Origin: Pseudomonadota bacterium | Lineage (GTDB): Bacteria; Pseudomonadota; Gammaproteobacteria; JAKAQQ01 | Assembly (NCBI GenBank): GCA_027320085.1 | Contig: DAHVLZ010000009.1 | Span: 265,017-329,016 of the forward strand | Reading direction: 5' to 3' | DNA length: 64,000 bases | Shown here: positions 1 through 64,000 of the stretch, piece after piece | Position numbering within the stretch: the stretch's first letter is position 1 | Layout of the letters: each line of letters starts with the position of its first letter | Position numbers and translations under genes: made by a program | Notes under the pieces: model-generated | Told to the model about the DNA's origin: nothing | Databases searched by the model: none | Seen by the model: the letters and a program-made list of their open reading frames with translations, nothing else

Positions 1-774
1 GAAGGCTCGATCGTAGGACTCCTGGGACCAAACGGGGCAGGTAAGTCGACCTTGCTCAAATGCCTGCTCGGTCTCATCCCCCATGAAGGGCAGTGTCGAA
101 TCCTTGATCAGGATCCGAGACAGCATCGGGCACGCCTCATGCAAGAGGTGGCCTACGTGCCAGATCAGTCCTATCTTCCGTTGTGGCTGACCGTGGAACG
201 GTTGCTCCAGCTGGTGGCTAACTTGCACCCCCGCTTTTCAGTAGCGCGGGCCCGACATTTCCTGGAAGGAACTGAGATTCGTGATTCCCAAAAAATCTCC
301 CAGCTCTCCAAGGGTACACGGGTCCAGTTGCATCTGGCGCTCACGCTAGCAATTGATAGTCATCTGCTTGTTCTGGACGAACCCACGCTCGGTTTGGATA
401 TCACCCGACGTGCCGTCTTCTGGAAACAAATTTTGTCCGATTACTGTGACGGAAAGCGCACACTGATCATTGCCACCCATCTCATGCAGGAGGTCGAACA
501 CCTGCTTTCCCATCTTGTCCTGATCGATCGTGGCCGGATTGTCCTGAATCAGCCGTTCGAGGGCGTTCTGGAGCGCTACTGCCAGGTCATTCCTCGCCCG
601 GGCCAGGAAGCAGCATTGCGTGCTCTGAATCCAGTCAGTGAAGAACAAACTCTCGGACAACCTGTTTTTCTGTTCGACGGCCATCCGAAGAGTGAGCTCG
701 AACGATATGGAACCCTCCACCGTCCCAGCCTGGCTGAAATCTTTGAGACCGCGACCCGAAGGAGAGCTTCATGA
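1..774 (+). CDS. ABC transporter ATP-binding protein (5' partial)
   Basis: The window opens inside a Walker A motif (LLGPNGAGKSTLLK). Downstream are the ABC signature LSKGTRVQL and the Walker B motif LLVLDEPT. Confidence 0.85.
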   Translation, partial: EGSIVGLLGPNGAGKSTLLKCLLGLIPHEGQCRILDQDPRQHRARLMQEVAYVPDQSYLPLWLTVERLLQLVANLHPRFSVARARHFLEGTEIRDSQKISQLSKGTRVQLHLALTLAIDSHLLVLDEPTLGLDITRRAVFWKQILSDYCDGKRTLIIATHLMQEVEHLLSHLVLIDRGRIVLNQPFEGVLERYCQVIPRPGQEAALRALNPVSEEQTLGQPVFLFDGHPKSELERYGTLHRPSLAEIFETATRRRAS

Positions 775-1670
775 ACACTTTCGCCTCCCGCATGATGACT
801 CTGGTCCGGTCTGAACTATGGCAACGAGGAAATTTCCGCCGGCGATTGCTGATCATTTCCGGCATTTGGGTGTTTGTGGGCCTTCTTGGAACTGGTTTCA
901 TGTGCCTCTTCGCACCCGTTTTTTCCATCCGGGTCCGCCACGGCGTCACCGCACCTGACGGATCAGCCCTGCTTTTGATTGTTGGCGCGATTGTACTGGT
1001 GATCGCTTTGGTTCGGGTCCTCAGTTATTTTTTACACGCCCTTTTCGACGAGCGCCTGGACCGGAGCATCCTGTTTTGGCAATCACTACCAGTTTCCGAC
1101 ACCGAACGGGTTGCAGCCAAGGCCGCAACGGGTCTCGTGGCCATCCCCTTACTCTCCTGGGCATCCGCCGTGGTGATCGCTCTGATCACCCTTTTCTTCC
1201 TTAGCCTCTCGACCAGCCTGGTCGGCCATAACTTTTGGGGCAGTTTCTGGCAACCCGTATCACTGCTCTCAGTCATGGGATTCCTTGCGATATTTTTTCC
1301 GCTTTTCATGTTCTGGCTTTTCCCAGTGCTGGGCTGGTGCTTGTTTTGCTCGGCCTGGAGCAGCCCACGCCGTCGCAAGGGTGCTTTCCTGCTCGCGATT
1401 GGAATTCCACTCGTTCTATGGATTCTCGAACCCATCCTGATCGGGACGCACTACCTTGGAGACTGGTGGCAACTGCTGTTTACCCCTTTCGGTCGTATCT
1501 GGCACCTTGCATTTCTATCCATTGCCCACTGGAGAAACATGACGGGCTCGCTCTGGCCCACACTCGGCTGGATGCTCACCCGACCTGAACTCTGGGTGGG
1601 TGGGCTTGTAGGGCTCGCCTTTTCCGCCTCCGCCGTCTACCTGCTCCATCGGCAGGAACCCCCCACCTGA
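771..1670 (+). CDS. ABC-2-type transporter permease / polytopic membrane protein
   Basis: Its start overlaps the ATPase stop (ATGA). The protein has multiple hydrophobic helices and sits immediately after the ABC ATPase. Confidence 0.6.
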   Translation: MNTFASRMMTLVRSELWQRGNFRRRLLIISGIWVFVGLLGTGFMCLFAPVFSIRVRHGVTAPDGSALLLIVGAIVLVIALVRVLSYFLHALFDERLDRSILFWQSLPVSDTERVAAKAATGLVAIPLLSWASAVVIALITLFFLSLSTSLVGHNFWGSFWQPVSLLSVMGFLAIFFPLFMFWLFPVLGWCLFCSAWSSPRRRKGAFLLAIGIPLVLWILEPILIGTHYLGDWWQLLFTPFGRIWHLAFLSIAHWRNMTGSLWPTLGWMLTRPELWVGGLVGLAFSASAVYLLHRQEPPT

Positions 1671-1703
1671 GCCATTACCCATCTTCATAGGGAGAAAATC
1701 CAG

Positions 1704-2519
1704 ATGAAAGCCACTTTTCGCCTCGTACTCCTTTTCACTGTGGGGACAGGCCTTGCTTTCGCCCACGATCCGTTTGTGGTGCTCCGGGCAAATCAGGGCC
1801 TGCCAGCCGGTATTCACGAGATCCGGCTCAAAAACCGTGTAGGAACGATATCGGTCCATGGCATCGCAGGGTCGTCTATCCATGTCAGGGCTTTCCTTAA
1901 ACCTGGACACGGCAGGAAAATCGTTATCCTTGACCTTTTCACCTGGGGAGGGGGGAACGACTTTCACAAGCAAACCCTGGGTGGGTACATCCGCCTCTTA
2001 CCGGAAGGGCGCGACCGTCTCCAGGTTGCGCTGATTCTGCCCCATGATCCACACCTCAAGGATCTCACTGTTGACTGGCGGCTTGGGATCCCACAGATGG
2101 AGGCGGTCTGGATCACCAACCATATTGGAAGACTAGTGGTTGCCCGCATGGGAGCAAAAGTACGGGCCGAGGGTAATATCGGACTTATCTCAATTCGGGA
2201 TTCGGCAGGCCCAATTATCGCACGCACCAATATCGGCAAGATCAAAATTTCCGGTGTAACCCACTCTCTTTTTGCAAAAACCAACGTTGGTGCCGTGAAA
2301 GTCCAAGGGGCGATCACTTCCATCGGACCGGTCGACCTCACAAGTAACGTGGGGAGCGTGCATGTGCGTGGACTGCCCCACTTTCCCGCGCAATCAAGCG
2401 GATTGAATGGCCACCTCCTGTATCACGGTACGGGACGCCACCATATCCGGATCAAGGTCAACGTGGGTTCAATCCGGCTCGTCCTGATCTCTCCCCATCC
2501 CAAGCCAGCACACCGTTGA
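1704..2519 (+). CDS. Secreted DUF4097-like beta-helix repeat protein
   Basis: It has an N-terminal signal peptide (MKATFRLVLLFTVGTGLAFA). Short N/T-[IV]G-x-[IV]-K/H-[IV] units recur (NIGKIKISGV, TNVGAVKVQGA, SNVGSVHVRGL, VNVGSIRLV), which is typical of DUF4097 proteins found after ABC-2 systems. Confidence 0.5.
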   Translation: MKATFRLVLLFTVGTGLAFAHDPFVVLRANQGLPAGIHEIRLKNRVGTISVHGIAGSSIHVRAFLKPGHGRKIVILDLFTWGGGNDFHKQTLGGYIRLLPEGRDRLQVALILPHDPHLKDLTVDWRLGIPQMEAVWITNHIGRLVVARMGAKVRAEGNIGLISIRDSAGPIIARTNIGKIKISGVTHSLFAKTNVGAVKVQGAITSIGPVDLTSNVGSVHVRGLPHFPAQSSGLNGHLLYHGTGRHHIRIKVNVGSIRLVLISPHPKPAHR

Positions 2520-2524
2520 GACGA

Positions 2525-4573
2525 TCAAGCACCGATGTTCCGTGAAGATGAAGAAGAGGCCCCGGACTGACGGGTTGGAGGCCAAAGGCCCTCAAGTAGC
2601 CGGGCCGCTGCCCGGTCTAAATCCTCCGGGGTACCGTACAGGACAAGCAGGTCACCCTCGCGCAACTCGGTACCCGGGGAGGGTTGTTTCCCCACGATAC
2701 CGTCGCGGCGGAGTGCAGTCACCACAACCCCAAGTTCGGTCAACGCCACGGTTTCCACGGTTTGTCCGACGGCAGCGGCTTCCGAGGTCAGGACAAGGTT
2801 GCGCAACTCTTCCCGGAAAGCATGAACTGGCGAGCGGACAGGTGCCTCACCACTCCTGAAAACCGAGCGCAGAAGGGCGTAACGATCAGAACGGACCCTC
2901 TGGATCTGATGGAGAATCCGGCTCGCGGGCACCCCGAGGAGATGCAAGAGGTTGGCTGACAGCATGAGACTGGCCTCAAGCGTTTCGGGGATCACTTCTG
3001 TCGCCCCCATCTGCTGCAACTCCGCAAGGTGCGCATCATCACGGGTTCGAACCAAGATGGGTAGATCAACTCTCACGGGACGAACCCGGGTCAAAATTTT
3101 TGAGCTGATCTCAAGATCCTGATAGGCCACGACCAGAGCACGCGCAGAGGCAAGCCCGACGGAAGTGAGCAGCGCCAGGTCTGTCGCATCCCCGTAGTAG
3201 ACCGGATCGCCAGCAATGCGGGCTGCCCTCACCCTGCCCAAGTCGAGATCTAAAGCCACGTAGGCAATTCCGTTTTGTTCCAAGAACCGCGCAAGGTTCT
3301 GCCCGACCCGGCCATAGCCACAGATGATGACATGGTCACGGAAGCCGGCTGGGACATTCGCTCCAGACTCACTGGCAGATGGGAGCATAGTAGGCAAGAG
3401 ATCGTGGCCTGTTGAACGCGGAACCACCCGGCGGTTGAAGCGAATCATGAGTGAACCGATGAGAAAGCTCACAATAAGGATGCCGAGGATAATTTGTCCG
3501 TCGGCCGGATGTGGCCAGTCTCCGGGCGACACAAAAGCGATCAATGCAAGCCCAAACTCTCCCATGGGCGACAAAACGAGCCCGGTTCTCAAAGCGGTCT
3601 CGCGGTCCCGTCCAAACACTCTGCATAGTCCGGTGGCCACTGCAAACTTGAAAAAGAGAATCACCGCGATTCCGATAAGAATCCAGATTCCATAAACGAG
3701 CAGCATGTGCGGGTTAAACAGCATGCCAACCGAAACAAAAAACAGGCCTAGCAGAACATCACGAAATGGCCTGATATCAGCCTCGACCTGATGACGGAAT
3801 TCGGTTTCACCCAAGACCATCCCGGCGAGGAAAGCACCCGGAACAGCTGACAGGCCAATGGACTTGGTAATCATAGCTGACGCCAGCGCGACCAAGAGTA
3901 CGGACAAGGTAAAAAGCTCACTGGCCTTGCGTTTAGTCACTTCACGAAACAGCCATTCGACCAACGGCCGGCCACCAACCAACAAAAGGCCCGCCACCAG
4001 GATGCCTCGAGCCAGTGTGATACCGAAGGTTTCCCAAGAACTCCCCATCCCATGATGGCTGAGCCAAGTAGGAGCCAAAATGAAAAGCGGGAGAGCCAAA
4101 AGGTCCTGAAAAATGGCCAAGGTCATCGTCAACCGCCCATGAGGTTGCCCAAGTTCCTGTTGGTCACCGAGCTGACGGGCAACGAGTGCTGTTGATGATG
4201 TGGCCAAGACAAAACCCAGGAATACTGAGAGTGGCCATGGCCAGCCAACGGCCAGGACAACCAAACTCCCGAGGCATGCCTCGACGGCGATAATGGACAA
4301 TGCCAGTGCCAGATTCTGTCGACGTGTCTCGTGGAACCGCGATGGAGAGAAATCGAGCCCCAGTGTGAAAAGAAGGAGGATAATGCCCCATTTGGAAAGA
4401 ACTTGAACATCCGCACTGTCAGCAAGCCAGGCCAAGCCGTGGGGGCCCAGGATGGTCCCCGCGAGCATATAAGCAGGTATAAGGGGCAGCGTCAGACGTC
4501 TGAGAACCGACGAGAGAATGACCGCCAAGGTAAGGAGTACCACCAAGCTCAACAGCATGGGATCAAAGGTCAT
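2525..4573 (-). CDS. CPA2-family K+/H+ antiporter (KefB/KefC/YbaL-like) with C-terminal RCK (TrkA-N/TrkA-C) domains
   Basis: A ~400-aa polytopic membrane domain is followed by a Rossmann GYGRVGQ motif (ICGYGRVGQNLARFL) and an RCK_C-like tail. The protein is 682 aa. Confidence 0.85.
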   Translation of the reverse strand: MTFDPMLLSLVVLLTLAVILSSVLRRLTLPLIPAYMLAGTILGPHGLAWLADSADVQVLSKWGIILLLFTLGLDFSPSRFHETRRQNLALALSIIAVEACLGSLVVLAVGWPWPLSVFLGFVLATSSTALVARQLGDQQELGQPHGRLTMTLAIFQDLLALPLFILAPTWLSHHGMGSSWETFGITLARGILVAGLLLVGGRPLVEWLFREVTKRKASELFTLSVLLVALASAMITKSIGLSAVPGAFLAGMVLGETEFRHQVEADIRPFRDVLLGLFFVSVGMLFNPHMLLVYGIWILIGIAVILFFKFAVATGLCRVFGRDRETALRTGLVLSPMGEFGLALIAFVSPGDWPHPADGQIILGILIVSFLIGSLMIRFNRRVVPRSTGHDLLPTMLPSASESGANVPAGFRDHVIICGYGRVGQNLARFLEQNGIAYVALDLDLGRVRAARIAGDPVYYGDATDLALLTSVGLASARALVVAYQDLEISSKILTRVRPVRVDLPILVRTRDDAHLAELQQMGATEVIPETLEASLMLSANLLHLLGVPASRILHQIQRVRSDRYALLRSVFRSGEAPVRSPVHAFREELRNLVLTSEAAAVGQTVETVALTELGVVVTALRRDGIVGKQPSPGTELREGDLLVLYGTPEDLDRAAARLLEGLWPPTRQSGASSSSSRNIGA

Positions 4574-4748
4574 GGCATACTCCGTACCCTGACTGACGCT
4601 TTAATGGGCCAATGGTCTAGCTATCCTACCCCACTGCGGGAGACCGAATGAGAGACCGCTACGGGCTATAATGCTTATGGAGCCCCTCACTCTAAATTTT
4701 TTTACGGGTTCCATCATTCCTTATTTCATAATGATTTAGACCCAAAAA

Positions 4749-6716
4749 TTGGACAGACTAGAGCCGAGTCCTGAATCGGGCTCCCAACTGAACGATGACT
4801 ATCGAGGGGAACGGTCTCGCTACCTCTTCCCATTGATGGCCGTGGGTGCTTTGGGCGTCGTTTATGGCGACATCGGAACTAGTCCTCTTTACACCCTTCA
4901 AGCCTGCTTTTCAGCACCCAACTCGTTCAGTATTTCCCCAGCGAACATCATTGGCGTCCTATCCCTCGTTCTCTGGACACTTACGGTCACGGTCACACTT
5001 AAATACGTGGCTTTTGTCCTCAGGGCAGATAATCGGGGGGAGGGAGGAATCCTCGCACTCCTTGCGCTTTTGAGTCCCGCACCTCCGGGCACCAGTCATG
5101 GAAAAAGAAGATCCCAGAAACTGCTGCTTGCCCTAGGTCTTTTCGGGGCTACCCTTCTCTACGGCGACGGCATGATTACACCGGCTATCTCGGTCCTGAG
5201 TGCAATCCAAGGACTCGACGTCATAACGCCCACTCTCGACCGCTATATTATCCCGGTGACCGTCATTGTTCTTGTTGCACTTTTTAGCATTCAGAGACGG
5301 GGTACGGGCAAGATCAGCCAATGGTTCGGGCCGGTGATGCTCCTCTGGTTCCTTTTGCTCGCGATCACAGGCCTCGGCGAAATTCTAAACCACCCCTTGA
5401 TTCTTCTGTCGCTCAACCCGCTGGCTGGTGTCGGTTTTCTTAGCCGACATCGCCTTGCCGGATTTCTGGTTCTAGGTGCTGTCATCCTTGCGGTCACCGG
5501 CGCAGAAGCCCTGTACGCAGATCTCGGCCATTTCGGCCGTCCTCCGATCCGCCTAGCCTGGCTAGCTGTGGTATTCCCCTCCCTCCTGTGTAACTATCTA
5601 GGGCAGGGGGCACTTCTCCTGCATGACCCTGGCGCCATCAGTGCACCACTTTATCATTTGGTTCCTCAGTGGGCTCTCATTCCCACCGTCATCTTGGCAA
5701 CTGCGGCCACAATCATCGCCTCACAAGCAATCATCTCGGGTAGTTTTTCCCTGATGGGACAGTCAATTCGTCTCAACCAAACGCCACGCATGCGAATTGT
5801 CCAGACGTCACGGGATGAGAAAGGTCGAATTTACATCCCCACGCTGAACTGGCTTCTCATGATCGGAACGATTGGCCTCGTCTTAGCTTTTCGGACAGCC
5901 AATAATCTGGCCGGGGCCTATGGAGTTGCAATCAGCACCCTTATGTGGATCACGACGATCTTTCTTATGCTTCTGGCGCACCGTCGATGGGCTTGGTCAA
6001 TCCCCAAAACGATACTCATCCTGGGCGGATTTTTGGTCATAGACAGTGTCTTCTGGATGAGCACACTCACAAAGATTCCGGATGGTGGCTGGTTCCCACT
6101 GCTCATTTCACTTCTCCTCTTCGGCATGATGGAAGTGTGGGCCACAGGGCGACAAGAACTGATCCGTCGCCTGCAGGCACACACTGAACCTTTGCTTGCA
6201 TTTCTCGCCCATCTCGTTGAGGAGCCACCGATCCGTGTCCCGGGAACCGCAGTGTACTTTACAGCACCTAATCTTGGGGTCCCCCCAACCTTGTCGCACC
6301 AACTGATCCATCTTAAAACGCTACACGAACACGTTATCCTGCTCACAATCGTTACTCATGAAGTGCCCTTTGTTCATGCAGGAAATCGGCTCGACATAGA
6401 GTCACTGGGCGAAGGCTTCTACCGGGTACTTGTACACTTCGGATTCATGCAGCCACAGAACATTCCTGTCGCGCTATCACTTGGGGCCGAACAATTCGGA
6501 CTGCCGTTTCAACCCGAAACGGCCAGTTACTTTATCGGCCGTGAAAGTCTTGTCATACCGGATCAGATCTCATTGGCCGGTCGCTTTTTCAACCGGATTT
6601 TCGCCTTCTTATCCCGAAACGCGTCACGAGCCACTGATTTTTACGAGATCCCCGCCGATCGGGTCGTCGAACTGGGTCTTCGGATCTCCTTGAACGGTGG
6701 TCACGGCCAGCCGTAA
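4749..6716 (+). CDS. kup: Potassium uptake protein Kup (KUP/HAK/KT family)
   Basis: It carries the hallmark N-terminal motif VVYGDIGTSPLY and runs ~650 aa with 12 TM segments plus a cytoplasmic C-domain. The true start may be a later Met. Confidence 0.9.
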   Translation: MDRLEPSPESGSQLNDDYRGERSRYLFPLMAVGALGVVYGDIGTSPLYTLQACFSAPNSFSISPANIIGVLSLVLWTLTVTVTLKYVAFVLRADNRGEGGILALLALLSPAPPGTSHGKRRSQKLLLALGLFGATLLYGDGMITPAISVLSAIQGLDVITPTLDRYIIPVTVIVLVALFSIQRRGTGKISQWFGPVMLLWFLLLAITGLGEILNHPLILLSLNPLAGVGFLSRHRLAGFLVLGAVILAVTGAEALYADLGHFGRPPIRLAWLAVVFPSLLCNYLGQGALLLHDPGAISAPLYHLVPQWALIPTVILATAATIIASQAIISGSFSLMGQSIRLNQTPRMRIVQTSRDEKGRIYIPTLNWLLMIGTIGLVLAFRTANNLAGAYGVAISTLMWITTIFLMLLAHRRWAWSIPKTILILGGFLVIDSVFWMSTLTKIPDGGWFPLLISLLLFGMMEVWATGRQELIRRLQAHTEPLLAFLAHLVEEPPIRVPGTAVYFTAPNLGVPPTLSHQLIHLKTLHEHVILLTIVTHEVPFVHAGNRLDIESLGEGFYRVLVHFGFMQPQNIPVALSLGAEQFGLPFQPETASYFIGRESLVIPDQISLAGRFFNRIFAFLSRNASRATDFYEIPADRVVELGLRISLNGGHGQP

Positions 6717-6744
6717 CGGAGAAGAAGCATCGAGGATTTTGCGC

Positions 6745-7731
6745 ATGCTTTACCGCCGTCTGGGTCGTTCCGGCCTCAAGTTAAGTGCTCTATCGTTTGG
6801 CTCCTGGGTAACCTTTGGTCCGCAAGTTGATCAGGCCGGGACCATTGACCTCATGGCCTGCGCTCTCGACCATGGAATCAACTTCTTCGACAATGCCGAA
6901 GCCTACGCGCATGGAGCATCTGAACGCCTCATGGGACAAGCCTTCCGCACCCTGGGTTGGAGCCGTGACCAATTCTGCGTATCCAGCAAAGCTTTCTTCG
7001 GCTCTGTCCAGAATCCTGCGCCCACCCAATGTGGCCTGAGCCGCAAACATCTGGTCGAAGCCTGTCATCAGGCGCTGAAGAGACTTGGCCTGGATTACCT
7101 TGACCTATTTTTTTGCCACCGGCCAGACCCAGAGACACCGATCGAAGAAATCGTGGTCACCATGGCAACCTTGATCCAGCAAGGGAAAATCCTCTACTGG
7201 GGAACTTCAGAGTGGCCTGCTACTTGGATTGAAAGCGCTATCCAAAAGGCCCATGAACTGAACTTGCCGGCCCCGCTCATGGAGCAGCCACAATACAATC
7301 TGTTCGTTCGGAAACGGGTTGAAGTCGAATACGAGTCCCTATGCCAGACCGAGGGGCTCGGACTCACCACGTGGTCACCCCTTGCATCTGGAATTCTCAC
7401 CGGAAAATATATGGATGGCTCCCAGATCCCGCCCGGCAGTCGCTTCAGTCTCCCCGATTACGAGTGGTTACGGGAGCGATTCCAAGGAAAAGACGGACAA
7501 CGACAACTCAAGGCTGCCTGCGGTCTCGTTGAGCTCAGTCACGAGAATGGCACGACTCCCGCTACCTTGGCCATCGCCTGGTGCCTGTCGAACCCATGTG
7601 TGACCACCGTCATCCTGGGCGCTTCTCGCAGGGAACAGCTACTCGATAACCTGAGAGCAATTGAGTACTTACCGAAAATCCAAGGTTCACTCAAAAACCG
7701 CTTGGAATCTCTCTACTCTGATCCCGCGTGA
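6745..7731 (+). CDS. Aldo-keto reductase, Kv-beta/AKR6-like (Tas/YajO-type)
   Basis: The ORF begins MLYRRLGRSGLKLSALSFGSWVTFG and shows the AKR catalytic pattern (D-x-A-x-x-Y, K, H). Its start lies 28 nt after the kup stop. Confidence 0.85.
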   Translation: MLYRRLGRSGLKLSALSFGSWVTFGPQVDQAGTIDLMACALDHGINFFDNAEAYAHGASERLMGQAFRTLGWSRDQFCVSSKAFFGSVQNPAPTQCGLSRKHLVEACHQALKRLGLDYLDLFFCHRPDPETPIEEIVVTMATLIQQGKILYWGTSEWPATWIESAIQKAHELNLPAPLMEQPQYNLFVRKRVEVEYESLCQTEGLGLTTWSPLASGILTGKYMDGSQIPPGSRFSLPDYEWLRERFQGKDGQRQLKAACGLVELSHENGTTPATLAIAWCLSNPCVTTVILGASRREQLLDNLRAIEYLPKIQGSLKNRLESLYSDPA

Positions 7732-7845
7732 TATCCTGTTCCGGAGGGTCTGGAGTCAGCCTCCACCCAGCAACCCGATCATCATCTAGCTCTTGTGTCA
7801 GAAGGGTCCGATGACGAGGGCCAATAGCTAGGGGGCTTTCTGTCT

Positions 7846-9465
7846 TCAGGGACCTTCGACGGTCTCAATCCCCCGGGTTCCCAGATTCTTGATGCGTTCG
7901 GAACATTGCTGGGCTGCTTCAGGCGACTGTCCACTCATAAGAGCCAGAACCAGAATGACGAGACTGAACCCGGCGAGTATCCACATGCCAGTGAAAAACC
8001 CGTAGTCTCCAAGCCCATCCATGGGTTTGGATGTGGGGCCCAGAAGACTGATGATCCAGAGTCCCGCGAAGTATGGAATAAGCCACCAAGCCTGCTGCCA
8101 CCCCAGGTCTGCCGCTCGCCCGCGATGAATCACGAAGTACCAGAACAGGTAAACCAGCCCGTAGATCGCCACCAGTCCGAGAAGCCACTTGACCACGTCA
8201 TAGCCAGTCCAGTAGATGATCCAGTTGGCCGCAATAAATGCGATCACCGAGATTATCCCCGCCAGACGCAACCGAAAGGGTCGCTTCGCATCCGGCATCG
8301 CCCGACGAAGATGAAGCAGGATGACTGGGCCGATGCTGTAAGACAGGACGGTGATCAGCGAGACGGCCGAAACCAGTTTCTGCCATGATGGAAAGGGGAA
8401 AAAGAAAAAGACGCCAACAATGTAAGTCAGAATCAGGCCGATCCAAGGTACACCAAAACGATTGAGCTGGGTGACGCTCCGTGGCGCATTGCCCATCTCT
8501 CCCGCGGCCATGATGATCCGCGGACTCCCTGTGACGTAGATAAAAGCCGTACCAAGCGGGGAAACGATCGCATCCACATAGAGAAGCACAGCCCACCAGA
8601 ATGCACCGACGGCAATGGCGATCGCTGCTAACGGGCTGAACATCCCGGTGAAACGCAAATGGGCCCAACCGTGGGCAATGTCAGCCGGACGCAGCGCAAA
8701 GATAAATGCAAACTGCAGGAGAACGTATATCAAAAGGGCGATCACAACCGAACCTATAAGTGCAATGGGTATATAGCGGCTTGGATTCCGAGTTTCCCCC
8801 GCCAACGCAATCGCCTGCTGAAATCCCAGATAACTGAAAATGATACCTGCTGTTGCAACAGCGGTAAAAATCCCACTTACTGGGGTGCTGGAGAGATGTG
8901 CCGTTATGTTGCCCGGATGAAAGGAATAAGCCATCAGGATCACAATCGTTGCCACCGGAACAACCACTTTCCACCAAGTGGCCGCACTGTTAATCGCGAT
9001 GACCCAACGAACGGCCAGGAAATTGAGTGCCACGACAAATGCCAGCAAGATGGCAGCGGCGACAAAACCCAACCCGGTCAACAAGCCGTTGTTGGCATGG
9101 ATCAATCCAGGGATGTAATCGTTGGCGTAGGTGAGAACCGCGCTGACCTCCACCGGAGGCACAGATACAAACGCCAAAAACAAAATCCAGCTCCAGATCT
9201 TGCCGACGAAATCACCATGACTGACGTGCGTCATATGGACAAGGGCTCCCGAGTTCGGGAACATCGTCGATAACTCGGCAAACACGAAAGCGAGGAAGAG
9301 GACCGTTGCAGCACCAACCACCCAAGAAATCACACTGAATGGACCAGCCTGTAGAGACGCATGGAGCGCCCCAAACAACCAACCGGATCCGATGATGCTG
9401 CCCAAGCTGGCGTACAACAAACCGACCACACCGGCATCCCGTTTAAGCTTTGTGGGTCCTGCCAT
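7846..9465 (-). CDS. APC-superfamily amino acid permease
   Basis: A 539-aa protein of about 12 TM helices that resembles amino-acid/polyamine/organocation transporters. Confidence 0.75.
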   Translation of the reverse strand: MAGPTKLKRDAGVVGLLYASLGSIIGSGWLFGALHASLQAGPFSVISWVVGAATVLFLAFVFAELSTMFPNSGALVHMTHVSHGDFVGKIWSWILFLAFVSVPPVEVSAVLTYANDYIPGLIHANNGLLTGLGFVAAAILLAFVVALNFLAVRWVIAINSAATWWKVVVPVATIVILMAYSFHPGNITAHLSSTPVSGIFTAVATAGIIFSYLGFQQAIALAGETRNPSRYIPIALIGSVVIALLIYVLLQFAFIFALRPADIAHGWAHLRFTGMFSPLAAIAIAVGAFWWAVLLYVDAIVSPLGTAFIYVTGSPRIIMAAGEMGNAPRSVTQLNRFGVPWIGLILTYIVGVFFFFPFPSWQKLVSAVSLITVLSYSIGPVILLHLRRAMPDAKRPFRLRLAGIISVIAFIAANWIIYWTGYDVVKWLLGLVAIYGLVYLFWYFVIHRGRAADLGWQQAWWLIPYFAGLWIISLLGPTSKPMDGLGDYGFFTGMWILAGFSLVILVLALMSGQSPEAAQQCSERIKNLGTRGIETVEGP

Positions 9466-9676
9466 AAATACCTCCGGAGTTATATTTCTGACTCGTGAGC
9501 CCGTTACTTACTCAAGCTCCGGGCCGTTCTCACTGACTTGGTAACTGCACAACCAGCAAGCTTTCTGGGCTGGCGTCAACCCAGCCGGCCATGATCCCCA
9601 AAACTTCCTGGAGAACAAGGGCCCGCTGATCCTAGCCGAAAGCTAGGGGTTACAGCAAGTCGCCCCCCCATTCGGC

Positions 9677-10282
9677 CTAGCGGACCCGGGTTACGAAAAC
9701 CTGCTCGCCGTATCCTCGCACTTCAAGAACATAGCCAACTATCAATTTTTTGATCTTGACTCTGGGATCAATGAGTTTGGGGATTCGGAAATATCCCGTA
9801 CCGGACTGGACCCATGTCTGTCCATTCATGAGATGGAATCTAGTATTCCCAGTCCATCCCTGGAATACCCCGTCAATCCGGCTCTCGATTTCATTGGGGA
9901 GATGACGATATCGTCTTGGAGGTAATCCGAAGTGAGCCACCCGGCCCTGATGGGCCCTGAGTCGAGACGAAGGAGCGTGGCGTGGTGGTACGATCGGGAC
10001 GGCTGCCCTCGCAGAAACGACCGCCCTACTCATCGCGTGTAGGTGTGCTGCCAACCACCGTTCCAGAGCCTGCCGTTGTTCGGTACTCAAGCGGTCAATC
10101 CCCGCTCGGTCGTAGGCATCCACCGTCATGAGTTTTCTCAGACGTATCCTGGGTGTTGTCGGGGAATGCTTGTGTGCTGCCCACGCTGATGCTCCAACTA
10201 GGCCGGTTGCACAACAGATAACCAAGGTAATGAATATCTTGCCTCTGGGGAGAGAGCGCCATTCCGAGGGCTTGGCATACAT
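9677..10282 (-). CDS. Hypothetical exported protein
   Basis: It has an N-terminal TM/signal segment (IFITLVICCATGLVGASAWA). I recognise no family. It is in the same orientation as its neighbours. Confidence 0.4.
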   Translation of the reverse strand: MYAKPSEWRSLPRGKIFITLVICCATGLVGASAWAAHKHSPTTPRIRLRKLMTVDAYDRAGIDRLSTEQRQALERWLAAHLHAMSRAVVSARAAVPIVPPRHAPSSRLRAHQGRVAHFGLPPRRYRHLPNEIESRIDGVFQGWTGNTRFHLMNGQTWVQSGTGYFRIPKLIDPRVKIKKLIVGYVLEVRGYGEQVFVTRVR

Positions 10283-10300
10283 GGTGTGAGCCGCTCTGCT

Positions 10301-10735
10301 TTAGTGGTGGCCGCGCAATGCCCGGGCAGCCTGCAACAGGCTCTCACGAGCTGCAATGGCGAGATGGTGCGCCTGAACGAGGCTCATGGCCCGTTCTCCC
10401 GCGAGCGCATTACGCAGGGCTTGGTGGAGAGCACTGCGCACGGACGGGGCGGACATCCGGCTATCCGGAATAGCACCTTTTCCAAGTCCGTGGCAAGGAT
10501 TCCCGGCCCTTGGATCGAACTGTCGTCCGTTTGGTCCGACCAGGCAGTTGATCACATGGTGGAGGTGAAGATGGGTCTGCGCCAAAGCGTGCATTTCGAC
10601 CGCGAGACCAGCATGGATGGCTGCGACCCGGATCTCTGCACGGAGGTTGGTAGACGCCCGGGCTACGGGGGTCAAAAGAGGAGAAAACCCGATGAGGACA
10701 CTCAAAAGAAACGACAGACACAACCGTTTGCTCAT
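10301..10735 (-). CDS. Small His-rich exported protein (putative periplasmic metal-binding helical protein)
   Basis: It has a signal peptide (MSKRLCLSFLLSVLIGFSPLLTPVARA). The mature part is predicted helical, with an HLHLHH tract and a C-terminal GHH. Confidence 0.4.
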   Translation of the reverse strand: MSKRLCLSFLLSVLIGFSPLLTPVARASTNLRAEIRVAAIHAGLAVEMHALAQTHLHLHHVINCLVGPNGRQFDPRAGNPCHGLGKGAIPDSRMSAPSVRSALHQALRNALAGERAMSLVQAHHLAIAARESLLQAARALRGHH

Positions 10736-10819
10736 TAAGCATGGCCCTCCGATTATTCAGGACTGACGTCCTGATATCTCAGGATAACACACGAAGAATG
10801 CTCCCACCCCCGTTGGAAC

Positions 10820-11446
10820 CTAGGGTGACCGGTGCCCATGACTACGCAGAACCCCCATCCTGATCAGCACAAGATCCACTCGACCCATGCCGTGTCTTGC
10901 CAAAAAGCTGATGAGAGTCCTTTTTTCCCGCTGGCAAGCAGGATCCCATGAGGCCCAGGTCTCGATAAAAACCCATTCGGGAGCCCGGGAATTCTTGTCG
11001 AGGGCGTGAAGCTGGTGAGGGAGGATCCAGTGCGTAAGTGGAGGCCCGGCGATCGGTCGAGGATCAGCCCAGACCCGGCTTAAGGCACCAACCAGATCCT
11101 TGTGGTCGCCTTCGAAACGGAACACCAGCTGTCGCTTCGCGTTGTAAACCCAGAGACTCGGGAAAACTAGCCCACCCTTCCCCATCAGATCCCTCAGGCG
11201 CTCTCCTCCGATTTGGATCTTCAATATCTGTGGTAGCGGACCCGCCAAGACAGGCGCCACCCCAATCAAGCCGACCATCAAAACTACATTCCGAAAACAA
11301 CATGAACGATGGCTTGTCATAATCCGGCAACACATCAGCCCGGAAAAGGGCCGGCACCACAGGGCCGTTTCCTGCTCACCCGCCCGGAATCTGCCCCAAG
11401 GGTCCGGGCTGACTCGCGAAATAGTTAGCGATATCGACCATCTCAC
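10820..11446 (-). CDS. Thioredoxin-fold (redoxin/TlpA-like) periplasmic protein, start uncertain
   Basis: It has an internal signal-like segment (VVLMVGLIGVAPVLAG) and a W-x-P-x-C segment (WASWDPACQ). It sits immediately downstream of cytochrome c4. The family assignment is weak. Confidence 0.35.
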   Translation of the reverse strand: MRWSISLTISRVSPDPWGRFRAGEQETALWCRPFSGLMCCRIMTSHRSCCFRNVVLMVGLIGVAPVLAGPLPQILKIQIGGERLRDLMGKGGLVFPSLWVYNAKRQLVFRFEGDHKDLVGALSRVWADPRPIAGPPLTHWILPHQLHALDKNSRAPEWVFIETWASWDPACQREKRTLISFLARHGMGRVDLVLIRMGVLRSHGHRSP

Positions 11447-12059
11447 GGTGGGTCAAGTTGGCCGCCATGGCGTTCATAATGGCGTTTTTCCGTTCTCCGG
11501 TTTTATATTCCTCGAGTGCACGGACCAAATAGGAGGGATACTGGCCCGCGAGATCCGGGAACTGGGGAGAAACAGACAAACCATGTTCCCCATGGCAGGC
11601 TGCACATGTGGTAATCAATTTGGCTCCGATCCCGGCCTTGGTACGACTGAACAGAGGCACCCGGGTTTTGATCTGGCCACGCAGGGATGCAAAATAGGCA
11701 GCAACGTCTCGCAGTTCAGGAACCGTCATACCGCGTGCCTGTGCCTTCATGGTGGGAAAATCCCTCTCACCTTTGCGGTAGTCCATCAAGGCCTCAAAGA
11801 GGTAGGCACGGTTTTGTCCCGCCACTTTTGGAATGTTGTAGAACGGGTAAGTTACTTCGAATCCCCTCATTCCATGGCAACCAATGCAGGTATAGGTCAG
11901 CATTTTGCCTTGCGCGATGTTCCGCGCTTGGTCATTAGCGGTCTTCGCTGAAACCAGAGGGGATGTGATTGCAAAACCAAAGAGGAAGACTACGATGCCA
12001 ACATTCGAACAAAGGTGCTTTACAAAATAACCGAATGGTTTCACATGATTCATTGGCAA
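11376..12059 (-). CDS. Diheme cytochrome c4
   Basis: There is a signal peptide plus two CXXCH heme-binding motifs (CIGCHG and CAACHG) in a ~200-aa mature protein. Confidence 0.85.
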   Translation of the reverse strand: MPMNHVKPFGYFVKHLCSNVGIVVFLFGFAITSPLVSAKTANDQARNIAQGKMLTYTCIGCHGMRGFEVTYPFYNIPKVAGQNRAYLFEALMDYRKGERDFPTMKAQARGMTVPELRDVAAYFASLRGQIKTRVPLFSRTKAGIGAKLITTCAACHGEHGLSVSPQFPDLAGQYPSYLVRALEEYKTGERKNAIMNAMAANLTHREMVDIANYFASQPGPLGQIPGG

Positions 12060-12216
12060 CAGTTGACCGTGAGCTGGCTGGCAGCATGTTATCAGATTTC
12101 GTTATCGGCCGTGACTTCATGTCACTCTCTTGCCCTCTCTTCAATCTCCAGACTGGTTTACTGCCCTAAGGTAGGTATTCGCAAAAGCCCTCCTTGGACC
12201 AGACGTCCAGGCAAGT

Positions 12217-13443
12217 TCAGGAAACCTTTCGCGACTCGCGCCCCAAGGCATTAAATACTTTCTGGATCCGGATGACCGCATCTTCTAGCTCAGGCGCCCC
12301 GATAACAAGGGGAGGGGCTAGGCGGATCACCGTATGATGGGTTTCCTTGGTCAGGATCCCTTCTTCAAGCAGCCTCTCACAAACGGTTCGAGCTCCCAAA
12401 TACTGGGGGTCAACTTCAATGCCGACAAAAAGACCACGACCGCGCACCGCTCGGATGAAAGGGCTCTCTAATTTTTCCAAGGAAGCTAGAAAATCACCTC
12501 CGAGATGGGCTGACCGCTCGACCAAGCCTTCGTCCTCTATGACCCGGAGTGCCTCAAATCCGACTGCGGCGGCCAATGGGCTGCCACCAAAGGTGCTGCC
12601 GTGGTCCCCAGGGCCGAAAACCTGCATCACCTCACGCCGCGACAAGAACAAAGACACTGGTAGCAGTCCGCCACCTAAAGCCTTCCCTAGGATCAGCGCA
12701 TCAGGTCGAACCTGCTCGTGCTCGCAAGCTAGGAAGTCCCCCGTGCGTCCGAGTCCGGTCTGTACTTCGTCCGCAATTAGGAGCACGTTTTGCTCCCGGC
12801 AGATAGCCGCGCACTGTGCCAAATATCCTTGAGGTGGGACGATGATCCCGCCCTCTCCCTGAATCGGTTCAACAAGAAACGCTGCCGTCTGGGGGGTGAT
12901 GGCATGCCGCAAGGCTTCGGAATCACCGTAAGGGATGACCTTGAGCCCCGCCGGGAAGGGACCAAAACCCTTCCGGTACTGCATCTCACTGGACAAGCCA
13001 ACTACAGTTATGCTGCGGCCATGGAAGTTGCCCCTGCAGGCTACGATTTCAGCTTGGCCTTCTGGCACTTTTTTGACCGTATATGCCCATTTGCGTGCAG
13101 CCTTGAGCGCGGTTTCGACTGCCTCTGTCCCGCTATTCATCGGCAACGCCTGCTCCATCCCGGTCATCTCACAGGCCTTTTCGAGGAAAGGCCCGAGGCG
13201 ATCGGAGTAAAACGCCCTCGAGGTCACTGCAAGTCGATTTGCCTGCTCAGTCAGCACCCGTACAAGACGCGGGTGACAATGTCCATGACTGACTGCGGAA
13301 TAGGCACTCATCATGTCGAGATAACGTCGGCCCTCGGTATCCCAGACGTACACCCCCGAACCGCGGCTCAAAACGACTGGCAGCGGATCGTAGTTATGGG
13401 CGCCATAGTGCTTCTCAGTCTCTTGGAAAATCGCCTGGTTCAT
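12217..13443 (-). CDS. rocD: Ornithine aminotransferase (class-III PLP aminotransferase)
   Basis: The N-terminus (YGAHNYDPLPVVLSRGSGVYVWDTEGRRYLDMMSAYSAVSHGHCHP) matches OAT. The class-III core and the PLP-lysine region are present. Confidence 0.8.
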   Translation of the reverse strand: MNQAIFQETEKHYGAHNYDPLPVVLSRGSGVYVWDTEGRRYLDMMSAYSAVSHGHCHPRLVRVLTEQANRLAVTSRAFYSDRLGPFLEKACEMTGMEQALPMNSGTEAVETALKAARKWAYTVKKVPEGQAEIVACRGNFHGRSITVVGLSSEMQYRKGFGPFPAGLKVIPYGDSEALRHAITPQTAAFLVEPIQGEGGIIVPPQGYLAQCAAICREQNVLLIADEVQTGLGRTGDFLACEHEQVRPDALILGKALGGGLLPVSLFLSRREVMQVFGPGDHGSTFGGSPLAAAVGFEALRVIEDEGLVERSAHLGGDFLASLEKLESPFIRAVRGRGLFVGIEVDPQYLGARTVCERLLEEGILTKETHHTVIRLAPPLVIGAPELEDAVIRIQKVFNALGRESRKVS

Positions 13444-13777
13444 GACGTCACCCTGAATTTCTGAATAATGTCCTTCTAGACGTTGAATATTCTATCCTAA
13501 ATCCGATGGATCTGCGGGATTCACCCATCCAGACTAACCTCTAGAAACCCCTTAAACTAGCCACGTCCGGGTGCAGCGTTAACCATCCCCGGCAGGGGGC
13601 TACCCATCTGTCAACTCTTGGGTCTACGGTAAAATAACGTCTCGGACCGAATGCGAACGCCCCCGGTGATCCGGGATCGCTCCCTCCAAGCTCTGGTCGC
13701 CCCAACCAGAACCGGCCGGAAGGGGTCTCGCTTGGGTTCAACTCTAAACCCGACTGCCTATCCTAAGGACATCTGAC

Positions 13778-14776
13778 ATGACCAAAGCCAAGAACCAACC
13801 TATCCGAATTGCTGTCACCGGCGCCGCTGGACATATCGGCTACGCACTTCTCTTCCGGTTGGCGGCAGGGGAACTTCTCGGCCAGGAGCAGCCCATCATC
13901 CTCCACCTGCTTGAAATTTCCCCGGCCCTGCCCGCACTGAACGGGGTAGCGATGGAACTCGCAGACTGCGCGTTCCCTCTCCTTCAGGATCTGGTGCTGA
14001 CAGACCAACCCGAAAAGGCTTTTGATGATGTGGACTACGCGTTCCTTGTGGGCTCTCGCCCACGCAGCCAGGGGATGGAAAGAAAAGACCTGCTCCGCGT
14101 CAACGCGGAGATTTTCAAGACCCAAGGACGTGCGCTCAACGATCGTGCTTCCCGTAGGGTCAGGGTCTTGGTCGTTGGTAACCCAGCAAATACCAACGCC
14201 ATGATTGCACGCGAGAATGCTCCTGACCTCGAAGATTCACAGTTCACCAGCATGATGCGCCTCGACCACAACCGGACACTGAGTCTGTTGGCGGAAGCCT
14301 GCCAAGCCAACGTCGGCGACATTCAGCGAGTCACCGTGTGGGGGAATCACTCTTCCACCCAGTTCCCGGACATTGAACAGTCACTCGTGCGGAACGAACA
14401 CGCAACTGCCAAAGTAGGTCCACGCTGGATAGAAGAAACCCTGATTCCCACTGTCCAACAGCGGGGTGCTGCAATTATCAAGGCAAGGGGAGCATCCTCA
14501 GCCGCATCAGCAGCATCAGCCGCTCTTGATCACATGCGCGACTGGGTCCATGGAACACCACCCGGATCCTGGGTCAGCATGGGGGTCGCCGCCTCTGGCC
14601 AGTATGGGATCGCACCGGGGGTATTTTTCGGCTTTCCTGTCGAATGCAACCAAGGCGAAATGAGGGTCGTCGATACCTTGCAGCTGTCGGAGTTTGCTCG
14701 TTCACGCATTCGTCTCACAGACCAGGAACTCAGGGAGGAACGGTCTGGAGTCCTTGACCTGCTCCCGCATCGGTAA
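13778..14776 (+). CDS. mdh: Malate dehydrogenase (NAD-dependent, cytosolic/Thermus type)
   Basis: The N-terminus reads [26 protein letters not shown], and the protein has the MDH2-type length and motifs. Confidence 0.9.
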
Positions 14777-15749
14777 GCAGCAGGATCTTGCCAAAGTGCG
14801 CTGGGTTATCGATCCGTTCATGGGCTTTTGCCACAGCAGCCAAAGAATAAACCGAGTCGATGACCGGTCTGAATTTTCCTGACTGAAGGAGAGGGAACAC
14901 GGAATGCTCAACTGACCGCGCAATACGTCCCTTGACCCCTGGACGCTGTGGCCGCAAGGTGGATCCCATGAGACTCAGGCGTTTGGAGAGAAGAACCGAC
15001 AGGTCGGCGGATATCCGGCTGCCCTGTCGGAAAGCCAGCTGGACCAGGCGTCCCCCAGTCGCGAGCAATGCCAGATTGTGCTCGAAATACGGTCCACCAA
15101 TCGTATCCAGAATAAGGTCATAACCCCCATTAGGTGCCCCCGCCATATGGAGTTCTTGCCAGCAGCCATCCTGGCGGTAGTCGACTACCTGTTCAGCTCC
15201 CAGATTCTGGAGACGAACCGCCTTTTCGGTTGACCCAGTGGTCGTTATGACGTGACAACCCAAGGCAGCGGCGAGTCCAACCGCAACGGTTCCGATTCCC
15301 CCACCACCTCCATGAACGAGCAACCACTCCCGTGAGCGAAGATGGGCTCTGAGACGCAGGTTATACCAGACCGTAAATACGGTTTCGGGTAGCGCTGCAG
15401 CCTCACAAGCCGCCAGCCATCCGGGGACTGGGAGGCACTGGGTCTCGGGAACCGATACGTATTCAGCATATCCTCCACCAGCGACAAGTGCACAAACCGG
15501 TTCTCCTGCACGGAATCTGCCACCCCTCAGTGCCGGCCGAACTACACGACCCATCACTTCGAGTCCGAGGATGTCCGTGGTTCCAACTGGTGGGGGATAA
15601 TGCCCCGCGCGTTGCAGAACATCCGGTCGGTTGACCCCGGCCATCCAGATTTCGACCAAGACTTCATCCGGGCGTGAGTTCGGGACCGACCGCATCCCCA
15701 AGGACAGGGCTTCCGGTCCACCCCGGGAAGGAGCCCAGACCGCTTTCAT
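14730..15749 (-). CDS. qor: NADPH:quinone oxidoreductase (MDR/zeta-crystallin family)
   Basis: The sequence MKAVW...GGPEAL is followed by a GxGxxG nucleotide-binding motif (GGGGIGT). I took the start at the MKAV Met. The 3' end overlaps mdh convergently by 47 nt. Confidence 0.8.
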
Positions 15750-15907
15750 CAACTCCGGCAGGGATCGGTCTTGCATCAACCGCGGCATTCCTCCTGACTG
15801 AGGTTTTGAGAACCTGACCCGATAAACGGACCAAGAAAATCCACACACAATATAATACCCGGGGGACCTTCCTTTTCCTTTTTTACTGTCCCTGAAGGAG
15901 ACTGGCC

Positions 15908-18382
15908 ATGGCTGTTGGTCTAGCGGTCTGGATTCTGGTTTTACTGCTCGGACTTTTCTTTTCCGCCCTCGTTCGTATACAGCTATGGCTCACCAGCCTC
16001 GCCCTCGTCGTTTGGCTGGGGCTACTTACCCTGGTTTTTCACAACTCCACCGCCTACCTGATTGGCGGTGTTGGAGTGTTGTTGCTTGTTCTCATCAACC
16101 GGACACCAGTCCGGAAGCATCTACTCACACAACCCCTGTTTAGCTGGTATCGGAGGGTGCTACCGGAAATCTCCGAAACAGAAAAGGAAGCGCTTGCGGC
16201 TGGCACCGTATGGTGGGAAGGGGAGTTTTTCAGCGGTCGGCCGCGGTGGGCACGGCTACTCAACACGCCAAAACCGTCCCTTCGCGAGGAGGAGCGTCGT
16301 TTCATCGAGGGGCCAGTCGAAAAGCTATGTAGCATGCTGGACGATTGGAAGATCACCCATGAGTGGGCAGACTTGCCGCCGCCCGTCTGGGATTTCCTAA
16401 AATCTCAGGGATTTTTTGCTCTCATCATTCCACCAGCCTATGGAGGGCTCGGCTTCTCAAGCTATGCGCATTCCGAGATTCTCGTTAAAATTGGATCGCG
16501 CTCGACTACAGCGGCCTCCGTGGTAGCAGTTCCCAATTCGCTCGGGCCGGCGGAACTTCTCCTACACTACGGAACCCCAGAACAAAAATCGTATTACCTG
16601 CCGAGACTCGCCAGCGGAAAGGAAGTCCCTTGTTTTGCCCTGACGGGACCGTATGCCGGCTCCGACGCCAGTTCGATCCCGGACACCGGTATCGTCTGTC
16701 ATGGAAACTGGAAGGGTCAGTCCGTCTTGGGGATCCGACTCAACTTCGAGAAGCGCTACATCACCCTTGCACCGGTGGCAACACTTATCGGTCTAGCCTT
16801 CAAGCTCTATGATCCCGACCACCTACTTAGCGGCCGTGTTGACCGAGGCATCACCTGCGCCCTCTTGCCCCGGAACCTTGATGGACTGGAAATCGGGGAA
16901 CGGCACTTCCCACTCAATATTCCGTTCCAGAACGGACCCATCCGTGGACACAACGTCTTTATCCCCCTGGATCAGATCATCGGTGGGCCCCAGTTGATTG
17001 GCCAGGGTTGGCGCATGTTGATGGAAAACTTGGCTGCAGGCCGTTCCATATCCTTGCCCGCAAACGCAACCGGCGCAGCCAAGACAGCCGTATGGACGAC
17101 CGGAGCTTACGCTCGGATCCGGCGTCAGTTTCATATCCCAATTGGGCATTTCGAAGGTGTCCAAGAAATTTTGGCCCGAATGGGTGGTTTCCTCTATATC
17201 ATGGACGCCGCGCGCCGCATGACTGTCGCAGCCAACGATCTAGGAGAAATTCCAGCGGTCCCTTCTGCGATCGCCAAGTTTCACGTTACAGAGATGGGGC
17301 GTCAGCTGGCACTTGATGCCATGGATATCCAAGGAGGCAAAGGTATCGTTCTCGGCCCCAGAAACTGGATCGGTCGGGGGTTCCAGGCAGTACCGATCGC
17401 CATCACAGTTGAGGGTGCGAATCTGCTGACCCGCAATCTGATTATTTATGGCCAGGGCGCCATTCGCTGTCACCCGTACGTTCTCAAGGAAATGGAAGCC
17501 GCCCGCGAACCGGATGGGAAAAAGGCACTCACCCGCTTCGACCGACTGGTATGGGCCCACGCGGGACTATTCCTAAGCAATGCTATCCGAAGCTGGATCT
17601 TCGGATTCCGGGCTGCGCACATTGCCAAAAGTCCGGTTACGGGACCGACCAAGCGATTTTACCAGCACCTCGAACGCTATTGCGCATCCTTTGCTCTCCT
17701 GTCGGATGCCACGCTGCTCGCCCTAGGTGGCGATCTCAAACGGAAAGAACGCCTGTCCGCGCGCCTCGGTGATCTCCTCAGTTATCTCTACCTCGCCTCT
17801 GCCGTCCTTAAACGGTTCGAAGATGAAGGCCGGCCGGAGATTGACGTCCCTCTTGTCGAGTGGTCCTGCCGCTGGCTTATCTATCAGTTCCAAGAAAGAA
17901 CCCATGATTTTCTGAGGAACTTCCCGAATCGCACACTTGCACTATTTCTCAGGATGCTGGTCTTCCCAACGGGACGAACTTATTCTGCACCTTCCGACCA
18001 CCTATCCCGTGAAGTCGCGCACCTTCTCACCAGCATCAACGAAGCGAGAGATCGCCTCACCACGGGAATCAGCACCGCAGGTGATGCCGCACGCCCCTTG
18101 GTGCAACTTGAAGAAGCTCTCTCTCAAGTGGAGGCAGTGGAAGCGTTGGAACGGAAAATTCGGGCTGGCGGGGTACCACCCACACTGGCACAAACCGACG
18201 CCGACCGTGCCCGTTGGGCGCATGAGCAGGGACTCTTGACGGAAGCCGAATGGACAACTCTCGACCGCTTTTACCACTTGGTCTATGAAATCATCTCGGT
18301 TGATGCCTTCCCTCCCGATGCCTTGGGGACCCGACCGATTGATCGCCCTCATGAGACAACGGGCATGCCCGGCACAAACTAG
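15908..18382 (+). CDS. fadE: Acyl-CoA dehydrogenase, large FadE type
   Basis: An 824-aa protein with an N-terminal TM region, a central ACAD domain and a long C-terminal extension, as in E. coli FadE. Confidence 0.85.
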   Translation: MAVGLAVWILVLLLGLFFSALVRIQLWLTSLALVVWLGLLTLVFHNSTAYLIGGVGVLLLVLINRTPVRKHLLTQPLFSWYRRVLPEISETEKEALAAGTVWWEGEFFSGRPRWARLLNTPKPSLREEERRFIEGPVEKLCSMLDDWKITHEWADLPPPVWDFLKSQGFFALIIPPAYGGLGFSSYAHSEILVKIGSRSTTAASVVAVPNSLGPAELLLHYGTPEQKSYYLPRLASGKEVPCFALTGPYAGSDASSIPDTGIVCHGNWKGQSVLGIRLNFEKRYITLAPVATLIGLAFKLYDPDHLLSGRVDRGITCALLPRNLDGLEIGERHFPLNIPFQNGPIRGHNVFIPLDQIIGGPQLIGQGWRMLMENLAAGRSISLPANATGAAKTAVWTTGAYARIRRQFHIPIGHFEGVQEILARMGGFLYIMDAARRMTVAANDLGEIPAVPSAIAKFHVTEMGRQLALDAMDIQGGKGIVLGPRNWIGRGFQAVPIAITVEGANLLTRNLIIYGQGAIRCHPYVLKEMEAAREPDGKKALTRFDRLVWAHAGLFLSNAIRSWIFGFRAAHIAKSPVTGPTKRFYQHLERYCASFALLSDATLLALGGDLKRKERLSARLGDLLSYLYLASAVLKRFEDEGRPEIDVPLVEWSCRWLIYQFQERTHDFLRNFPNRTLALFLRMLVFPTGRTYSAPSDHLSREVAHLLTSINEARDRLTTGISTAGDAARPLVQLEEALSQVEAVEALERKIRAGGVPPTLAQTDADRARWAHEQGLLTEAEWTTLDRFYHLVYEIISVDAFPPDALGTRPIDRPHETTGMPGTN

Positions 18383-18462
18383 CTTGGATAACCGAGAAAC
18401 AACCAGCGCGGATCCTAGGAGCAACCTCAGAGAGCGATTTAGGATTGTGCCGGATCTGTGCC

Positions 18463-19083
18463 CTAGGAGTCAGCGTACTGAGTGCCCGGCTCAATCTTCC
18501 AATGCCAGCATGGTCTGACACCGGACGGAGAAGGGCATACCCTCCCCGGACATGCGGTGAGATGCCAGTGTTTGAGCTCTGGCCGTTTCTCAAGCAGGTA
18601 CCGCATCCCAGCTTGCCATGGTAAGGGAGCTGCCCGCCTGCGGATCGCACCCTCCGGGAACAGGCAAATAACCGTTTCTGACGGCGAGCGGAGCAGGCGC
18701 CTCAGTCCGAACGGGCTGCGCATGGATAATGCCAGGTAATCATGTCTCCAGAGTCCACACCAAAGACTAATCCAGCGAGACCAGAACCAAGTCCTGGCAA
18801 AATCAGGATGAACGGCAAAAATAGCTTTCCGCTCAAGCCAAATCGCAAGTAGCGGTCCATCCCAGTAACTCACATGATCAGCGGTCAACAAAATCGGCCC
18901 TGTGGATGGAAGATCACCTTCAATCTGGGGTCTTAGAAACAGCCGTAAAATGCCACGCAGGATGACCTTGGGAAAGCCCGGATTAATTACACCAATCCCG
19001 CGATCAAACACAGGACCACCCAGAGACCCAGAGACACCTTGAGTTTCTCGCAATCCCAGCTTGCGGATTGACCCTAAACCCAC
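18463..19083 (-). CDS. 1-acyl-sn-glycerol-3-phosphate acyltransferase family (PlsC-like)
   Basis: It contains the H-x4-D motif (ADHVSYWD) and the FPEG motif. Confidence 0.7.
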   Translation of the reverse strand: MGLGSIRKLGLRETQGVSGSLGGPVFDRGIGVINPGFPKVILRGILRLFLRPQIEGDLPSTGPILLTADHVSYWDGPLLAIWLERKAIFAVHPDFARTWFWSRWISLWCGLWRHDYLALSMRSPFGLRRLLRSPSETVICLFPEGAIRRRAAPLPWQAGMRYLLEKRPELKHWHLTACPGRVCPSPSGVRPCWHWKIEPGTQYADS

Positions 19084-19314
19084 TTAAATGAAGGGTTTTT
19101 AGTCCCCGGTGACCCCGAAATCCCGAACCCGGGCGCGTGAGCTCAGCAATAGCAATACTTGGGCTGAGAATCCAGATAGCCTCCTTTTTTCGATCCCGGG
19201 TGTCACAATAGGATTAAACTTTTATAACGCGAATCGGGTCCTACCAGAGCAGGCTATACTGGTCATCCTAGGGGACTTGGAAACGTTTAATTACCGTTTG
19301 AGATTTCCCAAGGG

Positions 19315-19929
19315 TTGGTTTTCGAGGTTTTCGTCATGATGAAGCTTTCGCGTTTCCTGATTTTGTTTGCAGGGCTCTTGCTCCTTGCCGGTTGTGTCTC
19401 TCCGGTCGGTGTAGAAACGTCACGGACCGCGCATTTTGCTGGTTTACAAGATTTTGCCTGGTTGAAATCGGGCAAAACCCCACTCAAGAACCCCATCGTC
19501 GATAGTGGTATCGTCTCCCATCGGATTAAGCAAGCGGTCATTGAAGCCTTGAGAAACAGAGGTTTTTCATACCGGAAACATCGCTCCCAAGCGCAGTTCC
19601 TCGTCACGGATCATCTGATCAGCCACAGGGAGATGGTTATGAACCCACCGCTCTTCTACGGCTACGGGTTCTATGGAGACCCCTTCTTCCCGGGCTATGA
19701 CGATGATGGGTTCTTTGGCCCCGGACCAATCGGATACGGCTATTTTGGACCCTACGGCTATGGCTACTCCTACCCCGTGGCAGTTTTGGTCATCGATGTC
19801 CTTGACGCCAAAAAACACCGGCTGATCTGGAGAGGATGGGTTACCCGCAGAATTAGTCAGTCCAACTTCTCGGCTGCTGCAATCTATCGGGATGTCAACC
19901 GCATTTTGGACCACTTCCCAGCCCGGTGA
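19315..19929 (+). CDS. Lipoprotein (DUF4136-like) with Gly/aromatic-rich low-complexity insert
   Basis: A lipobox is present (LLLLAGC). There is a central FYGYGFYGDPFFPGYDDDGFFGPGPIGYGYFGPYGYGYSYP tract. Confidence 0.6.
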   Translation: MVFEVFVMMKLSRFLILFAGLLLLAGCVSPVGVETSRTAHFAGLQDFAWLKSGKTPLKNPIVDSGIVSHRIKQAVIEALRNRGFSYRKHRSQAQFLVTDHLISHREMVMNPPLFYGYGFYGDPFFPGYDDDGFFGPGPIGYGYFGPYGYGYSYPVAVLVIDVLDAKKHRLIWRGWVTRRISQSNFSAAAIYRDVNRILDHFPAR

Positions 19930-20097
19930 AACCCGCCATCCGGTTCTTGAAAGACTTTGGGCCAGCACTGGAGCAATTTCCCCGAACTGGGAGCACCCCC
20001 TTGAAACGGGCAGGACAGCGCAGAATACGGCTGATCGCAGCATTACGATGAGACTCATGTCGGCCATCTTCCTCCACTCCCGCGCCGGGAGTGTGGG

Positions 20098-20961
20098 GTG
20101 AGTTCGCCTTACATTCCTTATTTCGGTCTGCGCGAGGAACCCTTCGGGATGACGCCCGACCCGCGCTTTCTTTTTTTGAGCCGGCAACACCAAGAGGGAC
20201 TTGCTCATCTTCTCTATGGTCTGACACAAGAAGGAGGTTTCGTCGAGCTATCAGGAGAAGTGGGAACCGGCAAAACGACCTTGGTTCGCCGCCTGCTTGA
20301 ACAATCACCTGCTGGCGTTGAAGTCGCGCTCATTTTGAATCCTAAGCAAACTCCCAAGGCCTTTACCCTGAATCTCCTGCGCGAACTCCGAGCAGACTTG
20401 AGCCCAAATGCAAGCCGCCTTGATCTCCCAACGCTGGTCGGGCTTGTATACCAGCAGTTGTTTTCAATTTACCGAAAGAGCCAACGGGCCATTCTGATTG
20501 TTGACGAGGCCCAAGCTCTCTCGGTCGAAACGCTGGAACAAATCCGACTTCTGACGAATCTCGAAACCTACCAAGAAAAACTCCTCCAAATTGTTCTCGT
20601 CGGCCAACCAGAAATTGACGAACTTCTAGATGGAGCAGCGCTCAGGCCCCTTCGAAACCGGATCACAGCACGCTTCCATCTAGGACCGCTGACTGCCCGT
20701 GAAACATCCGAGTACATCACCCATCGACTGGCAGTTGCCGGCTTGGCCTCGACTCTGTTCACTCCAAGCGCCACCCGCTTGATCCATCGCCATGCCCGCG
20801 GATTTCCCCGCACCATCAACATTTTGTGCTCCAGAGCCTTACTTGCAGCGTACGTCACGGGAGACCGCATAGTGGGGCGAAATTTGGTCCACCAAGCTGC
20901 CCGGGAACTTTCTGGTCGTTCTACGCCAAGGTTCTGGTCACGCTGGCTCCGCCCTTCCTAA
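20098..20961 (+). CDS. ExeA/GspA/MshM-like AAA ATPase (T2SS/T4P-associated)
   Basis: The N-terminus has the typical YFGLREEPFGMTPDPRFLFLS sequence and a Walker A motif (GEVGTGKTT). At 287 aa it is the ATPase module only, with no peptidoglycan-binding C-domain. Confidence 0.85.
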   Translation: MSSPYIPYFGLREEPFGMTPDPRFLFLSRQHQEGLAHLLYGLTQEGGFVELSGEVGTGKTTLVRRLLEQSPAGVEVALILNPKQTPKAFTLNLLRELRADLSPNASRLDLPTLVGLVYQQLFSIYRKSQRAILIVDEAQALSVETLEQIRLLTNLETYQEKLLQIVLVGQPEIDELLDGAALRPLRNRITARFHLGPLTARETSEYITHRLAVAGLASTLFTPSATRLIHRHARGFPRTINILCSRALLAAYVTGDRIVGRNLVHQAARELSGRSTPRFWSRWLRPS

Positions 20962-20973
20962 GGAATCGCCGAC

Positions 20974-21558
20974 TTGTCCATCATTCTGGATGCACTCAGG
21001 AAGGCCGAGCTGGAGCGAAGCCACCGGGAAAGGGATTTCCTCTCGACACCTCCTGATCTTCGACCCCAGCGCAAGCGCGTGCACTGGTTCATTTGGGCAG
21101 TTGCTGGCGTGTTCTGTCTGATCCTGGGAGGATTTATCACCTCTGAGATTTCCACTTGGCTCCACCCTCACCCAGCCGTCTCATCGCCGGCTGCCCCCGT
21201 TCCACCCAGGCCTGTAGTTCGGAAAACTCGCACGAAAATAGGGTCTTCGACATCGACCGTCGGACATTCCACGCATCCGCACACGCGGACAATAGCGAGG
21301 CCTGCGCCTATTGAGCCATCGCACCAACCAAACGTTGCATATGAAGCGGCCAAGCCCGGTGTTCTACCCACCAACCTGGGCTGGCATATCCAGGTTTTTA
21401 GTTGGAATCCCAATCCCGCCCAACGCTTTGTTGTGATCAATATGCAAACCTATCGGGCGGGCGCATTGCTCCCGGGAAGGGTTCGACTCGTTCAGATCCT
21501 CCGTCAGGGAATTCTTATCCGAGACCGGAACCGACTCTACCTTTTTCCCCGCCCTTGA
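20974..21558 (+). CDS. gspB: General secretion pathway protein B (GspB/ExeB-like)
   Basis: The canonical N-terminus MSIILDALRKAELERS is followed by a single TM helix and a Pro-rich linker. A GspB_C-like tail is present (VINMQTYRAGALLPGRVRLVQI). Confidence 0.75.
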   Translation: MSIILDALRKAELERSHRERDFLSTPPDLRPQRKRVHWFIWAVAGVFCLILGGFITSEISTWLHPHPAVSSPAAPVPPRPVVRKTRTKIGSSTSTVGHSTHPHTRTIARPAPIEPSHQPNVAYEAAKPGVLPTNLGWHIQVFSWNPNPAQRFVVINMQTYRAGALLPGRVRLVQILRQGILIRDRNRLYLFPRP

Positions 21559-21562
21559 ACCC

Positions 21563-23413
21563 GTGACGGGGCAGAGTCTGATCTTTGCCGTTAGCGCAAG
21601 AGAAAGCTCCTCCACTTCTGGTAATATCATGCTGATGATGAATAGAAAACCGACGCTTGCGGGCCGCCGGGGAGTGGGTTGTTTCCTAATTGGCTTGGCG
21701 GCTTTCCCCTGCCTGACCTGTGCCGTCGCGGCGGGTACTGTTGGCGTGCCGGGGTCTGGTGTACATCGGGGATTCCGAGAGGAACGCTCGGGTTTTATCC
21801 AAGGGCTTAGAAATACCCCCCGCACTTGGTTACGTCTTAAGCGCCTGACCCATTATTCAAGAAATGGAATCGCCCGATACGCCCTGATTTTCGGTACACC
21901 ACCCGACTTATCCTCTTCAAACTTGAAACCGCTAACGGTTTTTATAACTCCACCTCTTAACCGTCCAGGCTATACCATCTCGATGGTTGCCCAAACCCTT
22001 TTCCGTCAGCTGACCAACCGCCAACTCAGGCACCATCTCCTCGGTCATCTAACCTTTGTCCTTTTTCTGCCCGATAGAACTGTTGCGCATGGAACTGGCG
22101 GCGGGCACGACGCCCGGATTCCGGGTCTTCGCAGCCCTTGGGATAACCAAGACATAGACTTGCTCAAGGCCCATTCGCAGAGGGTCCGGGACTGGCTCCG
22201 CTTGTTCCATCAGTGGAACCCAGATGTGGTGATGGAACTCGCAGGTACCGAAACCGCAAACTGGCGAGCTCAATGTCTTTTTGAGAGCGCGCCCGCTGCT
22301 CTCCTCCCTGCTCCGCTGTCTGATCTCTCCCATCGCCTCCGTTCCGAGGCCCGATCTACCTGGCAACAACACGATGTACAGGTCCGTACCTGGTTTCGAC
22401 TACTCAACCCTGCAAGCCCGAGCCTTGGAGTCATCACGGAACGCGGTCAGCTCTCGGGTCCGGTTCCCTACAGTGCATTAAGCCGTACGCTAGCCTTTCG
22501 CTGGATCTGGAACGACAAGCCAAAGGGTCAGCATCTCTCTACAAAAATTTGGCAAACTTTGGATCCCTGGTTCGACCTCCTGATCCAGGATCGCTCCAAG
22601 ATTCTCCGTGCCAGAGCCCAATCACGTACTAGCGGAGATGGCAAACCTGTCGTGGTCCATCTACCCCTGTCCGGGAAAATCGTACGTAAAGCAACCCCAT
22701 TTCTGCTCCATACATACGCCTACGACGAAACTCTGAGCCCGATTTCTGGGACAGTCTGGGTCCGTTACAACAAGCATCAACCTCAGAATTACTTGGTTCC
22801 ACGTTTTACTCGGCCGTTCCTGACCCTGAAGCAGTCCGGCATTTCTGGCTATCTCGTACCATCGGTTTTTGTTCGCGCAATACAAGCGCTCAAACGGAAT
22901 GGAATACGAATGAAGATTTTGCACAAAGCTCGGACACTACGCGTCATCGTTGATCAACTGGGAAGGATCCGGTGGAGTATTCCACCACAGACTAGGACGC
23001 CCACCATCCGCTCCTACCAAGCACAACCAAGAATCCGTTTGCTTACCTACCCCGCGGGCTCTGCTTTTATTCCACTTAATCAAAAATATAGCGCCTTAGT
23101 CGCCGCTCTGCTTGATCCGAACAGCCCCTATAACCTCTTGTACCTTGGGTTTTTCCATAATCTTTTTGACCACCTCCCTCGCTTGCCTCAGGCTCGTTTG
23201 GAAACAATTGCCCGCCAGCTTCTCAGAACCCACCCGAAACTCGCTCGCGGATTTCTTCACCGGATCCTCGATCGCCGCTTTGCGGGGAACCCGCGCAGCC
23301 GTCTTGACTTCTTTTATCGGCACCTGTTCCGTGATCCCGTCTCCCGACATCTGTACCCCGTCGCCGAGTGGCCGGCCACATCTCAAGACCGGACACCACT
23401 GCCTACACCGTGA
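21563..23413 (+). CDS. Large exported hypothetical protein (616 aa), possible degenerate M14-carboxypeptidase-like region
   Basis: It has a signal/TM segment (GVGCFLIGLAAFPCLTCAVAAG). PLNRPGY weakly resembles the M14 NPDGY motif. There is no confident family call. It is tightly spaced after gspB. Confidence 0.45.
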   Translation: MTGQSLIFAVSARESSSTSGNIMLMMNRKPTLAGRRGVGCFLIGLAAFPCLTCAVAAGTVGVPGSGVHRGFREERSGFIQGLRNTPRTWLRLKRLTHYSRNGIARYALIFGTPPDLSSSNLKPLTVFITPPLNRPGYTISMVAQTLFRQLTNRQLRHHLLGHLTFVLFLPDRTVAHGTGGGHDARIPGLRSPWDNQDIDLLKAHSQRVRDWLRLFHQWNPDVVMELAGTETANWRAQCLFESAPAALLPAPLSDLSHRLRSEARSTWQQHDVQVRTWFRLLNPASPSLGVITERGQLSGPVPYSALSRTLAFRWIWNDKPKGQHLSTKIWQTLDPWFDLLIQDRSKILRARAQSRTSGDGKPVVVHLPLSGKIVRKATPFLLHTYAYDETLSPISGTVWVRYNKHQPQNYLVPRFTRPFLTLKQSGISGYLVPSVFVRAIQALKRNGIRMKILHKARTLRVIVDQLGRIRWSIPPQTRTPTIRSYQAQPRIRLLTYPAGSAFIPLNQKYSALVAALLDPNSPYNLLYLGFFHNLFDHLPRLPQARLETIARQLLRTHPKLARGFLHRILDRRFAGNPRSRLDFFYRHLFRDPVSRHLYPVAEWPATSQDRTPLPTP

Positions 23414-24639
23414 AAATCCTGGTTGCTGAAAGTTCGCGTCTGTTCCACCTCGCCTGGGAGCGCCTGATCCGGGATTTGGGGCAGGAACCGGTTTTTGCGA
23501 CAACGGGGGAAGAAGCCATCCGGTGGGCACAAGAATCAGCCTGCCATACGGGACTGATTTCCCATACCTTGCCTGACATGGACGGGGAGCGTTGTCTCGC
23601 CCGCATCCAGCAGCTGGCTCCAATTCCTCTCTTCCGCCCGGTTGTGGTCACATCTAACCCGGACAGTTGGGGGATAGCGCTTATGAAAGAGCCGGTTTGG
23701 GAAGTGGTTGACCGACAGAACCTACCCGCCATCCGGCAGATCCTTGAAGATCGGATCCGGGATTACGCGATCCAGTCTTTCCTACCCGTTCTGTACCTTG
23801 ACGATAGCCAAGTGGCGGCAAAGCACATGCAGAATCTGTTTGCCAAACTGGGGGTCACCCTCCACCACTTTCCAACCCCAAATGAGGCTCTCCATGCTCT
23901 TGGAGAAAACGCCTACGAACTAGTACTGTGTGACGTTCAGATCGAAGACGCGGCAACCGGCTACGCTTTGGTCCCCAAAATCCGTCATGCAATCCAGACT
24001 GGGGAGCGCCCCCCACTCGTTCTTGTTTCTGCAAATGACAGTCCCGACCAGAGACAACTGGCTATACTTTCCGGGGCAGACGACTTCTGGAGTAAATCGA
24101 TTTCTATAGGAGTCGTCCAAAAGCATCTGGAAGGCTACCGTGAGACTCGCCTCCTCCGTGAACGGATTGTTCAGCTGGAACAGAAGGTACTAGCGGAGCG
24201 TTTTCTCGAATCGGAAAGCAGCCTCCCAAACGAGCGCGCGCTTCAGGCTTATGCAAACTGGCGCTTCCGTGCCGGATTTGCGGAATCTACCCTGATCCGT
24301 GTGGTCCTAGTTCATCTCCATGGCCAGTGTGAGACCGAGAGGGATACATCAGAATACCCTAGTCCAGTCACACACTGGCCAGAACTCAAAAAATGGAAGT
24401 CCTTGCTCCCACGGACGGTTTTTTGCGCCCTCCTCTCTCACAGTCAGTTGGTTGTGATCATGCCCGCCATGTCAGATGATTCTTCAACTGAGCCGCTTCC
24501 TTGGTATGGATTGCCCCCCCTGCCTTACACACTGGCACCTGCTGGCATATCTGATACCACCAGTCTCGTCATCCATGCCGGAGCTAGTTTTGAGGAAGTC
24601 TGGCTAAATTTGAAACTAGAACACGAAACGGCTGACTAA
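23410..24639 (+). CDS. PleD-like response regulator: REC (degenerate) - REC - degenerate GGDEF
   Basis: The GTG start overlaps the upstream stop (GTGA). The second REC has YLDDS...LVLCDVQI. The C-terminal domain has the GGDEF-fold layout (SLPNERALQ..., LVHLHGQ) but reads LSHSQ where the GG(D/E)EF signature belongs. Confidence 0.55.
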   Translation: MKILVAESSRLFHLAWERLIRDLGQEPVFATTGEEAIRWAQESACHTGLISHTLPDMDGERCLARIQQLAPIPLFRPVVVTSNPDSWGIALMKEPVWEVVDRQNLPAIRQILEDRIRDYAIQSFLPVLYLDDSQVAAKHMQNLFAKLGVTLHHFPTPNEALHALGENAYELVLCDVQIEDAATGYALVPKIRHAIQTGERPPLVLVSANDSPDQRQLAILSGADDFWSKSISIGVVQKHLEGYRETRLLRERIVQLEQKVLAERFLESESSLPNERALQAYANWRFRAGFAESTLIRVVLVHLHGQCETERDTSEYPSPVTHWPELKKWKSLLPRTVFCALLSHSQLVVIMPAMSDDSSTEPLPWYGLPPLPYTLAPAGISDTTSLVIHAGASFEEVWLNLKLEHETAD

Positions 24640-24668
24640 CCTGGATTCACGCCTGCTTTATTTCTTGG

Positions 24669-24947
24669 TCAAAAATCCGGCAAACAATCCGAATAGTCAT
24701 CCCTTAGGATATCCCGTGCCCGGCTAGCATCTGCTTGCCCCACCTGCAGTTTGATTCCACCTACAGTCAGAGCATAGAGCCAATCCATCTGCACAAGATG
24801 GTGGTCTTTCATCCGGACCGTAATTCCTTCCGTCTGAAGCCGGCCGGCAACAATATTGGCATTGACTTGGTCATCAAATACCGCGACGGTGACGAAGCTA
24901 CTGGAGCTATCTGGATCAGTTAGACCAGACGACTCAAGCGCGCGCAC
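24669..24947 (-). CDS. DUF2007-domain protein
   Basis: VTVAVFDD...GRLQTEGI...MDWLYALTVGGIKLQV matches the DUF2007 pattern. Confidence 0.45.
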   Translation of the reverse strand: MRALESSGLTDPDSSSSFVTVAVFDDQVNANIVAGRLQTEGITVRMKDHHLVQMDWLYALTVGGIKLQVGQADASRARDILRDDYSDCLPDF

Positions 24948-25680
24948 GTTCTGAATCCAGATGTCGTACCAGGATTAAACCGAGTTCGTAGAGTCCGTAC
25001 ATCGGAAGACCCAGCAGTGTCATAGATAGGGCATCAGGGGGCGTCAAGAATGCCGCAATAATAAAGCAGATCAGAAAAACATAGCGTCGCTGTTTCCTGA
25101 GTGTTTCCTCCCTGACAAGTCGTAGTGAAACCAGAAGGACAATCACTATGGGCATCTCAAACGAGATCCCAAAGGCTAACGCCAAATGGAGGCAGAAGGA
25201 CAAATAGTTACGGATATCTGTCATCACGGCCACGCCCATCGGTGCAACAGAGACAAAGAAACGGAATGCCATCGGAAAAATTACAAAATAGGCAAAGGCG
25301 ATACCAATGTAAAAAAGTAACACGGCACTCACCAAAAGGGTGCGGGCAAAGCGCCTTTCCCATCGGTACAGAGCAGGAGCTACAAAAGCCCAAAGTTCAT
25401 ATAGGATCACTGGCATACAGAGAAGCAAGGTGACCAGTAGGGTGAGCTGGAATGGCACCACGAAGGGGGTTGAGACATGAATTGCAATCAGGTGGTCTCC
25501 AGGCGGCATAACCGATTCAAGGGGCTTCGCCAGAAACCGGAAAATCTCGTCAGACCATGGGATCAGCACCACAAAAATCACGACGCAGAACCCGACCGAC
25601 AACAAGAGACGACGTCTCAACTCGACTAGGTGCCCCACTAACGCGGGGGTTAACCATCGAGAATCTGGCATCTTACTCAT
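24934..25680 (-). CDS. tatC: Sec-independent protein translocase TatC
   Basis: A 248-aa protein with 6 TM helices. The N-terminus MPDSRWLTPALVGHLVELRRRLL is TatC-like. Confidence 0.9.
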   Translation of the reverse strand: MSKMPDSRWLTPALVGHLVELRRRLLLSVGFCVVIFVVLIPWSDEIFRFLAKPLESVMPPGDHLIAIHVSTPFVVPFQLTLLVTLLLCMPVILYELWAFVAPALYRWERRFARTLLVSAVLLFYIGIAFAYFVIFPMAFRFFVSVAPMGVAVMTDIRNYLSFCLHLALAFGISFEMPIVIVLLVSLRLVREETLRKQRRYVFLICFIIAAFLTPPDALSMTLLGLPMYGLYELGLILVRHLDSERARA

Positions 25681-25937
25681 CGTTCGGGTGGACGATCCGA
25701 CGTGGGACCGGGTTTCCGTTCCGGATGGTGATCTTGGATCTTCCGGAACGGCTCTTGCATGGGCTCGTCCGAGCCTAGGGCTTGGTCAAACTCCTCGCTT
25801 AACCGTGCCCAAACTTGGCGCACCTGCCGAACCCACCGGCCTAACTGGCGAGCACAGACGGGGATCTGTTCTGGCCCGAGAACTAGAAGGGCAAGAACCG
25901 CGAGTACTACGATCTCGCCCATTCCAAAATCGAACAT
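25677..25937 (-). CDS. tatB: TatB
   Basis: The start MFDFGMGEIVVLAVLALLVLGPEQIP matches the TatA/B-family TM helix and amphipathic helix. It lies directly upstream of tatC. Confidence 0.75.
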   Translation of the reverse strand: MFDFGMGEIVVLAVLALLVLGPEQIPVCARQLGRWVRQVRQVWARLSEEFDQALGSDEPMQEPFRKIQDHHPERKPGPTSDRPPER

Positions 25938-26007
25938 GCACCCTCCTCGAACTGCGTAGCCGCAGATTGCCTCCAGCCCGCATTCGGGCTTCTCCTTATT
26001 CCGGGTG

Positions 26008-26238
26008 TTAAGTGGGTGGAGTTGGAGGAGAAGGAGGTTCAACCCGGTTGGTGTGGGTGGGCGAATTTGGCTCGGGCGTCTTTGCAACCGTCTCCTCGCC
26101 ATTCAAGGCTTCCCGGAAGCTCCGTACCGCCTTTCCTAAGTCCGCGCCGATCGTTCGCAGACGCCCCGCACCGAAGATCACGACCACAATCATGAAAATG
26201 ATAAGCAAATGCCATATGCTGAGACCGTCTAAACCCAT
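26008..26238 (-). CDS. tatA: TatA
   Basis: The start MGLDGLSIWHLLIIFMIVVVIFGAGRL is a TatA signature. Confidence 0.8.
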   Translation of the reverse strand: MGLDGLSIWHLLIIFMIVVVIFGAGRLRTIGADLGKAVRSFREALNGEETVAKTPEPNSPTHTNRVEPPSPPTPPT

Positions 26239-26292
26239 TGCACGGCCCTCCGCGGACAAACCAAAACATATACATTCTAGCGCAAATATCCA

Positions 26293-26736
26293 TCAGCCAC
26301 TCAGCAAAAATGTTACGGGACCATCATTGACCAGTCCCACTTCCATGTGAGCCCCAAAACAGCCCGCTTGGGCCAAACATTCCCCACCGCATTTCCGTGC
26401 GTGCTCTAGAACGGCCTGGAATAACTCAGCGCTGAGTGCCGGTGGCAGTGCCGGGGAGAGGTCTGCTCGTCGCCCCCGCTGTGTACCCGCTGCCAGGGTA
26501 AACTCCGGAACCCATAGGATCTGACCTGAAATGGCTCGCACATCCCGGCTGAAGTGGCCATTGGTATCCGCAAACAAGCGGTAGCCGATAATCCGATCGA
26601 CTAGTCGAAGTACCCGAAGTATCTCATCGCCCCGCTCAAATGCCAGGAAAACGACGATGCCCATCTCAATTGCTGCAACTTCTCGACCTAAAATTGAAAC
26701 CCGGGCCTGAGTGACCCTTTGAAGGAGAGCTTTCAT
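26293..26736 (-). CDS. dtd: D-aminoacyl-tRNA deacylase
   Basis: The start is MKALLQRVTQARVSI. The SQFTL(A/Y)A and NDGPVTF motifs are present. Confidence 0.85.
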   Translation of the reverse strand: MKALLQRVTQARVSILGREVAAIEMGIVVFLAFERGDEILRVLRLVDRIIGYRLFADTNGHFSRDVRAISGQILWVPEFTLAAGTQRGRRADLSPALPPALSAELFQAVLEHARKCGGECLAQAGCFGAHMEVGLVNDGPVTFLLSG

Positions 26737-27028
26737 ATCCTCTAGACCTTGACTTTTCCGTCCCGAATGGGACCTGTTTTGTGTGATGGAACAAGAAAAC
26801 CGGGATTTCGGCATGGGATCTGTAAACATCTGTTTACAAAATTTATCTACATCTGTTGGTTCCTATTAGCTGCCACTTGCGTCACACTATATCCACGACA
26901 GGGAACAGCGACGAGCAGAGGGAGGGCGGGGGATGGTGGGGTCAAAGGCGTCGCTTGCCCCAAGAAACCTCGGGCACTCATCCCCCCCCAGGACCGCTTG
27001 CTGTAGAACAATCTGGCCCTTCTCAGAG

Positions 27029-27496
27029 TCAATAGGGAAAACCCAACCGTTGGTAAAGCGCCGCAAGTAACCAGAGCGGACCAATCAGGAGGAATTGGAG
27101 ATCCCGGGAAAATGCCGGCTTACGGCCTTCAATCCGGTGCCCAACAAACTGACCGATCCATGCCATAACAAATATAGGCAACGCGAGTTGCCAAATCGCA
27201 GAAGTGACTTGTCCAGCCTCATAGACAACTGCCACAGTCGCGATGCCCACGATGCTCATGCCAATAGCCAAACGCCAATTCAATGCATAGTAATAAACGA
27301 GTGCCAGAACCAGGAACAATACGCCCCAGTTGAGGAAAACTGAAACACGTATCCAGCGTATAGGTTCCGGGATCGACCAGAGCAAACCAACTAGCGAAAC
27401 CATAATGAGCGGGATACAAATCCAGTGAATGGACTTGTTGACCGGAGATTGGTGGCTTTCGCCATATTCAGTAAGCCAGCTTTGAATACTGCGCAC
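27029..27496 (-). CDS. DUF962 (Mpo1-like) membrane protein
   Basis: A 155-aa protein of about 4 TM helices whose N-terminus (LTEYGESHQSPVNKSIHWICIP) is typical of DUF962. Confidence 0.6.
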   Translation of the reverse strand: MRSIQSWLTEYGESHQSPVNKSIHWICIPLIMVSLVGLLWSIPEPIRWIRVSVFLNWGVLFLVLALVYYYALNWRLAIGMSIVGIATVAVVYEAGQVTSAIWQLALPIFVMAWIGQFVGHRIEGRKPAFSRDLQFLLIGPLWLLAALYQRLGFPY

Positions 27497-27682
27497 GACA
27501 GATCTCCTCGATCACAGAGTACGAAATTCCGCAGATACCATCCCCCCCAGCAGGGTAAAAAGGCCTCGCGGGCCCGGGCTGGTATATGATGATAACCGGG
27601 TCACCGACAAGCGTAGGATCCGACGCACAGCCGGCTCGGGGTTTGGTACTTTTCTTTGTGTATCCGCTGACTTAGGAGTCTT

Positions 27683-28357
27683 TTGGGCAAGATGTCCGTC
27701 GAACGAAACCTGTTTATTCCAGGGACCGCGGGACGCCTTGAGGCACGAGTTACAGAACCAGTGACGGGATCGTCCGGGTCTTCAGGGGCGATTGCCGTTG
27801 TTCTGCACCCTCATCCGCTCTTTCAAGGCAGTCTGGAAAACAAGGTGGTTTTCACGCTAACCCGAGCAGCCTCAAGTGCCGGTGCAGGGACTATCCGCTT
27901 CAATTTTCGTGGGGTCGGGAAGAGTGAAGGGCATTACGGGGAGGGGATCGGCGAACTCGCCGATGTTCATTCCGTCGTGTCCTGGGCTCGCGCGCAATGG
28001 GGTCCTGAACCAGCACTCTGGCTTCTCGGGTTCTCTTTCGGTGCCGGACTGGCTATCCAGAGTACCCGTGCACTAGAAGGCACTGCTTTGGTCACAATTG
28101 CCCCGCCAGTTCACCACCTTGCACTCGCACCCGAGCAGCTTCCGGCTTGCCCTTGGTTAATCATTCAGGGCGAAGACGACGAAATAGTCCCAGTACCCGC
28201 AGTCATCGATTGGAGCAGGAAACTGCCCACGCAAGCTATTTTCGAGCTCTGGCCACAGGTTACTCACTTTTTCCACGGGCAATTGGTACCGCTCAGATCA
28301 ACCGTTAGCCGCTTTTTGGTTGACCGTATCCACCAACCTCTGCCTTCTACAAGCTGA
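27683..28357 (+). CDS. Alpha/beta-fold hydrolase
   Basis: It has the GFSFG nucleophile elbow and acid/His positions in about 220 aa. Confidence 0.7.
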   Translation: MGKMSVERNLFIPGTAGRLEARVTEPVTGSSGSSGAIAVVLHPHPLFQGSLENKVVFTLTRAASSAGAGTIRFNFRGVGKSEGHYGEGIGELADVHSVVSWARAQWGPEPALWLLGFSFGAGLAIQSTRALEGTALVTIAPPVHHLALAPEQLPACPWLIIQGEDDEIVPVPAVIDWSRKLPTQAIFELWPQVTHFFHGQLVPLRSTVSRFLVDRIHQPLPSTS

Positions 28358-28404
28358 AAGGCAAGACCTTCCAGCGCCAACTGCGCTCCCAGAGGAGGCG
28401 TAAA

Positions 28405-28447
28405 CCCCACCGGAGGGGGACGACAGGGCACCGGTGGGGTTTTCTTT
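28405..28447. terminator. Rho-independent terminator (bidirectional, between hydrolase and HU genes)
   Basis: A ccccaccgg ... ccggtgggg stem is followed by TTTTCTTT. Confidence 0.5.
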
Positions 28448-28450
28448 ACT

Positions 28451-28774
28451 TCAGACCATATCCTTGAGCTTTTTGAGTGCCTGTACCTTGACAACGTTTC
28501 GGGCCGGCCTCGCCTTAAAGGTTGTAGGCTCGCCAGTAAAGGGATTGACTCCCTTCCGAGCCTTGACCGCCGGCTTATGCACCAGCTTGATCTTGAGAAT
28601 TCCGGGCATCACGAACATTCCCGGACCCCGTTTACCGAGACTTTTCTTGATCAACCCCTCAAACGTATCGAAGACGGTACTGATCTGCTTACGCGTCAGG
28701 TTCGTCTCTTCGGAAATTTTCCGAACGATCTCGCTTTTAGTAAGTGGTTTGGAGGTCTGATTATTGCTAGCCAT
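28451..28774 (-). CDS. HU-family DNA-binding protein (N-extended type)
   Basis: LTKSEIVRKISEETNLTRKQISTVFDTFEGLI ... GVNPFTGEPTTFKARPARNVVKVQALKKLKD matches the HU/IHF fold pattern. Confidence 0.7.
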   Translation of the reverse strand: MASNNQTSKPLTKSEIVRKISEETNLTRKQISTVFDTFEGLIKKSLGKRGPGMFVMPGILKIKLVHKPAVKARKGVNPFTGEPTTFKARPARNVVKVQALKKLKDMV

Positions 28775-28881
28775 AAGATCCTCTAGGGTTACGGAAAGGG
28801 AGAACAACGTTGCGGAATGTATCATAACCTGCGCCAGAAAGGTAGCGCCGCCTCTCTAGGGCAAACCACCTCCTCAGGCTT

Positions 28882-29442
28882 TTATACAAACCGGATGGAG
28901 GGGAGAAGAATATTGATGAAGAACAGGATTGCGAGCGCCAAAAGGGGAGAAAAGTCGAGCCCACCGGTTGCAGGCACGAAACGACGCAAGGGCCGCAGGA
29001 TCGGTTCATTGATGGCATAAAGAAAACTCGTCATGGGATGCTGCACGTAGGGGGGCTGGATCCAACTCATGAGAGCCCCAACGATCAGAGTAAAAATGTA
29101 AAAATCATCCAAGAGAGTTGCACATTTAACGAGTGCGGCGAGTGCGAGCACACCCCCGCTAAGGGGGCGGCCAGCAATCCCGGCCAAGATGGCCACGTCA
29201 AGCCCGCATAGCACAACGGCGACGATAAGACTCCACCAGTCACGGCGCATCACTCGGCTCCCAGACCAATGGTAGAGTGGCTTCAGAACCGGCCATGTCA
29301 ACCGGCCGATGCTCTGTACTACAGGATGGGAGAAGTTGAGAGGTCCCCAGCTCATGGCGAATCGCGAGAGAAAAAGTAGGGCACCGACCGTGAATAGGAA
29401 ATTCACCAGAAAAAGCCAGGCGCTGGACCAGTGCAGAATCAT
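28882..29442 (-). CDS. yggT: YggT-family membrane protein
   Basis: A 186-aa protein with the duplicated YggT TM repeat. It lies immediately downstream of proC, as in many proteobacteria. Confidence 0.75.
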   Translation of the reverse strand: MILHWSSAWLFLVNFLFTVGALLFLSRFAMSWGPLNFSHPVVQSIGRLTWPVLKPLYHWSGSRVMRRDWWSLIVAVVLCGLDVAILAGIAGRPLSGGVLALAALVKCATLLDDFYIFTLIVGALMSWIQPPYVQHPMTSFLYAINEPILRPLRRFVPATGGLDFSPLLALAILFFINILLPSIRFV

Positions 29443-30260
29443 GCTGTCTCAGTTTCTCGGATTTGTTGCGCCAGTTCGGCGCCCCGTTCCCACGCGGCCG
29501 TTAGGGCCTGCGTAACGGCCGCCTCGAAACCCAGCTTTCGAAGTTGCTCGAGTGCCGCAGCCGTGGTTCCACCTGGCGAAGTCACTCCTTCTCGCAGGCG
29601 TTCGAAATCCCCCCCATCTTGATCAGCCAGTTCCAAACTTCCCCGCCCGGTTTGCAACACAAGATCCGTCGCGAGAGCGGGATCCATCCCCTTGGCGGCT
29701 GCCGCATTTCGGAGACAAGCCATGAAGTGGAAAAAGTAGGCCGGGCCGCTACCGGCAAGGGCAGTGACCCCGTCCATCCACTCTTCCGATTTGAGCCAGT
29801 AGAGTCGTCCCAACCGACCGAGCAAATCTTCCAGGGTCTCATGATGCTCGGGTGCGAGATCAGGAGCATAGAGGGCAATCGCTCCCTGGTTCAGGGCTAT
29901 CGCTAAATTCGGCATGGCCCGGATCACAACCGTTTGCCCCTCACAACACCACCGGCAGATCATCTCGCGTGTGATCCCTGCCACAAAGCTTACCAGCAGG
30001 CGGCGTCGGCCAACGAGGTGGGAGGCAGCCGTTTCGAGCACCTGCCGCAGGGATCCCGGCCGGACAGCCACCAAAATCAGGTCGGATTCTGCCACCACCC
30101 GTCCCACATCATCCGACACAAAAGCACCTGACTCAGCCTTGATCCGTGAGCGCCGATCGGGATCACTTTCCGCTATAGAGAGGCGAGACGAGCTCCAGCC
30201 ACTTCGCAAAAGTCCGGCAATGCAAGCCCCCCCCAAGTGTCCAGCCCCGAGAACCCCCAC
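29439..30260 (-). CDS. proC: Pyrroline-5-carboxylate reductase
   Basis: A GTG start is preceded by GGGAAA. The N-terminus KVGVLGAGHLGGA is a Rossmann fold and the C-terminal dimerisation domain is present. The long upstream extension of the reported ORF is non-coding. Confidence 0.85.
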   Translation of the reverse strand: MGVLGAGHLGGACIAGLLRSGWSSSRLSIAESDPDRRSRIKAESGAFVSDDVGRVVAESDLILVAVRPGSLRQVLETAASHLVGRRRLLVSFVAGITREMICRWCCEGQTVVIRAMPNLAIALNQGAIALYAPDLAPEHHETLEDLLGRLGRLYWLKSEEWMDGVTALAGSGPAYFFHFMACLRNAAAAKGMDPALATDLVLQTGRGSLELADQDGGDFERLREGVTSPGGTTAAALEQLRKLGFEAAVTQALTAAWERGAELAQQIRETETA

Positions 30261-30283
30261 TTTCCCGATATCCCGGCTTGGAG

Positions 30284-30304
30284 CCCCCCCCCTTGGGGGG
30301 GGGG
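30284..30304. repeat. Perfect homopolymeric inverted repeat C9-TT-G10
   Basis: The sequence cccccccccttgggggggggg is read directly. It lies in the divergent proC/pilT intergenic region, 74 nt upstream of the pilT ATG. Confidence 0.9.
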
Positions 30305-30377
30305 CGGGACGGCTTGCCGTTCTTGTCACTTCGCTATACCTTGTAGGGAGCCCTGATGTTAACCCAGGAAAGTTTTC

Positions 30378-31448
30378 ATGCCTGAAGAAGCCATTCGCAT
30401 CCTTGATATAGCCCAGCTTTTGGAGTTCGGCGTACGAAACAACGCCTCCGACCTCCATATTTCCGCCGGCGAGCCCCCGATGATCCGGGTCGATGGAGAC
30501 ATCCGACGAATCAATTTGCCGCCCCTCGATGGAAAGAAAGTGCATGACATGATCTACGACATTATGAACGATAAACAAAGGAAGCACTTTGAGGAATTCA
30601 TGGATTGCGATTTTTCTTTTGAAATCAGTAAGCTAGCACGGTTCCGGGTCAACGCGTTCAATCAACGCAGGGGGCCAGGTGCAGTCTTCCGTACCATTCC
30701 CTCCGATGTCAAGACACTCGAGGATCTCGCCAGTCCGCCGACCTTCAAGGAACTCGTATTGCGACCCCGTGGGCTTGTCCTGGTCACCGGGCCAACCGGG
30801 TCCGGGAAGTCGACGACGCTCGCCGCCATGGTCAACCACGTCAACGAAAGTGTCATGTCCCACATTCTCACGATCGAGGACCCGATCGAGTTCGTGCACC
30901 AATCCAAGAAGTGTATTATCAACCAGAGGGAGATCCATGAGCACGCGCTCGGATTCGCAGAGGCCTTGCGTGCCGGATTGCGTGAAGATCCGGACGTGAT
31001 TTTAGTAGGTGAAATGCGTGATCTCGAAACCATCCGTCTGGCTCTCACAGCCGCCGAAACCGGTCACTTGGTTTTTGCAACCCTGCACACGAGTTCTGCC
31101 GCCAAGACAGTCGACCGTATCGTTGATGTCTTCCCGGCTGCCGAGAAGGATATGGTCCGCACCATGCTTTCCGAGTCACTGCAGGCTGTCATCTCGCAAA
31201 CCTTGCTCAAAAAGGTCGGCGGTGGACGGATTGCTGCCTACGAAATCATGACAGCCACTCCTGCGATCCGCAACCTGATTCGGGAAAACAAAGTAGCCCA
31301 GATGTACTCGGCCATCCAGACTGGGCAGGCACACGGCATGCAAACGTTGGACCAGTGCCTGTCTGAGTTGCTCCGCCGGGGCGCCATCACACGGGAGCAA
31401 GCTCGCATCAAGGCAACCAACAAAGAGCTGTTCGCCCCAGGGGGATAA
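30378..31448 (+). CDS. pilT: Type IV pilus retraction ATPase PilT
   Basis: Identity to PilT is high and near-continuous (MIRVDGDIRRINLPPL, LVLVTGPTGSGKSTTLAAM, AIRNLIRENKVAQMYSAIQTG). Confidence 0.9.
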   Translation: MPEEAIRILDIAQLLEFGVRNNASDLHISAGEPPMIRVDGDIRRINLPPLDGKKVHDMIYDIMNDKQRKHFEEFMDCDFSFEISKLARFRVNAFNQRRGPGAVFRTIPSDVKTLEDLASPPTFKELVLRPRGLVLVTGPTGSGKSTTLAAMVNHVNESVMSHILTIEDPIEFVHQSKKCIINQREIHEHALGFAEALRAGLREDPDVILVGEMRDLETIRLALTAAETGHLVFATLHTSSAAKTVDRIVDVFPAAEKDMVRTMLSESLQAVISQTLLKKVGGGRIAAYEIMTATPAIRNLIRENKVAQMYSAIQTGQAHGMQTLDQCLSELLRRGAITREQARIKATNKELFAPGG

Positions 31449-31451
31449 TTC

Positions 31452-32627
31452 ATGGACCGTGAACAAGCCATTAAGTTCGTCCACGATTTGCTGCGCATCA
31501 TGACCCAGCGCAGAGCCTCGGATCTCTTCATCGCAGCTGATTTCCCACCCGCCATGAAGATTGATGGTGAGGTCAAACCGGTATCCGACCGTCCCTTTAC
31601 TGCGGAACAGTCGGGTGTGATTGTCCGTGCCCTTTTCAATGACCGGCAGTCCCGCGAGTTCGATGCAACCAAGGAAATCAGTTTCGCAATAGCGCCGAAG
31701 GGGATTGGTCGGTTCCGGGTCAGTGCCTACGTCGAACAGGGACGGTTGGGTGCAGTTCTCCGCACGATTAATACACAGGTCCCCACAGTTGCCGAACTTG
31801 AGCTTCCACGGATCCTGGAAGACATCTCTCTCACCAAACGCGGGCTCGTGCTGGTGGTCGGAGCAACCGGCTCGGGAAAATCTACCACTCTGGCGGCTAT
31901 GATCCATCACCGGAATATTGTTGCTCATGACCACATTGTTACCATTGAGGATCCCATTGAGTATGTCCACGGTCATGGATCCTGCCTGGTCACCCAGCGC
32001 GAACTGGGCGTGGATACCGAATCTTGGGGGGCCGCCCTCAAAAATACACTGCGACAAGCGCCTGACGTCATCTTGATTGGGGAGATTCGAGATCCTGAAA
32101 CCATGTCATACGCCGTTGAGTTCGCCGAAACCGGACACCTCTGTCTCAGCACCCTGCATGCCAACAATGCCAACCAAGCGTTGGACCGAATCATTAATCT
32201 CTATCCCAAAGAACGGCGTCAGCAGTTGCTCATGGACCTTTCGCTGAACCTCAAAGCCATGGTCTCCCAGCGCCTCCTCCGACGGGCAAGCGGTACCGGC
32301 CGAGTGGCAGCCTTGGAAATCCTGGTCAACACGCCGTTGGCCGCTGACCTGATCTTCAAGGGTGAAATTGCCGAGCTCAAGGAACTAATGGCAAAGTCAG
32401 TCAACGCTGGTATGCAAACATTCGACCAAGCGATTTTTGACCTTTACGAGAACGGTACCATTAGCTACGAGGAGGCACTCCGCAATGCCGACTCACAGAA
32501 TGAGCTACGCCTCCGGATTAAGCTCGAAAGCAAACGGGCTTCACGACCAGACGATTCCGAGCTTGATCAGCTTCATTTATCGGAACCGGAAACGGCGCAA
32601 CCCAAGTCACTTCGTCCCGGAAAATAA
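31452..32627 (+). CDS. pilU: Type IV pilus ATPase PilU
   Basis: It shows the PilU-type sequence (GIGRFRVSAY, GATGSGKSTTLAAMI, HANNANQALDRI) and has the characteristic C-terminal extension. Confidence 0.9.
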   Translation: MDREQAIKFVHDLLRIMTQRRASDLFIAADFPPAMKIDGEVKPVSDRPFTAEQSGVIVRALFNDRQSREFDATKEISFAIAPKGIGRFRVSAYVEQGRLGAVLRTINTQVPTVAELELPRILEDISLTKRGLVLVVGATGSGKSTTLAAMIHHRNIVAHDHIVTIEDPIEYVHGHGSCLVTQRELGVDTESWGAALKNTLRQAPDVILIGEIRDPETMSYAVEFAETGHLCLSTLHANNANQALDRIINLYPKERRQQLLMDLSLNLKAMVSQRLLRRASGTGRVAALEILVNTPLAADLIFKGEIAELKELMAKSVNAGMQTFDQAIFDLYENGTISYEEALRNADSQNELRLRIKLESKRASRPDDSELDQLHLSEPETAQPKSLRPGK

Positions 32628-32666
32628 TCTCCTGCCAACTCCCCGATACCCTGTCTGGAAACTTAG

Positions 32667-33722
32667 ATGAATCTAGAACCTTATCTGCGCCTGATGGCCG
32701 AAAGAGCCGCCTCGGATTTGTACCTGACCACAGGCTCGCCCATCAAGATCCGAGTCCAAGGGAGAGTTCTATCTGTGGGCCGGACTCCACTCGACGAATC
32801 GATGATCAGGGAAGCGACCCTTGGCATCATGAATGAAGCACTGATCAACCAGTTCGAGAATCGTCACCAAGCTGAATTCCCCCTGGAAATTACCGGAGTA
32901 GGGCGTTACCGGGTGAATGTGTTTCTCGAACGAGGCCGGGTTGCCATGGCCATCCGTTTTATTCCGATCAAGATCCCTGAATTGGACACCTTGGGGTTAC
33001 CTGGAGTTTTGAAGGAGCTGATTCGTGCACCAAGAGGACTCATCCTTGTCGTGGGCGCGACAGGTGCTGGGAAATCCACAACCCTGGCTTCCTTGATTGA
33101 CTACCGTAATGCACACCAGGCGGACCATATTCTCACCATTGAGGATCCCATCGAGTACGTCTACGAAAACCGCCTCTCGATTGTGAATCAACGTGAGGTC
33201 GGGAACGACGTTCTGAGTTACGCAGATGCCTTGCGTAGCGCATTGCGCGCGACACCCGATGTTCTGCTTATTGGTGAAATTCGGGACTCAGAGACCATGT
33301 CTGCCGCAGTTGAAATGGCCGCGACGGGCCACCTCACCTTGGCCACACTCCATACCAGCAATGCCCATCAGACCCTTGAACGGATCCTCAACTTGTACTC
33401 CGAATCGGCCCAGAAACTGGTACTGACTGACCTTTCAATCAACATGCGGGCAATCATCGCCCAGCGGCTGGTTCCCAATGTGGATGCGAAACTGGTTGCA
33501 GCTGTCGAAATCCTGCTCAATACCCCACATATGGCGGACTTGATTCACAAGGGAGAACTCGGTATGTTGCGTGAAGCCATGGAGTCGAGCCATGAAATTG
33601 GAATGCAAACATTCGATACGGCGCTCTACCAGCTCTACCGGGACGGCATCATTGACCTCAAGACCGGACTGAACTATGCCGATTCCCGAACCAACCTTGA
33701 AAACAAGATCCGTTTCGGCTGA
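32667..33722 (+). CDS. Third PilT/PilU-family ATPase paralog (PilU-like)
   Basis: A 351-aa protein with Walker A GATGAGKSTTLASL and the His box HTSNAHQTLERI. It is closest to the PilU subfamily. Confidence 0.85.
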   Translation: MNLEPYLRLMAERAASDLYLTTGSPIKIRVQGRVLSVGRTPLDESMIREATLGIMNEALINQFENRHQAEFPLEITGVGRYRVNVFLERGRVAMAIRFIPIKIPELDTLGLPGVLKELIRAPRGLILVVGATGAGKSTTLASLIDYRNAHQADHILTIEDPIEYVYENRLSIVNQREVGNDVLSYADALRSALRATPDVLLIGEIRDSETMSAAVEMAATGHLTLATLHTSNAHQTLERILNLYSESAQKLVLTDLSINMRAIIAQRLVPNVDAKLVAAVEILLNTPHMADLIHKGELGMLREAMESSHEIGMQTFDTALYQLYRDGIIDLKTGLNYADSRTNLENKIRFG

Positions 33723-35742
33723 ATATTCAACCGTCCCCGTATCTCTCCGCATCATTCCAAGAGTTCTGGGAGTCGGGAGCCTTGTCGCGCTTTGCCTGCT
33801 ACCGGCCTTCGGAGCCGGCCCCACCAAGACGATAAAGAGTGGCACTTCCCTTGTTGCGCCCGGCTTTGCCAATTCCCGCGCCATCCATGTCAGTCTATCC
33901 CCCAACGGCCATTGGCTGGCCATCGCAGGGTATTTCGGTGCTGCCCACCAAGAAGGACTGGCTCTCCTCAACCTGAGGGAGCCCCGCTATGACCAGCGCC
34001 TGCACGTAGTCCGCAAAAGCCAGATCAACCATCTACGGTGGGCAGGGCCCCACGTTCTGCTAGCCACGACCCGGATCAAGCTGCCAGGCTACCGCAAAAC
34101 CCTTCGGAGTGGAGAGATTTGGGCCATCCACCTGATTCATCATCACGCCCAAAGTAGCCTCCTTGCCGGATATCGGAAACAAGGCCTTGCGTTCAACATC
34201 GCTATTTACCTGATCCTGTCCCCACTCGACCATGATCCAGACCGGGTGGTAGTCGAGCGCTATTCTTCCGTTGACCTTGCACCGGAGACCGACATCCTAA
34301 ATGTCCAAACCGGCCTCATGCTGCGTGGGATCCATAGTCCACTGACAAACGGACAACTATTAACCGACAACGACGGGCATGTGCGTCTAGCCTTCGGTAC
34401 GAACGCACTCACCGGACAAATCGAGTTATGGTTCCGGAAACCACATACCCTGGAATGGAAGAATTTGAGCTTTCTCCTCAAGAACTTTGGGCCGGCATCA
34501 AATGTGAGACCCCTCGGGTTTCTACCTGGCAATCGCCACTTTTACCTCCTCCGGACCAGTCATTACGGCACCCTTGGGCTTTATGCCGTAAACCCTGACA
34601 ACGGGAGAGAAACCCGGCTCTATGTCAATCCCAAAAACGATATCCTGAGGATTGCCCGGTCGCCCTCCGGGCGGGTTTATGCGGTCTGGGTGGGGATCCA
34701 GAAACCACACTGGGTTGTGATTGCCCCCAAAAACCGCGAAGCCGAATGGCTTAGATTACTTTCACCGGTCTTCCGCAACCAGCGGGTCACCATCCGGGAC
34801 GTCACCCGTGATCGCACCATGGCTTTGATCCGCGTCCGGGGAGATCGCAATGCGGGAGAATACTATCTCTTCGATCCCAAAAGACACCTCTTGCGATATC
34901 TCCTGAGTACACAACCGGGAATAGCGCCACCTGAACTGTCTTCTTGGCACACGTTCATGCTCCCTTGGCGTGGCCTCAAAGAACCGGTCTATCTGGCTTA
35001 TCCGCACGGTCCGGCCCGTGACCGCAAGGGTTTGGTCGTCTGGATCCATGGGCACCCCTTCGAGGAAGGCATACGCTGGCGTTCTGATCCTCGCCTCCAA
35101 GAACTCACACGCCATGGTTTCGTAGTTATGGAAGTTGACTACCCGGGTTCCTTTGGCCGTGGGAAAGTCTGGCGCCAACTGGGGTACCACCAATGGGGTA
35201 GAACCATGCTGGATGGGATCTGGGCCGCAGTTCGCTGGGTGGCTGGACAGCACGGGATCCCCTTTGGCCGGCTGGCTCTGGCAGGGCATGGTTACGGCGG
35301 ATATGCCGCACTCATGCTCGGAGCCGAGCACCCCAGGCAGGTTCGGGCAATCGTGAGCCTGAACGGCATTTATGAACTGTCGTTGCTGAGAACGCCTGAG
35401 GAGCGATTATGGCGTTCGCCTTTTGGCAGGCGGTTCCTGAATACGGTACTTGGGCATCAACACCTCAATGCCGACTCTCCTCTTGCCCGTGCCCGATCAA
35501 TACGTGCACCAGTTTTCCTGATCCATGGAGGAAGAGACTCCAGGGATCCTTCCGGTGGAGAAAACCATCTTGTATTGATCCTCAAAGAACACTCTGTTCT
35601 GGTCCGGCTCCTTGAAGAACCCACCCAAGGCTGGCATTTCACAGGCGCTCGCACCCGCTCCAAGATTTGGCGTGGGATCGCAACTTTCCTGAACCAGGCA
35701 TTTGCGTCAGGGTCTCCCCTCACCCCGATCCACCGTGACTGA
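33676..35742 (+). CDS. Prolyl-oligopeptidase (S9) family homolog with beta-propeller N-domain; nucleophile Ser replaced by Gly
   Basis: The catalytic-domain elbow reads GHGYGG instead of GxSYGG (Gly codon ggt at 35290-35292). Asp (HGGRDSRD) and His (GWHF) are retained. There is an N-terminal signal-like segment. The start is uncertain because of a 47-nt overlap with the upstream gene. Confidence 0.65.
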   Translation: MPIPEPTLKTRSVSAEYSTVPVSLRIIPRVLGVGSLVALCLLPAFGAGPTKTIKSGTSLVAPGFANSRAIHVSLSPNGHWLAIAGYFGAAHQEGLALLNLREPRYDQRLHVVRKSQINHLRWAGPHVLLATTRIKLPGYRKTLRSGEIWAIHLIHHHAQSSLLAGYRKQGLAFNIAIYLILSPLDHDPDRVVVERYSSVDLAPETDILNVQTGLMLRGIHSPLTNGQLLTDNDGHVRLAFGTNALTGQIELWFRKPHTLEWKNLSFLLKNFGPASNVRPLGFLPGNRHFYLLRTSHYGTLGLYAVNPDNGRETRLYVNPKNDILRIARSPSGRVYAVWVGIQKPHWVVIAPKNREAEWLRLLSPVFRNQRVTIRDVTRDRTMALIRVRGDRNAGEYYLFDPKRHLLRYLLSTQPGIAPPELSSWHTFMLPWRGLKEPVYLAYPHGPARDRKGLVVWIHGHPFEEGIRWRSDPRLQELTRHGFVVMEVDYPGSFGRGKVWRQLGYHQWGRTMLDGIWAAVRWVAGQHGIPFGRLALAGHGYGGYAALMLGAEHPRQVRAIVSLNGIYELSLLRTPEERLWRSPFGRRFLNTVLGHQHLNADSPLARARSIRAPVFLIHGGRDSRDPSGGENHLVLILKEHSVLVRLLEEPTQGWHFTGARTRSKIWRGIATFLNQAFASGSPLTPIHRD

Positions 35743-37831
35743 ATCCGGCGTGGGAATCGACAAACCCCCAACCCCCAAGGCCCGCAAACCGCTGCCCCCG
35801 GACGCTGAATCCTTCATTTCGGAAATCGTCCGCTGGGGGTTTCATGGACTTGAAGATCTGCTGTTTGATCTCCCGCTGCGCTACGAAGACGAAACCCAAA
35901 TCACACCCATCGGGGCACTGGCACCAGGTCAGTCCGCGTTGGTCCAGGGAAAAGTTGAACTAGCCGATATCCGATACATACCTCGTCGTCAGCTGTTATG
36001 CCGCATTGCCGATGGAAGCGGTCACTTGCACCTACGGTTCTTTCACTTTTACAACTCGCAACATGTCGGATTTAAGCGAGGTTTGACGGTCCGGGCATTT
36101 GGCACCCTACGGGAAGGTGGGCTGGGCCGGGAGTTTATCCATCCGCGATACCGGGTTTTCAAGGGCAGTCTGCCTCCGCTTAAACGGAACCTGACCGCAG
36201 TCTATTCCAAGCGGGCCGGAGTGGAGTCGCGCCATCAGGAACGACTGATTGCCATGGCACTCGACCTCATGGAACAAAAACAGCTCGAACTACCCGATCA
36301 TCTACCTCCTACACTAATCCGGCCATGGGCTTCCTGCAGTCTTCTGGAAGCACTGCGTGGTGTACACCAGCCCCCAGCTGGCCTCCCACTGGAATCACTC
36401 GAGAATTGGCTCAAACCTTATCAAAGGCGACTGGCCTTTGAGGAACTGCTCGCTCATGCCTTGTCACTGCGAAAAATCCGAATGGTCTGGGAACGTGCAC
36501 GAAGCCACCCTCTTACTATTCCCGCCAAACCACTGGCCCATTTTCTCAAAACCCTGCCCTGGGAATTGACCGGAGCCCAGCAACGTACTTGGCATGAGAT
36601 CGAATGCGACCTCTCCAGTGGAAAACCCATGCTCCGGCTTCTACAGGGAGATGTCGGTTCCGGGAAAACCCTGCTTGCCATTCTGGCCGCTTGGGCTACT
36701 TTGATAAATCGAGGACAGGTCGCCGTGATGGCCCCGACCGAACTCCTCGCTGACCAGCATTACACCACCTTTCAGAGATTTCTTTCCCCACTGGAGAAAC
36801 CTGTTCTGAGACTGGCTTCCCGCTCCCCGAAAAGCCAGCGACGCCTGATTCTGGAGTGCCTTGCCGCGGGCACACCCTGTGTGGTTATCGGAACTCAAAA
36901 CCTGTTCCAAAATGAAGTCGTCTTTGGCCATCTGACGACCGTCATCATTGATGAACAGCACCGATTCGGAGTCGAACAACGTCTGGATCTGGTCAACAAA
37001 GGCACCCGGACACGCCCCCACCAACTCATCATGACGGCCACACCGATCCCCCGTACCTTGGCGATGTCACTGTATGCAGGCCTGGATCAATCTCGTCTCG
37101 ACGAACTCCCACCGGGTCGCCAAGGGATCTCGACAACGATTTTCCCAGCCGAGCGACGCGCTGAAATCATGTCGCGGCTGCAGGCATTGTGTGAGAAAGG
37201 TCAGCGAATCTTCTGGGTATGCCCAAGAATCGAGGAAAACGAGGGTTCCGGTGGCCGTGCGGCAGAAACAGCGCTTGAGGACCTCCGAAGGACTCTTCCC
37301 CAACTTCCCGTAGGCCTGCTACATGGACGGGTTGGCGGTCCTGAGCGACAGCAGATCATTGAGGGATTCCGGGATGGTCGGATCCCGATTCTCGTCAGCA
37401 CGACTGTCGTCGAAGTCGGAGTTGATATCCCGGAAGCGACAGTCATGGTAGTTGACGGCGCGGAGCGATTGGGCCTCTTGCAGTTGCATCAGCTGCGTGG
37501 CCGTGTTGGCCGAGGGTCACAGCCGGGCCAATGCCTGTTGATCTATGAAACCCTTTCTCCGGATGCCCGTTCACGTCTTGAGGTCATGCGGCAAAGCAGT
37601 GACGGGTTTTGGATTGCGGAACAGGATCTTGAAATCAGAGGGCCGGGTGAGATCTGGGGGGCGCGGCAGAGCGGAGGATTGAACTTCCGCGTTGCCCAGC
37701 TTTACCGGGACCGAGACCTCCTTACACTCATTCCTGAGGCCACCCAAAGGCTGGCTAACGAAAATCCTGAGACCATTGAACCTTTGGTCGCTCGCTGGAT
37801 AGGAGGAGACCTGCGTTTCGGCAGTGCCTGA
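35702..37831 (+). CDS. recG: ATP-dependent DNA helicase RecG
   Basis: It has a wedge domain plus SF2 helicase motifs (GDVGSGKT, DEQHRFG, TATPIPRT, QLRGRVGRG) over ~700 aa. Confidence 0.85.
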   Translation: MRQGLPSPRSTVTESGVGIDKPPTPKARKPLPPDAESFISEIVRWGFHGLEDLLFDLPLRYEDETQITPIGALAPGQSALVQGKVELADIRYIPRRQLLCRIADGSGHLHLRFFHFYNSQHVGFKRGLTVRAFGTLREGGLGREFIHPRYRVFKGSLPPLKRNLTAVYSKRAGVESRHQERLIAMALDLMEQKQLELPDHLPPTLIRPWASCSLLEALRGVHQPPAGLPLESLENWLKPYQRRLAFEELLAHALSLRKIRMVWERARSHPLTIPAKPLAHFLKTLPWELTGAQQRTWHEIECDLSSGKPMLRLLQGDVGSGKTLLAILAAWATLINRGQVAVMAPTELLADQHYTTFQRFLSPLEKPVLRLASRSPKSQRRLILECLAAGTPCVVIGTQNLFQNEVVFGHLTTVIIDEQHRFGVEQRLDLVNKGTRTRPHQLIMTATPIPRTLAMSLYAGLDQSRLDELPPGRQGISTTIFPAERRAEIMSRLQALCEKGQRIFWVCPRIEENEGSGGRAAETALEDLRRTLPQLPVGLLHGRVGGPERQQIIEGFRDGRIPILVSTTVVEVGVDIPEATVMVVDGAERLGLLQLHQLRGRVGRGSQPGQCLLIYETLSPDARSRLEVMRQSSDGFWIAEQDLEIRGPGEIWGARQSGGLNFRVAQLYRDRDLLTLIPEATQRLANENPETIEPLVARWIGGDLRFGSA

Positions 37832-37913
37832 TTCCGATGCCGAGGTTCGTGACTATAATAACTGGATCTCCAGCATCACTCTTGCGTTTCGGAACCATTT
37901 GGTTTTCTCCTGT

Positions 37914-38484
37914 TATGAAACAACAATTTTTACAGAGTCATGGCTGGCATCAACCGGAGTGGTGGAGTAGCGCTCGTGACGACCCAGTCTGGCCGTGGCT
38001 TACTGACGAAGGTTCTCTGACCGCAAAGCTCAGAAAATGGGCAGGAGAACATCTCCGTTTGGTTCCATTTATGGAAGTACACACGGCTTTCGATTCGGAT
38101 GACATGCGCTTTCTTGGCTCGTCCACATCCGTTGCCGGACTCCGTCGTGAGGTCGCTTTTTTTTCGGAGTCGGAACCCTGGGTATTTGCCTCCACCCTGA
38201 TTCCAGACGAAACACTCAAAGAGGAGCCTTGGTTAGTTCATCTCGGAACCACTCCGCTTGGCGATCGTTTGTTTGGAGAAAAAAGGGGTCAGCGGATCAG
38301 GCTCGAAATCGCCCAGATCCGGACTGGGCACCCGCTCTATGAAGCATCCCGCTGCCAACTGGGCCGCCTACCCACCTGGTTTTGGGCACGTCGCTCACTT
38401 TTCCGAGTGGGCCACCATTCACTCATCGTCCAGGACGGCTTCATAGGATTCAGGGCCCCCTGGAGAGGAACTTCGATCCTCTGA
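37914..38484 (+). CDS. ubiC: Chorismate pyruvate-lyase
   Basis: WLTDEGSLTAKL and LGTTPLGDRLF match the UbiC motifs (LLEDSMTKRF and LGKTPLGRYLF in E. coli). The start is taken at MKQQF. Confidence 0.6.
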
Positions 38485-38617
38485 ATCCCATCCCGTCCAG
38501 ATTTGGCATCCGTGAGCCAGTGCTATAGGATAGCGGGCACATACTGGAGATTTTAATTCCAGTTCACTCCCAACTCGGCCGTGATGGCCCCTCCCCAGCA
38601 ATGCAGGAGAGTGCACC

Positions 38618-40156
38618 GTGCGACAAATCGTCAAAAACAGTTTACTGGTCGTTTTGAGCGTGACTTCAGCCGGAGCTTGGGCACGCCTGCCAGTTCATGA
38701 ACCCGTCGCTCCTGCCCACCCGATTCTCGGGCGCCGCATTGTCAGCCACGGGGTGGTTGTGGTGGATGGCCGCCGCATCCCTTATACGGCAACCGCGGGA
38801 ACTCTTATTCTCAAAAACAAAAAGAACCAGCCAACAGCTAGCATGTTTTATGTGGCCTATACCCGTTCTGGCGTCCGCCACCTCTCGCAGCGACCGATCA
38901 CATTCGTCTACAACGGTGGACCTGGTTCATCCTCCGTATGGCTACTCATGGGTGGACTCGGTGCTGTCCGGGTTGTCACAGCCAACGCTCGGGTCACCCC
39001 GCCACCACCTTACCCCGTGATTTCCAGCCCATCGAGCCTGTTACCGGTCACCGATCTGGTATTCATTGATGCTGTTGGCACCGGATACAGCCATGTGGTT
39101 GGGGTTGGCCGGGACAAAGATTTCTGGGGAGTCGATGACGACGTGCGCTCTTTTGGACAATTTATTGAGCGCTACATCAGCCAGAACAACCGCTGGAACT
39201 CACCCAAGTTCCTGCTTGGAGAAAGCTATGGGACCACCCGATCGGCCAATCTTGTGGATTACCTCGAGGGGCAAGGAATCACCTGTAATGGCGTGATCCT
39301 GCTTTCCTCTATCTTGAACTACGGGGATTCCTGGCCCGGTACCGATCTGCGTTACATAACCTACCTGCCTTCCTATACGGCAGTCGCCTGGTATCACCAT
39401 GCCTTGCCTGAGCAACCGGCACATCTTGCCCCTCTCATCCGCAAGGTCGAGCAGTTTGCCCGAACCTCCTACGCTTATGCCCTTTTCCAGGGGAGTCGTC
39501 TCAGCCCGGCCAAGAAAGCTGCCGTTCTGGCCACGCTGCATCAATATACAGGCCTCAGTACCGGCTTTCTCGAGGCGGTCCACCTACGGGTCACTCCGGA
39601 CCGTTTTAGAGCGCAACTGCTAAGAGATCGAGGCCGTGAACAGTTTGTTGGCCGGCTTGATGCACGCTTCACAGGGATCAATCGGGATGGGGCCGAGGAA
39701 TCCCCGGACTACGGGGCGCTCATGGCCGCCGTTTCGCCCGCTTTCACGGCGGCATTCAACTGGTATGTCCGCGAACGCCTGCATTACAGCGCTCATCGCG
39801 CCTATCGGGTGATGAACGGGCAGGTTATCCAGAAGTGGAACTGGAATCACCGGTTTCCGGGAGCTGGTTACTCCTGGCCCTTGCCTGATGTTGCACCCAA
39901 CCTGGCGGATGCGATGAGGAAAAACCCCTATCTCCAGATTTTTTCAGGCAATGGATATTTTGACCTCGCAACACCGTTTTACAAGACCGAGTTCGACTTT
40001 GCCCATATGAAACTCCCTCATCGCCTCATGACACGAATCCATTTTCACTTCTACCACTCCGGGCATATGCTCTACCTTCACCCAGCCACCCTGGCTCATC
40101 TTGACCGCAATCTGATCCAGTTCTATCACATGGTTCTTGCCAGAGATCACCAGTAA
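38618..40156 (+). CDS. Peptidase S10 (serine carboxypeptidase) family protein, secreted
   Basis: It has a signal peptide and the GESYGT nucleophile motif (canonical S10 GESYAG). The overall alpha/beta carboxypeptidase length is ~510 aa. Confidence 0.65.
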   Translation: MRQIVKNSLLVVLSVTSAGAWARLPVHEPVAPAHPILGRRIVSHGVVVVDGRRIPYTATAGTLILKNKKNQPTASMFYVAYTRSGVRHLSQRPITFVYNGGPGSSSVWLLMGGLGAVRVVTANARVTPPPPYPVISSPSSLLPVTDLVFIDAVGTGYSHVVGVGRDKDFWGVDDDVRSFGQFIERYISQNNRWNSPKFLLGESYGTTRSANLVDYLEGQGITCNGVILLSSILNYGDSWPGTDLRYITYLPSYTAVAWYHHALPEQPAHLAPLIRKVEQFARTSYAYALFQGSRLSPAKKAAVLATLHQYTGLSTGFLEAVHLRVTPDRFRAQLLRDRGREQFVGRLDARFTGINRDGAEESPDYGALMAAVSPAFTAAFNWYVRERLHYSAHRAYRVMNGQVIQKWNWNHRFPGAGYSWPLPDVAPNLADAMRKNPYLQIFSGNGYFDLATPFYKTEFDFAHMKLPHRLMTRIHFHFYHSGHMLYLHPATLAHLDRNLIQFYHMVLARDHQ

Positions 40157-40171
40157 ACCGGTTCGCAGGAG

Positions 40172-41611
40172 ATGCTGGATATGCGCCGAACCATTGCTGC
40201 GTCACAAACTCTAGACAGGGATGCGGTCGGGTTCTGGCAACTGACCTACCAGTCTATCTCGCTGATTGCTCCGGCTGGCGCGATGGCAGCAACCTTAACC
40301 GGTGCCGCCGTCTATGCGCGGGGCGCTCTGCCCTTGGCCATGCTGGCCGGCGTCATCACGGCGGGCCTCATGATCAATACCACTCTCCAGTTTGCAAAAT
40401 CGATTGCCTCAGCGGGCGGGTTTTATAGCTATATTGCCCACGGACTGGGAAGCCGATGGGCAGTTTACGGGGCCTTCCTATTTCTCATTTCCTACTTCAA
40501 CATCTTGACCAATGCCACTATTTTCGTTGGTGGGGTTTTCCTCCCTGGTACCCTCCACCATTTCTTGGGCATTGCTTCCCCGGGGTGGCTTTGGTGGCCG
40601 GTTACTCTCCTATTTTATGGGGTGGTTCTCCTGCTGGCACTCAAGGGGATCCGCCCTTCACTGCGTTATGCAGTCTGGACCGGGACTGCCGAAATTGTTG
40701 TTCTTCTCGTCCTGTCGATCCTGCTGATCATCCAATCTCCGAATCCTGTGACTTGGGAAGTGCTGAACCCGTTCTGGGCCAAGGGTGGCTTGAGCGGCTT
40801 CGGACATGGGGTCCTGATCGCCATGTTCGCCGTTTCCGGATCCTCGGCAGCAGTCGCATTGGGCGAGGAAACACGATCTCCCCAAAAGCGCATCCGCGGA
40901 GCTGTGATCGCAGCTTTTTTCTTCTCGTCCGTATTGTTCCTGCTCATGGCTTATGCTTTGACGGTAGCCTGGGGTTATACCCGAATGGGCAGTTTTGCCC
41001 AGTCGCTTGTTCCTGGAGCAATCCTTGTCCAGGAGGTGCTGCATTCGCCCGTCTTGGCCTGGCTTATCCTTCTGTTGATCGCAAACTCGATGCTCGCGGG
41101 CAGTCTAGCGCCGCTGCTCAGTTGCGCACGGATGATCTTTGCTCTTGGCCGTGATGGGGTCGTTTTTCCGGAACGGTTGGGACAAACCGATGCACGGCGC
41201 AATCCGTCACAGGCCCTGATTGTGACCACGCTCGCTGCCGCTGCTCTTTCCTTGTGTACCGGATTCTGGCTGGGCCCATTTCATGGCTACATCTTGCTCA
41301 TCACCTTGAGCAGCCTGGGACTCTTCTTGGGTCATATCCTGGCCAACTGTGCACTCGGACCATTCGCTCGCAGGACAGGACATAGCCACTGGCTCCTTCA
41401 CTGGGTGATTCCGGCAATGGCCTCACTGCTCATTGCCGCTGCCATGGTCCTGACGCTGGTTCCCATTTCAGCCCGAATTGCGCTGGCCCCTCTTTTTATT
41501 CTTCTCACTCTCGGCATCGTCTGGTTGCGTTTACGCCGAGCATCACCGGAGAAAATTGCTGCAGCCGGTCGCCTCAATGTGATCGACGAAATTTCCTCTC
41601 CCACGCTTTAA
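40172..41611 (+). CDS. APC-superfamily permease
   Basis: A 479-aa protein with about 12 TM helices. Confidence 0.7.
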   Translation: MLDMRRTIAASQTLDRDAVGFWQLTYQSISLIAPAGAMAATLTGAAVYARGALPLAMLAGVITAGLMINTTLQFAKSIASAGGFYSYIAHGLGSRWAVYGAFLFLISYFNILTNATIFVGGVFLPGTLHHFLGIASPGWLWWPVTLLFYGVVLLLALKGIRPSLRYAVWTGTAEIVVLLVLSILLIIQSPNPVTWEVLNPFWAKGGLSGFGHGVLIAMFAVSGSSAAVALGEETRSPQKRIRGAVIAAFFFSSVLFLLMAYALTVAWGYTRMGSFAQSLVPGAILVQEVLHSPVLAWLILLLIANSMLAGSLAPLLSCARMIFALGRDGVVFPERLGQTDARRNPSQALIVTTLAAAALSLCTGFWLGPFHGYILLITLSSLGLFLGHILANCALGPFARRTGHSHWLLHWVIPAMASLLIAAAMVLTLVPISARIALAPLFILLTLGIVWLRLRRASPEKIAAAGRLNVIDEISSPTL

Positions 41612-41742
41612 ATCCAAACCCCATCAGAAACAACCCCACGACCGGGCGCATACACCCCCCCCTCCGCCCTTGACCCGGGTCTAACCGCCCACCAAAAAAC
41701 GGGGCAATTACACAAAGCGGCTTGAACAGTATGGGCAGCCGT

Positions 41743-42228
41743 TCAGTTCAGCGGTTGAACGCGGACGGTACCGTCCGGAGAATAGAGAACCTGGACCCGT
41801 TCACCACTGGTCCAAGTGGTATGACCCTGTTGCTGAACAACCGCCATCAGGCGCCCGCTGTCCAGACGAACCGTCAGCTGTACACCCGGCACTTTTCCGG
41901 TCGAATGACCAATGGCGTTTCCCGCAAGGGCACCGAGTACCACCCCGCCGACCGTGGCCAACGCCGCCCCGCGTCCACCACCAATCGCACTGCCCGCAAT
42001 CCCGCCAGCCACTCCACCAACCACGGTTCCAATCTGGCCATTCGTGATCTGTCCTTGTGCTTGTCCTCCTGAAATGGTGACAAAACGGACTGCCACTAGG
42101 GTACCCAAGCGTACGCGCTGAATCGTCCGCGCCTCACCCCGGTAATAGGAACTGCCTCCCAAATTACTAGCACATCCAGCGAGCAAAACAGCTGCCACTA
42201 AAGCAGGGAAAAACAATAACTTGCGCAT
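41743..42228 (-). CDS. Glycine-zipper outer-membrane lipoprotein (SlyB/PCP-like)
   Basis: The lipobox is LLAGC. A Gly-zipper segment follows (GTVVGGVAGGIAGSAIGGGRGAALATVGGVVLGALAGNAIG). The start is the MRKLLFF Met. Confidence 0.65.
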   Translation of the reverse strand: MRKLLFFPALVAAVLLAGCASNLGGSSYYRGEARTIQRVRLGTLVAVRFVTISGGQAQGQITNGQIGTVVGGVAGGIAGSAIGGGRGAALATVGGVVLGALAGNAIGHSTGKVPGVQLTVRLDSGRLMAVVQQQGHTTWTSGERVQVLYSPDGTVRVQPLN

Positions 42229-42346
42229 CAAGAAGCCCTCGATTTCCACGGGTGCAAGACTTGGATCATGATAGCATGTTCTCCTCGATCTACACCCGTA
42301 GAACGGTCCAGTTGCGCTCCGGTTGACCAGTGGCTCGGATCTCTCG

Positions 42347-45145
42347 CTAATGTCCTTTGCCACTTTCGTAGGCTGACAACGGGGCCTTGCGTCGCGCGGC
42401 GTACCGCTTGAGGTAGGCCATAACCATCTCATAAGATCTCAAGCCCTTGCTCGCGACCCATTCCTGCCTCATTTGCTCCGGACCCGAAACCTTGAGCAGG
42501 GTGGTTGGCGAATAGGATTGCCATGGATTAGGGGCCGGATCTGCGCCTGTCCCGGAGTGCCGTACCTGTCGTGCCCGATACCAAGCTTTCCAGTTAGGTG
42601 GCAAATTATGACCATTGACTCCAGCTTCCCGTCGCATCAGCGTGTAATGGCTGCAAGCTCCGGCGTTGAAAGCCAGTTGGACCTGCATCGGCAGAACCGG
42701 GGTCGGCGCGAAGTCCGGATGGCGGGTCCACAGGCCGGAGAAAACGCGGGCATTCTGATCCCATTGCGATAGGGCCGGAAGATCAAAAATCGCCTCCACG
42801 GTTTTTAGGATATTGACCTGCGAGTAAAGATGTGTTTCCAGGTGATTTCTTTTGACCCAAGGCCCGACCGCAAGAGCCAGTGTGCGATGGGCATTGATGT
42901 GATCTGCGCCTGACTGGGCATCGTCCTCAGTCACAAATACAACCATGTGTCTCCACTGAGGCGTGGTCGACAGGTAATGAATGAAACGGGCAGTTGCATG
43001 GTCGTTGTTGGCAACGTAGTAATCCGGCGTGTAATAACAAGGTGAACGGCCGGCTGTATGGTCATCCGGTAGCCAAATATAGATAAAATGCGGGAAACGG
43101 GAGCCGGGATGAGCTTTGAGCCAATCCACTGACCGTCGCACTCGGTAGGTATCGAGAAGCATGCGGTCCCATCCTGGTACTTGTATGGCCAAGTGCTTCC
43201 TCATCGCTGCGGAAATGTTGCCTGCCTCAGATCGGGAGACAAACTCGCCAAAGTCCTCGAATGACACCCGATGGGCGAGAAGATCGTTGAAAAGAAACAG
43301 ACGGCCTGGATAACTGATCCAGGGATTGGACCAAACACCCAGTGCCGAAAGGTTTTCATAGATCGCGTACGGATTGTCCACCCCGAGGGGCATTCCGCCT
43401 GTCCCAGTGGCCCCGCCCGGAATCAGGGACTGCGTCCATCCGGGATTGGCAACCAGTCCCCGGCCCGAATAGTACTCCGGCCAAGTCCGCTGCACGAAAT
43501 CGGAATCAGACGCGGCAGTTGTCCATTGGTGACCTTGCGCAGTCACTTCCCCATCCGCCATGAAATTCACGAACAGTGTCCCTCGATGCGCGAGGTTGTA
43601 AAGATTGGGAAGCTCACGCGCCCCATAGAGGTCTAGGTGGGGGTCGGCCCAATGCCCGGCCGGGCGGTAATCGCCCAGATCCTCGTCGAAAGTTTTATTT
43701 TCCCTCAGAATAAAAACCACATACCGGATATGCCGGCGCAACCAGTGGGCGGTTTGCTGATTAGCCTGATGGCGAGTTGTTCGCTGCAGCCTCGCAAAGC
43801 CATCATTCCGAAGGACGTCACGGGTCCATCGGGACCCGTGACGTGAGAGCGTGGCAAGGTCAATCTTCTGTACGAGCCCACCCATCATGTCACCCACCCA
43901 TTGGTGCTCGACATTGGGTCCGGAACCCAAGCCCTTAGCGGAGGCAATGTACAACGTTCCTTTCCGGACCGCCAGCGAAGTTGGATACCACCCGGTCGGA
44001 ATCAGTTCTTGTCGCTTTCCAGTTTTGAGGGAGAACACGGCAACGTCGTTGTTACCGGCATTCGCTACGAAAATCCGGTCTCTTGCCACAGCCAAGGCAT
44101 CAGGATAGCTACCAGGGGCTGAGTCTAGATATGGGCTGTCATCCAGCACGTCCATCTCCCTGAGAGAAAGGACATTTACACGGGCTACTTGGTCCACGTT
44201 CGATAGGGCAACCAGTACATCAGGGGTTCCTGGAATGGTGGCCAGGGCAGTTGGATGAATCCCGGCACGAGTGTTCCCCGGACCCGTGGACGGCCCAAGC
44301 CGTATGGTCCCTGCGAGTCTCAGATTTCGGGGTTTCACTATCGCCACCCGGTCACTCCCCCAGAGACTCACGACGAGCCGCCGTCCTTCATCGGCAAAAG
44401 TCAGGGCGAATGGATACGGGCCTACATTGAGGTAGCGCACATGACCGTTCTTGAGGTCGATACGCGCGAGACTATTCGCCAAAAGACCACTCACGAAGAG
44501 ATGAAGACCACGCGGGCCTGCTGCAATCGCATCGGGGTAGAACAGACGATGCGAGATAGCGTGATGTCCAGCGTAATGGTAAGGGTACTGGCGGCTGGGA
44601 AAAGCTTGCCATGCCAGGGGATAGCGCCGGAGAACTACGACGTGCCCACCGCGCCGGACCAAGGCCAATACATCGTCACTGACTCCCCCTGCCACAAAGA
44701 GTCTCCTCCCATGCACACTGACAGCCATGCCCTGAAAAAAACTTTGGTGCCCAACCGCTGTCTTGTCGCCTCTCGTGCCCCTCCTCATACGATGTGACGG
44801 TCCCTTGGTTGCCACGAGTTGGGTCATCTCCTTCAACGACTCGGCGGAGTAGAGAGTGACATCTTGGACGCGGGTAGCACCGTTATTGAGAACAGCCACG
44901 TCAGGTCCCCAAGACAGGAGAGCCGTGACAAAGTTCTGCGTTCCCTGGATACGGCCCCGAGGAGAAACTATGCGCCCGGTCGGCAGTACATGTGAGAAGC
45001 GGGCAGCATTGGCTTCTCCTACCACAACCGGTCCGATCACATTCTTGCTGTTGGGTACGGGCGCCGCGAGGGCCTGAAACGACAGGACAGTGGCGGCAGC
45101 AGCCCCACACAAGGCAAGGATCCTCGGGGATCTCAAAAATTTCAT
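42347..45145 (-). CDS. Secreted fusion: N-terminal beta-propeller domain + C-terminal phosphoesterase (PLC/AcpA family)
   Basis: A signal peptide MKFLRSPRILALCGAAAATVLSFQALA is present. The N-terminal half is a beta-propeller, and the C-terminal half carries the phosphoesterase-family motifs (YVVFILRENKTFDEDLGDY ... VVFVTEDDAQSGADHINAHRT). Confidence 0.7.
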   Translation of the reverse strand: MKFLRSPRILALCGAAAATVLSFQALAAPVPNSKNVIGPVVVGEANAARFSHVLPTGRIVSPRGRIQGTQNFVTALLSWGPDVAVLNNGATRVQDVTLYSAESLKEMTQLVATKGPSHRMRRGTRGDKTAVGHQSFFQGMAVSVHGRRLFVAGGVSDDVLALVRRGGHVVVLRRYPLAWQAFPSRQYPYHYAGHHAISHRLFYPDAIAAGPRGLHLFVSGLLANSLARIDLKNGHVRYLNVGPYPFALTFADEGRRLVVSLWGSDRVAIVKPRNLRLAGTIRLGPSTGPGNTRAGIHPTALATIPGTPDVLVALSNVDQVARVNVLSLREMDVLDDSPYLDSAPGSYPDALAVARDRIFVANAGNNDVAVFSLKTGKRQELIPTGWYPTSLAVRKGTLYIASAKGLGSGPNVEHQWVGDMMGGLVQKIDLATLSRHGSRWTRDVLRNDGFARLQRTTRHQANQQTAHWLRRHIRYVVFILRENKTFDEDLGDYRPAGHWADPHLDLYGARELPNLYNLAHRGTLFVNFMADGEVTAQGHQWTTAASDSDFVQRTWPEYYSGRGLVANPGWTQSLIPGGATGTGGMPLGVDNPYAIYENLSALGVWSNPWISYPGRLFLFNDLLAHRVSFEDFGEFVSRSEAGNISAAMRKHLAIQVPGWDRMLLDTYRVRRSVDWLKAHPGSRFPHFIYIWLPDDHTAGRSPCYYTPDYYVANNDHATARFIHYLSTTPQWRHMVVFVTEDDAQSGADHINAHRTLALAVGPWVKRNHLETHLYSQVNILKTVEAIFDLPALSQWDQNARVFSGLWTRHPDFAPTPVLPMQVQLAFNAGACSHYTLMRREAGVNGHNLPPNWKAWYRARQVRHSGTGADPAPNPWQSYSPTTLLKVSGPEQMRQEWVASKGLRSYEMVMAYLKRYAARRKAPLSAYESGKGH

Positions 45146-45330
45146 CTCACACTCCTTACAAATGGATGGATGGGATTAGGGGCTTGAGCCTTCTCAAGCA
45201 CCACAGCAGCAGATCAAGGGGCAGGGGCATCCTAGCATGCCTCCCAGCTCACACGTGCCTGCCATACCAAGGTCAACCTTCCCTAGTGGCATTGCCTGAT
45301 ATCCGGTAGTATTAGTGTCATAACACTGTC

Positions 45331-46737
45331 ATGTTTATTATTTATCATTGTCACACTTCGGCAACATATCTAAATTCAATGCCCTCATCTGTTTCAGATA
45401 AACCCTCTCAACCCCGAGGATCGGGATGGCGCATCTTTCTACTCCTTGCCGTTGCCGGAATTGCCACCATTCCGGCTGCCGTAGCCAAAGTAACAGCTAA
45501 ACATCACCCGCAGCATCGCCTTTCTCTTGGTAGTGCGGGTACGCTAACCGGTCGCTTCCGGGACTATGACTTCTCCCGTTGGTACGAGAACTCCGCTGCC
45601 CCAATCGATCAGCATGCCAACGGTCTGGCCGGCCTTTTCAATTTCCGTTCAAGGCGTTTTGGCGGTCACTGGCGCGGGTATGCCAGTTTCTATGTAGCGA
45701 CCGATCTTTTCGGAATCAACAACTCCCAGATGGATTATCGCGCCCTGGACACCACACTCTTCGGAACCCATACTCTGCAAAGTCTTGGTCAAGCCTACCT
45801 GACCTACCAGCAGGCAGGGTTTCAAATCGGTGGCGGTGCCTTCCCTCTCAACACGCCCTGGATGGGATCCTCGGATTCGCGGTTGATCCCGGCAACCTAC
45901 GAAGGATTTTTCGGACGATGGAACCCGGCACCAGGTTGGACCCTGGAGGCCATACGCGAGTTTCGCTGGAAGAGCCGAACGTCGTCGCGTTTCTCGGCCA
46001 CCAACCTCTATAATTCCGCCGGGGTTGCCGGGATCTACGGAGGTACACCGGACCCGACGGTCGGCGGTACCCGAAACCCGGGCACATTTGCTTTGGGATC
46101 CACTTGGGCCTGGAAGACCGTCCGGGCCGATCTCTGGTACTACGATTTCTACCACTTTGCTCAGATGGCCTACGGCAGCGGATCGCTCCACCTTTCCCTG
46201 CAAGGCACTGATTTTCTCATTATCGGGATACAGGGGCTCCGTGAGTGGAGCCAGAACTCCACCTCTCTCGGAGTCCCCGTGGCGAGCTCGGCTTACGGGG
46301 CGGAGGTCGGTCTGGGGTTCAGCGCCAGCCGTTTGATCCTGAGCTATGATCGGATCCCGCGCGCGGTGACCGGGTTTAGGAACGGAGGTGTCGTCTCACC
46401 CTACACTTCGGGATACGCGACTGACCCCCTCTACACCACCTCCATGACAGCCGGCCTCGTTGAGAAAGGTCCAGGACAGGCGCTTAAACTGGCTTGGATC
46501 CAGTTTTTTGAGCACTCCTTCCGGGTCATCCTGAGCGAAGCTGGCTACTGGACCACCCCGGCTTATCCCAACACACACGAGACTGATATCGACGTGACTT
46601 GGTTTGCAGGAGGTCCCTGGAGAGGCCTGTCAATCAGAAACCGCCTGGGTATCGTGACGGGCATCAACGGGCAATACGGAACTCCGGACCTCGGAACGTT
46701 TCTCTACGAGCGTCTCATGCTCCAGTACCGGTTTTGA
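45331..46737 (+). CDS. Outer-membrane beta-barrel porin (OprD- or OprO/P-like; family uncertain)
   Basis: It has a signal peptide, alternating amphipathic strands and a C-terminal aromatic residue (…LQYRF). Confidence 0.5.
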   Translation: MFIIYHCHTSATYLNSMPSSVSDKPSQPRGSGWRIFLLLAVAGIATIPAAVAKVTAKHHPQHRLSLGSAGTLTGRFRDYDFSRWYENSAAPIDQHANGLAGLFNFRSRRFGGHWRGYASFYVATDLFGINNSQMDYRALDTTLFGTHTLQSLGQAYLTYQQAGFQIGGGAFPLNTPWMGSSDSRLIPATYEGFFGRWNPAPGWTLEAIREFRWKSRTSSRFSATNLYNSAGVAGIYGGTPDPTVGGTRNPGTFALGSTWAWKTVRADLWYYDFYHFAQMAYGSGSLHLSLQGTDFLIIGIQGLREWSQNSTSLGVPVASSAYGAEVGLGFSASRLILSYDRIPRAVTGFRNGGVVSPYTSGYATDPLYTTSMTAGLVEKGPGQALKLAWIQFFEHSFRVILSEAGYWTTPAYPNTHETDIDVTWFAGGPWRGLSIRNRLGIVTGINGQYGTPDLGTFLYERLMLQYRF

Positions 46738-46863
46738 AGCCCTCATTTAATGTGCAAACGACCCCCGAATTGTTCGCCCCCTTAGTTTCGGGGCGCCGGG
46801 TCTCGGGCGACAGTTGCACACAGAGAGATTCGTGTCCTTCGCGGAAACACTCCCTCTTATGCC

Positions 46864-47493
46864 TCATGCGGCAGCACCGGCTTTGAACACGACGGAGCGG
46901 ATGGATTCGTGCGCATTCCGCATTGACTGTTCGCGCTGCTCCGGACTGATTGCAAGACCTTCCGCGCGAACGACCACAGGATCGCTGATGCCGATGAATG
47001 CGAGTACAGAGATTAGATAACGTTCCTGGAAATCCATAACTGCATACGGGCTCTCGCCCGCGTAGATCCCGCCGCGTGTCGAGACGATCACTACCTTTTT
47101 TTCAGCGACCAAGCCTTCAGGACCATTTTCCGTGTAACGGAACGTATATCCCGCTTGGACGACGCGATCGACCCATGCCTTGAGCTGCGTGGGCAAACCA
47201 AAGTTGTACATCGGCGCGCCGATCACCACGACATCCGAGTCTAGGAATTCCCTGAGGAGTTTTTCGGTGAGCGCCCGATCTCGGCGCTGCACCTGCGTCA
47301 TGACTTCGCTGACAGCGGTACGCGATGGGAGGCTCACAAGAGCCACATGGGGAAGTGAATCTGCCGCAAGGTCGCGATAGACGACCCGGATACCGGGTTC
47401 ACGGGTACGCCATTCCCGCACTAGGGACGCGGTGAGTAGGCGCGAGGCCGAAGCCTCCTGGGAGATACTCGAATCGATATGAAGCAGTTGCAA
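46864..47493 (-). CDS. azoR: FMN-dependent NADH-azoreductase
   Basis: MQLLHIDSS...YRDLAAD...AWVD is a flavodoxin-like AzoR/AcpD pattern. Confidence 0.8.
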   Translation of the reverse strand: MQLLHIDSSISQEASASRLLTASLVREWRTREPGIRVVYRDLAADSLPHVALVSLPSRTAVSEVMTQVQRRDRALTEKLLREFLDSDVVVIGAPMYNFGLPTQLKAWVDRVVQAGYTFRYTENGPEGLVAEKKVVIVSTRGGIYAGESPYAVMDFQERYLISVLAFIGISDPVVVRAEGLAISPEQREQSMRNAHESIRSVVFKAGAAA

Positions 47494-47575
47494 GTATTTC
47501 TCCCATCGGTTGTTTCTGGAGTTATAAAGCTACCCGACAGGACAGACTTGCACTAGACTGCTAAAATAGAAATAA

Positions 47576-48517
47576 TTGTTCTATATATGGAACAATTATA
47601 TGGATGATTTAAACGATTTTTTTTATTTTTCCCAAGTCGTCGACCAGGGAGGATTCGCATCGGCTGGCCGGGCGCTGGGTATCCCGAAATCCCGGCTGAG
47701 CCGACGCATTGCCGGACTGGAACAGCGGCTCGGTGCACGCTTGCTGCACCGCACGACACGCCGGCTGCATGTCACGGAGCTGGGTGAGCAATTCCTGCAA
47801 CATTGCCACGCAATGCTGGTTGAGGCACAGGCGGCCCGTTCCGTAATCGACGAAGCCCGGAGCGAACCCCGGGGCACATTGCGCGTGAGCTGCCCGCTGA
47901 GCATCGCCCAGCACATGTTGGCACCACTGTTGCCGCGTTTCCTGCTGACCTATCCGAAGGTCCGGTTATGGCTGGAGATCACAGGACGACGCGTTGACGT
48001 GATCCAGGATGGTTTTGACATCGCCATCCGCGTGCGCGCAACCCTGGAGGATTCCAGCCTTGCGATGCGCTCCTTCGGTAAACACAGCGCCATGTTGGTT
48101 GCGAGCCCAGAATTTCTCAATCAACATGGGCGGCCTCGCACAGTCGACGATCTCTCCCGGCTCGACAGCGTTGACCTGATACGCCAAGATGGAAGGCACG
48201 TGCTATCAATCACCGACCCAAAGGGCGCCATGCATCAGATAACGCTGCAGCCGCGGCTCGTCGTCGACGACATGACTGTACTGTATGAAACGGTACTAGG
48301 TGGCGCCGCCATGGCTGTGCTGCCGCTCTACATGTGCCAGGCGGCATTGCACGAGGGAAAACTCGAGACAATACCGACTGGCTGGAAGATGCCAATCTTC
48401 ACGCTGCACGCCGTCTTTCCCTCGCGTCGCGGCCTGCTGCCATCCGTGCGCGCATTCCTCGATTATCTCAGCCTCAACCTACCGGGCGAACCCGACGATA
48501 CGACCACACCACCATAA
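47576..48517 (+). CDS. LysR-family transcriptional regulator
   Basis: An N-terminal HTH (FFYFSQVVDQGGFASAGRALGIPKSRLSRRIAGLE) is followed by a LysR substrate-binding domain. Confidence 0.85.
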   Translation: MFYIWNNYMDDLNDFFYFSQVVDQGGFASAGRALGIPKSRLSRRIAGLEQRLGARLLHRTTRRLHVTELGEQFLQHCHAMLVEAQAARSVIDEARSEPRGTLRVSCPLSIAQHMLAPLLPRFLLTYPKVRLWLEITGRRVDVIQDGFDIAIRVRATLEDSSLAMRSFGKHSAMLVASPEFLNQHGRPRTVDDLSRLDSVDLIRQDGRHVLSITDPKGAMHQITLQPRLVVDDMTVLYETVLGGAAMAVLPLYMCQAALHEGKLETIPTGWKMPIFTLHAVFPSRRGLLPSVRAFLDYLSLNLPGEPDDTTTPP

Positions 48518-48914
48518 CGCTGCCTAATGCAGACGGCTAATCGAACGGGCGTTTGTTATACCTGATCCAGCTGCAACGGGCCTATTGATCGCGAAGCAGT
48601 GCACGGCTCCTTGAACGGATGTGCGATCCGGGTCGCACCGAAAATTTCCGCTCCTCGGGCACTGACCTGTTGACGCCACGCTCGGAGAAGCCGGAAGGAC
48701 CCTCTCTGGGACAGGGAATACAACCATCTGACGTTCCGGTATCATGCATTCGTCCCCAAGAGGCGAAAATTAACAAACTGCTCAGGCTGTTCTCTTCTCT
48801 CAAGTTAGGGAACTCGACGGGGCCTTTCTGTTCTAACTTTTCCAAACCCCCCTTAGTCGAGCGTGTCAGAAGACACTGGAGGGGTGCAAACAGTCCACTG
48901 TCAGGATTTTTCCC

Positions 48915-51857
48915 ATGCCGTCCCCACCCCCCACCCGGTCACAGCGGCTCTCCTACGCATTCCTCGGTCTTTTTTCCTTGGGGACCCTGGTTCCGGTCGC
49001 GGCTGCTGCCCAGACTCGGACGTCCCACCACGCTCGAACAGGATTGGCCAGTTCATCCGCTGCCTCCTCCCGTGCAACCCATCTCACCCGAATCCGGGTG
49101 ACCGGCTCAAGTCTGGTCACCACCTCCGGGAGGACTCCGACTCCCATTTATGTCATCCGGGGACAAGCGTTGAGCAACGAGGGGTACGTCACAATCGGCC
49201 AAGTGATTTCACGGCTTTCATTCGACGGTTCTGCTGCCAGTTCATCCAGTGCCTTCACGAGCCAGTTCACCAATGGAGGTGAAGCCAATGTGAGCCTGCA
49301 CAGTCTGGGCCATAACCGGGTTCTCGTTTTGGTCAATGGCAAGCGCTGGGTGAGTGGTCTCAAAGGCGATGTCGATCTCAACAGTATTCCGCTGGCCCTT
49401 GTTCGTCGAGTTGAGATTTTTGATGCCAATGGCGGGGCCCGCTACGGTTCGGGTGCTATCGCTGGTGTTGTCGATATCATCACCCGTCGCACCTATCACG
49501 GTTCCACCCTTTCCCTGTACGACGGCATCTACCAAGGGAATGGCCACTGGGGAGGGGCCACACAAGGGCTTTCTTTCTCCACAGGCACTGCCTCAAGAAA
49601 CAGCGGTGTAATCTTTGGCTTCACCTACTTCAATCAAGCTGGAATACCTGCCGGTGACCGGAATATTTCGAGGGAACCGATCGCTGGAACTGGTGTCACA
49701 CGCGGTAGCTTGGCCACCCCACAGGGAACTTTCGAATTTGTGCCCGAAAGTGGTCCACTCACAAACTCCACCCTCTGCCCGACGGCAAAAGGCCAACCGC
49801 TCTGTGATCTGACCCGCATTCCGGGTACCAACGGCTTGAGTCTCACCAACTTCACGCCCTTTACCCAGCTCGATCTCTTCAACCCGGCACCCTTCAACCA
49901 GCTACTTGAGCCGCAGGAACGCACGAGTTTCTACGTCCACGGCTTTCATCACATCAACTCGCGACTCGATTGGACCTTTTCGGCGTTCTACAACCGGCGC
50001 AATTCTTCCCAGCAAACAGCTCCTCCTCTGCTCATCCTGGGGAAAAATGGGTTGGACATTAACATTGCCGCCAATCAGGCCTACAATCCATTCGGCACCG
50101 CCCTGGACTCGAGCGGTCCCAACGCCAACCTGATTTCCCTAGGCAGAGCCATGGTGGAAGATGGCCCATTGCTCCTCACGGAACAGGTCAACATGTTGCG
50201 CCTGTCCACAGGGGTCAAGGGGATTTTTGGTCCCCGATCAGCGCCCTGGCTCTGGAATGCCTATGTCACCTACAGCCAGAATGACGTCACCGACACCAAC
50301 CATGGGCGCTTCAATCTCTCCCACCTAGCGTTTGCCCTGTCTGACCCGACCGCTTGTGCCTCACAACCCGGCTGCGTCCCTCTCAATCTGTTCGGAGGTC
50401 CAGGGACCATTACATCTGCCATGTTGAAATACATCGGGTTTACCGAGGTCAACACGATTGCCAATATCCAGCGCATGGTAGGCGCCAACGTTTCCTCACC
50501 AGGTCTTTGGAATGACGGGGCAGGTCGACTACGGGTCGAGGCTGGATACCAGTTCAGGGACCATGCCGGAAACTCGAGCCCGAATCCGATTGCCCAAGCT
50601 GGCGAGGACAGTGCAAGCCCTGGCATTCCCGTATTGCCGACCGTTGGCAGCTATGCCACCAACTCGGTCTATGCCACTCTGCACCTACCACTCCTAAGGA
50701 AAGTAACAGGGTTCCGCCGATTCAGTCTCGATATTACCCACCGGTACTCGCACTACAATACATTTGGTCCGATCCAGCTCACCCAGATCGCCCTCCATGA
50801 CCGGATCAACCGCTCATTGACCCTCCGTGCGGTATGGGGACAGAGTTTCCGCACCCCGAACCTCCATGAAGCGAGTGCCGCCCTAGTCGACGAACTCGTA
50901 CCGGTCTCCGATCCCTGCAGCAATTATTCCACTGCAACGCCCGCGGTGCAGCGATCCTGCGCTGTGGCCGGAGTTCCCACTTCCTATGTCCAGCCGGAAT
51001 CGACGGTTGAAGAACTGACAGGAGGGAATCCCAATCTCCAGCCTGAAACGGCCATCAACCGAACCCTCGGGTTCGTCTGGACTCCCTCTGCCTTTCCGTT
51101 GGAAGTCGAAGTTGATTACTACCGCATCACGATCAACCAAGCCATCGGCGCCCCCGGAGCACAGGAAGTCCTGAACAGCTGCTACCTGTCAGGCAATCCC
51201 CTGGATTGCACCCGAATCAGCCGTGCCTCGGATGGGGTCATCCAATCAATCAACAATACCGATGCCAACTTGGGCGGGATCATGACCGACGGAGTCGATG
51301 GACTTGCCGAGTACCGGTTCCCTTCGACCACGGTCGGCAGTTTCACGGCCAGTCTGATGATGAGCTGGGTCCACAACTATAAACTCACCTCTCCGGCCTA
51401 TCCTTCCGGGACTGATGTCACAAACCTAGTGGGTGTGGAAAGAGGAGGAACCTCTTTCCCCCTGGGAGTTCCGCGTCTAAAGGCCACCTATGTCATCGAC
51501 TGGAATCGGGGTCCTTACGAAGGTAGTGTTGACTTTCGTTACATCAGTCCGTTGTCCCAATCGTGTAGTGACTTTCTGAACGGAACACCGGAAAGCCTGA
51601 CCGCCCTCGGTCTTTGTTCCGAACCGAACTATCAGAACAACGCGTTCTCGCGAACCGTGCTTAGCAGTGAGTTCTACACTGATCTCCAGTTCGGTTATGA
51701 CATTGCGGCCTGGCAAACAGAAATCCGTTTAGGAATCCGCAACTTATTTGGGCGCCCCCCCCCGGTCTCAACTAATGCAGTCATTGACAGTTACGATCCT
51801 TCCATCTACGACATTCCGGGACGTTTCCTATACGTTGATCTTTCCAGCCAGTTTTAG
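48915..51857 (+). CDS. TonB-dependent outer-membrane receptor
   Basis: It has a signal peptide, a plug domain and a 22-strand barrel. The C-terminus ends ...YVDLSSQF with terminal Phe. The protein is 980 aa. Confidence 0.85.
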   Translation: MPSPPPTRSQRLSYAFLGLFSLGTLVPVAAAAQTRTSHHARTGLASSSAASSRATHLTRIRVTGSSLVTTSGRTPTPIYVIRGQALSNEGYVTIGQVISRLSFDGSAASSSSAFTSQFTNGGEANVSLHSLGHNRVLVLVNGKRWVSGLKGDVDLNSIPLALVRRVEIFDANGGARYGSGAIAGVVDIITRRTYHGSTLSLYDGIYQGNGHWGGATQGLSFSTGTASRNSGVIFGFTYFNQAGIPAGDRNISREPIAGTGVTRGSLATPQGTFEFVPESGPLTNSTLCPTAKGQPLCDLTRIPGTNGLSLTNFTPFTQLDLFNPAPFNQLLEPQERTSFYVHGFHHINSRLDWTFSAFYNRRNSSQQTAPPLLILGKNGLDINIAANQAYNPFGTALDSSGPNANLISLGRAMVEDGPLLLTEQVNMLRLSTGVKGIFGPRSAPWLWNAYVTYSQNDVTDTNHGRFNLSHLAFALSDPTACASQPGCVPLNLFGGPGTITSAMLKYIGFTEVNTIANIQRMVGANVSSPGLWNDGAGRLRVEAGYQFRDHAGNSSPNPIAQAGEDSASPGIPVLPTVGSYATNSVYATLHLPLLRKVTGFRRFSLDITHRYSHYNTFGPIQLTQIALHDRINRSLTLRAVWGQSFRTPNLHEASAALVDELVPVSDPCSNYSTATPAVQRSCAVAGVPTSYVQPESTVEELTGGNPNLQPETAINRTLGFVWTPSAFPLEVEVDYYRITINQAIGAPGAQEVLNSCYLSGNPLDCTRISRASDGVIQSINNTDANLGGIMTDGVDGLAEYRFPSTTVGSFTASLMMSWVHNYKLTSPAYPSGTDVTNLVGVERGGTSFPLGVPRLKATYVIDWNRGPYEGSVDFRYISPLSQSCSDFLNGTPESLTALGLCSEPNYQNNAFSRTVLSSEFYTDLQFGYDIAAWQTEIRLGIRNLFGRPPPVSTNAVIDSYDPSIYDIPGRFLYVDLSSQF

Positions 51858-51935
51858 TGGGAATCGTTGTGAGCAGGACGGTACAATCCTCTCTTAGATG
51901 ATGAGGGGGGGAGTTCTGCCTCAACCCACCAGCCG

Positions 51936-52604
51936 ATGAAGGAACCCTACCCACCCCCCCAAGCGTTATGGCCAACCTCCTTCGATCTGCTTATGGAAAG
52001 GGTCCGACAGTGCCAACATTGTGCTGGCCAGATTCCCGAACCGCGTCCCGTCGTACGGGCCCATCCACAGGCCCGTCTCCTCATCGTCGGGCAGGCCCCA
52101 GGACTTCGGGTTCACCAGACGGGAATTCCTTGGAATGATCCCAGCGGTGAGACCCTACGCCACTGGCTACAAATCGAGCGTGCGTGCTTTTATGACCCGA
52201 CGAAAGTGGCCATCCTGCCAGTCGGATTTTGCTATCCCGGGAGAGGACCCCATGGAGATTTCCCTCCCCGCCCGGAATGTGCGATTCTTTGGCGGGGCTC
52301 CCTCCTTAGGCAACTCCCGAACCGCAAACTGACCCTCCTGATCGGCCGCTATGCACACCACCTCTATCAAGCTGAAACCCGGACCTTGAGTGTGTCGGAG
52401 ACCGTTCGCCAAGCGCACTGCTGGCTCCCCCAATTTTTCATGCTTCCGCATCCCTCACCCCGCAACCGGCTCTGGCTCCGCAAGCATCCCTGGTTCGAAA
52501 AAGAAACCCTGCCAAGACTGAGAACCATCCTCGAGTCCATCTGGGAGCCTAGTTCGGAACCCCCACAACCCTTCCCCTCTCTCAAGCAAGGAGTTCGACT
52601 GTGA
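51936..52604 (+). CDS. Uracil-DNA glycosylase superfamily protein (family-4-like)
   Basis: CxxC...GQAPG sits at the motif-A position, and the fold length is ~220 aa. Confidence 0.6.
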   Translation: MKEPYPPPQALWPTSFDLLMERVRQCQHCAGQIPEPRPVVRAHPQARLLIVGQAPGLRVHQTGIPWNDPSGETLRHWLQIERACFYDPTKVAILPVGFCYPGRGPHGDFPPRPECAILWRGSLLRQLPNRKLTLLIGRYAHHLYQAETRTLSVSETVRQAHCWLPQFFMLPHPSPRNRLWLRKHPWFEKETLPRLRTILESIWEPSSEPPQPFPSLKQGVRL

Positions 52605-53407
52605 TTCCGGTTTACCACGTTGATGTTTTTACTTCCGAATTGTTCCGGGGGAACCCGGCAGCGGTCTGCACCCTTACGAGCTGGTTACCCGATGAACTCC
52701 TCCTCGCCATTGCCGTGGAAAACCAGTGCCCCGAGACCGCCTACTGCATCTTGGGTCACAACCCCATACCTTTGCGCTGGTTTTCCCCACGCACTGAAGT
52801 TCCACTCTGCGGACATGCCACCCTAGCAACCGGTTTTGCCCTGCTCACCTTGGACCCAGGTCGTCGTCAAATTGATTTTGAAACCGCAAGCGGCCCCCTC
52901 TTTGTCGAGCGTGCCGGCACACACTATGCGTTGGACCTCCCTGCAATCAGTCTCGGTGATCCGCTGCCTGAGGAACTCTCTGAACGTCTCCTGTCAGGCC
53001 TTGGCATCCCGTCCGCAACGGGAACCTGCTTCGGCAACAACCGTCATCTCGTTGCCATTCTTGAACACCAAAGCGACGTCGAGCAGGCCCGGCCGGATTT
53101 TCCAGAACTCATGGCCTTGGATTCGCGGGATATCCTGATCACGGCCCCCGGCATCCAGCACGATTTTGTTTCACGCTACTTCGCCCCTACGATCGGCATT
53201 CCGGAGGATCCAGTTACAGGCTCGGCTCACGGCCTGCTGATCCCTTACTGGTCCAAACGATTGGGCCGTCAAGTGCTGAGTGCACGCCAATGTTCGCCAC
53301 GAGGGGGCGAACTGAGCGGGGAATGGCGGGGTGACCGGGTCCGTCTGGAGGGAGATTGCAGACTTTACCTGCGGGGAGAAATTCTAATCGACGGTAGCCC
53401 TTTCTAG
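52601..53407 (+). CDS. PhzF-family isomerase
   Basis: The N-terminus MIPVYHVDVFTSELFRGNPAAVC is canonical PhzF. The start overlaps the upstream stop. Confidence 0.8.
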   Translation: MIPVYHVDVFTSELFRGNPAAVCTLTSWLPDELLLAIAVENQCPETAYCILGHNPIPLRWFSPRTEVPLCGHATLATGFALLTLDPGRRQIDFETASGPLFVERAGTHYALDLPAISLGDPLPEELSERLLSGLGIPSATGTCFGNNRHLVAILEHQSDVEQARPDFPELMALDSRDILITAPGIQHDFVSRYFAPTIGIPEDPVTGSAHGLLIPYWSKRLGRQVLSARQCSPRGGELSGEWRGDRVRLEGDCRLYLRGEILIDGSPF

Positions 53408-53416
53408 ACCGGAAGA

Positions 53417-54784
53417 TCAGGTTTCGGGACTTTTTATGGGTAGACGCCGATGGGTACGCTTCCAGATCCAATAGACCGGGATACCCATCAGGGTGAGCCC
53501 CAAGCTCACTAGCACATCGAAGGGTTTCTGCCATAGAGCACCCAGAAGCACCAGAATGGAAGCCAGGAGAAAAGCCCCCGGCACCCAGGGATAGCCCCAA
53601 ACCCGGTAAGGGCGCTCAAGATGAGGACGCTTCTGGCGGAGCCAGAATAATCCGAGGACAGACAACATCAGAAAAGGCCAGATTCCAAGCACATAGGCGG
53701 CAGCCAAGTCAGCAAAGCTCCGAAATGTGACAAAAATGATGGCCAGCACGGCATCCATGAGAATCGCCACATGGGGGGTATGAAACCGGGGATGGGCACG
53801 CCCAACATTCCGGAAAAACAGACCGTCCTCGGCCATGGCATAGAACACCCGAGGGTCGGACATGATACTTCCGTTCAGTGACCCCAAAACGGAAACCATG
53901 ACCAAGAGGGCAACGGCAACGGTGGCGAATGATCCGCCGAACGATGCCAGTGATGCAACAGCCACGGAAGGATGAGCCGCCACACCGGACAGAGACAGAA
54001 TATGGAGATAACCCCCATTGATGCCGAGGTAGAGTACGAGCACGAGGAGGGTTCCGACAATCAGGGAGAGCGGCAGGTTCCGTTCCGGCTCACGCACTTC
54101 ACCTGACAGCGCGGTCAGGTTTTCCCAGCCGTCATAGGCCCAGAGGACTGCAAGAAGCGCCAACATCAATCCACCGAAAACACCAGGACTTGAAGGGGCG
54201 GTCGGAACAGGCGGTAACCGCGGCGCGGTGGATACGGCCGGGTGTACCCAGAACCAGAGCAGGAATCCAAGGCCGAGCAGGGTGACCAGCTTGATCGAGC
54301 CAAACACATTCTGCACCCGTGCCCCCATTCCGACCGAACGGATCTGGATCAGGGCTACACCGGCAATCAGCAGAGCAGACGCCAAGTGGCGCGCAGTACT
54401 GCCCATTGGCAAAAATGTCGCCAGATACTCTGAAAAGATGAGCGACTGAGCCGCCCAGGAGATCGGATCGGTCAGCAGCCACATCCAACCGAAGAGGAAG
54501 GCAGGTACCCGGCCGAAGGCTTCCCGAATATAAACGTAAAGGCCTCCAGCATGAGGATAGAGAGCCGCCAATTCCGCGATCGACAATGCCCCGCAAAGAG
54601 CAATGATGCCTCCCGCAATCCAGACCCCATAGAACAGAAGTGGCGAATCGACATCCAGGGCAACTATCGATGGGACACGGTAGAGCCCTGTTCCAATCAC
54701 GATACCCAAAACGACCATGATCCCGGTGAAGGGGCCCAAACGCCTCACTAGGCCGGTTTTTTCAGCTGCCACTTCTCCGTTCAT
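53417..54784 (-). CDS. APC-family amino acid transporter
   Basis: A 455-aa protein with 12 TM helices. Confidence 0.75.
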   Translation of the reverse strand: MNGEVAAEKTGLVRRLGPFTGIMVVLGIVIGTGLYRVPSIVALDVDSPLLFYGVWIAGGIIALCGALSIAELAALYPHAGGLYVYIREAFGRVPAFLFGWMWLLTDPISWAAQSLIFSEYLATFLPMGSTARHLASALLIAGVALIQIRSVGMGARVQNVFGSIKLVTLLGLGFLLWFWVHPAVSTAPRLPPVPTAPSSPGVFGGLMLALLAVLWAYDGWENLTALSGEVREPERNLPLSLIVGTLLVLVLYLGINGGYLHILSLSGVAAHPSVAVASLASFGGSFATVAVALLVMVSVLGSLNGSIMSDPRVFYAMAEDGLFFRNVGRAHPRFHTPHVAILMDAVLAIIFVTFRSFADLAAAYVLGIWPFLMLSVLGLFWLRQKRPHLERPYRVWGYPWVPGAFLLASILVLLGALWQKPFDVLVSLGLTLMGIPVYWIWKRTHRRLPIKSPET

Positions 54785-55776
54785 GATCGGGGATCCTTCC
54801 AGTGGTGCTGGGTCTTGGTACTACGCTTCGGTTGGAGCAGGCTGGGTCTTGCGCTTGAGTTTTCAAGATCTCCCTTCCGGATCGACTGATGCTGGATCCC
54901 ACCTCGCGCGTGGGTCACCCACTCAAAGTCGACGCCGGTCCGTTCTGAAAAGCGGGCACTAATCTCGAGTCCCAACTCTTCGCCCGGAACGAGTTGAAGG
55001 GGCTCCAAAACGGGTGCGAAAATCTGTTCCCAATGGGTGGTAGGGGAATCGGGTGCAGTCGAGAGGACGACTCCATCAATCAGGTCGGCAGTCCACCACA
55101 TCGCAAACCCAAAGACCCATCCGGTCTGTTCGAACCGCCAATCCACTCGGCACCGTCTTCGGCTCCGGTAGCGGGTACCAAAATCAATCCGATCCCAGAC
55201 GCGCGCAGGTGGGATTCCTGCGAAGTCAGCCGACTGAAAGGTTCGAACATAGAGGTTCTGGCGGCTCAAATGGCTGAGGGGCGTCAAGTCCAGATCCATA
55301 CCGTCGGCCCTCCAGGGGTCGAGTTCAGCCCAAAAACGGGCGCTCCCGACCGGCCGGATATACAGGGTCAGCGCATTCGGTATACGGATTCCGCCCGGTA
55401 CCAGAAACCGTCGCGCATCCCACAAAACCTCTCCGATTCCTTCCTCAAGCCCTAAATTGCCCAAGGTCTCGGAAACTACGAGATCAACCGGCTCCGGGTC
55501 CAGAATCGACCTCGAATCCTCAGCGAAAACCTCGATCCGTGAAAGGCGGTTGCGACGCACAAGGAATTCCGAGAGTTTCGCCAGCGGAATTTCCCGCTCA
55601 TAAAGTGTGGTCGAACGCGCCCCCAAGGCATCAGACATGAATCCCAGCCATCCGGTTCCGGAACCCAGGTCCGCCACGCGGGTTACACCCGGCTGGATTG
55701 CCATTTTCAGGGCCTGGCAGAACGCCTCATTTCGGACACGGTCAGCCGCTAGGCGGCGATGGTAGTCGATCAGCAT
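54781..55776 (-). CDS. Protein arginine N-methyltransferase-like class I SAM methyltransferase
   Basis: Motif I reads VADLGSGTGWLG. A PRMT-specific THW loop is present (TTHWEQ). The 3' end overlaps the downstream permease start (ATGA). Confidence 0.6.
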   Translation of the reverse strand: MLIDYHRRLAADRVRNEAFCQALKMAIQPGVTRVADLGSGTGWLGFMSDALGARSTTLYEREIPLAKLSEFLVRRNRLSRIEVFAEDSRSILDPEPVDLVVSETLGNLGLEEGIGEVLWDARRFLVPGGIRIPNALTLYIRPVGSARFWAELDPWRADGMDLDLTPLSHLSRQNLYVRTFQSADFAGIPPARVWDRIDFGTRYRSRRRCRVDWRFEQTGWVFGFAMWWTADLIDGVVLSTAPDSPTTHWEQIFAPVLEPLQLVPGEELGLEISARFSERTGVDFEWVTHARGGIQHQSIRKGDLENSSARPSLLQPKRSTKTQHHWKDPRS

Positions 55777-55830
55777 GAAACGGGTTCCCCAAGAGCGAGG
55801 GGCTTGCTTGACAAGAGATTCCGCATCATT

Positions 55831-56424
55831 ATGATAAAAAGCGGTCAGGAGTGCTCACCCACGCGTAAACGGACCTGGCAGATTGCAGGCGCGATAATCC
55901 TCTCCGGAGGATTAGGTTCCTCGGCGGGTTGTGCCGTGAGTCCATTTCGCGCCTTTCACCCCGAGATTCAATCTGCACGGGTCCGGGCAAGCCCTATCTG
56001 GATCTATCAGGTTACCCTGCCGGGTGTGCTTCGGAACCCCGAGCACCAGCTGGTTGTCCCTGTCGACGTAACCTTCATCAATACCAGCCGGGAGCCGATC
56101 AACAAAATCCAGTTCGTATATCTCACCTACGACAGTCTCGGGATACTTCGTCGCGATCGCCAGAACAATCTGCCCTTGGCGCTTGTGTTGCGTGTCCCGG
56201 GCCCCTTCGAACCGGGGCATGCCTACGAAGTAGATACCCAGCCCGAAGGACTACCGGGTCTCGGTACCTCATGCATTCGGCTGGTTTCACTATCGATCCA
56301 CTGGCCAGATCGTGCCGTCAGAATCCACGGCAAGGCCTTGACCCAAGACCTTGCCCCCATACTGAGGAAGCATTGCGCAGACCTCGGACCCGCCATTTTT
56401 GTCCGTTCACAGGGCGGACGCTAG
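55831..56424 (+). CDS. Hypothetical lipoprotein
   Basis: The lipobox is LGSSAGC. I recognise no family. Confidence 0.4.
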   Translation: MIKSGQECSPTRKRTWQIAGAIILSGGLGSSAGCAVSPFRAFHPEIQSARVRASPIWIYQVTLPGVLRNPEHQLVVPVDVTFINTSREPINKIQFVYLTYDSLGILRRDRQNNLPLALVLRVPGPFEPGHAYEVDTQPEGLPGLGTSCIRLVSLSIHWPDRAVRIHGKALTQDLAPILRKHCADLGPAIFVRSQGGR

Positions 56425-56442
56425 GAAACCGTGGCAAACTGA

Positions 56443-56991
56443 TCAGCCGGCCGTCTTTTGATCAAAATCCTTTAGAATCAATAGCGTGAGATCATAGTGA
56501 GGCTCCGCATAGACGGTCCCCTCAGCCGTATCGAAAATGATGGCAAAACGATGGGCTTGGGCATATTTTTTGATCAGGACCAAAAGACGGGTACGAATGG
56601 GGTTCAACAGCGCCACACGCTTGGCCTCGATACGCGAGTGTGTTTTCTCGTAGAGATTCCGGAGCGCCAGCTCACCCCGCTGGTAGGCAGCAATGTTCTT
56701 CTTCTGCTGTGCCTTCGTTTCGTGCGGAAGGTTCTTGCGCAGGAGTGTCTCTTCGAGGTGAAGTCGGTCCTGTGCCCGCTTGAAAGCCGCCGCTTGGCTT
56801 TTCACGTAGCTTTTAAGCTCATGTGAGGCCGCTTGGCCCTCGGTAGAGTGAGAAACGATGTAGAGAAGGTTGATGACACCGATCTTCTCGGATTGGGCTT
56901 TGGCAGGATGCAAGGCGGACACCCCCATCCCTAAGCCAGCGATCAAGGCAACAATGACGGTGGTCTGACGCACGGTACGCATGGACTTCAA
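56443..56991 (-). CDS. OmpH/Skp-family periplasmic chaperone
   Basis: A signal peptide is followed by a ~150-aa coiled-coil with the OmpH pattern (KIGVINL...FAIIFD). Confidence 0.7.
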   Translation of the reverse strand: MKSMRTVRQTTVIVALIAGLGMGVSALHPAKAQSEKIGVINLLYIVSHSTEGQAASHELKSYVKSQAAAFKRAQDRLHLEETLLRKNLPHETKAQQKKNIAAYQRGELALRNLYEKTHSRIEAKRVALLNPIRTRLLVLIKKYAQAHRFAIIFDTAEGTVYAEPHYDLTLLILKDFDQKTAG

Positions 56992-57199
56992 TACTCCAGC
57001 TGTCGCGGGATATCGTGGATTTTAAGGACTGCGATCTTGGGCCCCCCGGGAAACCAAATGGTTCCACAGGCCTACCCAACATGGGCTAGTCTACCAGACT
57101 GGCGGCAAAACCGGTCTTCGAGCTAGATCGTACCTAGGCTCCATATGACAGGACGGGCTAAAATGGCCTTGCCTTGGTACCCCATAACCTAGCCTGGAC

Positions 57200-57979
57200 A
57201 TGTCAATCACTTTGGCCAGTTGGAACGTCAATTCGGTTCGTGCCCGCTTGGAACAAATCAAAGACTGGGTGCATCTGCGTCCGGTCGACATTTTGGCGCT
57301 ACAAGAAACCAAGGTAGTCGATGCAGATTTCCCCCGTGAGATTCTAGGATCTTTCGGCTACACCGACATCCTCTCCTCGGGCCAACCCTCCTACAATGGG
57401 GTCGCACTCCTGAGCCGGCGCCCCCTGATTGGCCCCCTTGAGACCGTGCTGGATCCCCTTCCTCTGGACTGCCGTTACCTCTCCGCTGAGATCCCTGAGA
57501 GTTTTTATCTCATCGACATTTACGCACCGAATGGCGAATCGCTGCAGTCGTCAAAGTTTTCCCACAAGCTCACCTGGTACGAACGACTGATCGCTCATCT
57601 CGAACACCTGCTCCCCCAACATCCCAAAATTGCCTTGGTCGGAGATTTCAATGTCGCACCCACCGACCTCGATGTCCATGACCCTGAGGCTTGGCAGGAT
57701 TCGGTCTTGACCGACAACCGGGCAAGAGACGCCCTCCGAGCTCTCGAGCGTCTGGGTTTCCAGGATGCCTTCCGCCTTCTCTACCCGACGGAATCGGTTT
57801 TCTCTTGGTGGGATTATCGGGGGGCAGCCCTAAGGCGCAACGAAGGTCTCCGGATTGACCTCATTCTATTGTCAAAAGCTCTCGTCCCCCATCTTCGAGC
57901 GGCGGGAATCGATACAGATATTCGACGTCATGCCCGACCCTCTGATCATGTACCGGTCTGGGCTGAATTCAAACCATGA
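57200..57979 (+). CDS. xth: Exodeoxyribonuclease III
   Basis: MSITLASWNVNSVRARL...LALQETK...GDFN...DHVP are EEP-family ExoIII motifs. Confidence 0.9.
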   Translation: MSITLASWNVNSVRARLEQIKDWVHLRPVDILALQETKVVDADFPREILGSFGYTDILSSGQPSYNGVALLSRRPLIGPLETVLDPLPLDCRYLSAEIPESFYLIDIYAPNGESLQSSKFSHKLTWYERLIAHLEHLLPQHPKIALVGDFNVAPTDLDVHDPEAWQDSVLTDNRARDALRALERLGFQDAFRLLYPTESVFSWWDYRGAALRRNEGLRIDLILLSKALVPHLRAAGIDTDIRRHARPSDHVPVWAEFKP

Positions 57980-58353
57980 ATACCCCACGGACTTGGCCGA
58001 CCGAAATCCGCCTAGATCATAAGCGGACATGCCTGTCGGTCCGGTTCGGTGACGGGCACTCCTTCAGGTTCCCCTGTGATTACCTGCGTGTCTTCAGCCC
58101 CTCAGCGGAAACAGGAGCAGCCATTGGCCGAGACCCCCAGCTTTGGGTCCGGGTTCCCGCGACCCTGCGCATCCGTTCGATTGAGCCAGTAGGCCGTTAT
58201 GCGGTTCGCATCGTCTTCGAGGATGGCCATGACAGCGGGATCTATGCTTACGATTTTCTACGCGAGCTTGGCGAAACCCAAGTCGAACGCTGGTCCCGTT
58301 ACCTGTACTATCTTGAATCGGTGCAAACCTCTTCGCGTGAGGGTTCAACATGA
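57976..58353 (+). CDS. DUF971-domain protein
   Basis: It is ~125 aa with EIRLDHKRTCLSVRFGDGHSFRFPCDYLRV. The start overlaps the xth stop and the end overlaps the ubiE start. Confidence 0.55.
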   Translation: MNTPRTWPTEIRLDHKRTCLSVRFGDGHSFRFPCDYLRVFSPSAETGAAIGRDPQLWVRVPATLRIRSIEPVGRYAVRIVFEDGHDSGIYAYDFLRELGETQVERWSRYLYYLESVQTSSREGST

Positions 58354-59102
58354 ACTCAGGCGATCCCTCGACCCATTTTGGATTTGAAACAGTCACCCCA
58401 GAAGAAAAGACCCGCCGGGTGCGGCAGGTCTTTGAATCCGTGGCCCCCCGCTATGATGTCATGAACGATCTCATGTCCATCGGCCTGCACCGGGTCTGGA
58501 AATCGTTTCTCGGGGCCATAAGTCCGAGCTATCCAGCTCCACGGATCCTGGACTTGGCATCCGGAACAGGCGACCTCGTGCGAGTTTTGCGTCATCGCTA
58601 TGGACCTAGCGTGGAGCTTATTGCCTCCGACATCAATCCTTTCATGCTGGCTCAAGGCCAGGAACGGAAGCATGCTTCCACCCGATCCCTAGCCAGCCTC
58701 TATGTGCAAGCCGATGCCGAGCAGCTACCATTCCCCTCAGGCTACTTCGACCTCGTTACGCTGGCTTTTGGCCTTCGCAACATGACTCATCCCGATAAGG
58801 CGCTCACCGAAATCCATCGCGTTCTCAGGGTCGGCGGGGTGACCCTCATTCTTGAATTTTCCCACCCGCGGGGCCGGGTTTTCCAGCGACTCTACGACAC
58901 GTACTCCTTCGAGATCTTGCCACGTCTGGGCCGCTGGATCGCCCAAGACGAAGCCAGTTATCGTTATCTTGCTGAATCCATTCGCCGCCATCCGGACCAG
59001 GAGACTCTAAAACTCATGATGCAGGAATCCGGACTGGCCCGTGTGGAGTACTTCAACCTGTGTCGTGGAATTGTGGCACTGCATCGGGGCTACCATCTGT
59101 GA
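58350..59102 (+). CDS. ubiE: Ubiquinone/menaquinone C-methyltransferase
   Basis: THFGFETV...VFESVAPRYDVMNDLMS(I)GLHRVWK is the hallmark UbiE N-terminus. SAM motifs are present. Confidence 0.9.
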   Translation: MNSGDPSTHFGFETVTPEEKTRRVRQVFESVAPRYDVMNDLMSIGLHRVWKSFLGAISPSYPAPRILDLASGTGDLVRVLRHRYGPSVELIASDINPFMLAQGQERKHASTRSLASLYVQADAEQLPFPSGYFDLVTLAFGLRNMTHPDKALTEIHRVLRVGGVTLILEFSHPRGRVFQRLYDTYSFEILPRLGRWIAQDEASYRYLAESIRRHPDQETLKLMMQESGLARVEYFNLCRGIVALHRGYHL

Positions 59103-59698
59103 ATTTTCTCCTGCGAACCTCTCGCCCTCTCGAGTTTTTGATCGACCGGCTCCTCGATCCTGTTTTTGCCGGGACCGATCTCCAGCACCGGCTTGCCGGT
59201 CGTAGCCTGATTGTCGAAATCACGGATCTCGGCTGCTCGTTCTCACTCGCTTTCCACCATCTCGGAGTTCGTCTCAGCCCCGGGTCTGGGGAACAGAGCG
59301 ATCTCGTCTTACGGGGTACGCTGGGCGAGTTCATAGGACAATTACAGGGACTCTCGGAACCCACACTCCAGTTTGAAGGCGATCTCGGATTTGCCCGTAT
59401 GCTTGGAGAGTTAGCCCAGCAGCTGCCACGGAAGCGCGACTTTTGGCTTAAGGCCATTCTGGGTGACCATCTGGGTCGCTGGCTGTCTCGTACCCTGGAG
59501 GACGGTGCACCATTCTTCCAAAAAAATGCAGCACAATTTGCGGGTTTCACACGAATCGGTCTCGAACGGATCGGATTTGGGGTCAACCTGACACACTTCT
59601 CATCCTGGCAGTCGACACTCAAGGAACTCGCGATGCAACTGGACACACTTGAAAACCTTGTCCGGGCCAGACAGTGGGAAGGGTACCCTCCCCCATGA
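59099..59698 (+). CDS. ubiJ: Ubiquinone biosynthesis accessory factor UbiJ (SCP2 domain)
   Basis: The GTG start overlaps the ubiE stop (GTGA). The N-terminus LEFLIDRLLDP is UbiJ-like. It sits between ubiE and ubiB. Confidence 0.6.
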   Translation: MNFLLRTSRPLEFLIDRLLDPVFAGTDLQHRLAGRSLIVEITDLGCSFSLAFHHLGVRLSPGSGEQSDLVLRGTLGEFIGQLQGLSEPTLQFEGDLGFARMLGELAQQLPRKRDFWLKAILGDHLGRWLSRTLEDGAPFFQKNAAQFAGFTRIGLERIGFGVNLTHFSSWQSTLKELAMQLDTLENLVRARQWEGYPPP

Positions 59699-61320
59699 GT
59701 CCCAGAAACTGGCTAAGACTCATCTGGATCCAATGGATCCTCGTTAAGCATGGGCTGGACGACCTTTTGTTCGAGTGGACACCGCTGCGCCATGTCCGCC
59801 CTCTGCGACGGCTTCTACCTTGGCATTGGAAGCTCCGCAAGACACCACTGGCTATCCGGCTCCGATTGGCCCTTGAGGAACTCGGCCCACTCTATGTGAA
59901 GTTCGGTCAGCTTCTCTCCACTCGCCGCGACCTTCTACCTCGTGATTTCATTGACGAGCTCACGAAACTACAAGACCAAGTTCCACCTTTCCCCGGCATA
60001 CTGGCTCGAAATGCCATTGAAACCGCCTGGAAGGAACCCCTCGATCGCCACCTTGCCGCTTTCGACGAAACTCCTCTTGCGTCCGCTTCGATTGCACAAG
60101 TTCATGCTGCCCGTCTCCACAATGGCCGTGATGTCGTCATCAAAATAATCCGCCCTGGTATTGACCGACTCATCAAGCGGGATCTTATCCTGCTCGACCA
60201 CCTGGCTTTCTGGATCGAGCGTTATTGGGGACCTGGCGTTCATCTTCATCCGCGTGCCATCGTCGCCAAGTTTGCGCAGACGCTGCACGATGAACTCAAC
60301 CTGCTTCAGGAAGCCGGACATGCAAGCCAGCTCAGGCGCAATTTCCAAAACAGCCCCTTTCTCGCGATCCCCGAGGTTATATGGGAACTTACCCGCGAGC
60401 GGATCATGGTCATGGAACGGATCTACGGGATACCTATCCATGACTTTGCCTTGCTCCGGGCGCACGGGGTAGATTTCCGGGAGCTGGCACAACGGGGAGT
60501 CTCCATCTTCTTTACCCAAGTCTTTCGTGATAATTTTTTTCACGCCGACATGCATCCTGGAAACCTCTTCGTCGATGTCCGGGATCCGCGCCATCCCTGC
60601 TACCAGGCAGTGGATTTCGGCATCATGGGTACACTGACTGAGGAAGACCGTCACTACCTCGCAGCCAACTTCCTGGCTTTTTTCAATCGTGACTATCGCC
60701 AAGTTGCCCGTCTTCACTTGCTCTCCGGCTGGGTTCCTCCCCAAACACCTCTGGACGAACTGGAGGCCGCAATCCGGAGTGTCTGCGAGCCAATCTTCAA
60801 CCGCCCGCTCAAGGAGATTTCACTGGGCCAACTGTTGATCCGGCTATTCCAGACTGCCCGCCGTTTCAATGTTGACCTCAAGCCCGAACTCGTTCTCCTT
60901 CAGAAAACCCTGATTGCCGTAGAAGGGCTTGGCCGGCAGCTCGATCCGGATCTCGACCTCTGGAAGTCAGCCAAGCCGTTGCTGGAACGCTGGATGCGTC
61001 AACAGGTGAGCCCCTTCAATCTTCTGCGTCATGGAATCGAGAACTGGCCGGCTCTTTCGTGGGGCTTGCAAGCTTGGCTCGACGAGGCAACCCACCGGAT
61101 GGCCCGGCATGGTTCTACGGATGCGCCGCAGCCAGTGGAACCAGCGGGGAAAAACCAGAGTTCCTCGCATTCATTCCCCATCCGTCTCGCCATCGCCGGA
61201 CTAGTTTTGGCATCAGGAATCGCCTGGGTCGCACTCGAGCTGCCGCCGAAATTTCTAGGGCCTGCATTGCTGGTGCTATCCGGGGTTTTGCTGGCCTTTC
61301 TCTGGTGGCACCCACACTGA
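59695..61320 (+). CDS. ubiB: Ubiquinone biosynthesis protein kinase-like UbiB
   Basis: ALEELGPLYVKFGQLLSTRRDLLP and the ABC1/ADCK kinase-like core are present, and two TM helices close the C-terminus. The ATG start overlaps the ubiJ stop (ATGA). Confidence 0.9.
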   Translation: MSPRNWLRLIWIQWILVKHGLDDLLFEWTPLRHVRPLRRLLPWHWKLRKTPLAIRLRLALEELGPLYVKFGQLLSTRRDLLPRDFIDELTKLQDQVPPFPGILARNAIETAWKEPLDRHLAAFDETPLASASIAQVHAARLHNGRDVVIKIIRPGIDRLIKRDLILLDHLAFWIERYWGPGVHLHPRAIVAKFAQTLHDELNLLQEAGHASQLRRNFQNSPFLAIPEVIWELTRERIMVMERIYGIPIHDFALLRAHGVDFRELAQRGVSIFFTQVFRDNFFHADMHPGNLFVDVRDPRHPCYQAVDFGIMGTLTEEDRHYLAANFLAFFNRDYRQVARLHLLSGWVPPQTPLDELEAAIRSVCEPIFNRPLKEISLGQLLIRLFQTARRFNVDLKPELVLLQKTLIAVEGLGRQLDPDLDLWKSAKPLLERWMRQQVSPFNLLRHGIENWPALSWGLQAWLDEATHRMARHGSTDAPQPVEPAGKNQSSSHSFPIRLAIAGLVLASGIAWVALELPPKFLGPALLVLSGVLLAFLWWHPH

Positions 61321-61329
61321 ATGAAAAGC

Positions 61330-62496
61330 TTATAATCGCTCGCTTTCATCGCACTGGATCCAACCCGCCCACGATGGGGCCTTCCCCTTCGTGCACATCA
61401 TGACCCGAAACAGTTCACCAGCTTCCTCTGGATTGGTCAATCGCAACATGTCCTGAATCCATGTCCAGTGCTCTTGCTCGGCGGGATTTTCCTCCCAGCC
61501 TTGGGCTGCCAGTACAAAGGGGGCCAGCCGGGCAAAACCGTCCAAGTCCCAGCCTGCACCTTCGAATGCCTCTGCCAATGCTGTGAAATCCACCATTGCG
61601 GTGATGTCTTGCACTCCAGGCGCGTAGAGAGGATCCGCATAGGTTCGGTGCTGCAGATAGCAGGCGAGTGTGCCGTGGTATCGCTCTGGATGGTAATAAA
61701 GACGTCGGGGGTATCCGTAGTCAATCACGATTGCGCAACCCTCACGGCAGTTTTTGAGTAACGCCCTGAGACGTGTGTCGAGCGAGAGATTCCATTCCGT
61801 TCGGTAAGGAACTGGGAAAGGTCCATATTGGGATTCCAGATTTTCGAGCATGTGCTGGGTTCCGGGCCTCACCGGTAGTGCTTGCCACGAGAGGGTCTGG
61901 CCCCTGACTTTGACTCCCCATTCAAACCACCCGGATGCTGCTTTTTCCACTAGGGCAACCGGCCAGGCATCAATGATTTCGTTTAGGATCACCAGACCAG
62001 ACCACTCCTCCGCAGGAAGCTGAACCTGCCACTCAGGTGTCCGGACACCGGAATGTTGGTCTCGGGACCAGAGTGCTGCCTGTCTTTTCGTTTGGGTTGG
62101 GCTAGGTTCAATCAATAGATGCTGATCAGGCACACATTCCAAACGTAACAATTCGTGAGACATGGCGTGTGATAATCGACCGGTGCCTGGCCCAACCTCA
62201 ATGAGCGTCGGGGGCAGACCCGCATGGATCAGGTCGGCTGCAACTGATGCCAGTGTCCGTGCGAAGAGTGTTGTCGATTCGGGCAGGGTCACAAAATCAC
62301 CAGCTGAACCGATCGTTTCTGAAGCTGTCCGGTAATATCCGAAGCGGGTATCGTAGAGGACGAAGTCCATATAACGATCGAAATAGATCGCCCCCTGCAC
62401 TGTCTCCATTTGCCGAAGGGCTTGCCGTGTCTCGGCGCATCGGTGGGCCTGTGGCTCAGTGAGTTCGGGCAGGGGGATCGCAATTTCGGTTTTCAT
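61330..62496 (-). CDS. MidA/COG1565-family SAM-dependent methyltransferase
   Basis: FDRYMDFVLYD...GYY...GDFVT and GPGTG are COG1565/DUF185 signatures. The start is taken at MKTEIAI. Confidence 0.65.
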   Translation of the reverse strand: MKTEIAIPLPELTEPQAHRCAETRQALRQMETVQGAIYFDRYMDFVLYDTRFGYYRTASETIGSAGDFVTLPESTTLFARTLASVAADLIHAGLPPTLIEVGPGTGRLSHAMSHELLRLECVPDQHLLIEPSPTQTKRQAALWSRDQHSGVRTPEWQVQLPAEEWSGLVILNEIIDAWPVALVEKAASGWFEWGVKVRGQTLSWQALPVRPGTQHMLENLESQYGPFPVPYRTEWNLSLDTRLRALLKNCREGCAIVIDYGYPRRLYYHPERYHGTLACYLQHRTYADPLYAPGVQDITAMVDFTALAEAFEGAGWDLDGFARLAPFVLAAQGWEENPAEQEHWTWIQDMLRLTNPEEAGELFRVMMCTKGKAPSWAGWIQCDESERL

Positions 62497-62609
62497 TGGA
62501 GAAAATACTACCCAGATCCAGGGCGTCGTGCAAAAAATGCTTGCGGACGGGTTGCGGTAACTTAATGGCCGTTTCGGTTTTATGTCAGGATGCGTTATGC
62601 TAGCGTCCA

Positions 62610-63392
62610 ATGGTTAGCATCTGGCGTATGTCGCCCGTCGTCCCTGTACCTGTTCAGACTGAAGGCCAGGTTGCCCTGATCACTGGAGCAGGGCGTCGGA
62701 TTGGTGCTGCCATCGCTCGAACTCTCCACAGTGCAGAGGTGCGCATCATCCTGCATTACCACCACTCTGAAACCGAGGCACGGGAACTCGCCGACCAATT
62801 GAATAAGATCCGTCCAGACTCAGCACGAACACTAAAGGCCAATCTTCTTGAGACTGCTGAACTGAGTGACATGGCCGCGACCGCTTTGTCGTTCTGGTCT
62901 CGTCTTGACATATTGATCAATAACGCCTCCAGCTTTTATCCAACTCCACTGGCATCTCTGTCCGAGGAGGCCTGGGATGATCTAATGGGAACCAATCTCA
63001 AGGCCCCACTCTTCCTGATCCGTGCAACGGCGGATGCCCTGAAGGCACAGCACGGATCCATTGTCAATCTAGTTGATATCCACGCTCGTAAACCACTCCG
63101 CGGCCATCTCATCTACGGAGCGGCCAAAGCTGGCCTCGAAATGCTGACACGTGCCCTTGCACGTGAGCTTGCACCCGAGGTACGAGTCAATGCAGTGGCT
63201 CCGGGTACCATCTTGTGGCAGGAAAGCGGCGTCCCGGAATCCGTGCAACGTAAAATCCTCACCCGCGTGCCACTCAAGCGTATGGGATCGGTGGATGATA
63301 TCGCAAAAGCGGTGCTATTCCTTGTCCGGGACGCACCCTATGTGACCGGCGCAGTGATTCCTGTTGACGGAGGACGGAGCATCGGCAGTTGA
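62610..63392 (+). CDS. SDR-family oxidoreductase, pteridine-reductase-like
   Basis: It has ALITGAGRRIGAAIA (TGxxxRIG), YxxxK (YGAAKAG), and similarity to PTR1/FolM. The start may be at the Met at 62628. Confidence 0.7.
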   Translation: MVSIWRMSPVVPVPVQTEGQVALITGAGRRIGAAIARTLHSAEVRIILHYHHSETEARELADQLNKIRPDSARTLKANLLETAELSDMAATALSFWSRLDILINNASSFYPTPLASLSEEAWDDLMGTNLKAPLFLIRATADALKAQHGSIVNLVDIHARKPLRGHLIYGAAKAGLEMLTRALARELAPEVRVNAVAPGTILWQESGVPESVQRKILTRVPLKRMGSVDDIAKAVLFLVRDAPYVTGAVIPVDGGRSIGS

Positions 63393-63752
63393 TTCGGGAT
63401 CGGCCTCGCGTTCGATGATGACCCCAACCCGATCCGCACCACGAACTGCACCGGGCTTTTCGAGTACCACCTGTACGGCCTGTACCGGATATTCGGTGAG
63501 GACGAGAGCCGCCACGGCTTCCGCCACGGTTTCTATCAGGGCAAAGGAGCGATTGTGGATCATTGCCTGGATGCGCTCGGCAACGGAGCGATAGTCAACC
63601 GTCTCTTCGATCCTCCCACTCCGAGCTGAAACTGAGAGTTTGATTGTCATCTCAAGATGGAGAACGAGTCGTTGGCGCAGGGGTTTTTCGTAGGCATGGA
63701 TACCAATCTGGGTTTCCAGGCAAAGCCCGTGGATAAATACTCGGTCAGGCAT
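63315..63752 (-). CDS. folB: Dihydroneopterin aldolase
   Basis: MPDRVFIHGLCLETQIGIHAYEK...LIETVAE matches the FolB fold. There is a 78-nt convergent overlap with the SDR gene. Confidence 0.8.
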   Translation of the reverse strand: MPDRVFIHGLCLETQIGIHAYEKPLRQRLVLHLEMTIKLSVSARSGRIEETVDYRSVAERIQAMIHNRSFALIETVAEAVAALVLTEYPVQAVQVVLEKPGAVRGADRVGVIIEREADPESTADAPSSVNRNHCAGHIGCVPDKE

Positions 63753-64000
63753 GGATCTGCCTCACCCCAAGGCATCGACGGGGTGGCCTGACAGACTCGA
63801 GCGGCCAGCGTGTCCGGACGTGCTCGTCGGTTGTTGTTTGTTCGCCAGCCAGCCATCGGAGCCAAGCGACATGAGCAACCATGGCTGCATTATCGGTGCA
63901 GAACTCAAGGGGAGGGAAATACACACGGACCCCGGTGCCTTGGGAGCGCCGGTCAAGTGAGCTGCGGAGCCGTTGGTTGGCACTGACTCCTCCCGCGACG
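63745..64000 (-). CDS. tsaD: tRNA N6-adenosine threonylcarbamoyltransferase TsaD (3' end only)
   Basis: This frame has no annotated ORF in the track. Translation gives ...LEFCTDNAAMVAHVAWLRW..., matching the TsaD C-terminal EFCTDNGAMIA motif. The stop (63745-63747) overlaps the folB start. Confidence 0.55.
   Translation of the reverse strand, partial: VAGGVSANQRLRSSLDRRSQGTGVRVYFPPLEFCTDNAAMVAHVAWLRWLAGEQTTTDEHVRTRWPLESVRPPRRCLGVRQIHA

Follow-up and report, generated by a model that had tools for sequence, protein, structure and literature searches.

The locus at positions 20098-24639 of the window (the whole 64-kb stretch of DNA analysed here) is a novel form of exeAB, in which the genes of an ExeA-like ATPase and of GspB are followed by those of a putative exported, catalytically dead homologue of M14 carboxypeptidases (M14L) and of a response regulator with a degenerate GGDEF domain (RR). 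This gene order is conserved among several uncultured bacteria, and the block is therefore probably a working unit. The reading that we prefer, to which we give an even probability, is that the DUF4136 lipoprotein encoded upstream, ExeA, GspB, M14L and RR form an envelope block acting with secretin assembly, through a mechanism that we infer.

Gene content and relationship to known ExeAB systems

ExeA/GspA and GspB assemble and anchor the secretin, the HR domain of GspB binding the secretin's N0 domain (PMC9239104). As described in the earlier note, the locus consists of four co-oriented genes; all are intact and located on the + strand, and they are also intact in orthologs. With the gene upstream of exeA, the features are the following:

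19336-19929, + strand: DUF4136 lipoprotein gene, upstream of exeA (197 aa; lipobox LLLLAGC)
20098-20961, + strand: exeA-like ORF encoding a short, cytoplasmic ExeA/GspA-type AAA+ ATPase (287 aa, GTG start; Walker A 20254-20280, Walker B 20491-20514)
20974-21558, + strand: gspB ORF (194 aa, TTG start; TM segment 21085-21150, HR/T2SSB domain 21388-21528)
21563-23413, + strand: M14L ORF in its longest mechanical version (616 aa)
21635-23413, + strand: M14L (592 aa; signal-like segment 21674-21736, C-terminal domain 22640-23410)
21950-21973 and 22235-22255, + strand: degenerate sites of M14L, PPLNRPGY (HxxE) and ELAGTET (third His)
23368-24639, + strand: regulator ORF in its mechanical version (423 aa)
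23410-24639, + strand: RR (409 aa; pseudo-receiver 23410-23769, whose phospho-acceptor position is occupied by Ser51)
23782-24159, + strand: intact receiver of RR (D131, D132, D175, S207, K229), followed by a helical linker
24205-24636, + strand: GGDEF remnant of RR (SHSQL, 24436-24450, replaces GG[DE]EF; no RxxD)

The DUF4136 assignment comes from Pfam (E 6e-24). According to public gene calls (P0001, 592 aa, 100% identical) and to the N-termini of orthologs, M14L most likely starts at ATG 21635; the 616-aa ORF reported previously exists and is intact, but its product is likely to have 592 aa. The RR gene starts at GTG 23410, and this codon (23410-23412) overlaps the TGA stop codon of the M14L gene (23411-23413), forming the GTGA stop/start overlap already noticed at 23410-23413. 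The exeA and gspB genes are separated by 12 nt, and the gap between gspB and M14L is 76 nt long when the start at 21635 is used. A scan retrieved no promoter-like site, and terminator-like sites occurred at chance level. No secretin or T2SS core gene is present within the 64-kb window, and no histidine kinase gene is adjacent to the locus, both absences counting against the preferred reading.

The identification of an exeA-gspB pair was correct, one product being an AAA_22 ATPase and the other a T2SSB protein scoring above threshold. The ATPase carries Walker A (GEVGTGKTT) and Walker B (ILIVDEAQ) motifs, AAA_22 (92.5 bits) and AAA_16 being its only Pfam domains; it matches TIGR03015 with 241 bits, which is under the cutoff of this model, and its relatives bear the name of general secretion pathway protein A or that of ExeA. 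As claimed previously, it is devoid of the peptidoglycan-binding C-terminal domain (no PF01471 according to Pfam), and its sequence includes no TM or hydrophobic segment. GspB, a bitopic protein, displays an N-terminal SIILDALRKAE motif, a single TM segment (residues 38-59), a Pro-rich, fast-evolving linker and a T2SSB domain (Pfam, 34.6 bits for a gathering score of 28.4); its full length is kept in loci L005-L007. The exeA gene is directly 5' of gspB here and likewise in loci L087, L089, L098 and L099, the last two encoding ExeA proteins of 507-513 aa that keep PG_binding_1.

This organization, in which an AAA+ ATPase gene directly precedes a gspB gene whose product combines a single TM segment with a periplasmic HR (T2SSB) domain, is that of the ExeAB/GspAB systems from Aeromonas and Vibrio and, as in Aeromonas, the pair is located apart from any T2SS core cluster. 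The absence of a periplasmic region from the window GspA also recalls the short-GspA archetype from Alteromonas/Pseudoalteromonas (PMC9239104). However, compared with the ExeAB/GspAB archetypes, the 287-aa ExeA has no TM segment at all and the 194-aa GspB is not elongated. Furthermore, the pair sits in a conserved block whose other products (the DUF4136 lipoprotein, the dead M14 and the regulator with degenerate GGDEF) do not belong to the archetypes described (PMC9239104).

The M14-like protein and its partner regulator

M14L carries an N-terminal signal-like segment (VGCFLIGLAAFPCLTCAVAAG), and its N-terminal domain has an M14 alpha/beta hydrolase-like fold, in agreement with its earlier description as an exported M14 relative. 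Among M14 members, Csd4 and MpaA are enzymes acting on wall peptides, and CPXM and AEBP1 are non-catalytic animal proteins. Neither Pfam nor NCBIfam assigns the 592-aa M14L to any family, PF00246 not reaching its gathering score; this profile still scores in relatives P0160 and L098. A Tat or a lipoprotein signal was rejected, since neither the Arg-Arg dipeptide nor the Cys is conserved among orthologs.

The PLNRPGY sequence, noticed earlier as a faint M14 motif, belongs to the degenerate zinc-binding site, where PPLNRPG lines up with GGIHAGE of active relatives. At the zinc-ligand/catalytic columns, M14L has N, G, A and I instead of the H, E, H and E of 63/63 other family members and, at the Asn-Arg carboxylate-anchor columns, D and I instead of the N and R of all active members. 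The residues H, E, N, R, H and E are kept in 63/63 other family members and missing from 8/8 members of the window clade, which is monophyletic in 199-200/200 NJ bootstraps, also with the C-terminal half alone. Sequence comparisons indicate that M14L is an exported, catalytically dead M14 homologue, whose fold is kept, whose C-terminal domain is strongly constrained and whose catalytic and substrate-anchoring residues are all lost. As the lost residues include those that bind the C-terminus of a peptide, nothing in the sequence indicates binding of peptidoglycan peptides. M14L shares with M14 metallocarboxypeptidases the fold of its N-terminal domain, and with the inactive animal members (CPXM/AEBP1) a fold under selection without catalytic residues. 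It differs from M14 enzymes by the loss of the zinc ligands, catalytic Glu and Asn-Arg, by its membership of a distinct bacterial family of ~590 aa with an uncharacterised C-terminal domain of ~250 residues (no named structural match among its top PDB matches) and by the pairing of its gene with that of a response regulator.

RR includes two Response_reg domains according to Pfam (receiver residues being assigned by alignment to CheY) and SHSQL at the GG[DE]EF position, as expected for the REC-REC protein with a dead GGDEF described earlier; the signature had been read as LSHSQ, one residue off from the alignment. Pfam and PDB sequence searches found nothing in its C-terminal domain. The GGDEF origin of this domain is proposed because the top Foldseek matches of RR are full-length PleD (E 2e-13), because hhalign gives two weak matches to GGDEF profiles in the same register (E 0.002 and 0.016, with a probability of just 3-14%) and because RR is collinear with GGDEF-bearing orthologs. 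The beta1 region has no DxD that could supply Mg-binding acidic residues, and the I-site position reads LPRT here and LPPR in the sister clade. No DNA-binding output domain was detected in RR by Pfam or Foldseek. A sequencing error, which had been raised along with the possibility of an intact GGDEF in orthologs, was rejected, since the motif is missing from all 8 ortholog clusters. The second receiver is predicted to be phosphorylatable, and RR is devoid of both a cyclase active site and an I-site. Because the GGDEF remnant has neither A-site nor RxxD I-site, the c-di-GMP receptor role previously suggested is unlikely in the window lineage, RxxD being present only in deeper relatives.

The comparison with PleD, a REC-REC-GGDEF diguanylate cyclase, holds for the domain content, for the tandem receivers including one pseudo-receiver and for the top full-length structural match, but the order of the active and pseudo-receivers is reversed, and the A-site, Mg-binding acidic residues and I-site are absent. 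PopA from Caulobacter crescentus is a c-di-GMP effector that associates two receivers with a degenerate GGDEF and keeps RxxD (PMC12564702). Like PopA, RR combines two receivers with a GGDEF domain unable to make c-di-GMP and is presumably an adaptor, and the likeness extends to RxxD in the deeper relatives L090, L092, L098 and L099 (RGDD, RTND, RAGD and RLGD, respectively). In contrast with PopA, the window RR has no RxxD, a GGDEF invisible to Pfam, an intact second receiver and a gene paired with that of a periplasmic pseudo-peptidase.

Conservation and history of the gene block

Purifying selection acts on each of the four genes (dN/dS 0.05-0.36), which led us to reject decaying pseudogenes. 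The values are 0.05-0.06 for exeA, 0.10-0.12 for the HR domain of gspB and 0.29-0.51 for its linker, 0.10 for the RR pseudo-receiver and 0.09-0.12 for the C-terminal domain of M14L.

A linkage of M14L-RR to exeAB in the window lineage only was overturned by a metagenome scan (L098, L099, L092), and the co-conservation of the four genes, which the earlier note proposed to check, was found, the block recurring in these loci with different outer flanks. Loci L098 and L099 carry DUF4136-exeA-gspB-tonB_C-M14L-RR, with DUF4136 homologs directly 5' of exeA (33-35% identity); their outer flanking genes differ from those of the window, fadE, mdh and tatC not being conserved around the block. In L092, a gspB fragment is found upstream of the M14L-RR pair. 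The tonB_C gene is encoded on the opposite strand in all three loci and, in L098 and L099, separates gspB from M14L; therefore, co-transcription of the block is not general, and the single co-oriented operon envisaged previously is not the general state. No tonB_C remnant was found in the window or clade loci. L098 and L099 share synteny, which leaves only about two independent deep lineages with the block, and its conservation could be due in part to vertical inheritance. Gene order indicates that the adjacency of the M14L-RR pair to DUF4136-exeA-gspB predates the split of these two deep lineages.

The adjacency of M14L and RR in four settings (window clade, L090/L091, L092/L093 and L098/L099) identifies them as a co-inherited gene pair. 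The locus of the active relative P0161 carries tonB_C, M14, M28 and RR in this order, its RR having GGEEF and RNED, and the intermediate dead M14s have PopA-like partners with GGAS[YF] or GGAGF plus RxxD. The RR stages thus go from GGEEF, through GAEEF, GGAGF or GGAS[YF] with RxxD, to the loss of both the motif and RxxD. The sole active M14 found beside such a regulator pairs with a PleD-like cyclase whose GGEEF is intact; therefore, the most likely ancestor of M14L-RR is a peptidase-cyclase pair that was active and in which both partners lost catalysis. At 79 other M14 loci from reference genomes (L008-L084), there is neither exeA/gspB nearby nor a REC-REC-GGDEF gene immediately 3' of M14, the GGDEF genes being kilobases off or on the opposite strand; likewise, no adjacent REC-REC-GGDEF-type regulator was found beside P0162 or P0164. 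In the literature that we searched, no pairing of a dead bacterial M14 with a GGDEF regulator is described.

Possible roles of the block and their implications

If the block acts with secretin assembly, M14L would serve the assembly system in the periplasm as a binding or scaffold partner without catalytic activity, and RR would be a phosphorylation-switched cytoplasmic adaptor, most plausibly acting on the ExeA ATPase. RR from the window lineage would be blind to c-di-GMP, and this lineage would display a block reduced by the loss of tonB_C, of the ExeA periplasmic half and of the RR I-site. A more specific scenario, which we regard as rather doubtful, is that a peptidase-cyclase pair turned into pseudoenzymes and was recruited to ExeAB, secretin insertion through peptidoglycan being a regulated step. 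The dead carboxypeptidase would then work with GspB (ancestrally also with the TonB_C protein) at the cell wall, and the dead cyclase would link the ExeA ATPase to phosphorylation and, in the ancestral state, also to c-di-GMP.

It is also quite possible, though at less than even probability, that the locus juxtaposes two unrelated modules, exeA-gspB for the secretin and M14L-RR (anciently with tonB_C) for other envelope or peptide signalling, their adjacency being inherited and uncoupled. The modules do occur separately: the pair follows fabH without exeAB in L090, the outgroup exeAB loci L088 and L089 have no DUF4136, M14L or RR, and an active M14/RR version in L094 has no exeAB within 5 kb. 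Gaps are tight inside each pair, 76-304 nt separate the pairs, and the opposite-strand tonB_C of L098, L099 and L092 points in the same direction. However, the adjacency, including DUF4136, persists despite an ExeA identity of ~50% and differing outer flanks. Furthermore, in the M14L tree, the sister of L090 is L092, where gspB is found upstream, and the absence of exeAB from L090 therefore looks derived.

The proposal that M14L supplies a missing periplasmic function, i.e. replaces the peptidoglycan-binding periplasmic domain lost by the window ExeA, has been weakened and is now improbable. In L098 and L099, the dead M14 coexists with a full-length ExeA carrying PG_binding_1; therefore, M14L predates the loss of the ExeA domain. 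Besides, the zinc site and the Asn-Arg carboxylate anchor are gone, and an archetype combining a short GspA with no partner of this kind is known (PMC9239104). Even less credence is given to M14L being a cargo or a binding protein that is exported or secreted and simply encoded near the machinery (e.g. a T2SS substrate or TonB-linked peptide capture), the expression or use of which would be regulated by RR. The active family members, which have signal peptides, resemble secreted peptidases, the pair is bordered by tonB_C genes in L092, L094, L098 and L099, and an M28 peptidase gene separates M14 from RR in L094, but RR has no DNA-binding output domain, and a dead cargo without substrate-anchor residues has no obvious scavenging role.

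The pair offers a clear case in which neighbouring periplasmic and cytoplasmic enzymes lose catalysis and both stay under selection, and a cyclase whose graded intermediates are extant in related lineages, which is useful for studies of pseudoenzyme origin, even if its value is limited by the fact that all carriers found belong to uncultured lineages. To our knowledge, no other accessory part of type II secretion is as poorly understood as ExeAB/GspAB, and we know of nothing reported on the control of its activity. A conserved block tying ExeAB to a signalling protein and to a wall-enzyme-like pseudoenzyme is a concrete candidate for that control.

Gene layout and the ExeA-GspB pair

The best-supported reading of the locus is a conserved block of the order DUF4136, exeA, gspB, (tonB_C), M14L and RR, M14L being an exported, catalytically dead M14 carboxypeptidase homologue and RR a response regulator composed of a pseudo-receiver, a receiver and a GGDEF remnant. 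Four of its genes were delimited as follows.

20098-20961, + strand: gene 1, exeA (ORF call)
20974-21558, + strand: gene 2, gspB (ORF call, TTG start)
21563-23413, + strand: gene 3, M14L (mechanical ORF, 616 aa)
23368-24639, + strand: gene 4, RR (mechanical ORF, 423 aa)

The last two lengths are too high: identical public gene calls and the N-termini of orthologs place the M14L start at ATG 21635, which shortens the 616-aa protein of the earlier note to 592 aa and leaves 76 nt after gspB (12 nt separate exeA from gspB). RR starts at GTG 23410 (409 aa), which overlaps the M14L stop codon (TGA 23411-23413), as had been claimed.

Gene 1 encodes an ExeA/GspA-type AAA+ ATPase with intact Walker motifs; its nearest relatives go by the names general secretion pathway protein A or ExeA. 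The absence of the peptidoglycan-binding C-domain was borne out, neither a TM segment nor a PF01471 domain being detected in this 287-aa protein; ExeA from the clade of comparison locus L087 has 338 aa and a TM segment. Such a loss of the periplasmic part has a precedent, since a short-GspA archetype is on record (PMC9239104). GspB displays a cytoplasmic N-terminus, a single TM segment, a fast-evolving Pro-rich linker and an HR domain; in OutB, its Dickeya counterpart, this domain binds to the secretin's N0 domain (PMC9239104). The gspB ORF is a genuine gene despite its omission by public callers: its product matches Pfam T2SSB above the gathering score, relatives conserve it from end to end and its HR domain has a dN/dS of 0.10-0.12. 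Public metagenome calls for the window lineage skip this TTG-initiated gene and instead call an 88-aa antisense ORF within it (21364-21630, -); GspB is therefore absent from protein databases for these genomes.

The degenerate carboxypeptidase homologue and the neighbouring response regulator

Although the gene 3 product has no match in Pfam or NCBIfam, several results assign it to the M14 family. Its whole length aligns with proteins of about 590 aa that match PF00246 (E 1e-13 to 2e-17), and the N-terminal ~300 residues of its confident structure model (pLDDT 83, pTM 0.83), built from a family alignment of 71 sequences (8 of the window's clade and 63 others), match M14 carboxypeptidases (Foldseek E 1e-5). 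The faint M14-like motif noticed earlier, PLNRPGY, coincides exactly with the degenerate site that reads GGIHAGE in M14 relatives. The zinc ligands (HxxE and H), the catalytic Glu and the Asn-Arg carboxylate anchor are kept in 63/63 other members, and every one of them is gone in 8/8 sequences of the window's clade. As this dead clade is monophyletic (199-200 of 200 NJ bootstraps, the C-terminal half alone included), a single loss of catalysis would be the simplest reading. A decaying gene is ruled out by dN/dS values of 0.20-0.32 for the M14-like domain and 0.09-0.12 for the uncharacterised C-terminal domain.

RR carries two receiver domains. Alignment with CheY shows that Glu-Ser replaces the acidic pair in the first, with Ser51 at the acceptor position, and that the second retains D131, D132, D175, S207 and K229. 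The C-terminal 150 residues have no HMMER match; the evidence points to a GGDEF origin. Indeed, the best PDB matches of the whole model are full-length PleD (E 2e-13), ahead of REC-REC-only structures (1e-9), two profile-profile comparisons against GGDEF alignments agree on the register (E 0.002 and 0.016; LPN opposite LxNR, SHSQL opposite GG[DE]EF), and the protein is collinear with orthologs carrying a Pfam-recognised GGDEF domain. The description of the last gene as a REC-REC protein with a dead GGDEF domain thus stands. The proposed role as c-di-GMP receptor finds no sequence support in the window lineage, as the RxxD I-site is absent, its position reading LPRT in the window and LPPR in the sister clade. 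The intact residues of the second receiver and a GGDEF remnant devoid of RxxD rather suggest an adaptor that can be phosphorylated and whose output domain is dead.

Distribution of the block and of the M14-regulator pair

The fadE-to-tatC neighbourhood is syntenic throughout L005, L006 and L007/L087 (M14L identity 71-37%); by itself, this shows only shared ancestry. A metagenome scan with the pattern LSPISG[TSG]VW retrieved L098 and L099, two mutually syntenic loci with the order DUF4136, exeA, gspB, tonB_C (opposite strand), dead M14 and RR. Of the window's flanking genes they retain DUF4136 but not fadE, mdh, tatC or any other, so that the co-conservation put forward for checking is found again amid different flanks. 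Their ExeA proteins (513 and 507 aa) both carry PG_binding_1, and their regulators read GGAGF and RAGD (L098) or GAEEF and RLGD (L099). On the short contig L092, the first gene is a gspB of which only the 3' end is present, and the next is that tonB_C gene; taken together, the three loci amount to about one further deep lineage, whose ExeA shares ~50% identity with that of the window. No exeAB is present in L090, whose arrangement looks derived because, in the M14L tree, its M14L groups with that of L092. By sequence comparison, the window lineage appears to be a reduced form of the block that has lost tonB_C (no remnant was found) and the RR I-site and has cut back ExeA.

The outgroup exeAB loci L088 and L089, at similar ExeA distance, have a PG_binding_1 ORF between exeA and gspB and none of DUF4136, M14L and RR. 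In both (7001-8699), gene calls give ExeA an ORF of 350-424 aa, the tail of which is rich in Arg, Pro and Gly and looks out of frame, and PG_binding_1 its own ORF of 120-134 aa behind it; fadE is also split in L088, and the split ExeA ORFs are probably frameshifts rather than true split genes. A DUF4136 lipoprotein gene accompanies exeA in both deep lineages (window 19336-19929, +; L098 1265-1939; L099 ~1832-2329). Burkholderia DUF4136 genes end an RR/LysM-FecR/HK operon (PMC5192318), a context suggestive of a part in envelope signalling.

Beyond the window lineage, dead M14 genes (P0160, L090/91; P0163, L092/93) are directly followed by a pseudoREC-REC-GGDEF gene whose product, like PopA as summarised in PMC12564702, combines a degenerate A-site (GGASY, GGASF) with an intact I-site (RGDD, RTND). 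P0161 is the sole active M14 relative found beside such a regulator: in its locus (L094, 3152-9819), two tonB_C genes (-) precede the genes for M14, an M28 peptidase and an RR with the same Ser-type pseudo-receiver and fully intact GGEEF and RNED. Beside the active relatives P0162 and P0164, no regulator of this type occurs. In the M14 loci L008-L084 from reference genomes, the M14 gene is never directly followed by a REC-REC-GGDEF gene; their GGDEF genes lie kilobases off or on the opposite strand. The pairing in L094 suggests that the association of M14 with RR predates the loss of catalysis and that both partners then degenerated; L094 may display its ancestral, enzymatically active form.

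Functional coupling or juxtaposition

That the block persists although its flanks differ speaks for functional coupling of M14L-RR with the ExeAB secretin-assembly pair. With about two independent lineages and one exception as evidence, we give this coupling an even chance; simple juxtaposition of two modules, exeAB and M14L-RR, is a less probable but serious account. The idea that M14L replaces the lost peptidoglycan-binding function is weakened, since L098 and L099 combine M14L with an ExeA that has this domain and since the residues needed to hold a peptide C-terminus are missing. Under functional coupling, M14L would be a non-catalytic periplasmic partner on the GspB side, ancestrally together with TonB_C, and RR a phospho-switched cytoplasmic adaptor acting most plausibly on ExeA.

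The 64-kb window contains neither a secretin gene nor a T2SS core gene. The only pilus/secretion-related genes seen, ~6 kb downstream of the block, are three consecutive PilT/PilU-family (T2SSE) ATPase genes (30378-33722, +; 356, 391 and 351 aa). Elsewhere in the window, a 93-nt tRNA-Leu called by ARAGORN at 29102-29194 (-), inside the yggT ORF (28882-29442), is probably a false positive, Rfam finding no tRNA there at gathering threshold. A 331-aa ORF (54781-55776, -) matches the eukaryote-type protein arginine methyltransferase domains PRMT5_C and PRMT_C, an uncommon find in a proteobacterium. A 512-aa ORF (38618-40156, +) is annotated as Peptidase_S10 (serine carboxypeptidase), a mostly eukaryotic family, and lies beside a 932-aa protein (42347-45145, -) with a weak Phosphoesterase match.

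Taken singly, ExeAB, short GspA, dead GGDEF adaptors and inactive M14 proteins are all known; the searchable literature yielded neither their conserved combination nor a joint loss of catalytic activity in two paired partners for which graded intermediates survive on the cyclase side. It is conceivable, if rather unlikely, that the recruited pseudoenzyme pair makes secretin insertion a regulated step.

Follow-up and report, generated by a model that had tools for sequence, protein, structure and literature searches.

Three open reading frames, here called ORF1, ORF2 and ORF3, follow one another on the same strand in the ORF list of the 64,000-nt stretch of DNA that was analysed (the window), separated by gaps of 3 nt (31449-31451) and 39 nt (32628-32666), and each of them starts with ATG behind a purine-rich stretch (Table 1). 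All three proteins matched the NCBIfam profile TIGR01420, 'PilT/PilU family type 4a pilus ATPase', from end to end, with bit scores above its cut-off of 319.1 bits and E-values of 1e-150 to 1e-121, chance matches being excluded, and Pfam PF00437 (T2SSE) likewise matched each of them. Three full-length PilT-family genes with these gaps had been claimed in an earlier, sequence-only reading, and the coordinates proved exact. Pattern searches located Walker A, the Asp box and Walker B in all three proteins; the His-box pattern gave no match, and the His box of ORF3 was instead read from its translation and from the alignment columns of its clade.

No terminator-like site was found in either the pilT-pilU or the pilU-third gap, all terminator-like matches lying within coding regions, and the 39-nt spacer contained no promoter-like site. 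The three genes therefore probably form a single transcription unit, so that the shared operon claimed earlier is probable. It is divergent from proC-yggT, an arrangement seen in many Gammaproteobacteria. The span given for the presumed promoter region is an upper bound, because the real proC start probably lies near 30266; the ProC Rossmann-fold match begins at residue 109 of the long proC ORF. A sigma-70 consensus was not found upstream of pilT on the + strand, Rfam returned no RNA element over the entire window, and no other pilus genes were found within its 64,000 nt. The roles that the earlier reading suggested for an extra retraction motor, namely specialised pili, for example for DNA uptake, or differential retraction force, are speculative.

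Table 1. Genes and sequence features of the pilT-pilU-third gene locus (window positions)
Feature	Position	Strand	Basis or detail
Divergent proC / pilT intergenic region, presumed promoter region	30120..30377	.	gene calls
ORF1: pilT, primary type IVa pilus retraction ATPase, 356 aa	30378..31448	+	TIGR01420 500.9 bits
AIRNLIRE motif of ORF1 PilT, proposed PilC-facing signature	31263..31286	+	residues 296-303; match 'TPAIRNLIREN' from residue 294
ORF2: pilU, canonical PilT-dependent accessory retraction ATPase, 391 aa	31452..32627	+	TIGR01420 434.4 bits
PilU K357 (= V. cholerae K348) and 34-residue C-terminal extension	32520..32624	+	alignment column analysis
pilU-third gene spacer	32628..32666	.	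39 nt; GGAAA purine stretch 6 nt before ATG
ORF3: third gene, tail-less PilU-like ATPase, 351 aa	32667..33722	+	TIGR01420 406.2 bits
ORF3 Walker A, GATGAGKS, K136	33054..33077	+	pattern match; invariant in 18-sequence clade alignment
ORF3 Walker B and catalytic Glu, PDVLLIGEIRD, E204	33255..33287	+	pattern match; D198, G203, E204, R206, D207 invariant
ORF3 PilU-type replacement of AIRNLIRE region, TPHMADLIHKG	33522..33554	+	pattern search
Conserved ORF3 C-terminus, ADSRTNLENKIRFG then stop	33678..33722	+	R349 in K348-equivalent column

ORF1 shares 72-77% identity with PilT of Pseudomonas, Marinobacter and other loci, and the PilT clade has a neighbour-joining (NJ) bootstrap of 100%, with ORF2 and ORF3 falling outside it. 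Within the array AIRNLIRE occurs in ORF1 only, and the face of PilT that bears this motif has been modelled as contacting the PilC platform (10.1101/2025.10.30.685630). The protein has an 8-residue N-terminal extension ahead of the canonical M-D-I start, and L9 is encoded by CTT, which rules out an internal canonical start; by hand alignment of the translation, D10, R43/R44 and D61 are the equivalents of PilT D2, R35/K36 and E53. The dN/dS of ORF1 is 0.026.

ORF2 is 56-69% identical to the pilT-adjacent PilU of other loci and falls, with 96% NJ bootstrap, inside their clade, which comprises Pseudomonas, Marinobacter and the middle genes of triple arrays and contains no third genes. It has TPLAADLIFKG instead of AIRNLIRE, a dN/dS of 0.019 and an extended C-terminal region beyond the PilU core, a PilU tail being counted as about 20-35 mostly disordered C-terminal residues that lie beyond the core and wrap PilT. 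K357 of ORF2 aligns with a Lys that is invariant in 35/35 pilT-adjacent PilU sequences, whose median tail length from the ADS motif is 42 residues. The last ~30 residues of PilU are disordered and typically missing from PilT (PMC12607626). PilU K348 of V. cholerae forms a salt bridge to PilT D2/E53, and the PilU tail wraps and clasps the PilT hexamer; both the C-terminus and K348 are required, and PilT bridges PilU to the machine (10.1101/2025.10.30.685630).

The match of ORF3 spans TIGR01420 profile positions 2-342 of 343, and the protein is nearer PilU than PilT, with 45% identity to ORF2 versus 41% to ORF1 and with P. aeruginosa PilU (PDB 9n32, 49% identity) as its best match among solved structures. 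Its His box is ATGHLTLATLHT, the T220/G221/H222/T227/H229 columns being invariant in the ORF3 clade. At the AIRNLIRE position HMADLIHKGE stands against LAADLIFKGE in ORF2, and H288 within it is a clade signature: 89% of third genes have H in this column, whereas 97% of pilT-adjacent PilU have L and PilT has A. The AlphaFold model of ORF3 (pLDDT 81.9, pTM 0.73) has a predicted PAS-like N-domain and RecA-like ATPase C-domain and coincides in extent exactly with the 350 ordered residues of P. aeruginosa PilU; its comparison with 9n32 gave a TM of 0.86-0.88 over ~350 columns, and Foldseek gave TM values of 0.82-0.92 against 9n32 PilU and the PilT structures 6ojx, 6ok2 and 3jvv. The earlier description of a PilU-like third paralog of 351 aa with intact Walker A and Asp/His boxes thus agrees with the motifs found and with the closer relationship to PilU. 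That description also required that the third ORF be neither pseudogene nor frameshifted: no frameshift or internal stop was found in ORF3, and its dN/dS against an 89%-identical ortholog was 0.059, indicating purifying selection. A recent tandem duplication was rejected as well, since the three proteins share only 39-45% identity pairwise and have orthologs across several orders, and the origin of the three paralogs is probably ancient, not recent.

The feature which separates ORF3 from PilU, unremarked in the earlier reading, is the absent C-terminal extension. ORF3 stops 2 residues past the K348-equivalent position and so has no tail; its terminus lies 14 residues past the ADS motif, and this distance is 14-15 residues in 27/27 third-group genes. 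The tail-less ...NLEAKINFG-type terminus was found in all of these 27 genes and in 114/120 best homologs, which are 350-353 aa long and end in ...[NRS]FG, and it is shared without change by over 100 independent clusters at 90% identity. In the K348 column, 23/27 third genes carry N and 35/35 pilT-adjacent PilU carry K, while ORF3 itself has R349 and keeps the basic charge, so that the lineage of the window may retain a PilU-like salt bridge and may therefore resemble ordinary PilU more than the rest of the group does.

The third-gene group was defined by a length of 350-353 aa, a terminus of the form ...ADS-x-x-[ND]-L-E-x-[KR]-[IV]-x-F-G followed by the stop, and a position directly downstream of pilU; ORF3, ending in ADSRTNLENKIRFG and lying 39 nt past pilU, fits this definition. 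Classification with held-out HMMs was correct for 27/27 third genes with a median margin of 86 bits, and ORF3 was assigned to the group by only +10 bits over the profile of unlinked ('solo') PilU-like genes; ORF3 is a divergent member of the third-gene group. In a phylogeny against PilT and PilU clades, which the sequence-only reading had proposed together with PilT2, ORF3 fell outside the PilT clade and also outside the pilT-adjacent PilU clade. Strict monophyly of the third genes received an NJ bootstrap of only 26-36%, and the split setting them apart from all other PilU received 60%; these were NJ trees with bootstrap, and the group call rests on the held-out HMMs together with the shared C-terminus. 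The third genes thus appear to form a recognisable, separate and conserved PilU-like group whose strict monophyly is weakly supported. In a tentative reading, this group may preserve the evolutionary intermediate put forward by Teipen et al., with AIRNLIRE already lost and the tail not yet gained, which would fit its placement outside all tailed PilU by the 60% split.

The nearest relatives, at 89% and 63% identity, keep the order pilT-pilU-third, as does a relative at 57%, and this order was found in at least 21 of the best 80 species-representative loci (20 called as three ORFs, plus locus L008), with further partial cases. This prevalence is a lower bound from a biased sample, the best 80 of at least 600 candidate loci, and the species of the window itself was not among the matches listed. 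The lineages with the triple array include Steroidobacteraceae, Woeseiaceae, Chromatiales and Beggiatoa and represent several orders. In Halochromatium, pilU and the third gene occur with no pilT within 4.8 kb upstream, and a Thiomargarita contig carries a third-type gene with no PilT-family match in 1.8 kb upstream, from which it follows that linkage of the third gene to pilT is not obligatory. The triple array is common in environmental Gammaproteobacteria and is a modest curiosity; the rarity implied earlier does not hold, given the recurrence of the order in these relatives and representative loci. The accompanying statement that pilT and pilU occur together in most bacteria that have type IV pili was overstated, as the PilU-bearing T4aP clade is a minority among T4aP systems (Denise et al. 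2019, PMC6668835). It had also been considered that the arrangement might be common and already annotated as pilU2; common it is, and JGI/IMG labels the relatives of ORF2 and ORF3 alike 'twitching motility protein PilU', whereas pilU2 is not applied to the third gene and, in the literature searched, occurs only for differently arranged genes of Chromobacterium and Kingella.

In comparison with known systems, ORF1 and ORF2 are like PilT-PilU of V. cholerae, A. baylyi and P. aeruginosa in every feature, namely an adjacent pair, AIRNLIRE in PilT only, and the PilU Lys and tail. Unlike this two-motor system, in which PilU function needs PilT (PMC6762196), the locus has a third motor gene after pilU, without the PilT-wrapping extension and, in most of its group, with Asn for Lys. 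With P. aeruginosa PilU, ORF3 shares the PilU-type core, the predicted fold and the lack of AIRNLIRE. Neisseria PilT2, which is PilT-like rather than PilU-like and is not known to belong to the pilT-pilU operon, resembles ORF3 as a third PilT-family ATPase beside PilT and PilU. It is described as no substitute for PilT and reportedly acts as a modulator of retraction speed (PMC6762196; PMC10790696). Multiple intact paralogs with Walker motifs and Asp/His boxes are also found in Myxococcus xanthus (PilU MXAN_1995 and three others) and in Geobacter (four PilT), with graded motility phenotypes (PMC13584747; PMC5065972); their genes are dispersed, in Myxococcota and Desulfuromonadota, whereas those described here are in tandem, and the tail of M. 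xanthus PilU is unusually long and disordered, the opposite of tail-less ORF3. Chromobacterium violaceum and Kingella kingae likewise have two genes named PilU per genome, 'PilU1/PilU2'; the layout in these Betaproteobacteria is a pilT-pilU2 pair and an unlinked pilU1 (CV_0179, CV_0180, CV_1458) rather than a three-gene tandem, no function has been described, and name-level mentions in these two genera were all that a literature search for a tail-less third tandem paralog or 'pilU2' returned. The solo PilU-like genes of Xanthomonadales, Legionella, Marinobacter and Halieaceae are PilU-like, without AIRNLIRE, and 47-52% identical to ORF3, but they differ from the third group in having tails (median 32 residues past ADS) and, in 38/47, a basic residue in the K348 column; the held-out HMMs separated them from that group, and no PilT-family gene was found near them in the retrieved flanks of up to 6 kb.

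Under current models PilU reaches the pilus machine only via PilT, the link being the C-terminal tail and the conserved lysine. On balance, we lean towards the view that the locus is a vertically inherited pilT-pilU-third operon of a type IVa pilus system, with ORF3 as a third, co-expressed accessory retraction ATPase. What goes beyond an intact PilU-like ATPase co-located with pilTU we infer: ORF3 would act as a hexamer, the third co-expressed ATPase of the same pilus machine, and would be unable to dock on PilC alone and would not be held on PilT by a tail. Without PilC docking or a tail, it would have to bind PilT/PilU at the ring faces or compete with PilU for PilT. By the first route it may contact PilT or PilU via ring faces alone, aided here by R349; by the second it may act as a competitor of PilU for PilT; and either would give the cell a second accessory-motor state that differs in retraction force or speed. 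We further infer that the coupling of ORF3 to PilT must differ from the PilU tail clasp. A three-motor 'gearbox', in which PilT pairs with the tailed PilU or the tail-less paralog, or in which three rings stack, to set the force/speed regime, is a tentative extension that we consider unlikely. The partner of ORF3 could also be other pilus systems elsewhere in the genome.

Among the alternatives, ORF3 could be functionally another PilU, kept as a redundant or dosage copy that acts just like PilU in lineages where the tail is dispensable. It does group with PilU and not PilT, bears the JGI name PilU and has the basic R349 at the K348-equivalent position, and short PilU-like proteins also occur outside the third group (P0168, 353 aa; P0162, 355 aa). 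However, ORF3 and the PilU beside it share only 45% identity, the group has an invariant terminus and signature residues of its own and persists next to a tailed PilU across many orders, its K348 column is mostly N where that of pilT-adjacent PilU is always K, and redundant copies are not normally held at a dN/dS of about 0.06 for so long, which makes a plain second PilU rather improbable. We give less credence still to a modulator or antagonist, whereby rings of the tail-less protein, alone or mixed with PilU, would take up PilT or withdraw PilU subunits and so tune down or gate forceful retraction without adding motor power. The lack of both known docking elements, AIRNLIRE and tail, the position of the third gene as last in the operon, and the ATPase-independent effects that PilU also has on PilT (10.1101/2025.10.30.685630) would accord with such a role, but the catalytic residues are all invariant across the third group, which argues that ATP hydrolysis matters, and PilT and PilU have been described as homohexamers (PMC6821130). 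It is very unlikely that ORF3 is merely housed by pilTU and serves another filament machine whose genes lie elsewhere, such as a second T4P, an MSHA-like pilus or a T2SS: even though the V. cholerae PilT/PilU pair works for two pilus systems (PMC6762196), third-type genes occur away from pilT in Halochromatium and Thiomargarita, and the window has no further pilus genes tying ORF3 to one system, the tight linkage straight downstream of pilU is widely conserved and ORF3 itself lacks an AIRNLIRE-like motif for docking on the platform. A truncated or decaying pilU duplicate, pseudogene or gene-calling artefact, which the 40 residues by which ORF3 is shorter than the neighbouring PilU might suggest, is practically negligible and was rejected, given the intact ORF with almost complete profile coverage, the low dN/dS, the terminus conserved across those clusters and the confident predicted fold.

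The group of ORF3 is a widespread, naturally tail-less PilU-like putative motor beside a normal PilT-PilU pair, and offers a ready-made test of the tail-link model: either other ring-to-ring contacts suffice, or the tail-less protein acts otherwise, by competing with or regulating PilU or on another machine. A tail-less third motor would also bear on the evolution of multi-motor retraction. If ORF3 is only a redundant PilU, the matter becomes a routine annotation point, and the two downstream genes should still not both be named plain 'PilU'.

Two further candidates were rejected in the course of the analysis. Proteins of 700-1024 aa with two ATPase modules, the top matches in the 50%-representative library, were considered as PilU-third fusions ('Rosetta stone'). 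They proved to join two PilT-like units, come from unrelated lineages and carry AIR-like motifs in the C-terminal half; they are not PilU-third fusions and so lend no support to a PilU-third interaction. A 130-residue insertion in Beggiatoa-type third genes (loci L016 and L048) was likewise discarded, as these ORFs, called at 483-487 aa, are 352 aa once trimmed to the homologous region, and their extra length was attributed to longest-ORF calling.

The three open reading frames are separated by gaps of 3 nt (ORF1/ORF2) and 39 nt (ORF2/ORF3), and each has a purine-rich stretch 5' of its ATG. All three were matched by Pfam T2SSE and by the whole profile of TIGR01420, the NCBIfam model of PilT/PilU family type 4a pilus ATPases, at 500.9, 434.4 and 406.2 bits for ORF1, ORF2 and ORF3, respectively, in comparison to a curated cut-off of 319.1 bits. 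The ORF list and these scores bear out the sequence-only reading, which had described three same-strand PilT-family ORFs at these positions and with these gaps. The pairwise identities were 39% for ORF1/ORF2, 41% for ORF1/ORF3 and 45% for ORF2/ORF3, and because they are this low the three are, by this measure, old paralogs, and recent duplication is excluded.

Table. Positions of the three ATPase genes and of other ORFs discussed in the text
Feature	Position	Strand	Length and start
ORF1, pilT	30378-31448	+	356 aa, ATG
ORF2, pilU	31452-32627	+	391 aa, ATG
ORF3, third gene	32667-33722	+	351 aa, ATG
S9-family peptidase ORF	33676-35742		
Longest proC ORF	29439-30587	-	382 aa, GTG
Antisense ORF within pilT/pilU (example)	31176-32057	-	
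Peptidase_S10 match	38618-40156	+	
PRMT5_C/PRMT_C match	54781-55776	-	

ORF1 carries AIRNLIRE, a PilT-specific motif proposed to face PilC, at residues 296-303, and shares 72-77% identity with the PilT proteins of Pseudomonas, Marinobacter and numerous further loci. ORF2 is without AIRNLIRE, is 56-69% identical to the pilT-adjacent PilU of other loci, and has a 34-residue tail after Lys357, which falls in an alignment column occupied by Lys in 35/35 of those proteins. Together, ORF1 and ORF2 form a textbook PilT-PilU pair. The PilT has an 8-residue N-terminal extension (MPEEAIRIL, 30378-30404) ahead of the canonical D-I-x-x-L-L start, and the protein is 353-356 aa long in relatives in comparison to 344-346 aa in most other loci. 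Codon 9 of pilT is CTT, so the usual M-D-I N-terminus is not restored by an internal start, and the PilU-contact residue D2 thus has its equivalent in D10, away from the N-terminus. The translation and a hand alignment to the canonical PilT N-terminus showed that the partner residues D10, R43/R44 and D61 are kept.

ORF3 is also without AIRNLIRE and reads HMADLIHKGE at that place. The protein keeps Walker A (GATGAGKS), an Asp box (TIEDPIE) and a Walker B that includes the catalytic Glu (PDVLLIGEIRD), the His box ATGHLTLATLHT was read from the translation, and the Walker A, Asp box, Walker B and His box residues are invariant in the clade alignment. The closest solved structure is P. aeruginosa PilU (PDB 9n32), and together with the motifs this match upholds the earlier description of ORF3 as PilU-like with intact Walker A and Asp/His boxes. 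An AlphaFold model of ORF3, based on an 18-sequence alignment (mean pLDDT 81.9), superposed on the 350 ordered residues of 9n32 with a TM score of 0.86-0.88 and 49% identity; since it does so, the modelled protein corresponds to the ordered PilU core and nothing more. We also calculated dN/dS by the Nei-Gojobori method for each gene against its ortholog in the closest relative found, locus L092 (89% protein identity for ORF3), and obtained 0.026 for pilT, 0.019 for pilU and 0.059 for the third gene, values for which dS is near saturation, yet pN/pS is about 0.1. By these ratios the third gene is alive and under purifying selection, and of the rival readings only that of a pseudogene or frameshifted ORF, which the sequence-only reading had considered, is excluded, by the intact frame and the dN/dS of 0.059.

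PilT is reported to bridge PilU to the machine and the C-terminal extension of PilU to wrap the PilT hexamer, and PilU is proposed to have originated by loss of AIRNLIRE and gain of the extension (Teipen et al., bioRxiv 10.1101/2025.10.30.685630). In the AlphaFold 3 models of that study the ipTM is 0.63 for PilT-PilU and, at background level, about 0.37 for PilU-PilC. The last ~30 residues of PilU are reported to be disordered and to be typically absent in PilT (2025 mBio, PMC12607626). The solved sequences were registered by Walker-A numbering, which places K348 (V. cholerae PilU numbering) at the Lys of the I-K-L motif. In addition to the Lys of all 35 pilT-adjacent PilU, this column holds R or K in 38 of the 47 solo proteins (PilU-like, encoded apart from pilT) and N in 23 of the 27 third genes; ORF3 in the window has R349 there, so the charge is retained, and stops two residues later. 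Counted from the ADS motif, 14-15 residues remain in 27/27 third genes, in comparison to a median of 42 in pilT-adjacent PilU and 32 in solo proteins, and the third genes all end in a ...NLEAKINFG-type terminus (27/27). A length of 350-353 aa with the same ending was found in 114 of the 120 best database homologs of ORF3. Other short tail-less PilU-like proteins in the 50%-representative library, P0168 (353 aa) and P0162 (355 aa), are without the ...INFG terminus, and P0137 (484 aa) has a third-gene-like end (...RVQFG) but an N-terminal domain that is partially duplicated; tail-less PilU-like proteins may have more than one origin.

In a neighbor-joining tree of 137 PilT-family proteins from the retrieved loci, all third genes but that of L064 clustered together, apart from the pilT-adjacent PilU and from the solo genes of Xanthomonadales, Legionella, Marinobacter and others. 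The bootstrap values were 100% for PilT and 96% for pilT-adjacent PilU, 60% for the split placing the third genes outside all other PilU, and only 26-36% for their strict monophyly. Two-fold held-out HMMs, built on the core only and ending at the ADS motif to leave out the terminus, placed all third genes (27/27) in the right group at a median margin of 86 bits; the ORF3 of the window was the most divergent member (+10 bits). The held-out HMMs and the shared terminus are two independent lines which support the third genes as one group. At 50% clustering it was reduced to a few representatives (P0002, P0006, P0137, P0144), so the group is compact in sequence space despite its many members. Though a member of the PilT/PilU family, ORF3 is on these comparisons not filed as PilU, because it departs from PilU sensu stricto in two defining features: it has no C-terminal extension and falls outside the pilT-adjacent PilU clade. 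In Marinobacter, comparison of L053 and L066 with L073 and L083 showed the pilT-adjacent PilU type and a separate unlinked PilU-like type in different species, a pattern which suggests that other Gammaproteobacteria, too, commonly have unlinked third paralogs.

The 89% relative has the same gene order as is seen here; a 63% relative has hup-yggT-proC followed by pilT-pilU-third-recG, and in a 57% relative the order, on a contig of 2.49 Mb, is yggS-proC-yggT followed by pilT(344)-pilU(389)-third(352). In a scan with one genome per GTDB species, in which the best 80 of at least 600 matches were kept, a third-type gene was found at 27 loci. The full triplet was present as called ORFs in 20 of these 27, and L008 adds one with the 3' end of pilT at the contig edge; the record titles of triplets include Steroidobacter, Steroidobacteraceae, Woeseiaceae, Chromatiales and Beggiatoa. 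Locus L010 and a Lamprocystis contig start inside pilU, hence only pilU-third is visible, and on the Methylobacter contig L067 too little sequence precedes the third-type gene to be informative on upstream genes. In Halochromatium glycolicum DSM 11080 (L017, 4794-7056) the tail-less gene comes after pilU, but the 4.8 kb upstream contain no pilT; in a Thiomargarita MAG (L047, 1790-2848), the 1.8 kb ahead of the tail-less gene gave no PilT-family match. Because the triplet occurs in close relatives and in species representatives of several groups, the array is, as far as these gene orders go, common in the parent lineage and also far outside it. Relatives of ORF2 and of ORF3 alike carry the JGI label 'twitching motility protein PilU'. 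The sequence-only reading thus holds for the three genes and the PilU-like third, while the synteny and the JGI names show the arrangement to be neither rare nor unannotated, which is half of the refuting case that it had itself named.

Taken together, the three genes encode a PilT, a tailed PilU and a tail-less PilU-like ATPase; all are intact, syntenic across orders and under purifying selection. The three ATPases would be expressed together and serve a single type IVa pilus machine, and the coupling of ORF3 would have to differ from that of PilU because ORF3 has neither the proposed PilC-facing motif nor the PilT-clasping tail. It may engage by ring-face contacts only, here aided by R349, or it may be a competitor of PilU for PilT; in both cases a second accessory-motor state would result. 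ORF3 could alternatively be a redundant PilU, or it could serve as an inhibitor or modulator. A third alternative is that ORF3 is the partner of another filament system; no further pilus genes were found in the rest of the 64 kb, which holds ordinary chromosomal housekeeping genes.

The nearest functional analogies to ORF3 are PilT2 of Neisseria and the additional PilT paralogs found in Myxococcus and Geobacter, all of them unlinked and in other lineages. In Chromobacterium and Kingella, the labels 'PilU1/PilU2' denote a gene pair, pilT-pilU2, and one further gene that is unlinked. No paper describing a tandem tail-less paralog was found in a literature of incomplete coverage. What is new is the recognition of the third gene as a member of a conserved tail-less PilU-like group, a point of direct relevance to the tail-clasp model by which PilT-PilU coupling is currently explained. 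The 50%-representative library also contains proteins of 700-1024 aa with two PilT-like ATPase modules per chain (P0134-P0140, P0142, P0160, P0214). A reading of these as PilU-third fusions was rejected, as the modules are PilT-like and AIR-like motifs lie in the C-terminal halves; by sequence they appear to be natural double-PilT fusions of unrelated lineages.

Upstream of the array and divergent from it are proC, yggT and an HU-family gene, and downstream are an S9-family peptidase gene, recG and ubiC. A sequence scan found no terminator-like hairpin in either gap and no promoter-like site between the three genes, and a single pilT-pilU-third transcript is therefore likely. Rfam gave no match anywhere in the window. 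A 480-kb ENA metagenome contig and GenBank assembly GCA_021828425.1 contain the same DNA, and among named relatives the nearest are MAGs labelled 'Gammaproteobacteria bacterium'. The S9-family (prolyl oligopeptidase-type) ORF overlaps the 3' end of the third gene by 47 nt; since it is present in the 89% relative and absent from the 63% relative, where recG directly follows the third gene, it appears to be a lineage-specific insertion that separates the pilus operon from recG. The longest proC ORF runs into the start of pilT. Its true start is probably near 30266, because the Rossmann-fold match starts at residue 109, and the public proC call (226 aa) looks too short because it is without the NADP-binding domain. 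Antisense ORFs of up to 293 aa lie within pilT/pilU, a region for which the gene calls of the public contig with the same DNA list no gene, and they are taken to be by-products of base composition. Elsewhere in the window, one ORF matched Peptidase_S10 (serine carboxypeptidase) and another PRMT5_C/PRMT_C (protein arginine methyltransferase), families which are typically eukaryotic and would be unusual in a gammaproteobacterial chromosome.

Follow-up and report, generated by a model that had tools for sequence, protein, structure and literature searches.

Canonical peptidases of family S9 carry the motif GxSxGG at the nucleophile elbow, and the occurrence of GHGYGG in a homologue from an uncultured Pseudomonadota bacterium raises the question of whether this gene encodes an active enzyme whose sequence has been misread or misaligned, or a protein that is retained without the ancestral catalysis. 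We addressed this question for the gene within its window, the whole 64,000-nucleotide stretch of DNA that was analysed. Our analysis makes it likely that the product is an exported pseudo-peptidase of S9C descent, which would lack serine-hydrolase chemistry and be kept for a non-catalytic role. The gene and its motif are located as follows.

33676-35742, plus strand: whole open reading frame of the S9-like putative pseudo-peptidase, 688 amino acids plus stop
35284-35301, plus strand: nucleophile-elbow motif GHGYGG, in which Gly539 (GGT, 35290-35292) replaces the catalytic Ser

Both the reading frame and the Gly codon described in the initial annotation are present in the sequence; the translation contains the peptide LALAGHGYGGYAAL and codon 539 is GGT. 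The frame opens with an ATG at 33676, from where it overlaps the last 47 nt of an upstream gene of the pilT/U family, and the only other canonical start in frame is a TTG at 33697. Three regions are recognizable in the protein.

33676-33855, plus strand: N-terminal region, amino acids 1-60, a basic stretch followed by the hydrophobic segment RIIPRVLGVGSLVALCLLPAFGAG
33865-34995, plus strand: beta-propeller, amino acids 64-440, from AF2 secondary structure and Foldseek matches to S9 structures
34996-35715, plus strand: alpha/beta-hydrolase (Peptidase_S9) domain, amino acids 441-680, from Pfam PF00326 and phmmer against the PDB

The Pfam Peptidase_S9 profile matches amino acids 471-677 (E=1.3e-20, 74.2 bits against a cut-off of 22.6). 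The best matches by both sequence and fold are S9C peptidases, namely the acylaminoacyl peptidase of Sporosarcina psychrophila (5l8s; phmmer E-value 5e-14) and ApAAP of Aeropyrum pernix (1ve6; 1e-9), with which the elbow and the Asp align residue by residue, while the DPP-type (S9B) chains that were matched, DPP9, DPP8 and bacterial DPP IV, score weakly by sequence (E-values of ~1e-4 to 1e-2). An AF2 model (pLDDT 75.7, pTM 0.76) has the S9 architecture of an N-terminal beta-propeller followed by a C-terminal alpha/beta-hydrolase domain; its top Foldseek match is again 5l8s (E=2.7e-24, TM 0.73), and full-length matches to 5l8s, 8wt1, 6igq and DPP4 have E-values of 1e-21 to 1e-24. Approximately 28 strands are modelled in the propeller, consistent with seven blades. 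The two-domain protein, in which a signal-like segment precedes the seven-bladed propeller and the hydrolase domain, is best read as a descendant of S9C-type (acylaminoacyl/dipeptidyl) serine peptidases. The first 60 residues resemble a signal peptide or membrane anchor; they are modelled at a pLDDT below 50 and have a relaxed dN/dS of 0.4-0.65, and orthologs from one of the two sub-clades described below (clade B) have a classical signal-like N-terminus of the form ...A-x-A|EA. We infer from the N-terminal sequence that the protein is exported.

A motif-level claim of this kind depends on the elbow being correctly placed, and identity to characterized S9 enzymes is low (11-16% in structural alignments), such that the motif might be misaligned and the real nucleophile lie elsewhere in the protein. 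The Pfam match, the phmmer comparison with PDB chains, a MAFFT alignment with 154 relatives and the AF2 model nevertheless all put Gly539 in the G-x-S-x-G-G column. In the model, this residue follows a beta-strand (533-538) and precedes a helix (540-551), as expected from the geometry of an elbow, and the flanking residues G537, Y540, G541 and G542 agree with the family consensus. Misalignment of the elbow, which had been named beforehand as grounds for abandoning the claim, is thus ruled out by four independent alignments or models, and we regard it as very improbable that the nucleophile has been missed.

Three motifs besides the elbow describe the state of the catalytic machinery, for which we take the residue roles from ApAAP (Ser445, His556, Asp524, Gly369 and Arg526; PMC4394528).

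35047-35058, plus strand: H458-G-H460-P, replacing the family HGGP, with His460 at the oxyanion-hole Gly position (ApAAP Gly369)
35536-35544, plus strand: D621-S-R623, catalytic Asp kept (ApAAP Asp524) and substrate-recognition Arg (ApAAP Arg526) kept here, lost in clade B
35626-35640, plus strand: Q651-G-W653-H654-F, replacing the family E-G-H-G-F, with Trp in the catalytic-His column and His at +1

The protein shares with S9C peptidases the seven-bladed propeller and alpha/beta-hydrolase domain, the G-x-x-Y-G-G frame, the catalytic Asp and an S-x-G-x-G motif, but differs in having Gly, His and Trp at the positions of their Ser, Gly369 and His556. At the elbow, Gly539 falls in the alignment column of the nucleophile Ser in solved S9C enzymes (GGSYGG in 5l8s; GYSYGG, Ser445, in 1ve6). 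The MAFFT alignment comprised 163 sequences, nine from a clade that shares the Gly and 154 relatives from outside it, and in 144 of the latter the column holds Ser, bearing out the initial proposal that Gly occupies the nucleophile position; an active peptidase has Ser there in G-x-S-x-G-G, and the window protein does not. The oxyanion-hole column is Gly in 143 of the 144 active relatives, as against HGHP in the window protein and HDHP in clade B. The initial annotation had also described the Asp and His of the triad as conserved. This was correct for Asp621, which aligns with ApAAP Asp524 in a column that is Asp in 160 of the 163 sequences and invariant in the Gly clade. It was wrong for the His, since the column, in which 99% of Ser-bearing relatives have His, here holds Trp653; His654 lies one residue past the canonical position, and Gly652 and Phe655 on either side enclose no indel. 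Replacement extends beyond these residues to 32 of 66 family-conserved positions (those at least 85% conserved among the 144 Ser-bearing relatives), 28 of 53 in the hydrolase domain, including the near-universal R490, N488, D514 and the Cys534/Cys558 pair. Many of these positions have been re-fixed clade-wide to new residues (P490, D488, W499, A517, A534, A558 and Q651).

Three elements of the machinery are gone, the nucleophile Ser (Gly539), the oxyanion Gly (His460) and the general-base His (Trp653), leaving only Asp621 of the triad. With all three lost, covalent serine-peptidase catalysis should be impossible for this protein, and we infer that it is catalytically inactive. The Ser-to-Gly and His-to-Trp changes also place it among the non-peptidase homologues of MEROPS, in which at least one active-site residue is replaced by one unknown in active members (PMC3625958).

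A trivial explanation for the Gly would be that AGT was misread as GGT during sequencing or assembly, or that the gene is a recent pseudogene, with the real protein being an ordinary active S9 peptidase. GGT is indeed a single transition from the Ser codon AGT, and an A-to-G error had been offered in the initial annotation as the alternative to a dead pseudo-peptidase. An identical protein (100%; P0001) is, however, found in separately assembled NCBI and ENA records, and every close homolog found, down to 50% identity, has Gly in the 539 column (~18 distinct sequences from independent NCBI, ENA, Logan and JGI assemblies; P0002-P0009 and the full-length cluster members P0164-P0166, P0168, P0169 and P0171-P0174). 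The motif is G-[H/T/S]-G-Y-G-G in each of the nine representatives of the 90% clusters, as well as in the full-length members of those clusters. The ortholog alignment that had been suggested as a check also revealed synonymous variation, the Gly codon being GGT, GGC or GGG according to lineage. The frame is intact over 688 residues, whole-gene pairwise dN/dS is 0.13-0.18, and two further catalytic elements have been replaced. The ortholog codons, independent assemblies and dN/dS rule out both error and pseudogene, and we consider the chance that this is a misread active enzyme to be negligible.

The members with Gly are monophyletic in an NJ tree and form two sub-clades, A and B, which are ~50% identical. 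As both sub-clades have lost the Ser, the loss is old and ancestral to the clade. G460H occurs in all members, H653W only in clade A, and G459D and R623Q/E only in clade B, in which His653 is retained at the canonical column; at position 538, clade A has His where clade B has Thr or Ser. The window protein, with Trp653 and His538, has the clade A pattern. An exhaustive search of representatives found a sharp edge to the clade, past which the bit score falls from 729 to 273. Five loci were detected in a scan of genome contigs, all in MAGs of uncultured Proteobacteria, and one in a scan of metagenomes; the hosts are a small group of uncultured mine-drainage proteobacteria, and the comparative sample is small, at about nine distinct lineages, all of them from metagenome-assembled genomes.

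Selection on the gene was estimated pairwise by the NG86 method. Alongside the whole-gene values given above, dN/dS was 0.10-0.15 in the propeller and 0.11-0.19 in the hydrolase domain, and the neighbouring genes, compared between the same genomes, gave 0.085-0.093 for recG and 0.09-0.10 for ubiC. The gene is under purifying selection, roughly as these neighbours are. Gly is thus kept across orthologs of a gene under constraint, as expected of a functional pseudo-peptidase, and the combination of purifying selection with old conserved positions re-fixed to new residues points to a retained but changed function. The different secondary catalytic residues lost by the two sub-clades are as expected once catalysis has been abandoned. 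The proposal of a dead pseudo-peptidase in the initial annotation is therefore supported, and on stronger grounds than were first given, by Trp in the His column, by His460 and by the dN/dS of 0.13-0.18.

Precedent for such a protein comes from animals. DPP6 (DPPX) and DPP10 (DPPY) have the same scaffold as the window protein and the same kind of loss; these catalytically inactive S9B pseudo-peptidases serve Kv4 channels as auxiliary subunits and are kept for a binding role (PMC4350108). The GKGYGG motif of DPP10, in which Gly stands for Ser, nearly equals GHGYGG; DPP10 is inactive, and changing the Gly to Ser does not restore activity (PMC4350108). There are also clear differences. DPP6 and DPP10 are eukaryotic type II membrane glycoproteins of S9B, whereas the window protein is bacterial and S9C-like, and in DPP10 the triad His and Asp persist, joined by a hydrogen bond (PMC4350108), whereas the window protein has Trp653 in the His column. 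Orthology with DPP6/DPP10 is not supported, given that the best relatives are S9C-type, S9B chains match weakly by sequence, the ~28 modelled propeller strands fit seven blades and the host is a bacterium. The loss of Ser is independent of that in DPP10, a bacterial event within an S9C-like lineage. The non-catalytic role, for which the initial annotation had suggested a binding or scaffold function, is probably ligand binding, in parallel with these proteins; within the cell envelope, the preserved propeller and hydrolase cavity could hold a ligand that is itself a peptide or protein. The S9 non-peptidase homologues of MEROPS are, by comparison, a bookkeeping class that implies no function, while the loss described here is clade-wide, under selection and accompanied by re-fixed residues.

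Outside the Gly clade, 10 of the 154 nearest-relative cluster representatives (~6%) also lack the nucleophile Ser. The nearest neighbour of each of the 10 by NJ distance bears Ser, so these are independent losses and not extensions of the Gly clade; a common origin with the Gly-clade loss is ruled out by the same distances. No characterized bacterial S9 pseudo-peptidase was found in the library of papers that was searched.

The best-conserved parts of the clade include the loops of the former active site (W-I-H-x-H-P-F, G-x-G-Y-G-G-Y-A-A and P-T-Q-G-x-x-F-T-G). Every member keeps Asp621 and has a His at either 653 or 654, observations that we counted against inactivity. They would fit a protein that is still an enzyme but has another chemistry in a remodelled pocket, such as a His/Asp-based or metal-assisted hydrolase, a lyase or a transferase. 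The candidate residues could be His458, His460, Asp621 and His653/654, with Thr/Ser538 of clade B as a displaced nucleophile; by a hand count, the four motif blocks contain ~24 residues out of 33 that do not vary within the clade, versus ~36% overall, and His460 and Asp488 are clade-specific and fixed. Against this, the sub-clades differ at position 538 and so share no candidate nucleophile; they also place the His differently, and clade B has lost Arg623. This mosaic of losses looks like relaxed constraint on catalysis, and a different enzymatic activity appears unlikely.

A further alternative is suggested by the gene neighbourhood, in which the S9-like gene is flanked by the following genes.

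30378-31448, 31452-32627 and 32667-33722, plus strand: three tandem PilT/PilU-family ATPase genes, directly upstream of the S9-like gene
35702-37831, plus strand: recG helicase gene, directly downstream, its longest open reading frame overlapping the S9-like stop codon

The genes directly upstream encode the type IV pilus retraction system, for which the product might serve as an accessory factor in the envelope. The arrangement of the three pilT/U genes, the S9-like gene and recG is conserved in all six loci compared (L001-L006), the order pilT-pilT-pilU, S9-like gene, recG occurs with short or overlapping junctions in both sub-clades, and no promoter-like or convincing terminator-like site lies between the genes. 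Active relatives (P0016 and P0010) have unrelated neighbourhoods. The order of proC, yggT, recG and ubiC is, however, likewise conserved between the genomes of the two sub-clades; as these genomes are related and generally syntenic, shared ancestry alone explains the conserved position. Moreover, the block also contains recG, which has no connection with pili; the S9-like protein looks exported, unlike the cytoplasmic PilT and PilU; and it showed no homology to any known pilus component. We consider a role in pilus retraction quite unlikely. Recent horizontal acquisition of the region is ruled out by a uniform GC content (0.54-0.59 across 28-42 kb), and there were no Rfam matches to RNA elements in the window.

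More speculatively, the S9 scaffold may have been converted and not simply inactivated, with the clade-fixed His458-x-His460, Asp488, Asp621 and His653/654 giving the old active-site pocket a new centre for catalysis or for binding metal or protons. The protein would then be a sensor or a non-serine enzyme built on a prolyl-oligopeptidase fold, and it could operate in the acidic envelope of bacteria from mine drainage, perhaps together with the adjacent PilT/PilU retraction ATPases; we give this proposal only a small chance of being correct.

Here we have described a protein of a known kind, a pseudo-peptidase on an S9 scaffold for which animal DPP10 is the precedent. Proteins of the Gly clade currently carry names such as prolyl oligopeptidase family protein, dienelactone hydrolase, pimeloyl-ACP methyl ester carboxylesterase and alpha/beta hydrolase, none of which flags inactivity, and automatic names of the prolyl oligopeptidase, dienelactone hydrolase and carboxylesterase type are misleading for them. 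The value of the finding is modest, in that it corrects an annotation and supplies a candidate for neofunctionalization without opening a long-standing question. It nonetheless provides a clean and well-supported bacterial case of a serine peptidase scaffold that is kept without catalysis. The independent loss of the nucleophile in 10 of 154 relatives indicates that pseudo-peptidases may recur, largely unstudied, among exported bacterial S9C proteins.

The open reading frame at 33676-35742 (+) was present exactly as described in the initial annotation and encodes 688 aa. Positions 35284-35301 (GGG CAT GGT TAC GGC GGA) translate to G-H-G-Y-G-G, which bears out the claimed Gly codon GGT at 35290-35292 (codon 539). 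The product matches Peptidase_S9 of Pfam (PF00326; aa 471-677, 74.2 bits, E=1.3e-20), while NCBIfam matches, such as Dpp5, were weak and below threshold. In a phmmer search of all PDB chains, GHGYGG fell residue for residue on the nucleophile elbow of S9C enzymes with solved structures, aligning a-l-a-g-h-G-y-g-g-y with g-g-S-y-g-g-y of the Sporosarcina psychrophila acylaminoacyl peptidase (5l8s) and g-y-S445-y-g-g-y of the Aeropyrum pernix enzyme (ApAAP). An AlphaFold2 model built from alignment A1 (pLDDT 75.7, pTM 0.76) predicts the following features.

aa 1-60: disordered or signal-like N-terminus
aa 68-411: propeller of about 28 beta-strands, which fits seven blades
alpha/beta-hydrolase domain: strand 533-538 and helix 540-551 lie either side of Gly539, the geometry of the elbow

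The best Foldseek match in the PDB was 5l8s (E=2.7e-24, TM 0.73), followed by the S9 carboxypeptidase 8wt1, the Deinococcus S9 peptidase 6igq and DPP4 structures.

The catalytic triad of ApAAP is Ser445/His556/Asp524, its oxyanion hole is formed by Gly369 and Tyr446, and Arg526 acts in substrate recognition (PMC4394528). The phmmer alignment pairs D621-S-R623 of the window protein with D524-S-R526, and H458-G-H460-P with H367-G368-G369-P370. The suggestion that the Asp and His of the triad are conserved was correct for Asp621 but not for the His. Trp653 fills the catalytic-His column (E-G-H-G-F) both in the 5l8s alignment and in a MAFFT alignment of 163 sequences, although 99% of the Ser-bearing relatives have His there; in the loop Q651-G-W653-H654-F655 the His is shifted by one position, and the Gly and Phe on either side align without an indel. 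Ser occupies the nucleophile column in 144 of the 154 relatives outside a nine-member clade carrying Gly.

A homolog search yielded the members of this Gly clade: an identical protein (P0001; NCBI and ENA) and, at 91, 82, 73 and 52-55% identity, eight more clusters formed at 90% identity. Clade A (the window protein and P0002-4) has GHGYGG, HGHP and QGWHF, and clade B (P0005-9) has G[T/S]GYGG, HDHP and QGHRF. The nucleophile column is Gly in every member of both sub-clades, as the initial annotation had proposed checking, and in all full-length cluster members read (P0164-P0166, P0168, P0169, P0171-P0174). The window and homologous locus L010 encode it with GGT, L001, L008 and L009 with GGC, and L004 and L011 with GGG. 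Such a change of synonymous codons under an unchanging Gly rules out a base-calling artefact and shows that Gly itself is maintained; the alternative of a sequencing error (agt read as ggt) is thus refuted. The gene was found only in MAGs of uncultured 'Proteobacteria/Gammaproteobacteria bacterium' and in a metagenome from mine drainage.

Pairwise Nei-Gojobori estimates from a codon alignment gave a whole-gene dN/dS of 0.13-0.18 for unsaturated pairs, with the propeller at 0.10-0.15 and the hydrolase domain at 0.11-0.19. Neighbouring genes compared between these genome pairs gave 0.085-0.093 (recG), 0.09-0.10 (ubiC) and 0.02-0.06 (pilT-family genes). By this comparison the S9-like gene is functional and its hydrolase domain is under as much constraint as the genuine housekeeping genes beside it.

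When 1.84 billion cluster representatives were searched exhaustively with HMMER, 9,717 relatives were recovered (E up to 0.001), among which P0008 was the sole Gly-clade member (729 bits; next match 273 bits, ~30% identity). At 66 positions conserved in at least 85% of the 144 Ser-bearing relatives, the Gly clade is altered at 32 (28/53 in the hydrolase domain, 4/13 in the propeller). The replacements include G460H, S539G, G654H/R, R490P, N488D, D514G, D466I/M/F and E651Q; H653W is specific to clade A, and G459D and R623Q/E to clade B. Many replacement residues are themselves invariant within the clade, and a further 84 positions, in both domains, are invariant there and rare (<10%) in active relatives. 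Because new residues have been re-fixed and dN/dS is low, an altered function is now under selection. Cys at columns 534 and 558 (35275-35277, 35347-35349), conserved in 93-95% of active relatives, is Ala/Ala throughout the Gly clade; the pair may form a disulfide in exported active enzymes. Secondary catalytic losses differ, with clade A lacking the His and clade B the Arg and first Gly of HGGP, a mosaic that would be expected once catalysis had been abandoned.

The gene lies in a same-strand block of three PilT/PilU-family genes, the S9-like gene, recG and ubiC, with proC and yggT divergent upstream.

27683-28357 (+): small alpha/beta hydrolase, 224 aa, GFSFG elbow intact
30378-33722 (+): three tandem PilT/PilU-family type IVa pilus ATPase paralogs (TIGR01420; 501, 434 and 406 bits)
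38618-40156 (+): S10-like serine carboxypeptidase, 512 aa, signal-like N-terminus, GESYG motif intact (weak Pfam match, E=3e-8; no NCBIfam match)
40172-41611 (+): amino-acid permease gene, kept with the S10-like gene downstream in clade A loci

The PilT/PilU-family paralogs are spaced by 3 and 39 nt, an arrangement kept in related MAGs (L001, L004), and no promoter-like or convincing terminator-like site was found between block genes. Genes of the block are closely packed: the last 47 nt of the preceding pilT/U-family gene (33676-33722) overlap the S9-like ORF, which opens with the ATG at 33676, and the only alternative canonical start is TTG 33697, the equivalent of which one source uses for the clade A gene of P0168; clade B has an 18-nt gap instead of the overlap. 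Loci L001-L003 of clade A and L004-L006 of clade B share this gene order, the region is uniform in GC content, and the active relatives P0016 and P0010 have unrelated neighbourhoods. As synteny in these related genomes extends over the entire neighbourhood, position alone does not show a functional tie to pili. That alpha/beta-hydrolase-fold proteins accompany pilT genes here is a weak lead. The small hydrolase, for which L001 and L004 keep a homolog upstream of their pilT block, matches NCBIfam NF058544 (Myxococcus 'type IV pili motility protein SglT') at 44.6 bits, below the cut-off of 300.

The demonstrated loss of catalytic residues, conservation of Gly and low dN/dS support the other alternative of the initial annotation, a dead pseudo-peptidase. 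The best supported reading is of an exported S9C-derived pseudo-peptidase, incapable of serine-hydrolase chemistry and kept for a role other than catalysis, of which binding a ligand in the envelope is the most plausible; we infer its inactivity and export, as well as this role. A much less likely reading is that a new His/Asp or metal centre occupies the former active-site pocket, whose loops are conserved better than any other part of the protein in the Gly clade; His460 and Asp488 are fixed in and specific to this clade. The closest functional analogy is animal DPP10, which is inactive, has the elbow GKGYGG (compared with GHGYGG) and does not regain activity on a Gly-to-Ser change (PMC4350108). 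This is an analogy rather than membership, as the window protein, unlike DPP10, is bacterial, S9C-like and apparently seven-bladed. MEROPS already lists 'non-peptidase homologues' for nearly every family (PMC3625958), so proteins of this kind are known.

Outside the Gly clade, ten of the 154 relatives have independently lost the Ser as well (P0028, P0051, P0057, P0099, P0103, P0110, P0122, P0128, P0141 and P0144), with A, G, Y, R, H, D or N in its place and often an altered HGGP. Neighbour-joining distance analysis placed each nearest to a Ser-bearing sequence and recovered the Gly clade as monophyletic. Nucleophile loss thus recurs in this exported S9C-like subfamily, in which pseudo-peptidases may have arisen repeatedly.

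Follow-up and report, generated by a model that had tools for sequence, protein, structure and literature searches.

The 512-residue protein encoded at positions 38,618 to 40,156 of the window (the whole stretch of 64,000 nucleotides that was analysed) belongs to peptidase family S10, clan SC, and its sequence makes it very probably a catalytically active exported serine hydrolase. We favour the view, with a probability of roughly 0.6 for the full mechanism, that it is a periplasmic or secreted serine carboxypeptidase supplying amino acids for uptake. The protein would be exported through Sec, lose its signal peptide by cleavage and then act in the periplasm or extracellularly. Attack on the last peptide bond would come from Ser203, activated by His483 and Asp449, the free C-terminal carboxylate being held by Asn99, the backbone of Gly100 and Glu202 (as by Asn51, Gly52 and Glu145 in yeast CPY), and C-terminal amino acids would come off one by one. 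In this genus, the freed amino acids would probably be imported by an APC permease encoded 15-24 nt downstream. We infer all four elements of this scheme, namely carboxypeptidase chemistry, cellular location, co-transcription and the permease link.

The gene and its export signal are laid out as follows.

38618..40156, + strand: S10 ORF, 512 aa, GTG start, read from the sequence
38605..38609, + strand: Shine-Dalgarno-like AGGAG, 8 nt 5' of the GTG start
38618..38683, + strand: predicted Sec signal peptide, residues 1-22 (MRQIVKNSLLVVLSVTSAGAWA), with cleavage presumably after AWA
38684..40156, + strand: mature alpha/beta-hydrolase, S10 family, residues 23-512, plus the stop codon

The thousands of full-length homologues show this ORF to be genuine rather than a chance reading frame. 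The N-terminus (MRQIVKNSLLVVLSVTSAGAWA followed by RLP) combines two basic residues with a hydrophobic core (Kyte-Doolittle 2.1 over residues 9-19) and an A-x-A site, and it lacks a lipobox. By this layout it looks like a Sec signal peptide, in line with the original prediction. A comparable hydrophobic N-terminus is present in 113 of the 135 S10 family representatives that start with Met, and a lipobox-like motif in just two representatives. Residues 1-35 are disordered in the AF2 model (pLDDT <50). Among the other products of the window are a TonB-dependent receptor and PilT-like ATPases, from which the cell is taken to be diderm.

Membership of family S10 was established at several levels. 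Pfam PF00450 (Peptidase_S10) clears its gathering cutoff of 21.9 with a score of 33.8 bits (E 3.2e-8), and no other family exceeds its curated cutoff; the match spans only residues 69-207 (profile positions 19-148 of 420). The same family is precomputed in nearly all of 120 homologues, among the matches listed. No NCBIfam model was found for the protein, and a single-sequence phmmer search of PDB sequences returned nothing relevant to it. A profile made from 21 sequences gave two PDB sequence hits, Kex1 (E 8e-9) and sorghum hydroxynitrile lyase, both of S10 fold and both aligned in the N-terminal part only. Whether run against the PDB, CPY alone or a fungal CPY profile, comparisons at this depth aligned the N-terminal half and left the catalytic Asp unmapped; His483 gave a separate weak collinear match with the shallow 21-sequence profile. 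A deeper bacterial profile was then compared with a profile of the fungal CPY family. The former comprised 138 sequences (the window protein and 137 representatives at 32-46% identity to it); the CPY reference was the mature yeast sequence, identical at 421/421 positions to PDB 1wpx/1ysc. The two profiles were aligned by hhalign with 98.1% probability (E 1.2e-13) from window residues 42 to 500 and CPY residues 3 to 416, that is, over the whole catalytic domain. The top fold matches to the model of the protein are S10 structures, with a helical insertion, or cap, on an alpha/beta-hydrolase fold.

These results uphold the earlier assignment of the protein as an S10 homologue, and none of the other alpha/beta-hydrolase families provides the best HMM match. 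The partial Pfam S10 coverage, together with a weak match to Hydrolase_4 (S33, E 1.2e-4), might be taken to indicate a different alpha/beta-hydrolase peptidase family (S33, S9, S15 or S28). The Hydrolase_4 score falls below its cutoff (22 vs 27), however, and the Pfam cutoffs, the hhalign alignment to CPY and the S10 fold matches led us to rule out such an assignment, which we regard as scarcely credible.

The deeper alignment places the residues expected of an S10 active site as follows.

38912..38926, + strand: N99-G-G-P-G103 motif, aligned to CPY NGGPG (N51-G52-G53: C-terminal carboxylate binding, oxyanion hole)
39218..39235, + strand: nucleophile elbow G201-E202-S203-Y204-G205-T206, with S203 (39224-39226) the catalytic Ser by alignment
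39962..39964, + strand: catalytic Asp449, in the motif N-G-Y-F-D-L-A-T-P, aligned to CPY D338
40064..40066, + strand: catalytic His483, in the motif S-G-H-M, aligned to CPY H397

By alignment and in the model, the Ser, Asp, His triad is intact, in the order and at the positions typical of the family. The GESYGT motif singled out in the original prediction is present at residues 201-206, and both the Asp and the His that should accompany it align with their CPY counterparts. Within the 138-sequence alignment, S203 (CPY S146) is kept in all 138 representatives, D449 in 136 and H483 in 137. Conservation extends to the residues around them: N99 (CPY N51) is kept in 133/138, G100 (CPY G52) and G101 each in 137/138, E202 (CPY E145) in 132/138, Y204 (CPY Y147) in 135/138 and M484 (CPY M398) in 121/138. 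We take the oxyanion residues of S10 enzymes to be Gly53 and Tyr147 in CPY numbering. In the AF2 model, Ser203 lies between a strand (197-202) and a helix (204-218), Asp449 falls three residues past strand 440-446, the canonical position of the acid, and His483 follows strand 474-479.

The triad alone does not tell peptidases apart from acyltransferases or lyases of the S10 fold; serine-carboxypeptidase-like (SCPL) acyltransferases keep it. The bacterial sequences also depart from the eukaryotic enzymes near the substrate site. CPY Glu65, which is invariant in the CPY family and also found in Kex1 and sorghum hydroxynitrile lyase, aligns to G113, in a column with no Asp or Glu among the 138 representatives (mainly Ala, Ser or Gly). 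CPY Trp49 aligns to V97, a variable hydrophobic position. From mutagenesis work on CPY, we assume that Asn51 and Glu145 touch the substrate carboxylate directly and that Glu65 and Trp49 support them. With the direct ligands kept and the supporting ones lost, the enzyme could have another pH dependence or specificity. Only one Cys is present in the mature protein (CPY C56 aligns to S104), as against many invariant Cys in the CPY family, indicating that the eukaryotic disulfide framework is missing. Conversely, the bacterial clade has invariants of its own with no counterpart in the CPY motifs: R208 (138/138), in the helix that follows the nucleophile, and, in a cap loop, D348 (138/138) and R350 (131/138).

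Absence of the Glu65 and Trp49 equivalents and the presence of invariants peculiar to the clade would suit an S10-fold enzyme that is not a peptidase, but works in the envelope on a non-peptide acyl substrate, as an esterase, a lactonase or, like the plant SCPL enzymes, an acyltransferase. One of the two PDB sequence hits, sorghum hydroxynitrile lyase, is itself an S10-fold non-peptidase. Yet the direct carboxylate ligands (Asn51, Gly52 and Glu145 of CPY) are kept in 132-137 of the 138 sequences, the recurrent neighbours of the gene are peptidases (M1, PepQ and S10 paralogues; see below) and not lipid or secondary-metabolite genes, and in the window an amino-acid permease adjoins it. We consider a non-peptidase role quite unlikely, and carboxypeptidase chemistry, as read from the sequence, the most likely activity despite the lost Glu65 and Trp49. 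A broader proposal, which we rate as less likely than not, is that the large bacterial S10 clade, having lost Glu65, Trp49 and the disulfides and gained R208, D348 and R350, may recognise its substrates differently from the eukaryotic S10 enzymes. It might bind the carboxylate via an arginine at neutral pH, or alternatively be adapted to short peptides or a non-peptide acyl substrate.

Comparison with characterised eukaryotic enzymes underlines the distance. Identity to yeast CPY (PDB 1ysc/1wpx) is about 13-18%; the window protein would be exported by a bacterial Sec signal, whereas CPY has a vacuolar propeptide, and its cap (about 244-436) is longer and divergent, carrying the invariant D348 and R350. 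Identity to human and mouse cathepsin A (PDB 4mws, 7kdv_B) is 13-15%. The lysosomal multienzyme-complex role of cathepsin A is impossible in a bacterium, and the window protein shows no sign of the excision peptide that activates this enzyme. The sequence match to yeast Kex1 (PDB 1ac5) is limited to 146 profile positions at the N-terminal end. Kex1 itself is anchored in the Golgi membrane, where it serves as a processing enzyme with specificity for basic residues, and no sign of such specificity is seen in the window protein.

Four positions at which the bacterial family is nearly invariant are altered in the window lineage, which in this respect departs from the annotated bacterial S10 proteins.

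38945-38947, + strand: L110, family consensus His (110/138)
38963-38965, + strand: A116, family consensus Pro (137/138)
39026-39028, + strand: S137, family consensus Asn (134/138), which matches CPY Asn80
39713-39715, + strand: G366, family consensus Asp (132/138)

The changes (H110L, P116A, N137S and D366G) replace residues kept in 80-99% of the family and could be the mark of a degenerate, inactive copy in this lineage. Against such decay, the ORF is full-length with a ribosome-binding site, and none of the triad, oxyanion or carboxylate residues has been lost. Moreover, all four substitutions are common to the window lineage and an 88%-identical sister species, and the exact window protein occurs in several assemblies, including the NCBI MAG GCA_021828425.1, which points to purifying selection. 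A pseudoenzyme is very improbable; the window protein is an ordinary, intact member of a large, already annotated bacterial family.

At the window locus, the S10 gene lies between ubiC and an APC permease gene, as originally described.

37837-38484: chorismate lyase homologue (ubiC), upstream of S10, Pfam Chor_lyase E 5e-22
40181..41611, + strand: APC-superfamily amino-acid permease, Pfam AA_permease E 4.5e-28, alternative start 40172

An AGGAG sequence at 40167-40171 is found 9 nt 5' of the permease ATG at 40181, a start shared by the gene call in locus L001 (476 aa). The permease most likely starts here, 24 nt past the S10 stop; the gap measures 15-24 nt, depending on the start, and contains no terminator-like site. 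Promoter and terminator scans of positions 37700-41900 gave counts no higher than shuffled controls, and of their output we relied solely on the lack of a terminator between S10 and the permease. It is plausible from this layout that the S10 and permease genes are co-transcribed. Searches with Rfam found nothing within the window, where a 93-nt tRNA-Leu at 29102-29194 (- strand) is the only RNA gene found.

The order ubiC-S10-permease was seen only in the same species and in the 88%-identical sister species; tblastn detected no UbiC or APC homologue of the window type within 5 kb of S10 in any of the other related loci (0/80). Because the arrangement is kept only in the sister species, ubiC was dropped as a functionally linked gene, and it is probably irrelevant to the role of the S10 protein. 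By RecG, the source is an uncultured gammaproteobacterial lineage: RecG relatives show 79-100% identity within the genus, 60% in a "Gammaproteobacteria bacterium" MAG group and at most 50% in named taxa.

Several other features of the window were recorded. For the recG ORF (35702-37831, + strand), the probable start is 35735, which gives a 698-aa product identical to database protein P0400, and not the first TTG, 35702. The gene two places upstream of S10 (33676-35742, + strand) encodes a protein of the S9 prolyl-oligopeptidase family, 688 aa long, with a hydrophobic segment at the N-terminus. Its last 8 nt lie within recG as counted from the probable start at 35735. Positions 30378-33722 (+ strand) carry a run of three T2SSE/PilT-like ATPase genes (356, 391 and 351 aa). 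Two genes downstream of S10, a signal-peptide-bearing protein of 932 aa (42347-45145, - strand) matches Pfam Phosphoesterase at residues 710-790 alone, Pfam giving no family assignment over its first ~700 residues. Pfam returned no match at E<=1e-5 for two long ORFs, 21563-23413 (+ strand, 616 aa) and 45331-46737 (+ strand, 468 aa). Positions 7846-9465 (- strand) encode another APC-type amino-acid permease.

Gene neighbours were counted across 82 non-redundant related loci, leaving out spurious antisense ORFs in GC-rich DNA.

21 loci: additional S10 copies, in tandem
16 loci: M1 aminopeptidase, 14 of them directly downstream on the same strand
8 loci: PepQ prolidase, upstream, same strand
10 loci: UbiE, 9 upstream and 1 downstream, same strand
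8 loci: PF04185 phosphoesterase, downstream, same strand

In relatives with 69% and 66% identity, the S10 gene heads an array of three tandem S10 paralogues beside PepQ. This first-of-three position, often 3' of PepQ (M24), recurs at 55-69% identity (L087:5001-9733, L089:5001-9765, L006, L009, L010, L016 and L026). The M1 neighbour consists of Peptidase_M1 plus ERAP1_C (for example, L038:1640-4276), and its association with S10 suggests an exopeptidase gene pair. UbiE upstream and PF04185 downstream are found in L064, L078 and other Xanthomonadales-type loci; the UbiC upstream and the PF04185 protein downstream of S10 in the window may be remnant synteny or a coincidence. The exopeptidase neighbours support peptide breakdown better than does the single ubiC/permease neighbourhood. 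The original suggestion that the neighbourhood hints at amino-acid scavenging thus survives in modified form: its ubiC/permease context is limited to the genus, and the family-wide exopeptidase neighbours speak in its favour.

A genuine S10 carboxypeptidase need not serve nutrition. It could process one specific envelope or secreted substrate, as Kex1 does, with the adjacent permease incidental. Kex1 is the best PDB sequence match, the permease pairing is genus-specific, and ZMO1291 of Z. mobilis, a protein annotated as peptidase S10, carries the truncation W485* in an acid-adapted mutant, a hint of some physiological role beyond nutrition (PMC7427070). On the other hand, nutritional peptide breakdown is the better fit to tandem arrays with as many as three paralogues and to the linkage with exopeptidases of broad specificity, and a conserved candidate substrate gene is not adjacent to S10. 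A dedicated processing enzyme is in our estimation unlikely. Points counted against the preferred explanation, the amino-acid-supplying carboxypeptidase, are the lack of any reported activity for a bacterial member of the clade in the literature searched, the ambiguity of an intact triad, loss of the Glu65/Trp49 equivalents, confinement of the permease pairing to one genus, the four deviant positions, and coverage of the N-terminal third only in Pfam and single-sequence comparisons.

Bacterial members of the family had been described as sparse, a view contradicted by the present searches. At the level of 50%-identity cluster representatives, an exhaustive HMM search retrieved 2,801 sequences at E<=1e-30, rising to 6,907 at E<=1e-10 and to 10,071 at E<=1e-3, and the first homology search had yielded at least 8,000 candidates, the full-length proteins being of ~510 aa. 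Relatives occur in at least 584 species-representative genomes. Among the matches listed, they include Rhodanobacter, Dyella, Rudaea, Nevskia and Alteromonas in the Gammaproteobacteria and, beyond this class, Paraburkholderia, Sphingobium, Acidobacteriota, Gemmatimonadota, Eremiobacterota and Opitutaceae. Names are already in use at NCBI and JGI ("S10 family peptidase", "peptidase S10", "carboxypeptidase C (cathepsin A)"), and the 90% cluster of the window protein itself carries the JGI name carboxypeptidase C. The annotated bacterial S10 proteins (from Rhodanobacter, Dyella, Rudaea, Paraburkholderia, Acidobacteriota and Kangiella) are 46-60% identical to the window protein over ~90% of the length and have in common with it the roughly 510-aa architecture and the invariant residues. 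They differ in context, being found in tandem S10 arrays with PepQ or with M1, in contrast to the ubiC-S10-APC permease order of the window lineage. Larger architectures were also observed: giant multidomain proteins with an S10 domain (P0288, P0292 and P0293; 2146-2579 aa) and an apparent tandem double-S10 fusion (P0273 and P0283; 1011 aa).

The accompanying statement that bacterial S10 proteins are essentially uncharacterised agrees with the literature searched, where we found annotations and proteomic detections only and no biochemical characterisation of a bacterial member; S10 is not mentioned in PMC6411800. Proteins annotated as peptidase S10, candidate members of this clade, include a type II secretion substrate of B. 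pseudomallei (PMC4713064) and a protein released by Asaia bogorensis (PMC12502724). In Kangiella, conserved proteins annotated as peptidase S10 bear signal peptides, and their function was considered "still unclear" by the authors in view of the acidic optimum typical of S10 enzymes from eukaryotes (PMC6000758). The clade might bind the C-terminal carboxylate via arginine and work at neutral pH which, if true, would answer the puzzle raised for the neutrophilic Kangiella.

The bacterial S10 clade comprises thousands of 50%-identity clusters of exported proteins in soil and sediment bacteria, often expanded in tandem beside M1 and M24 exopeptidases. A possible use of its members is as disulfide-free carboxypeptidases expressible in bacteria. 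Eukaryotic S10 enzymes are believed to be bound to acidic compartments by their Glu65-Glu145 pair. A characterised member of the clade would show how catalysis proceeds without this pair, and would reveal whether extracellular turnover of protein and nitrogen by bacteria draws on serine carboxypeptidases.
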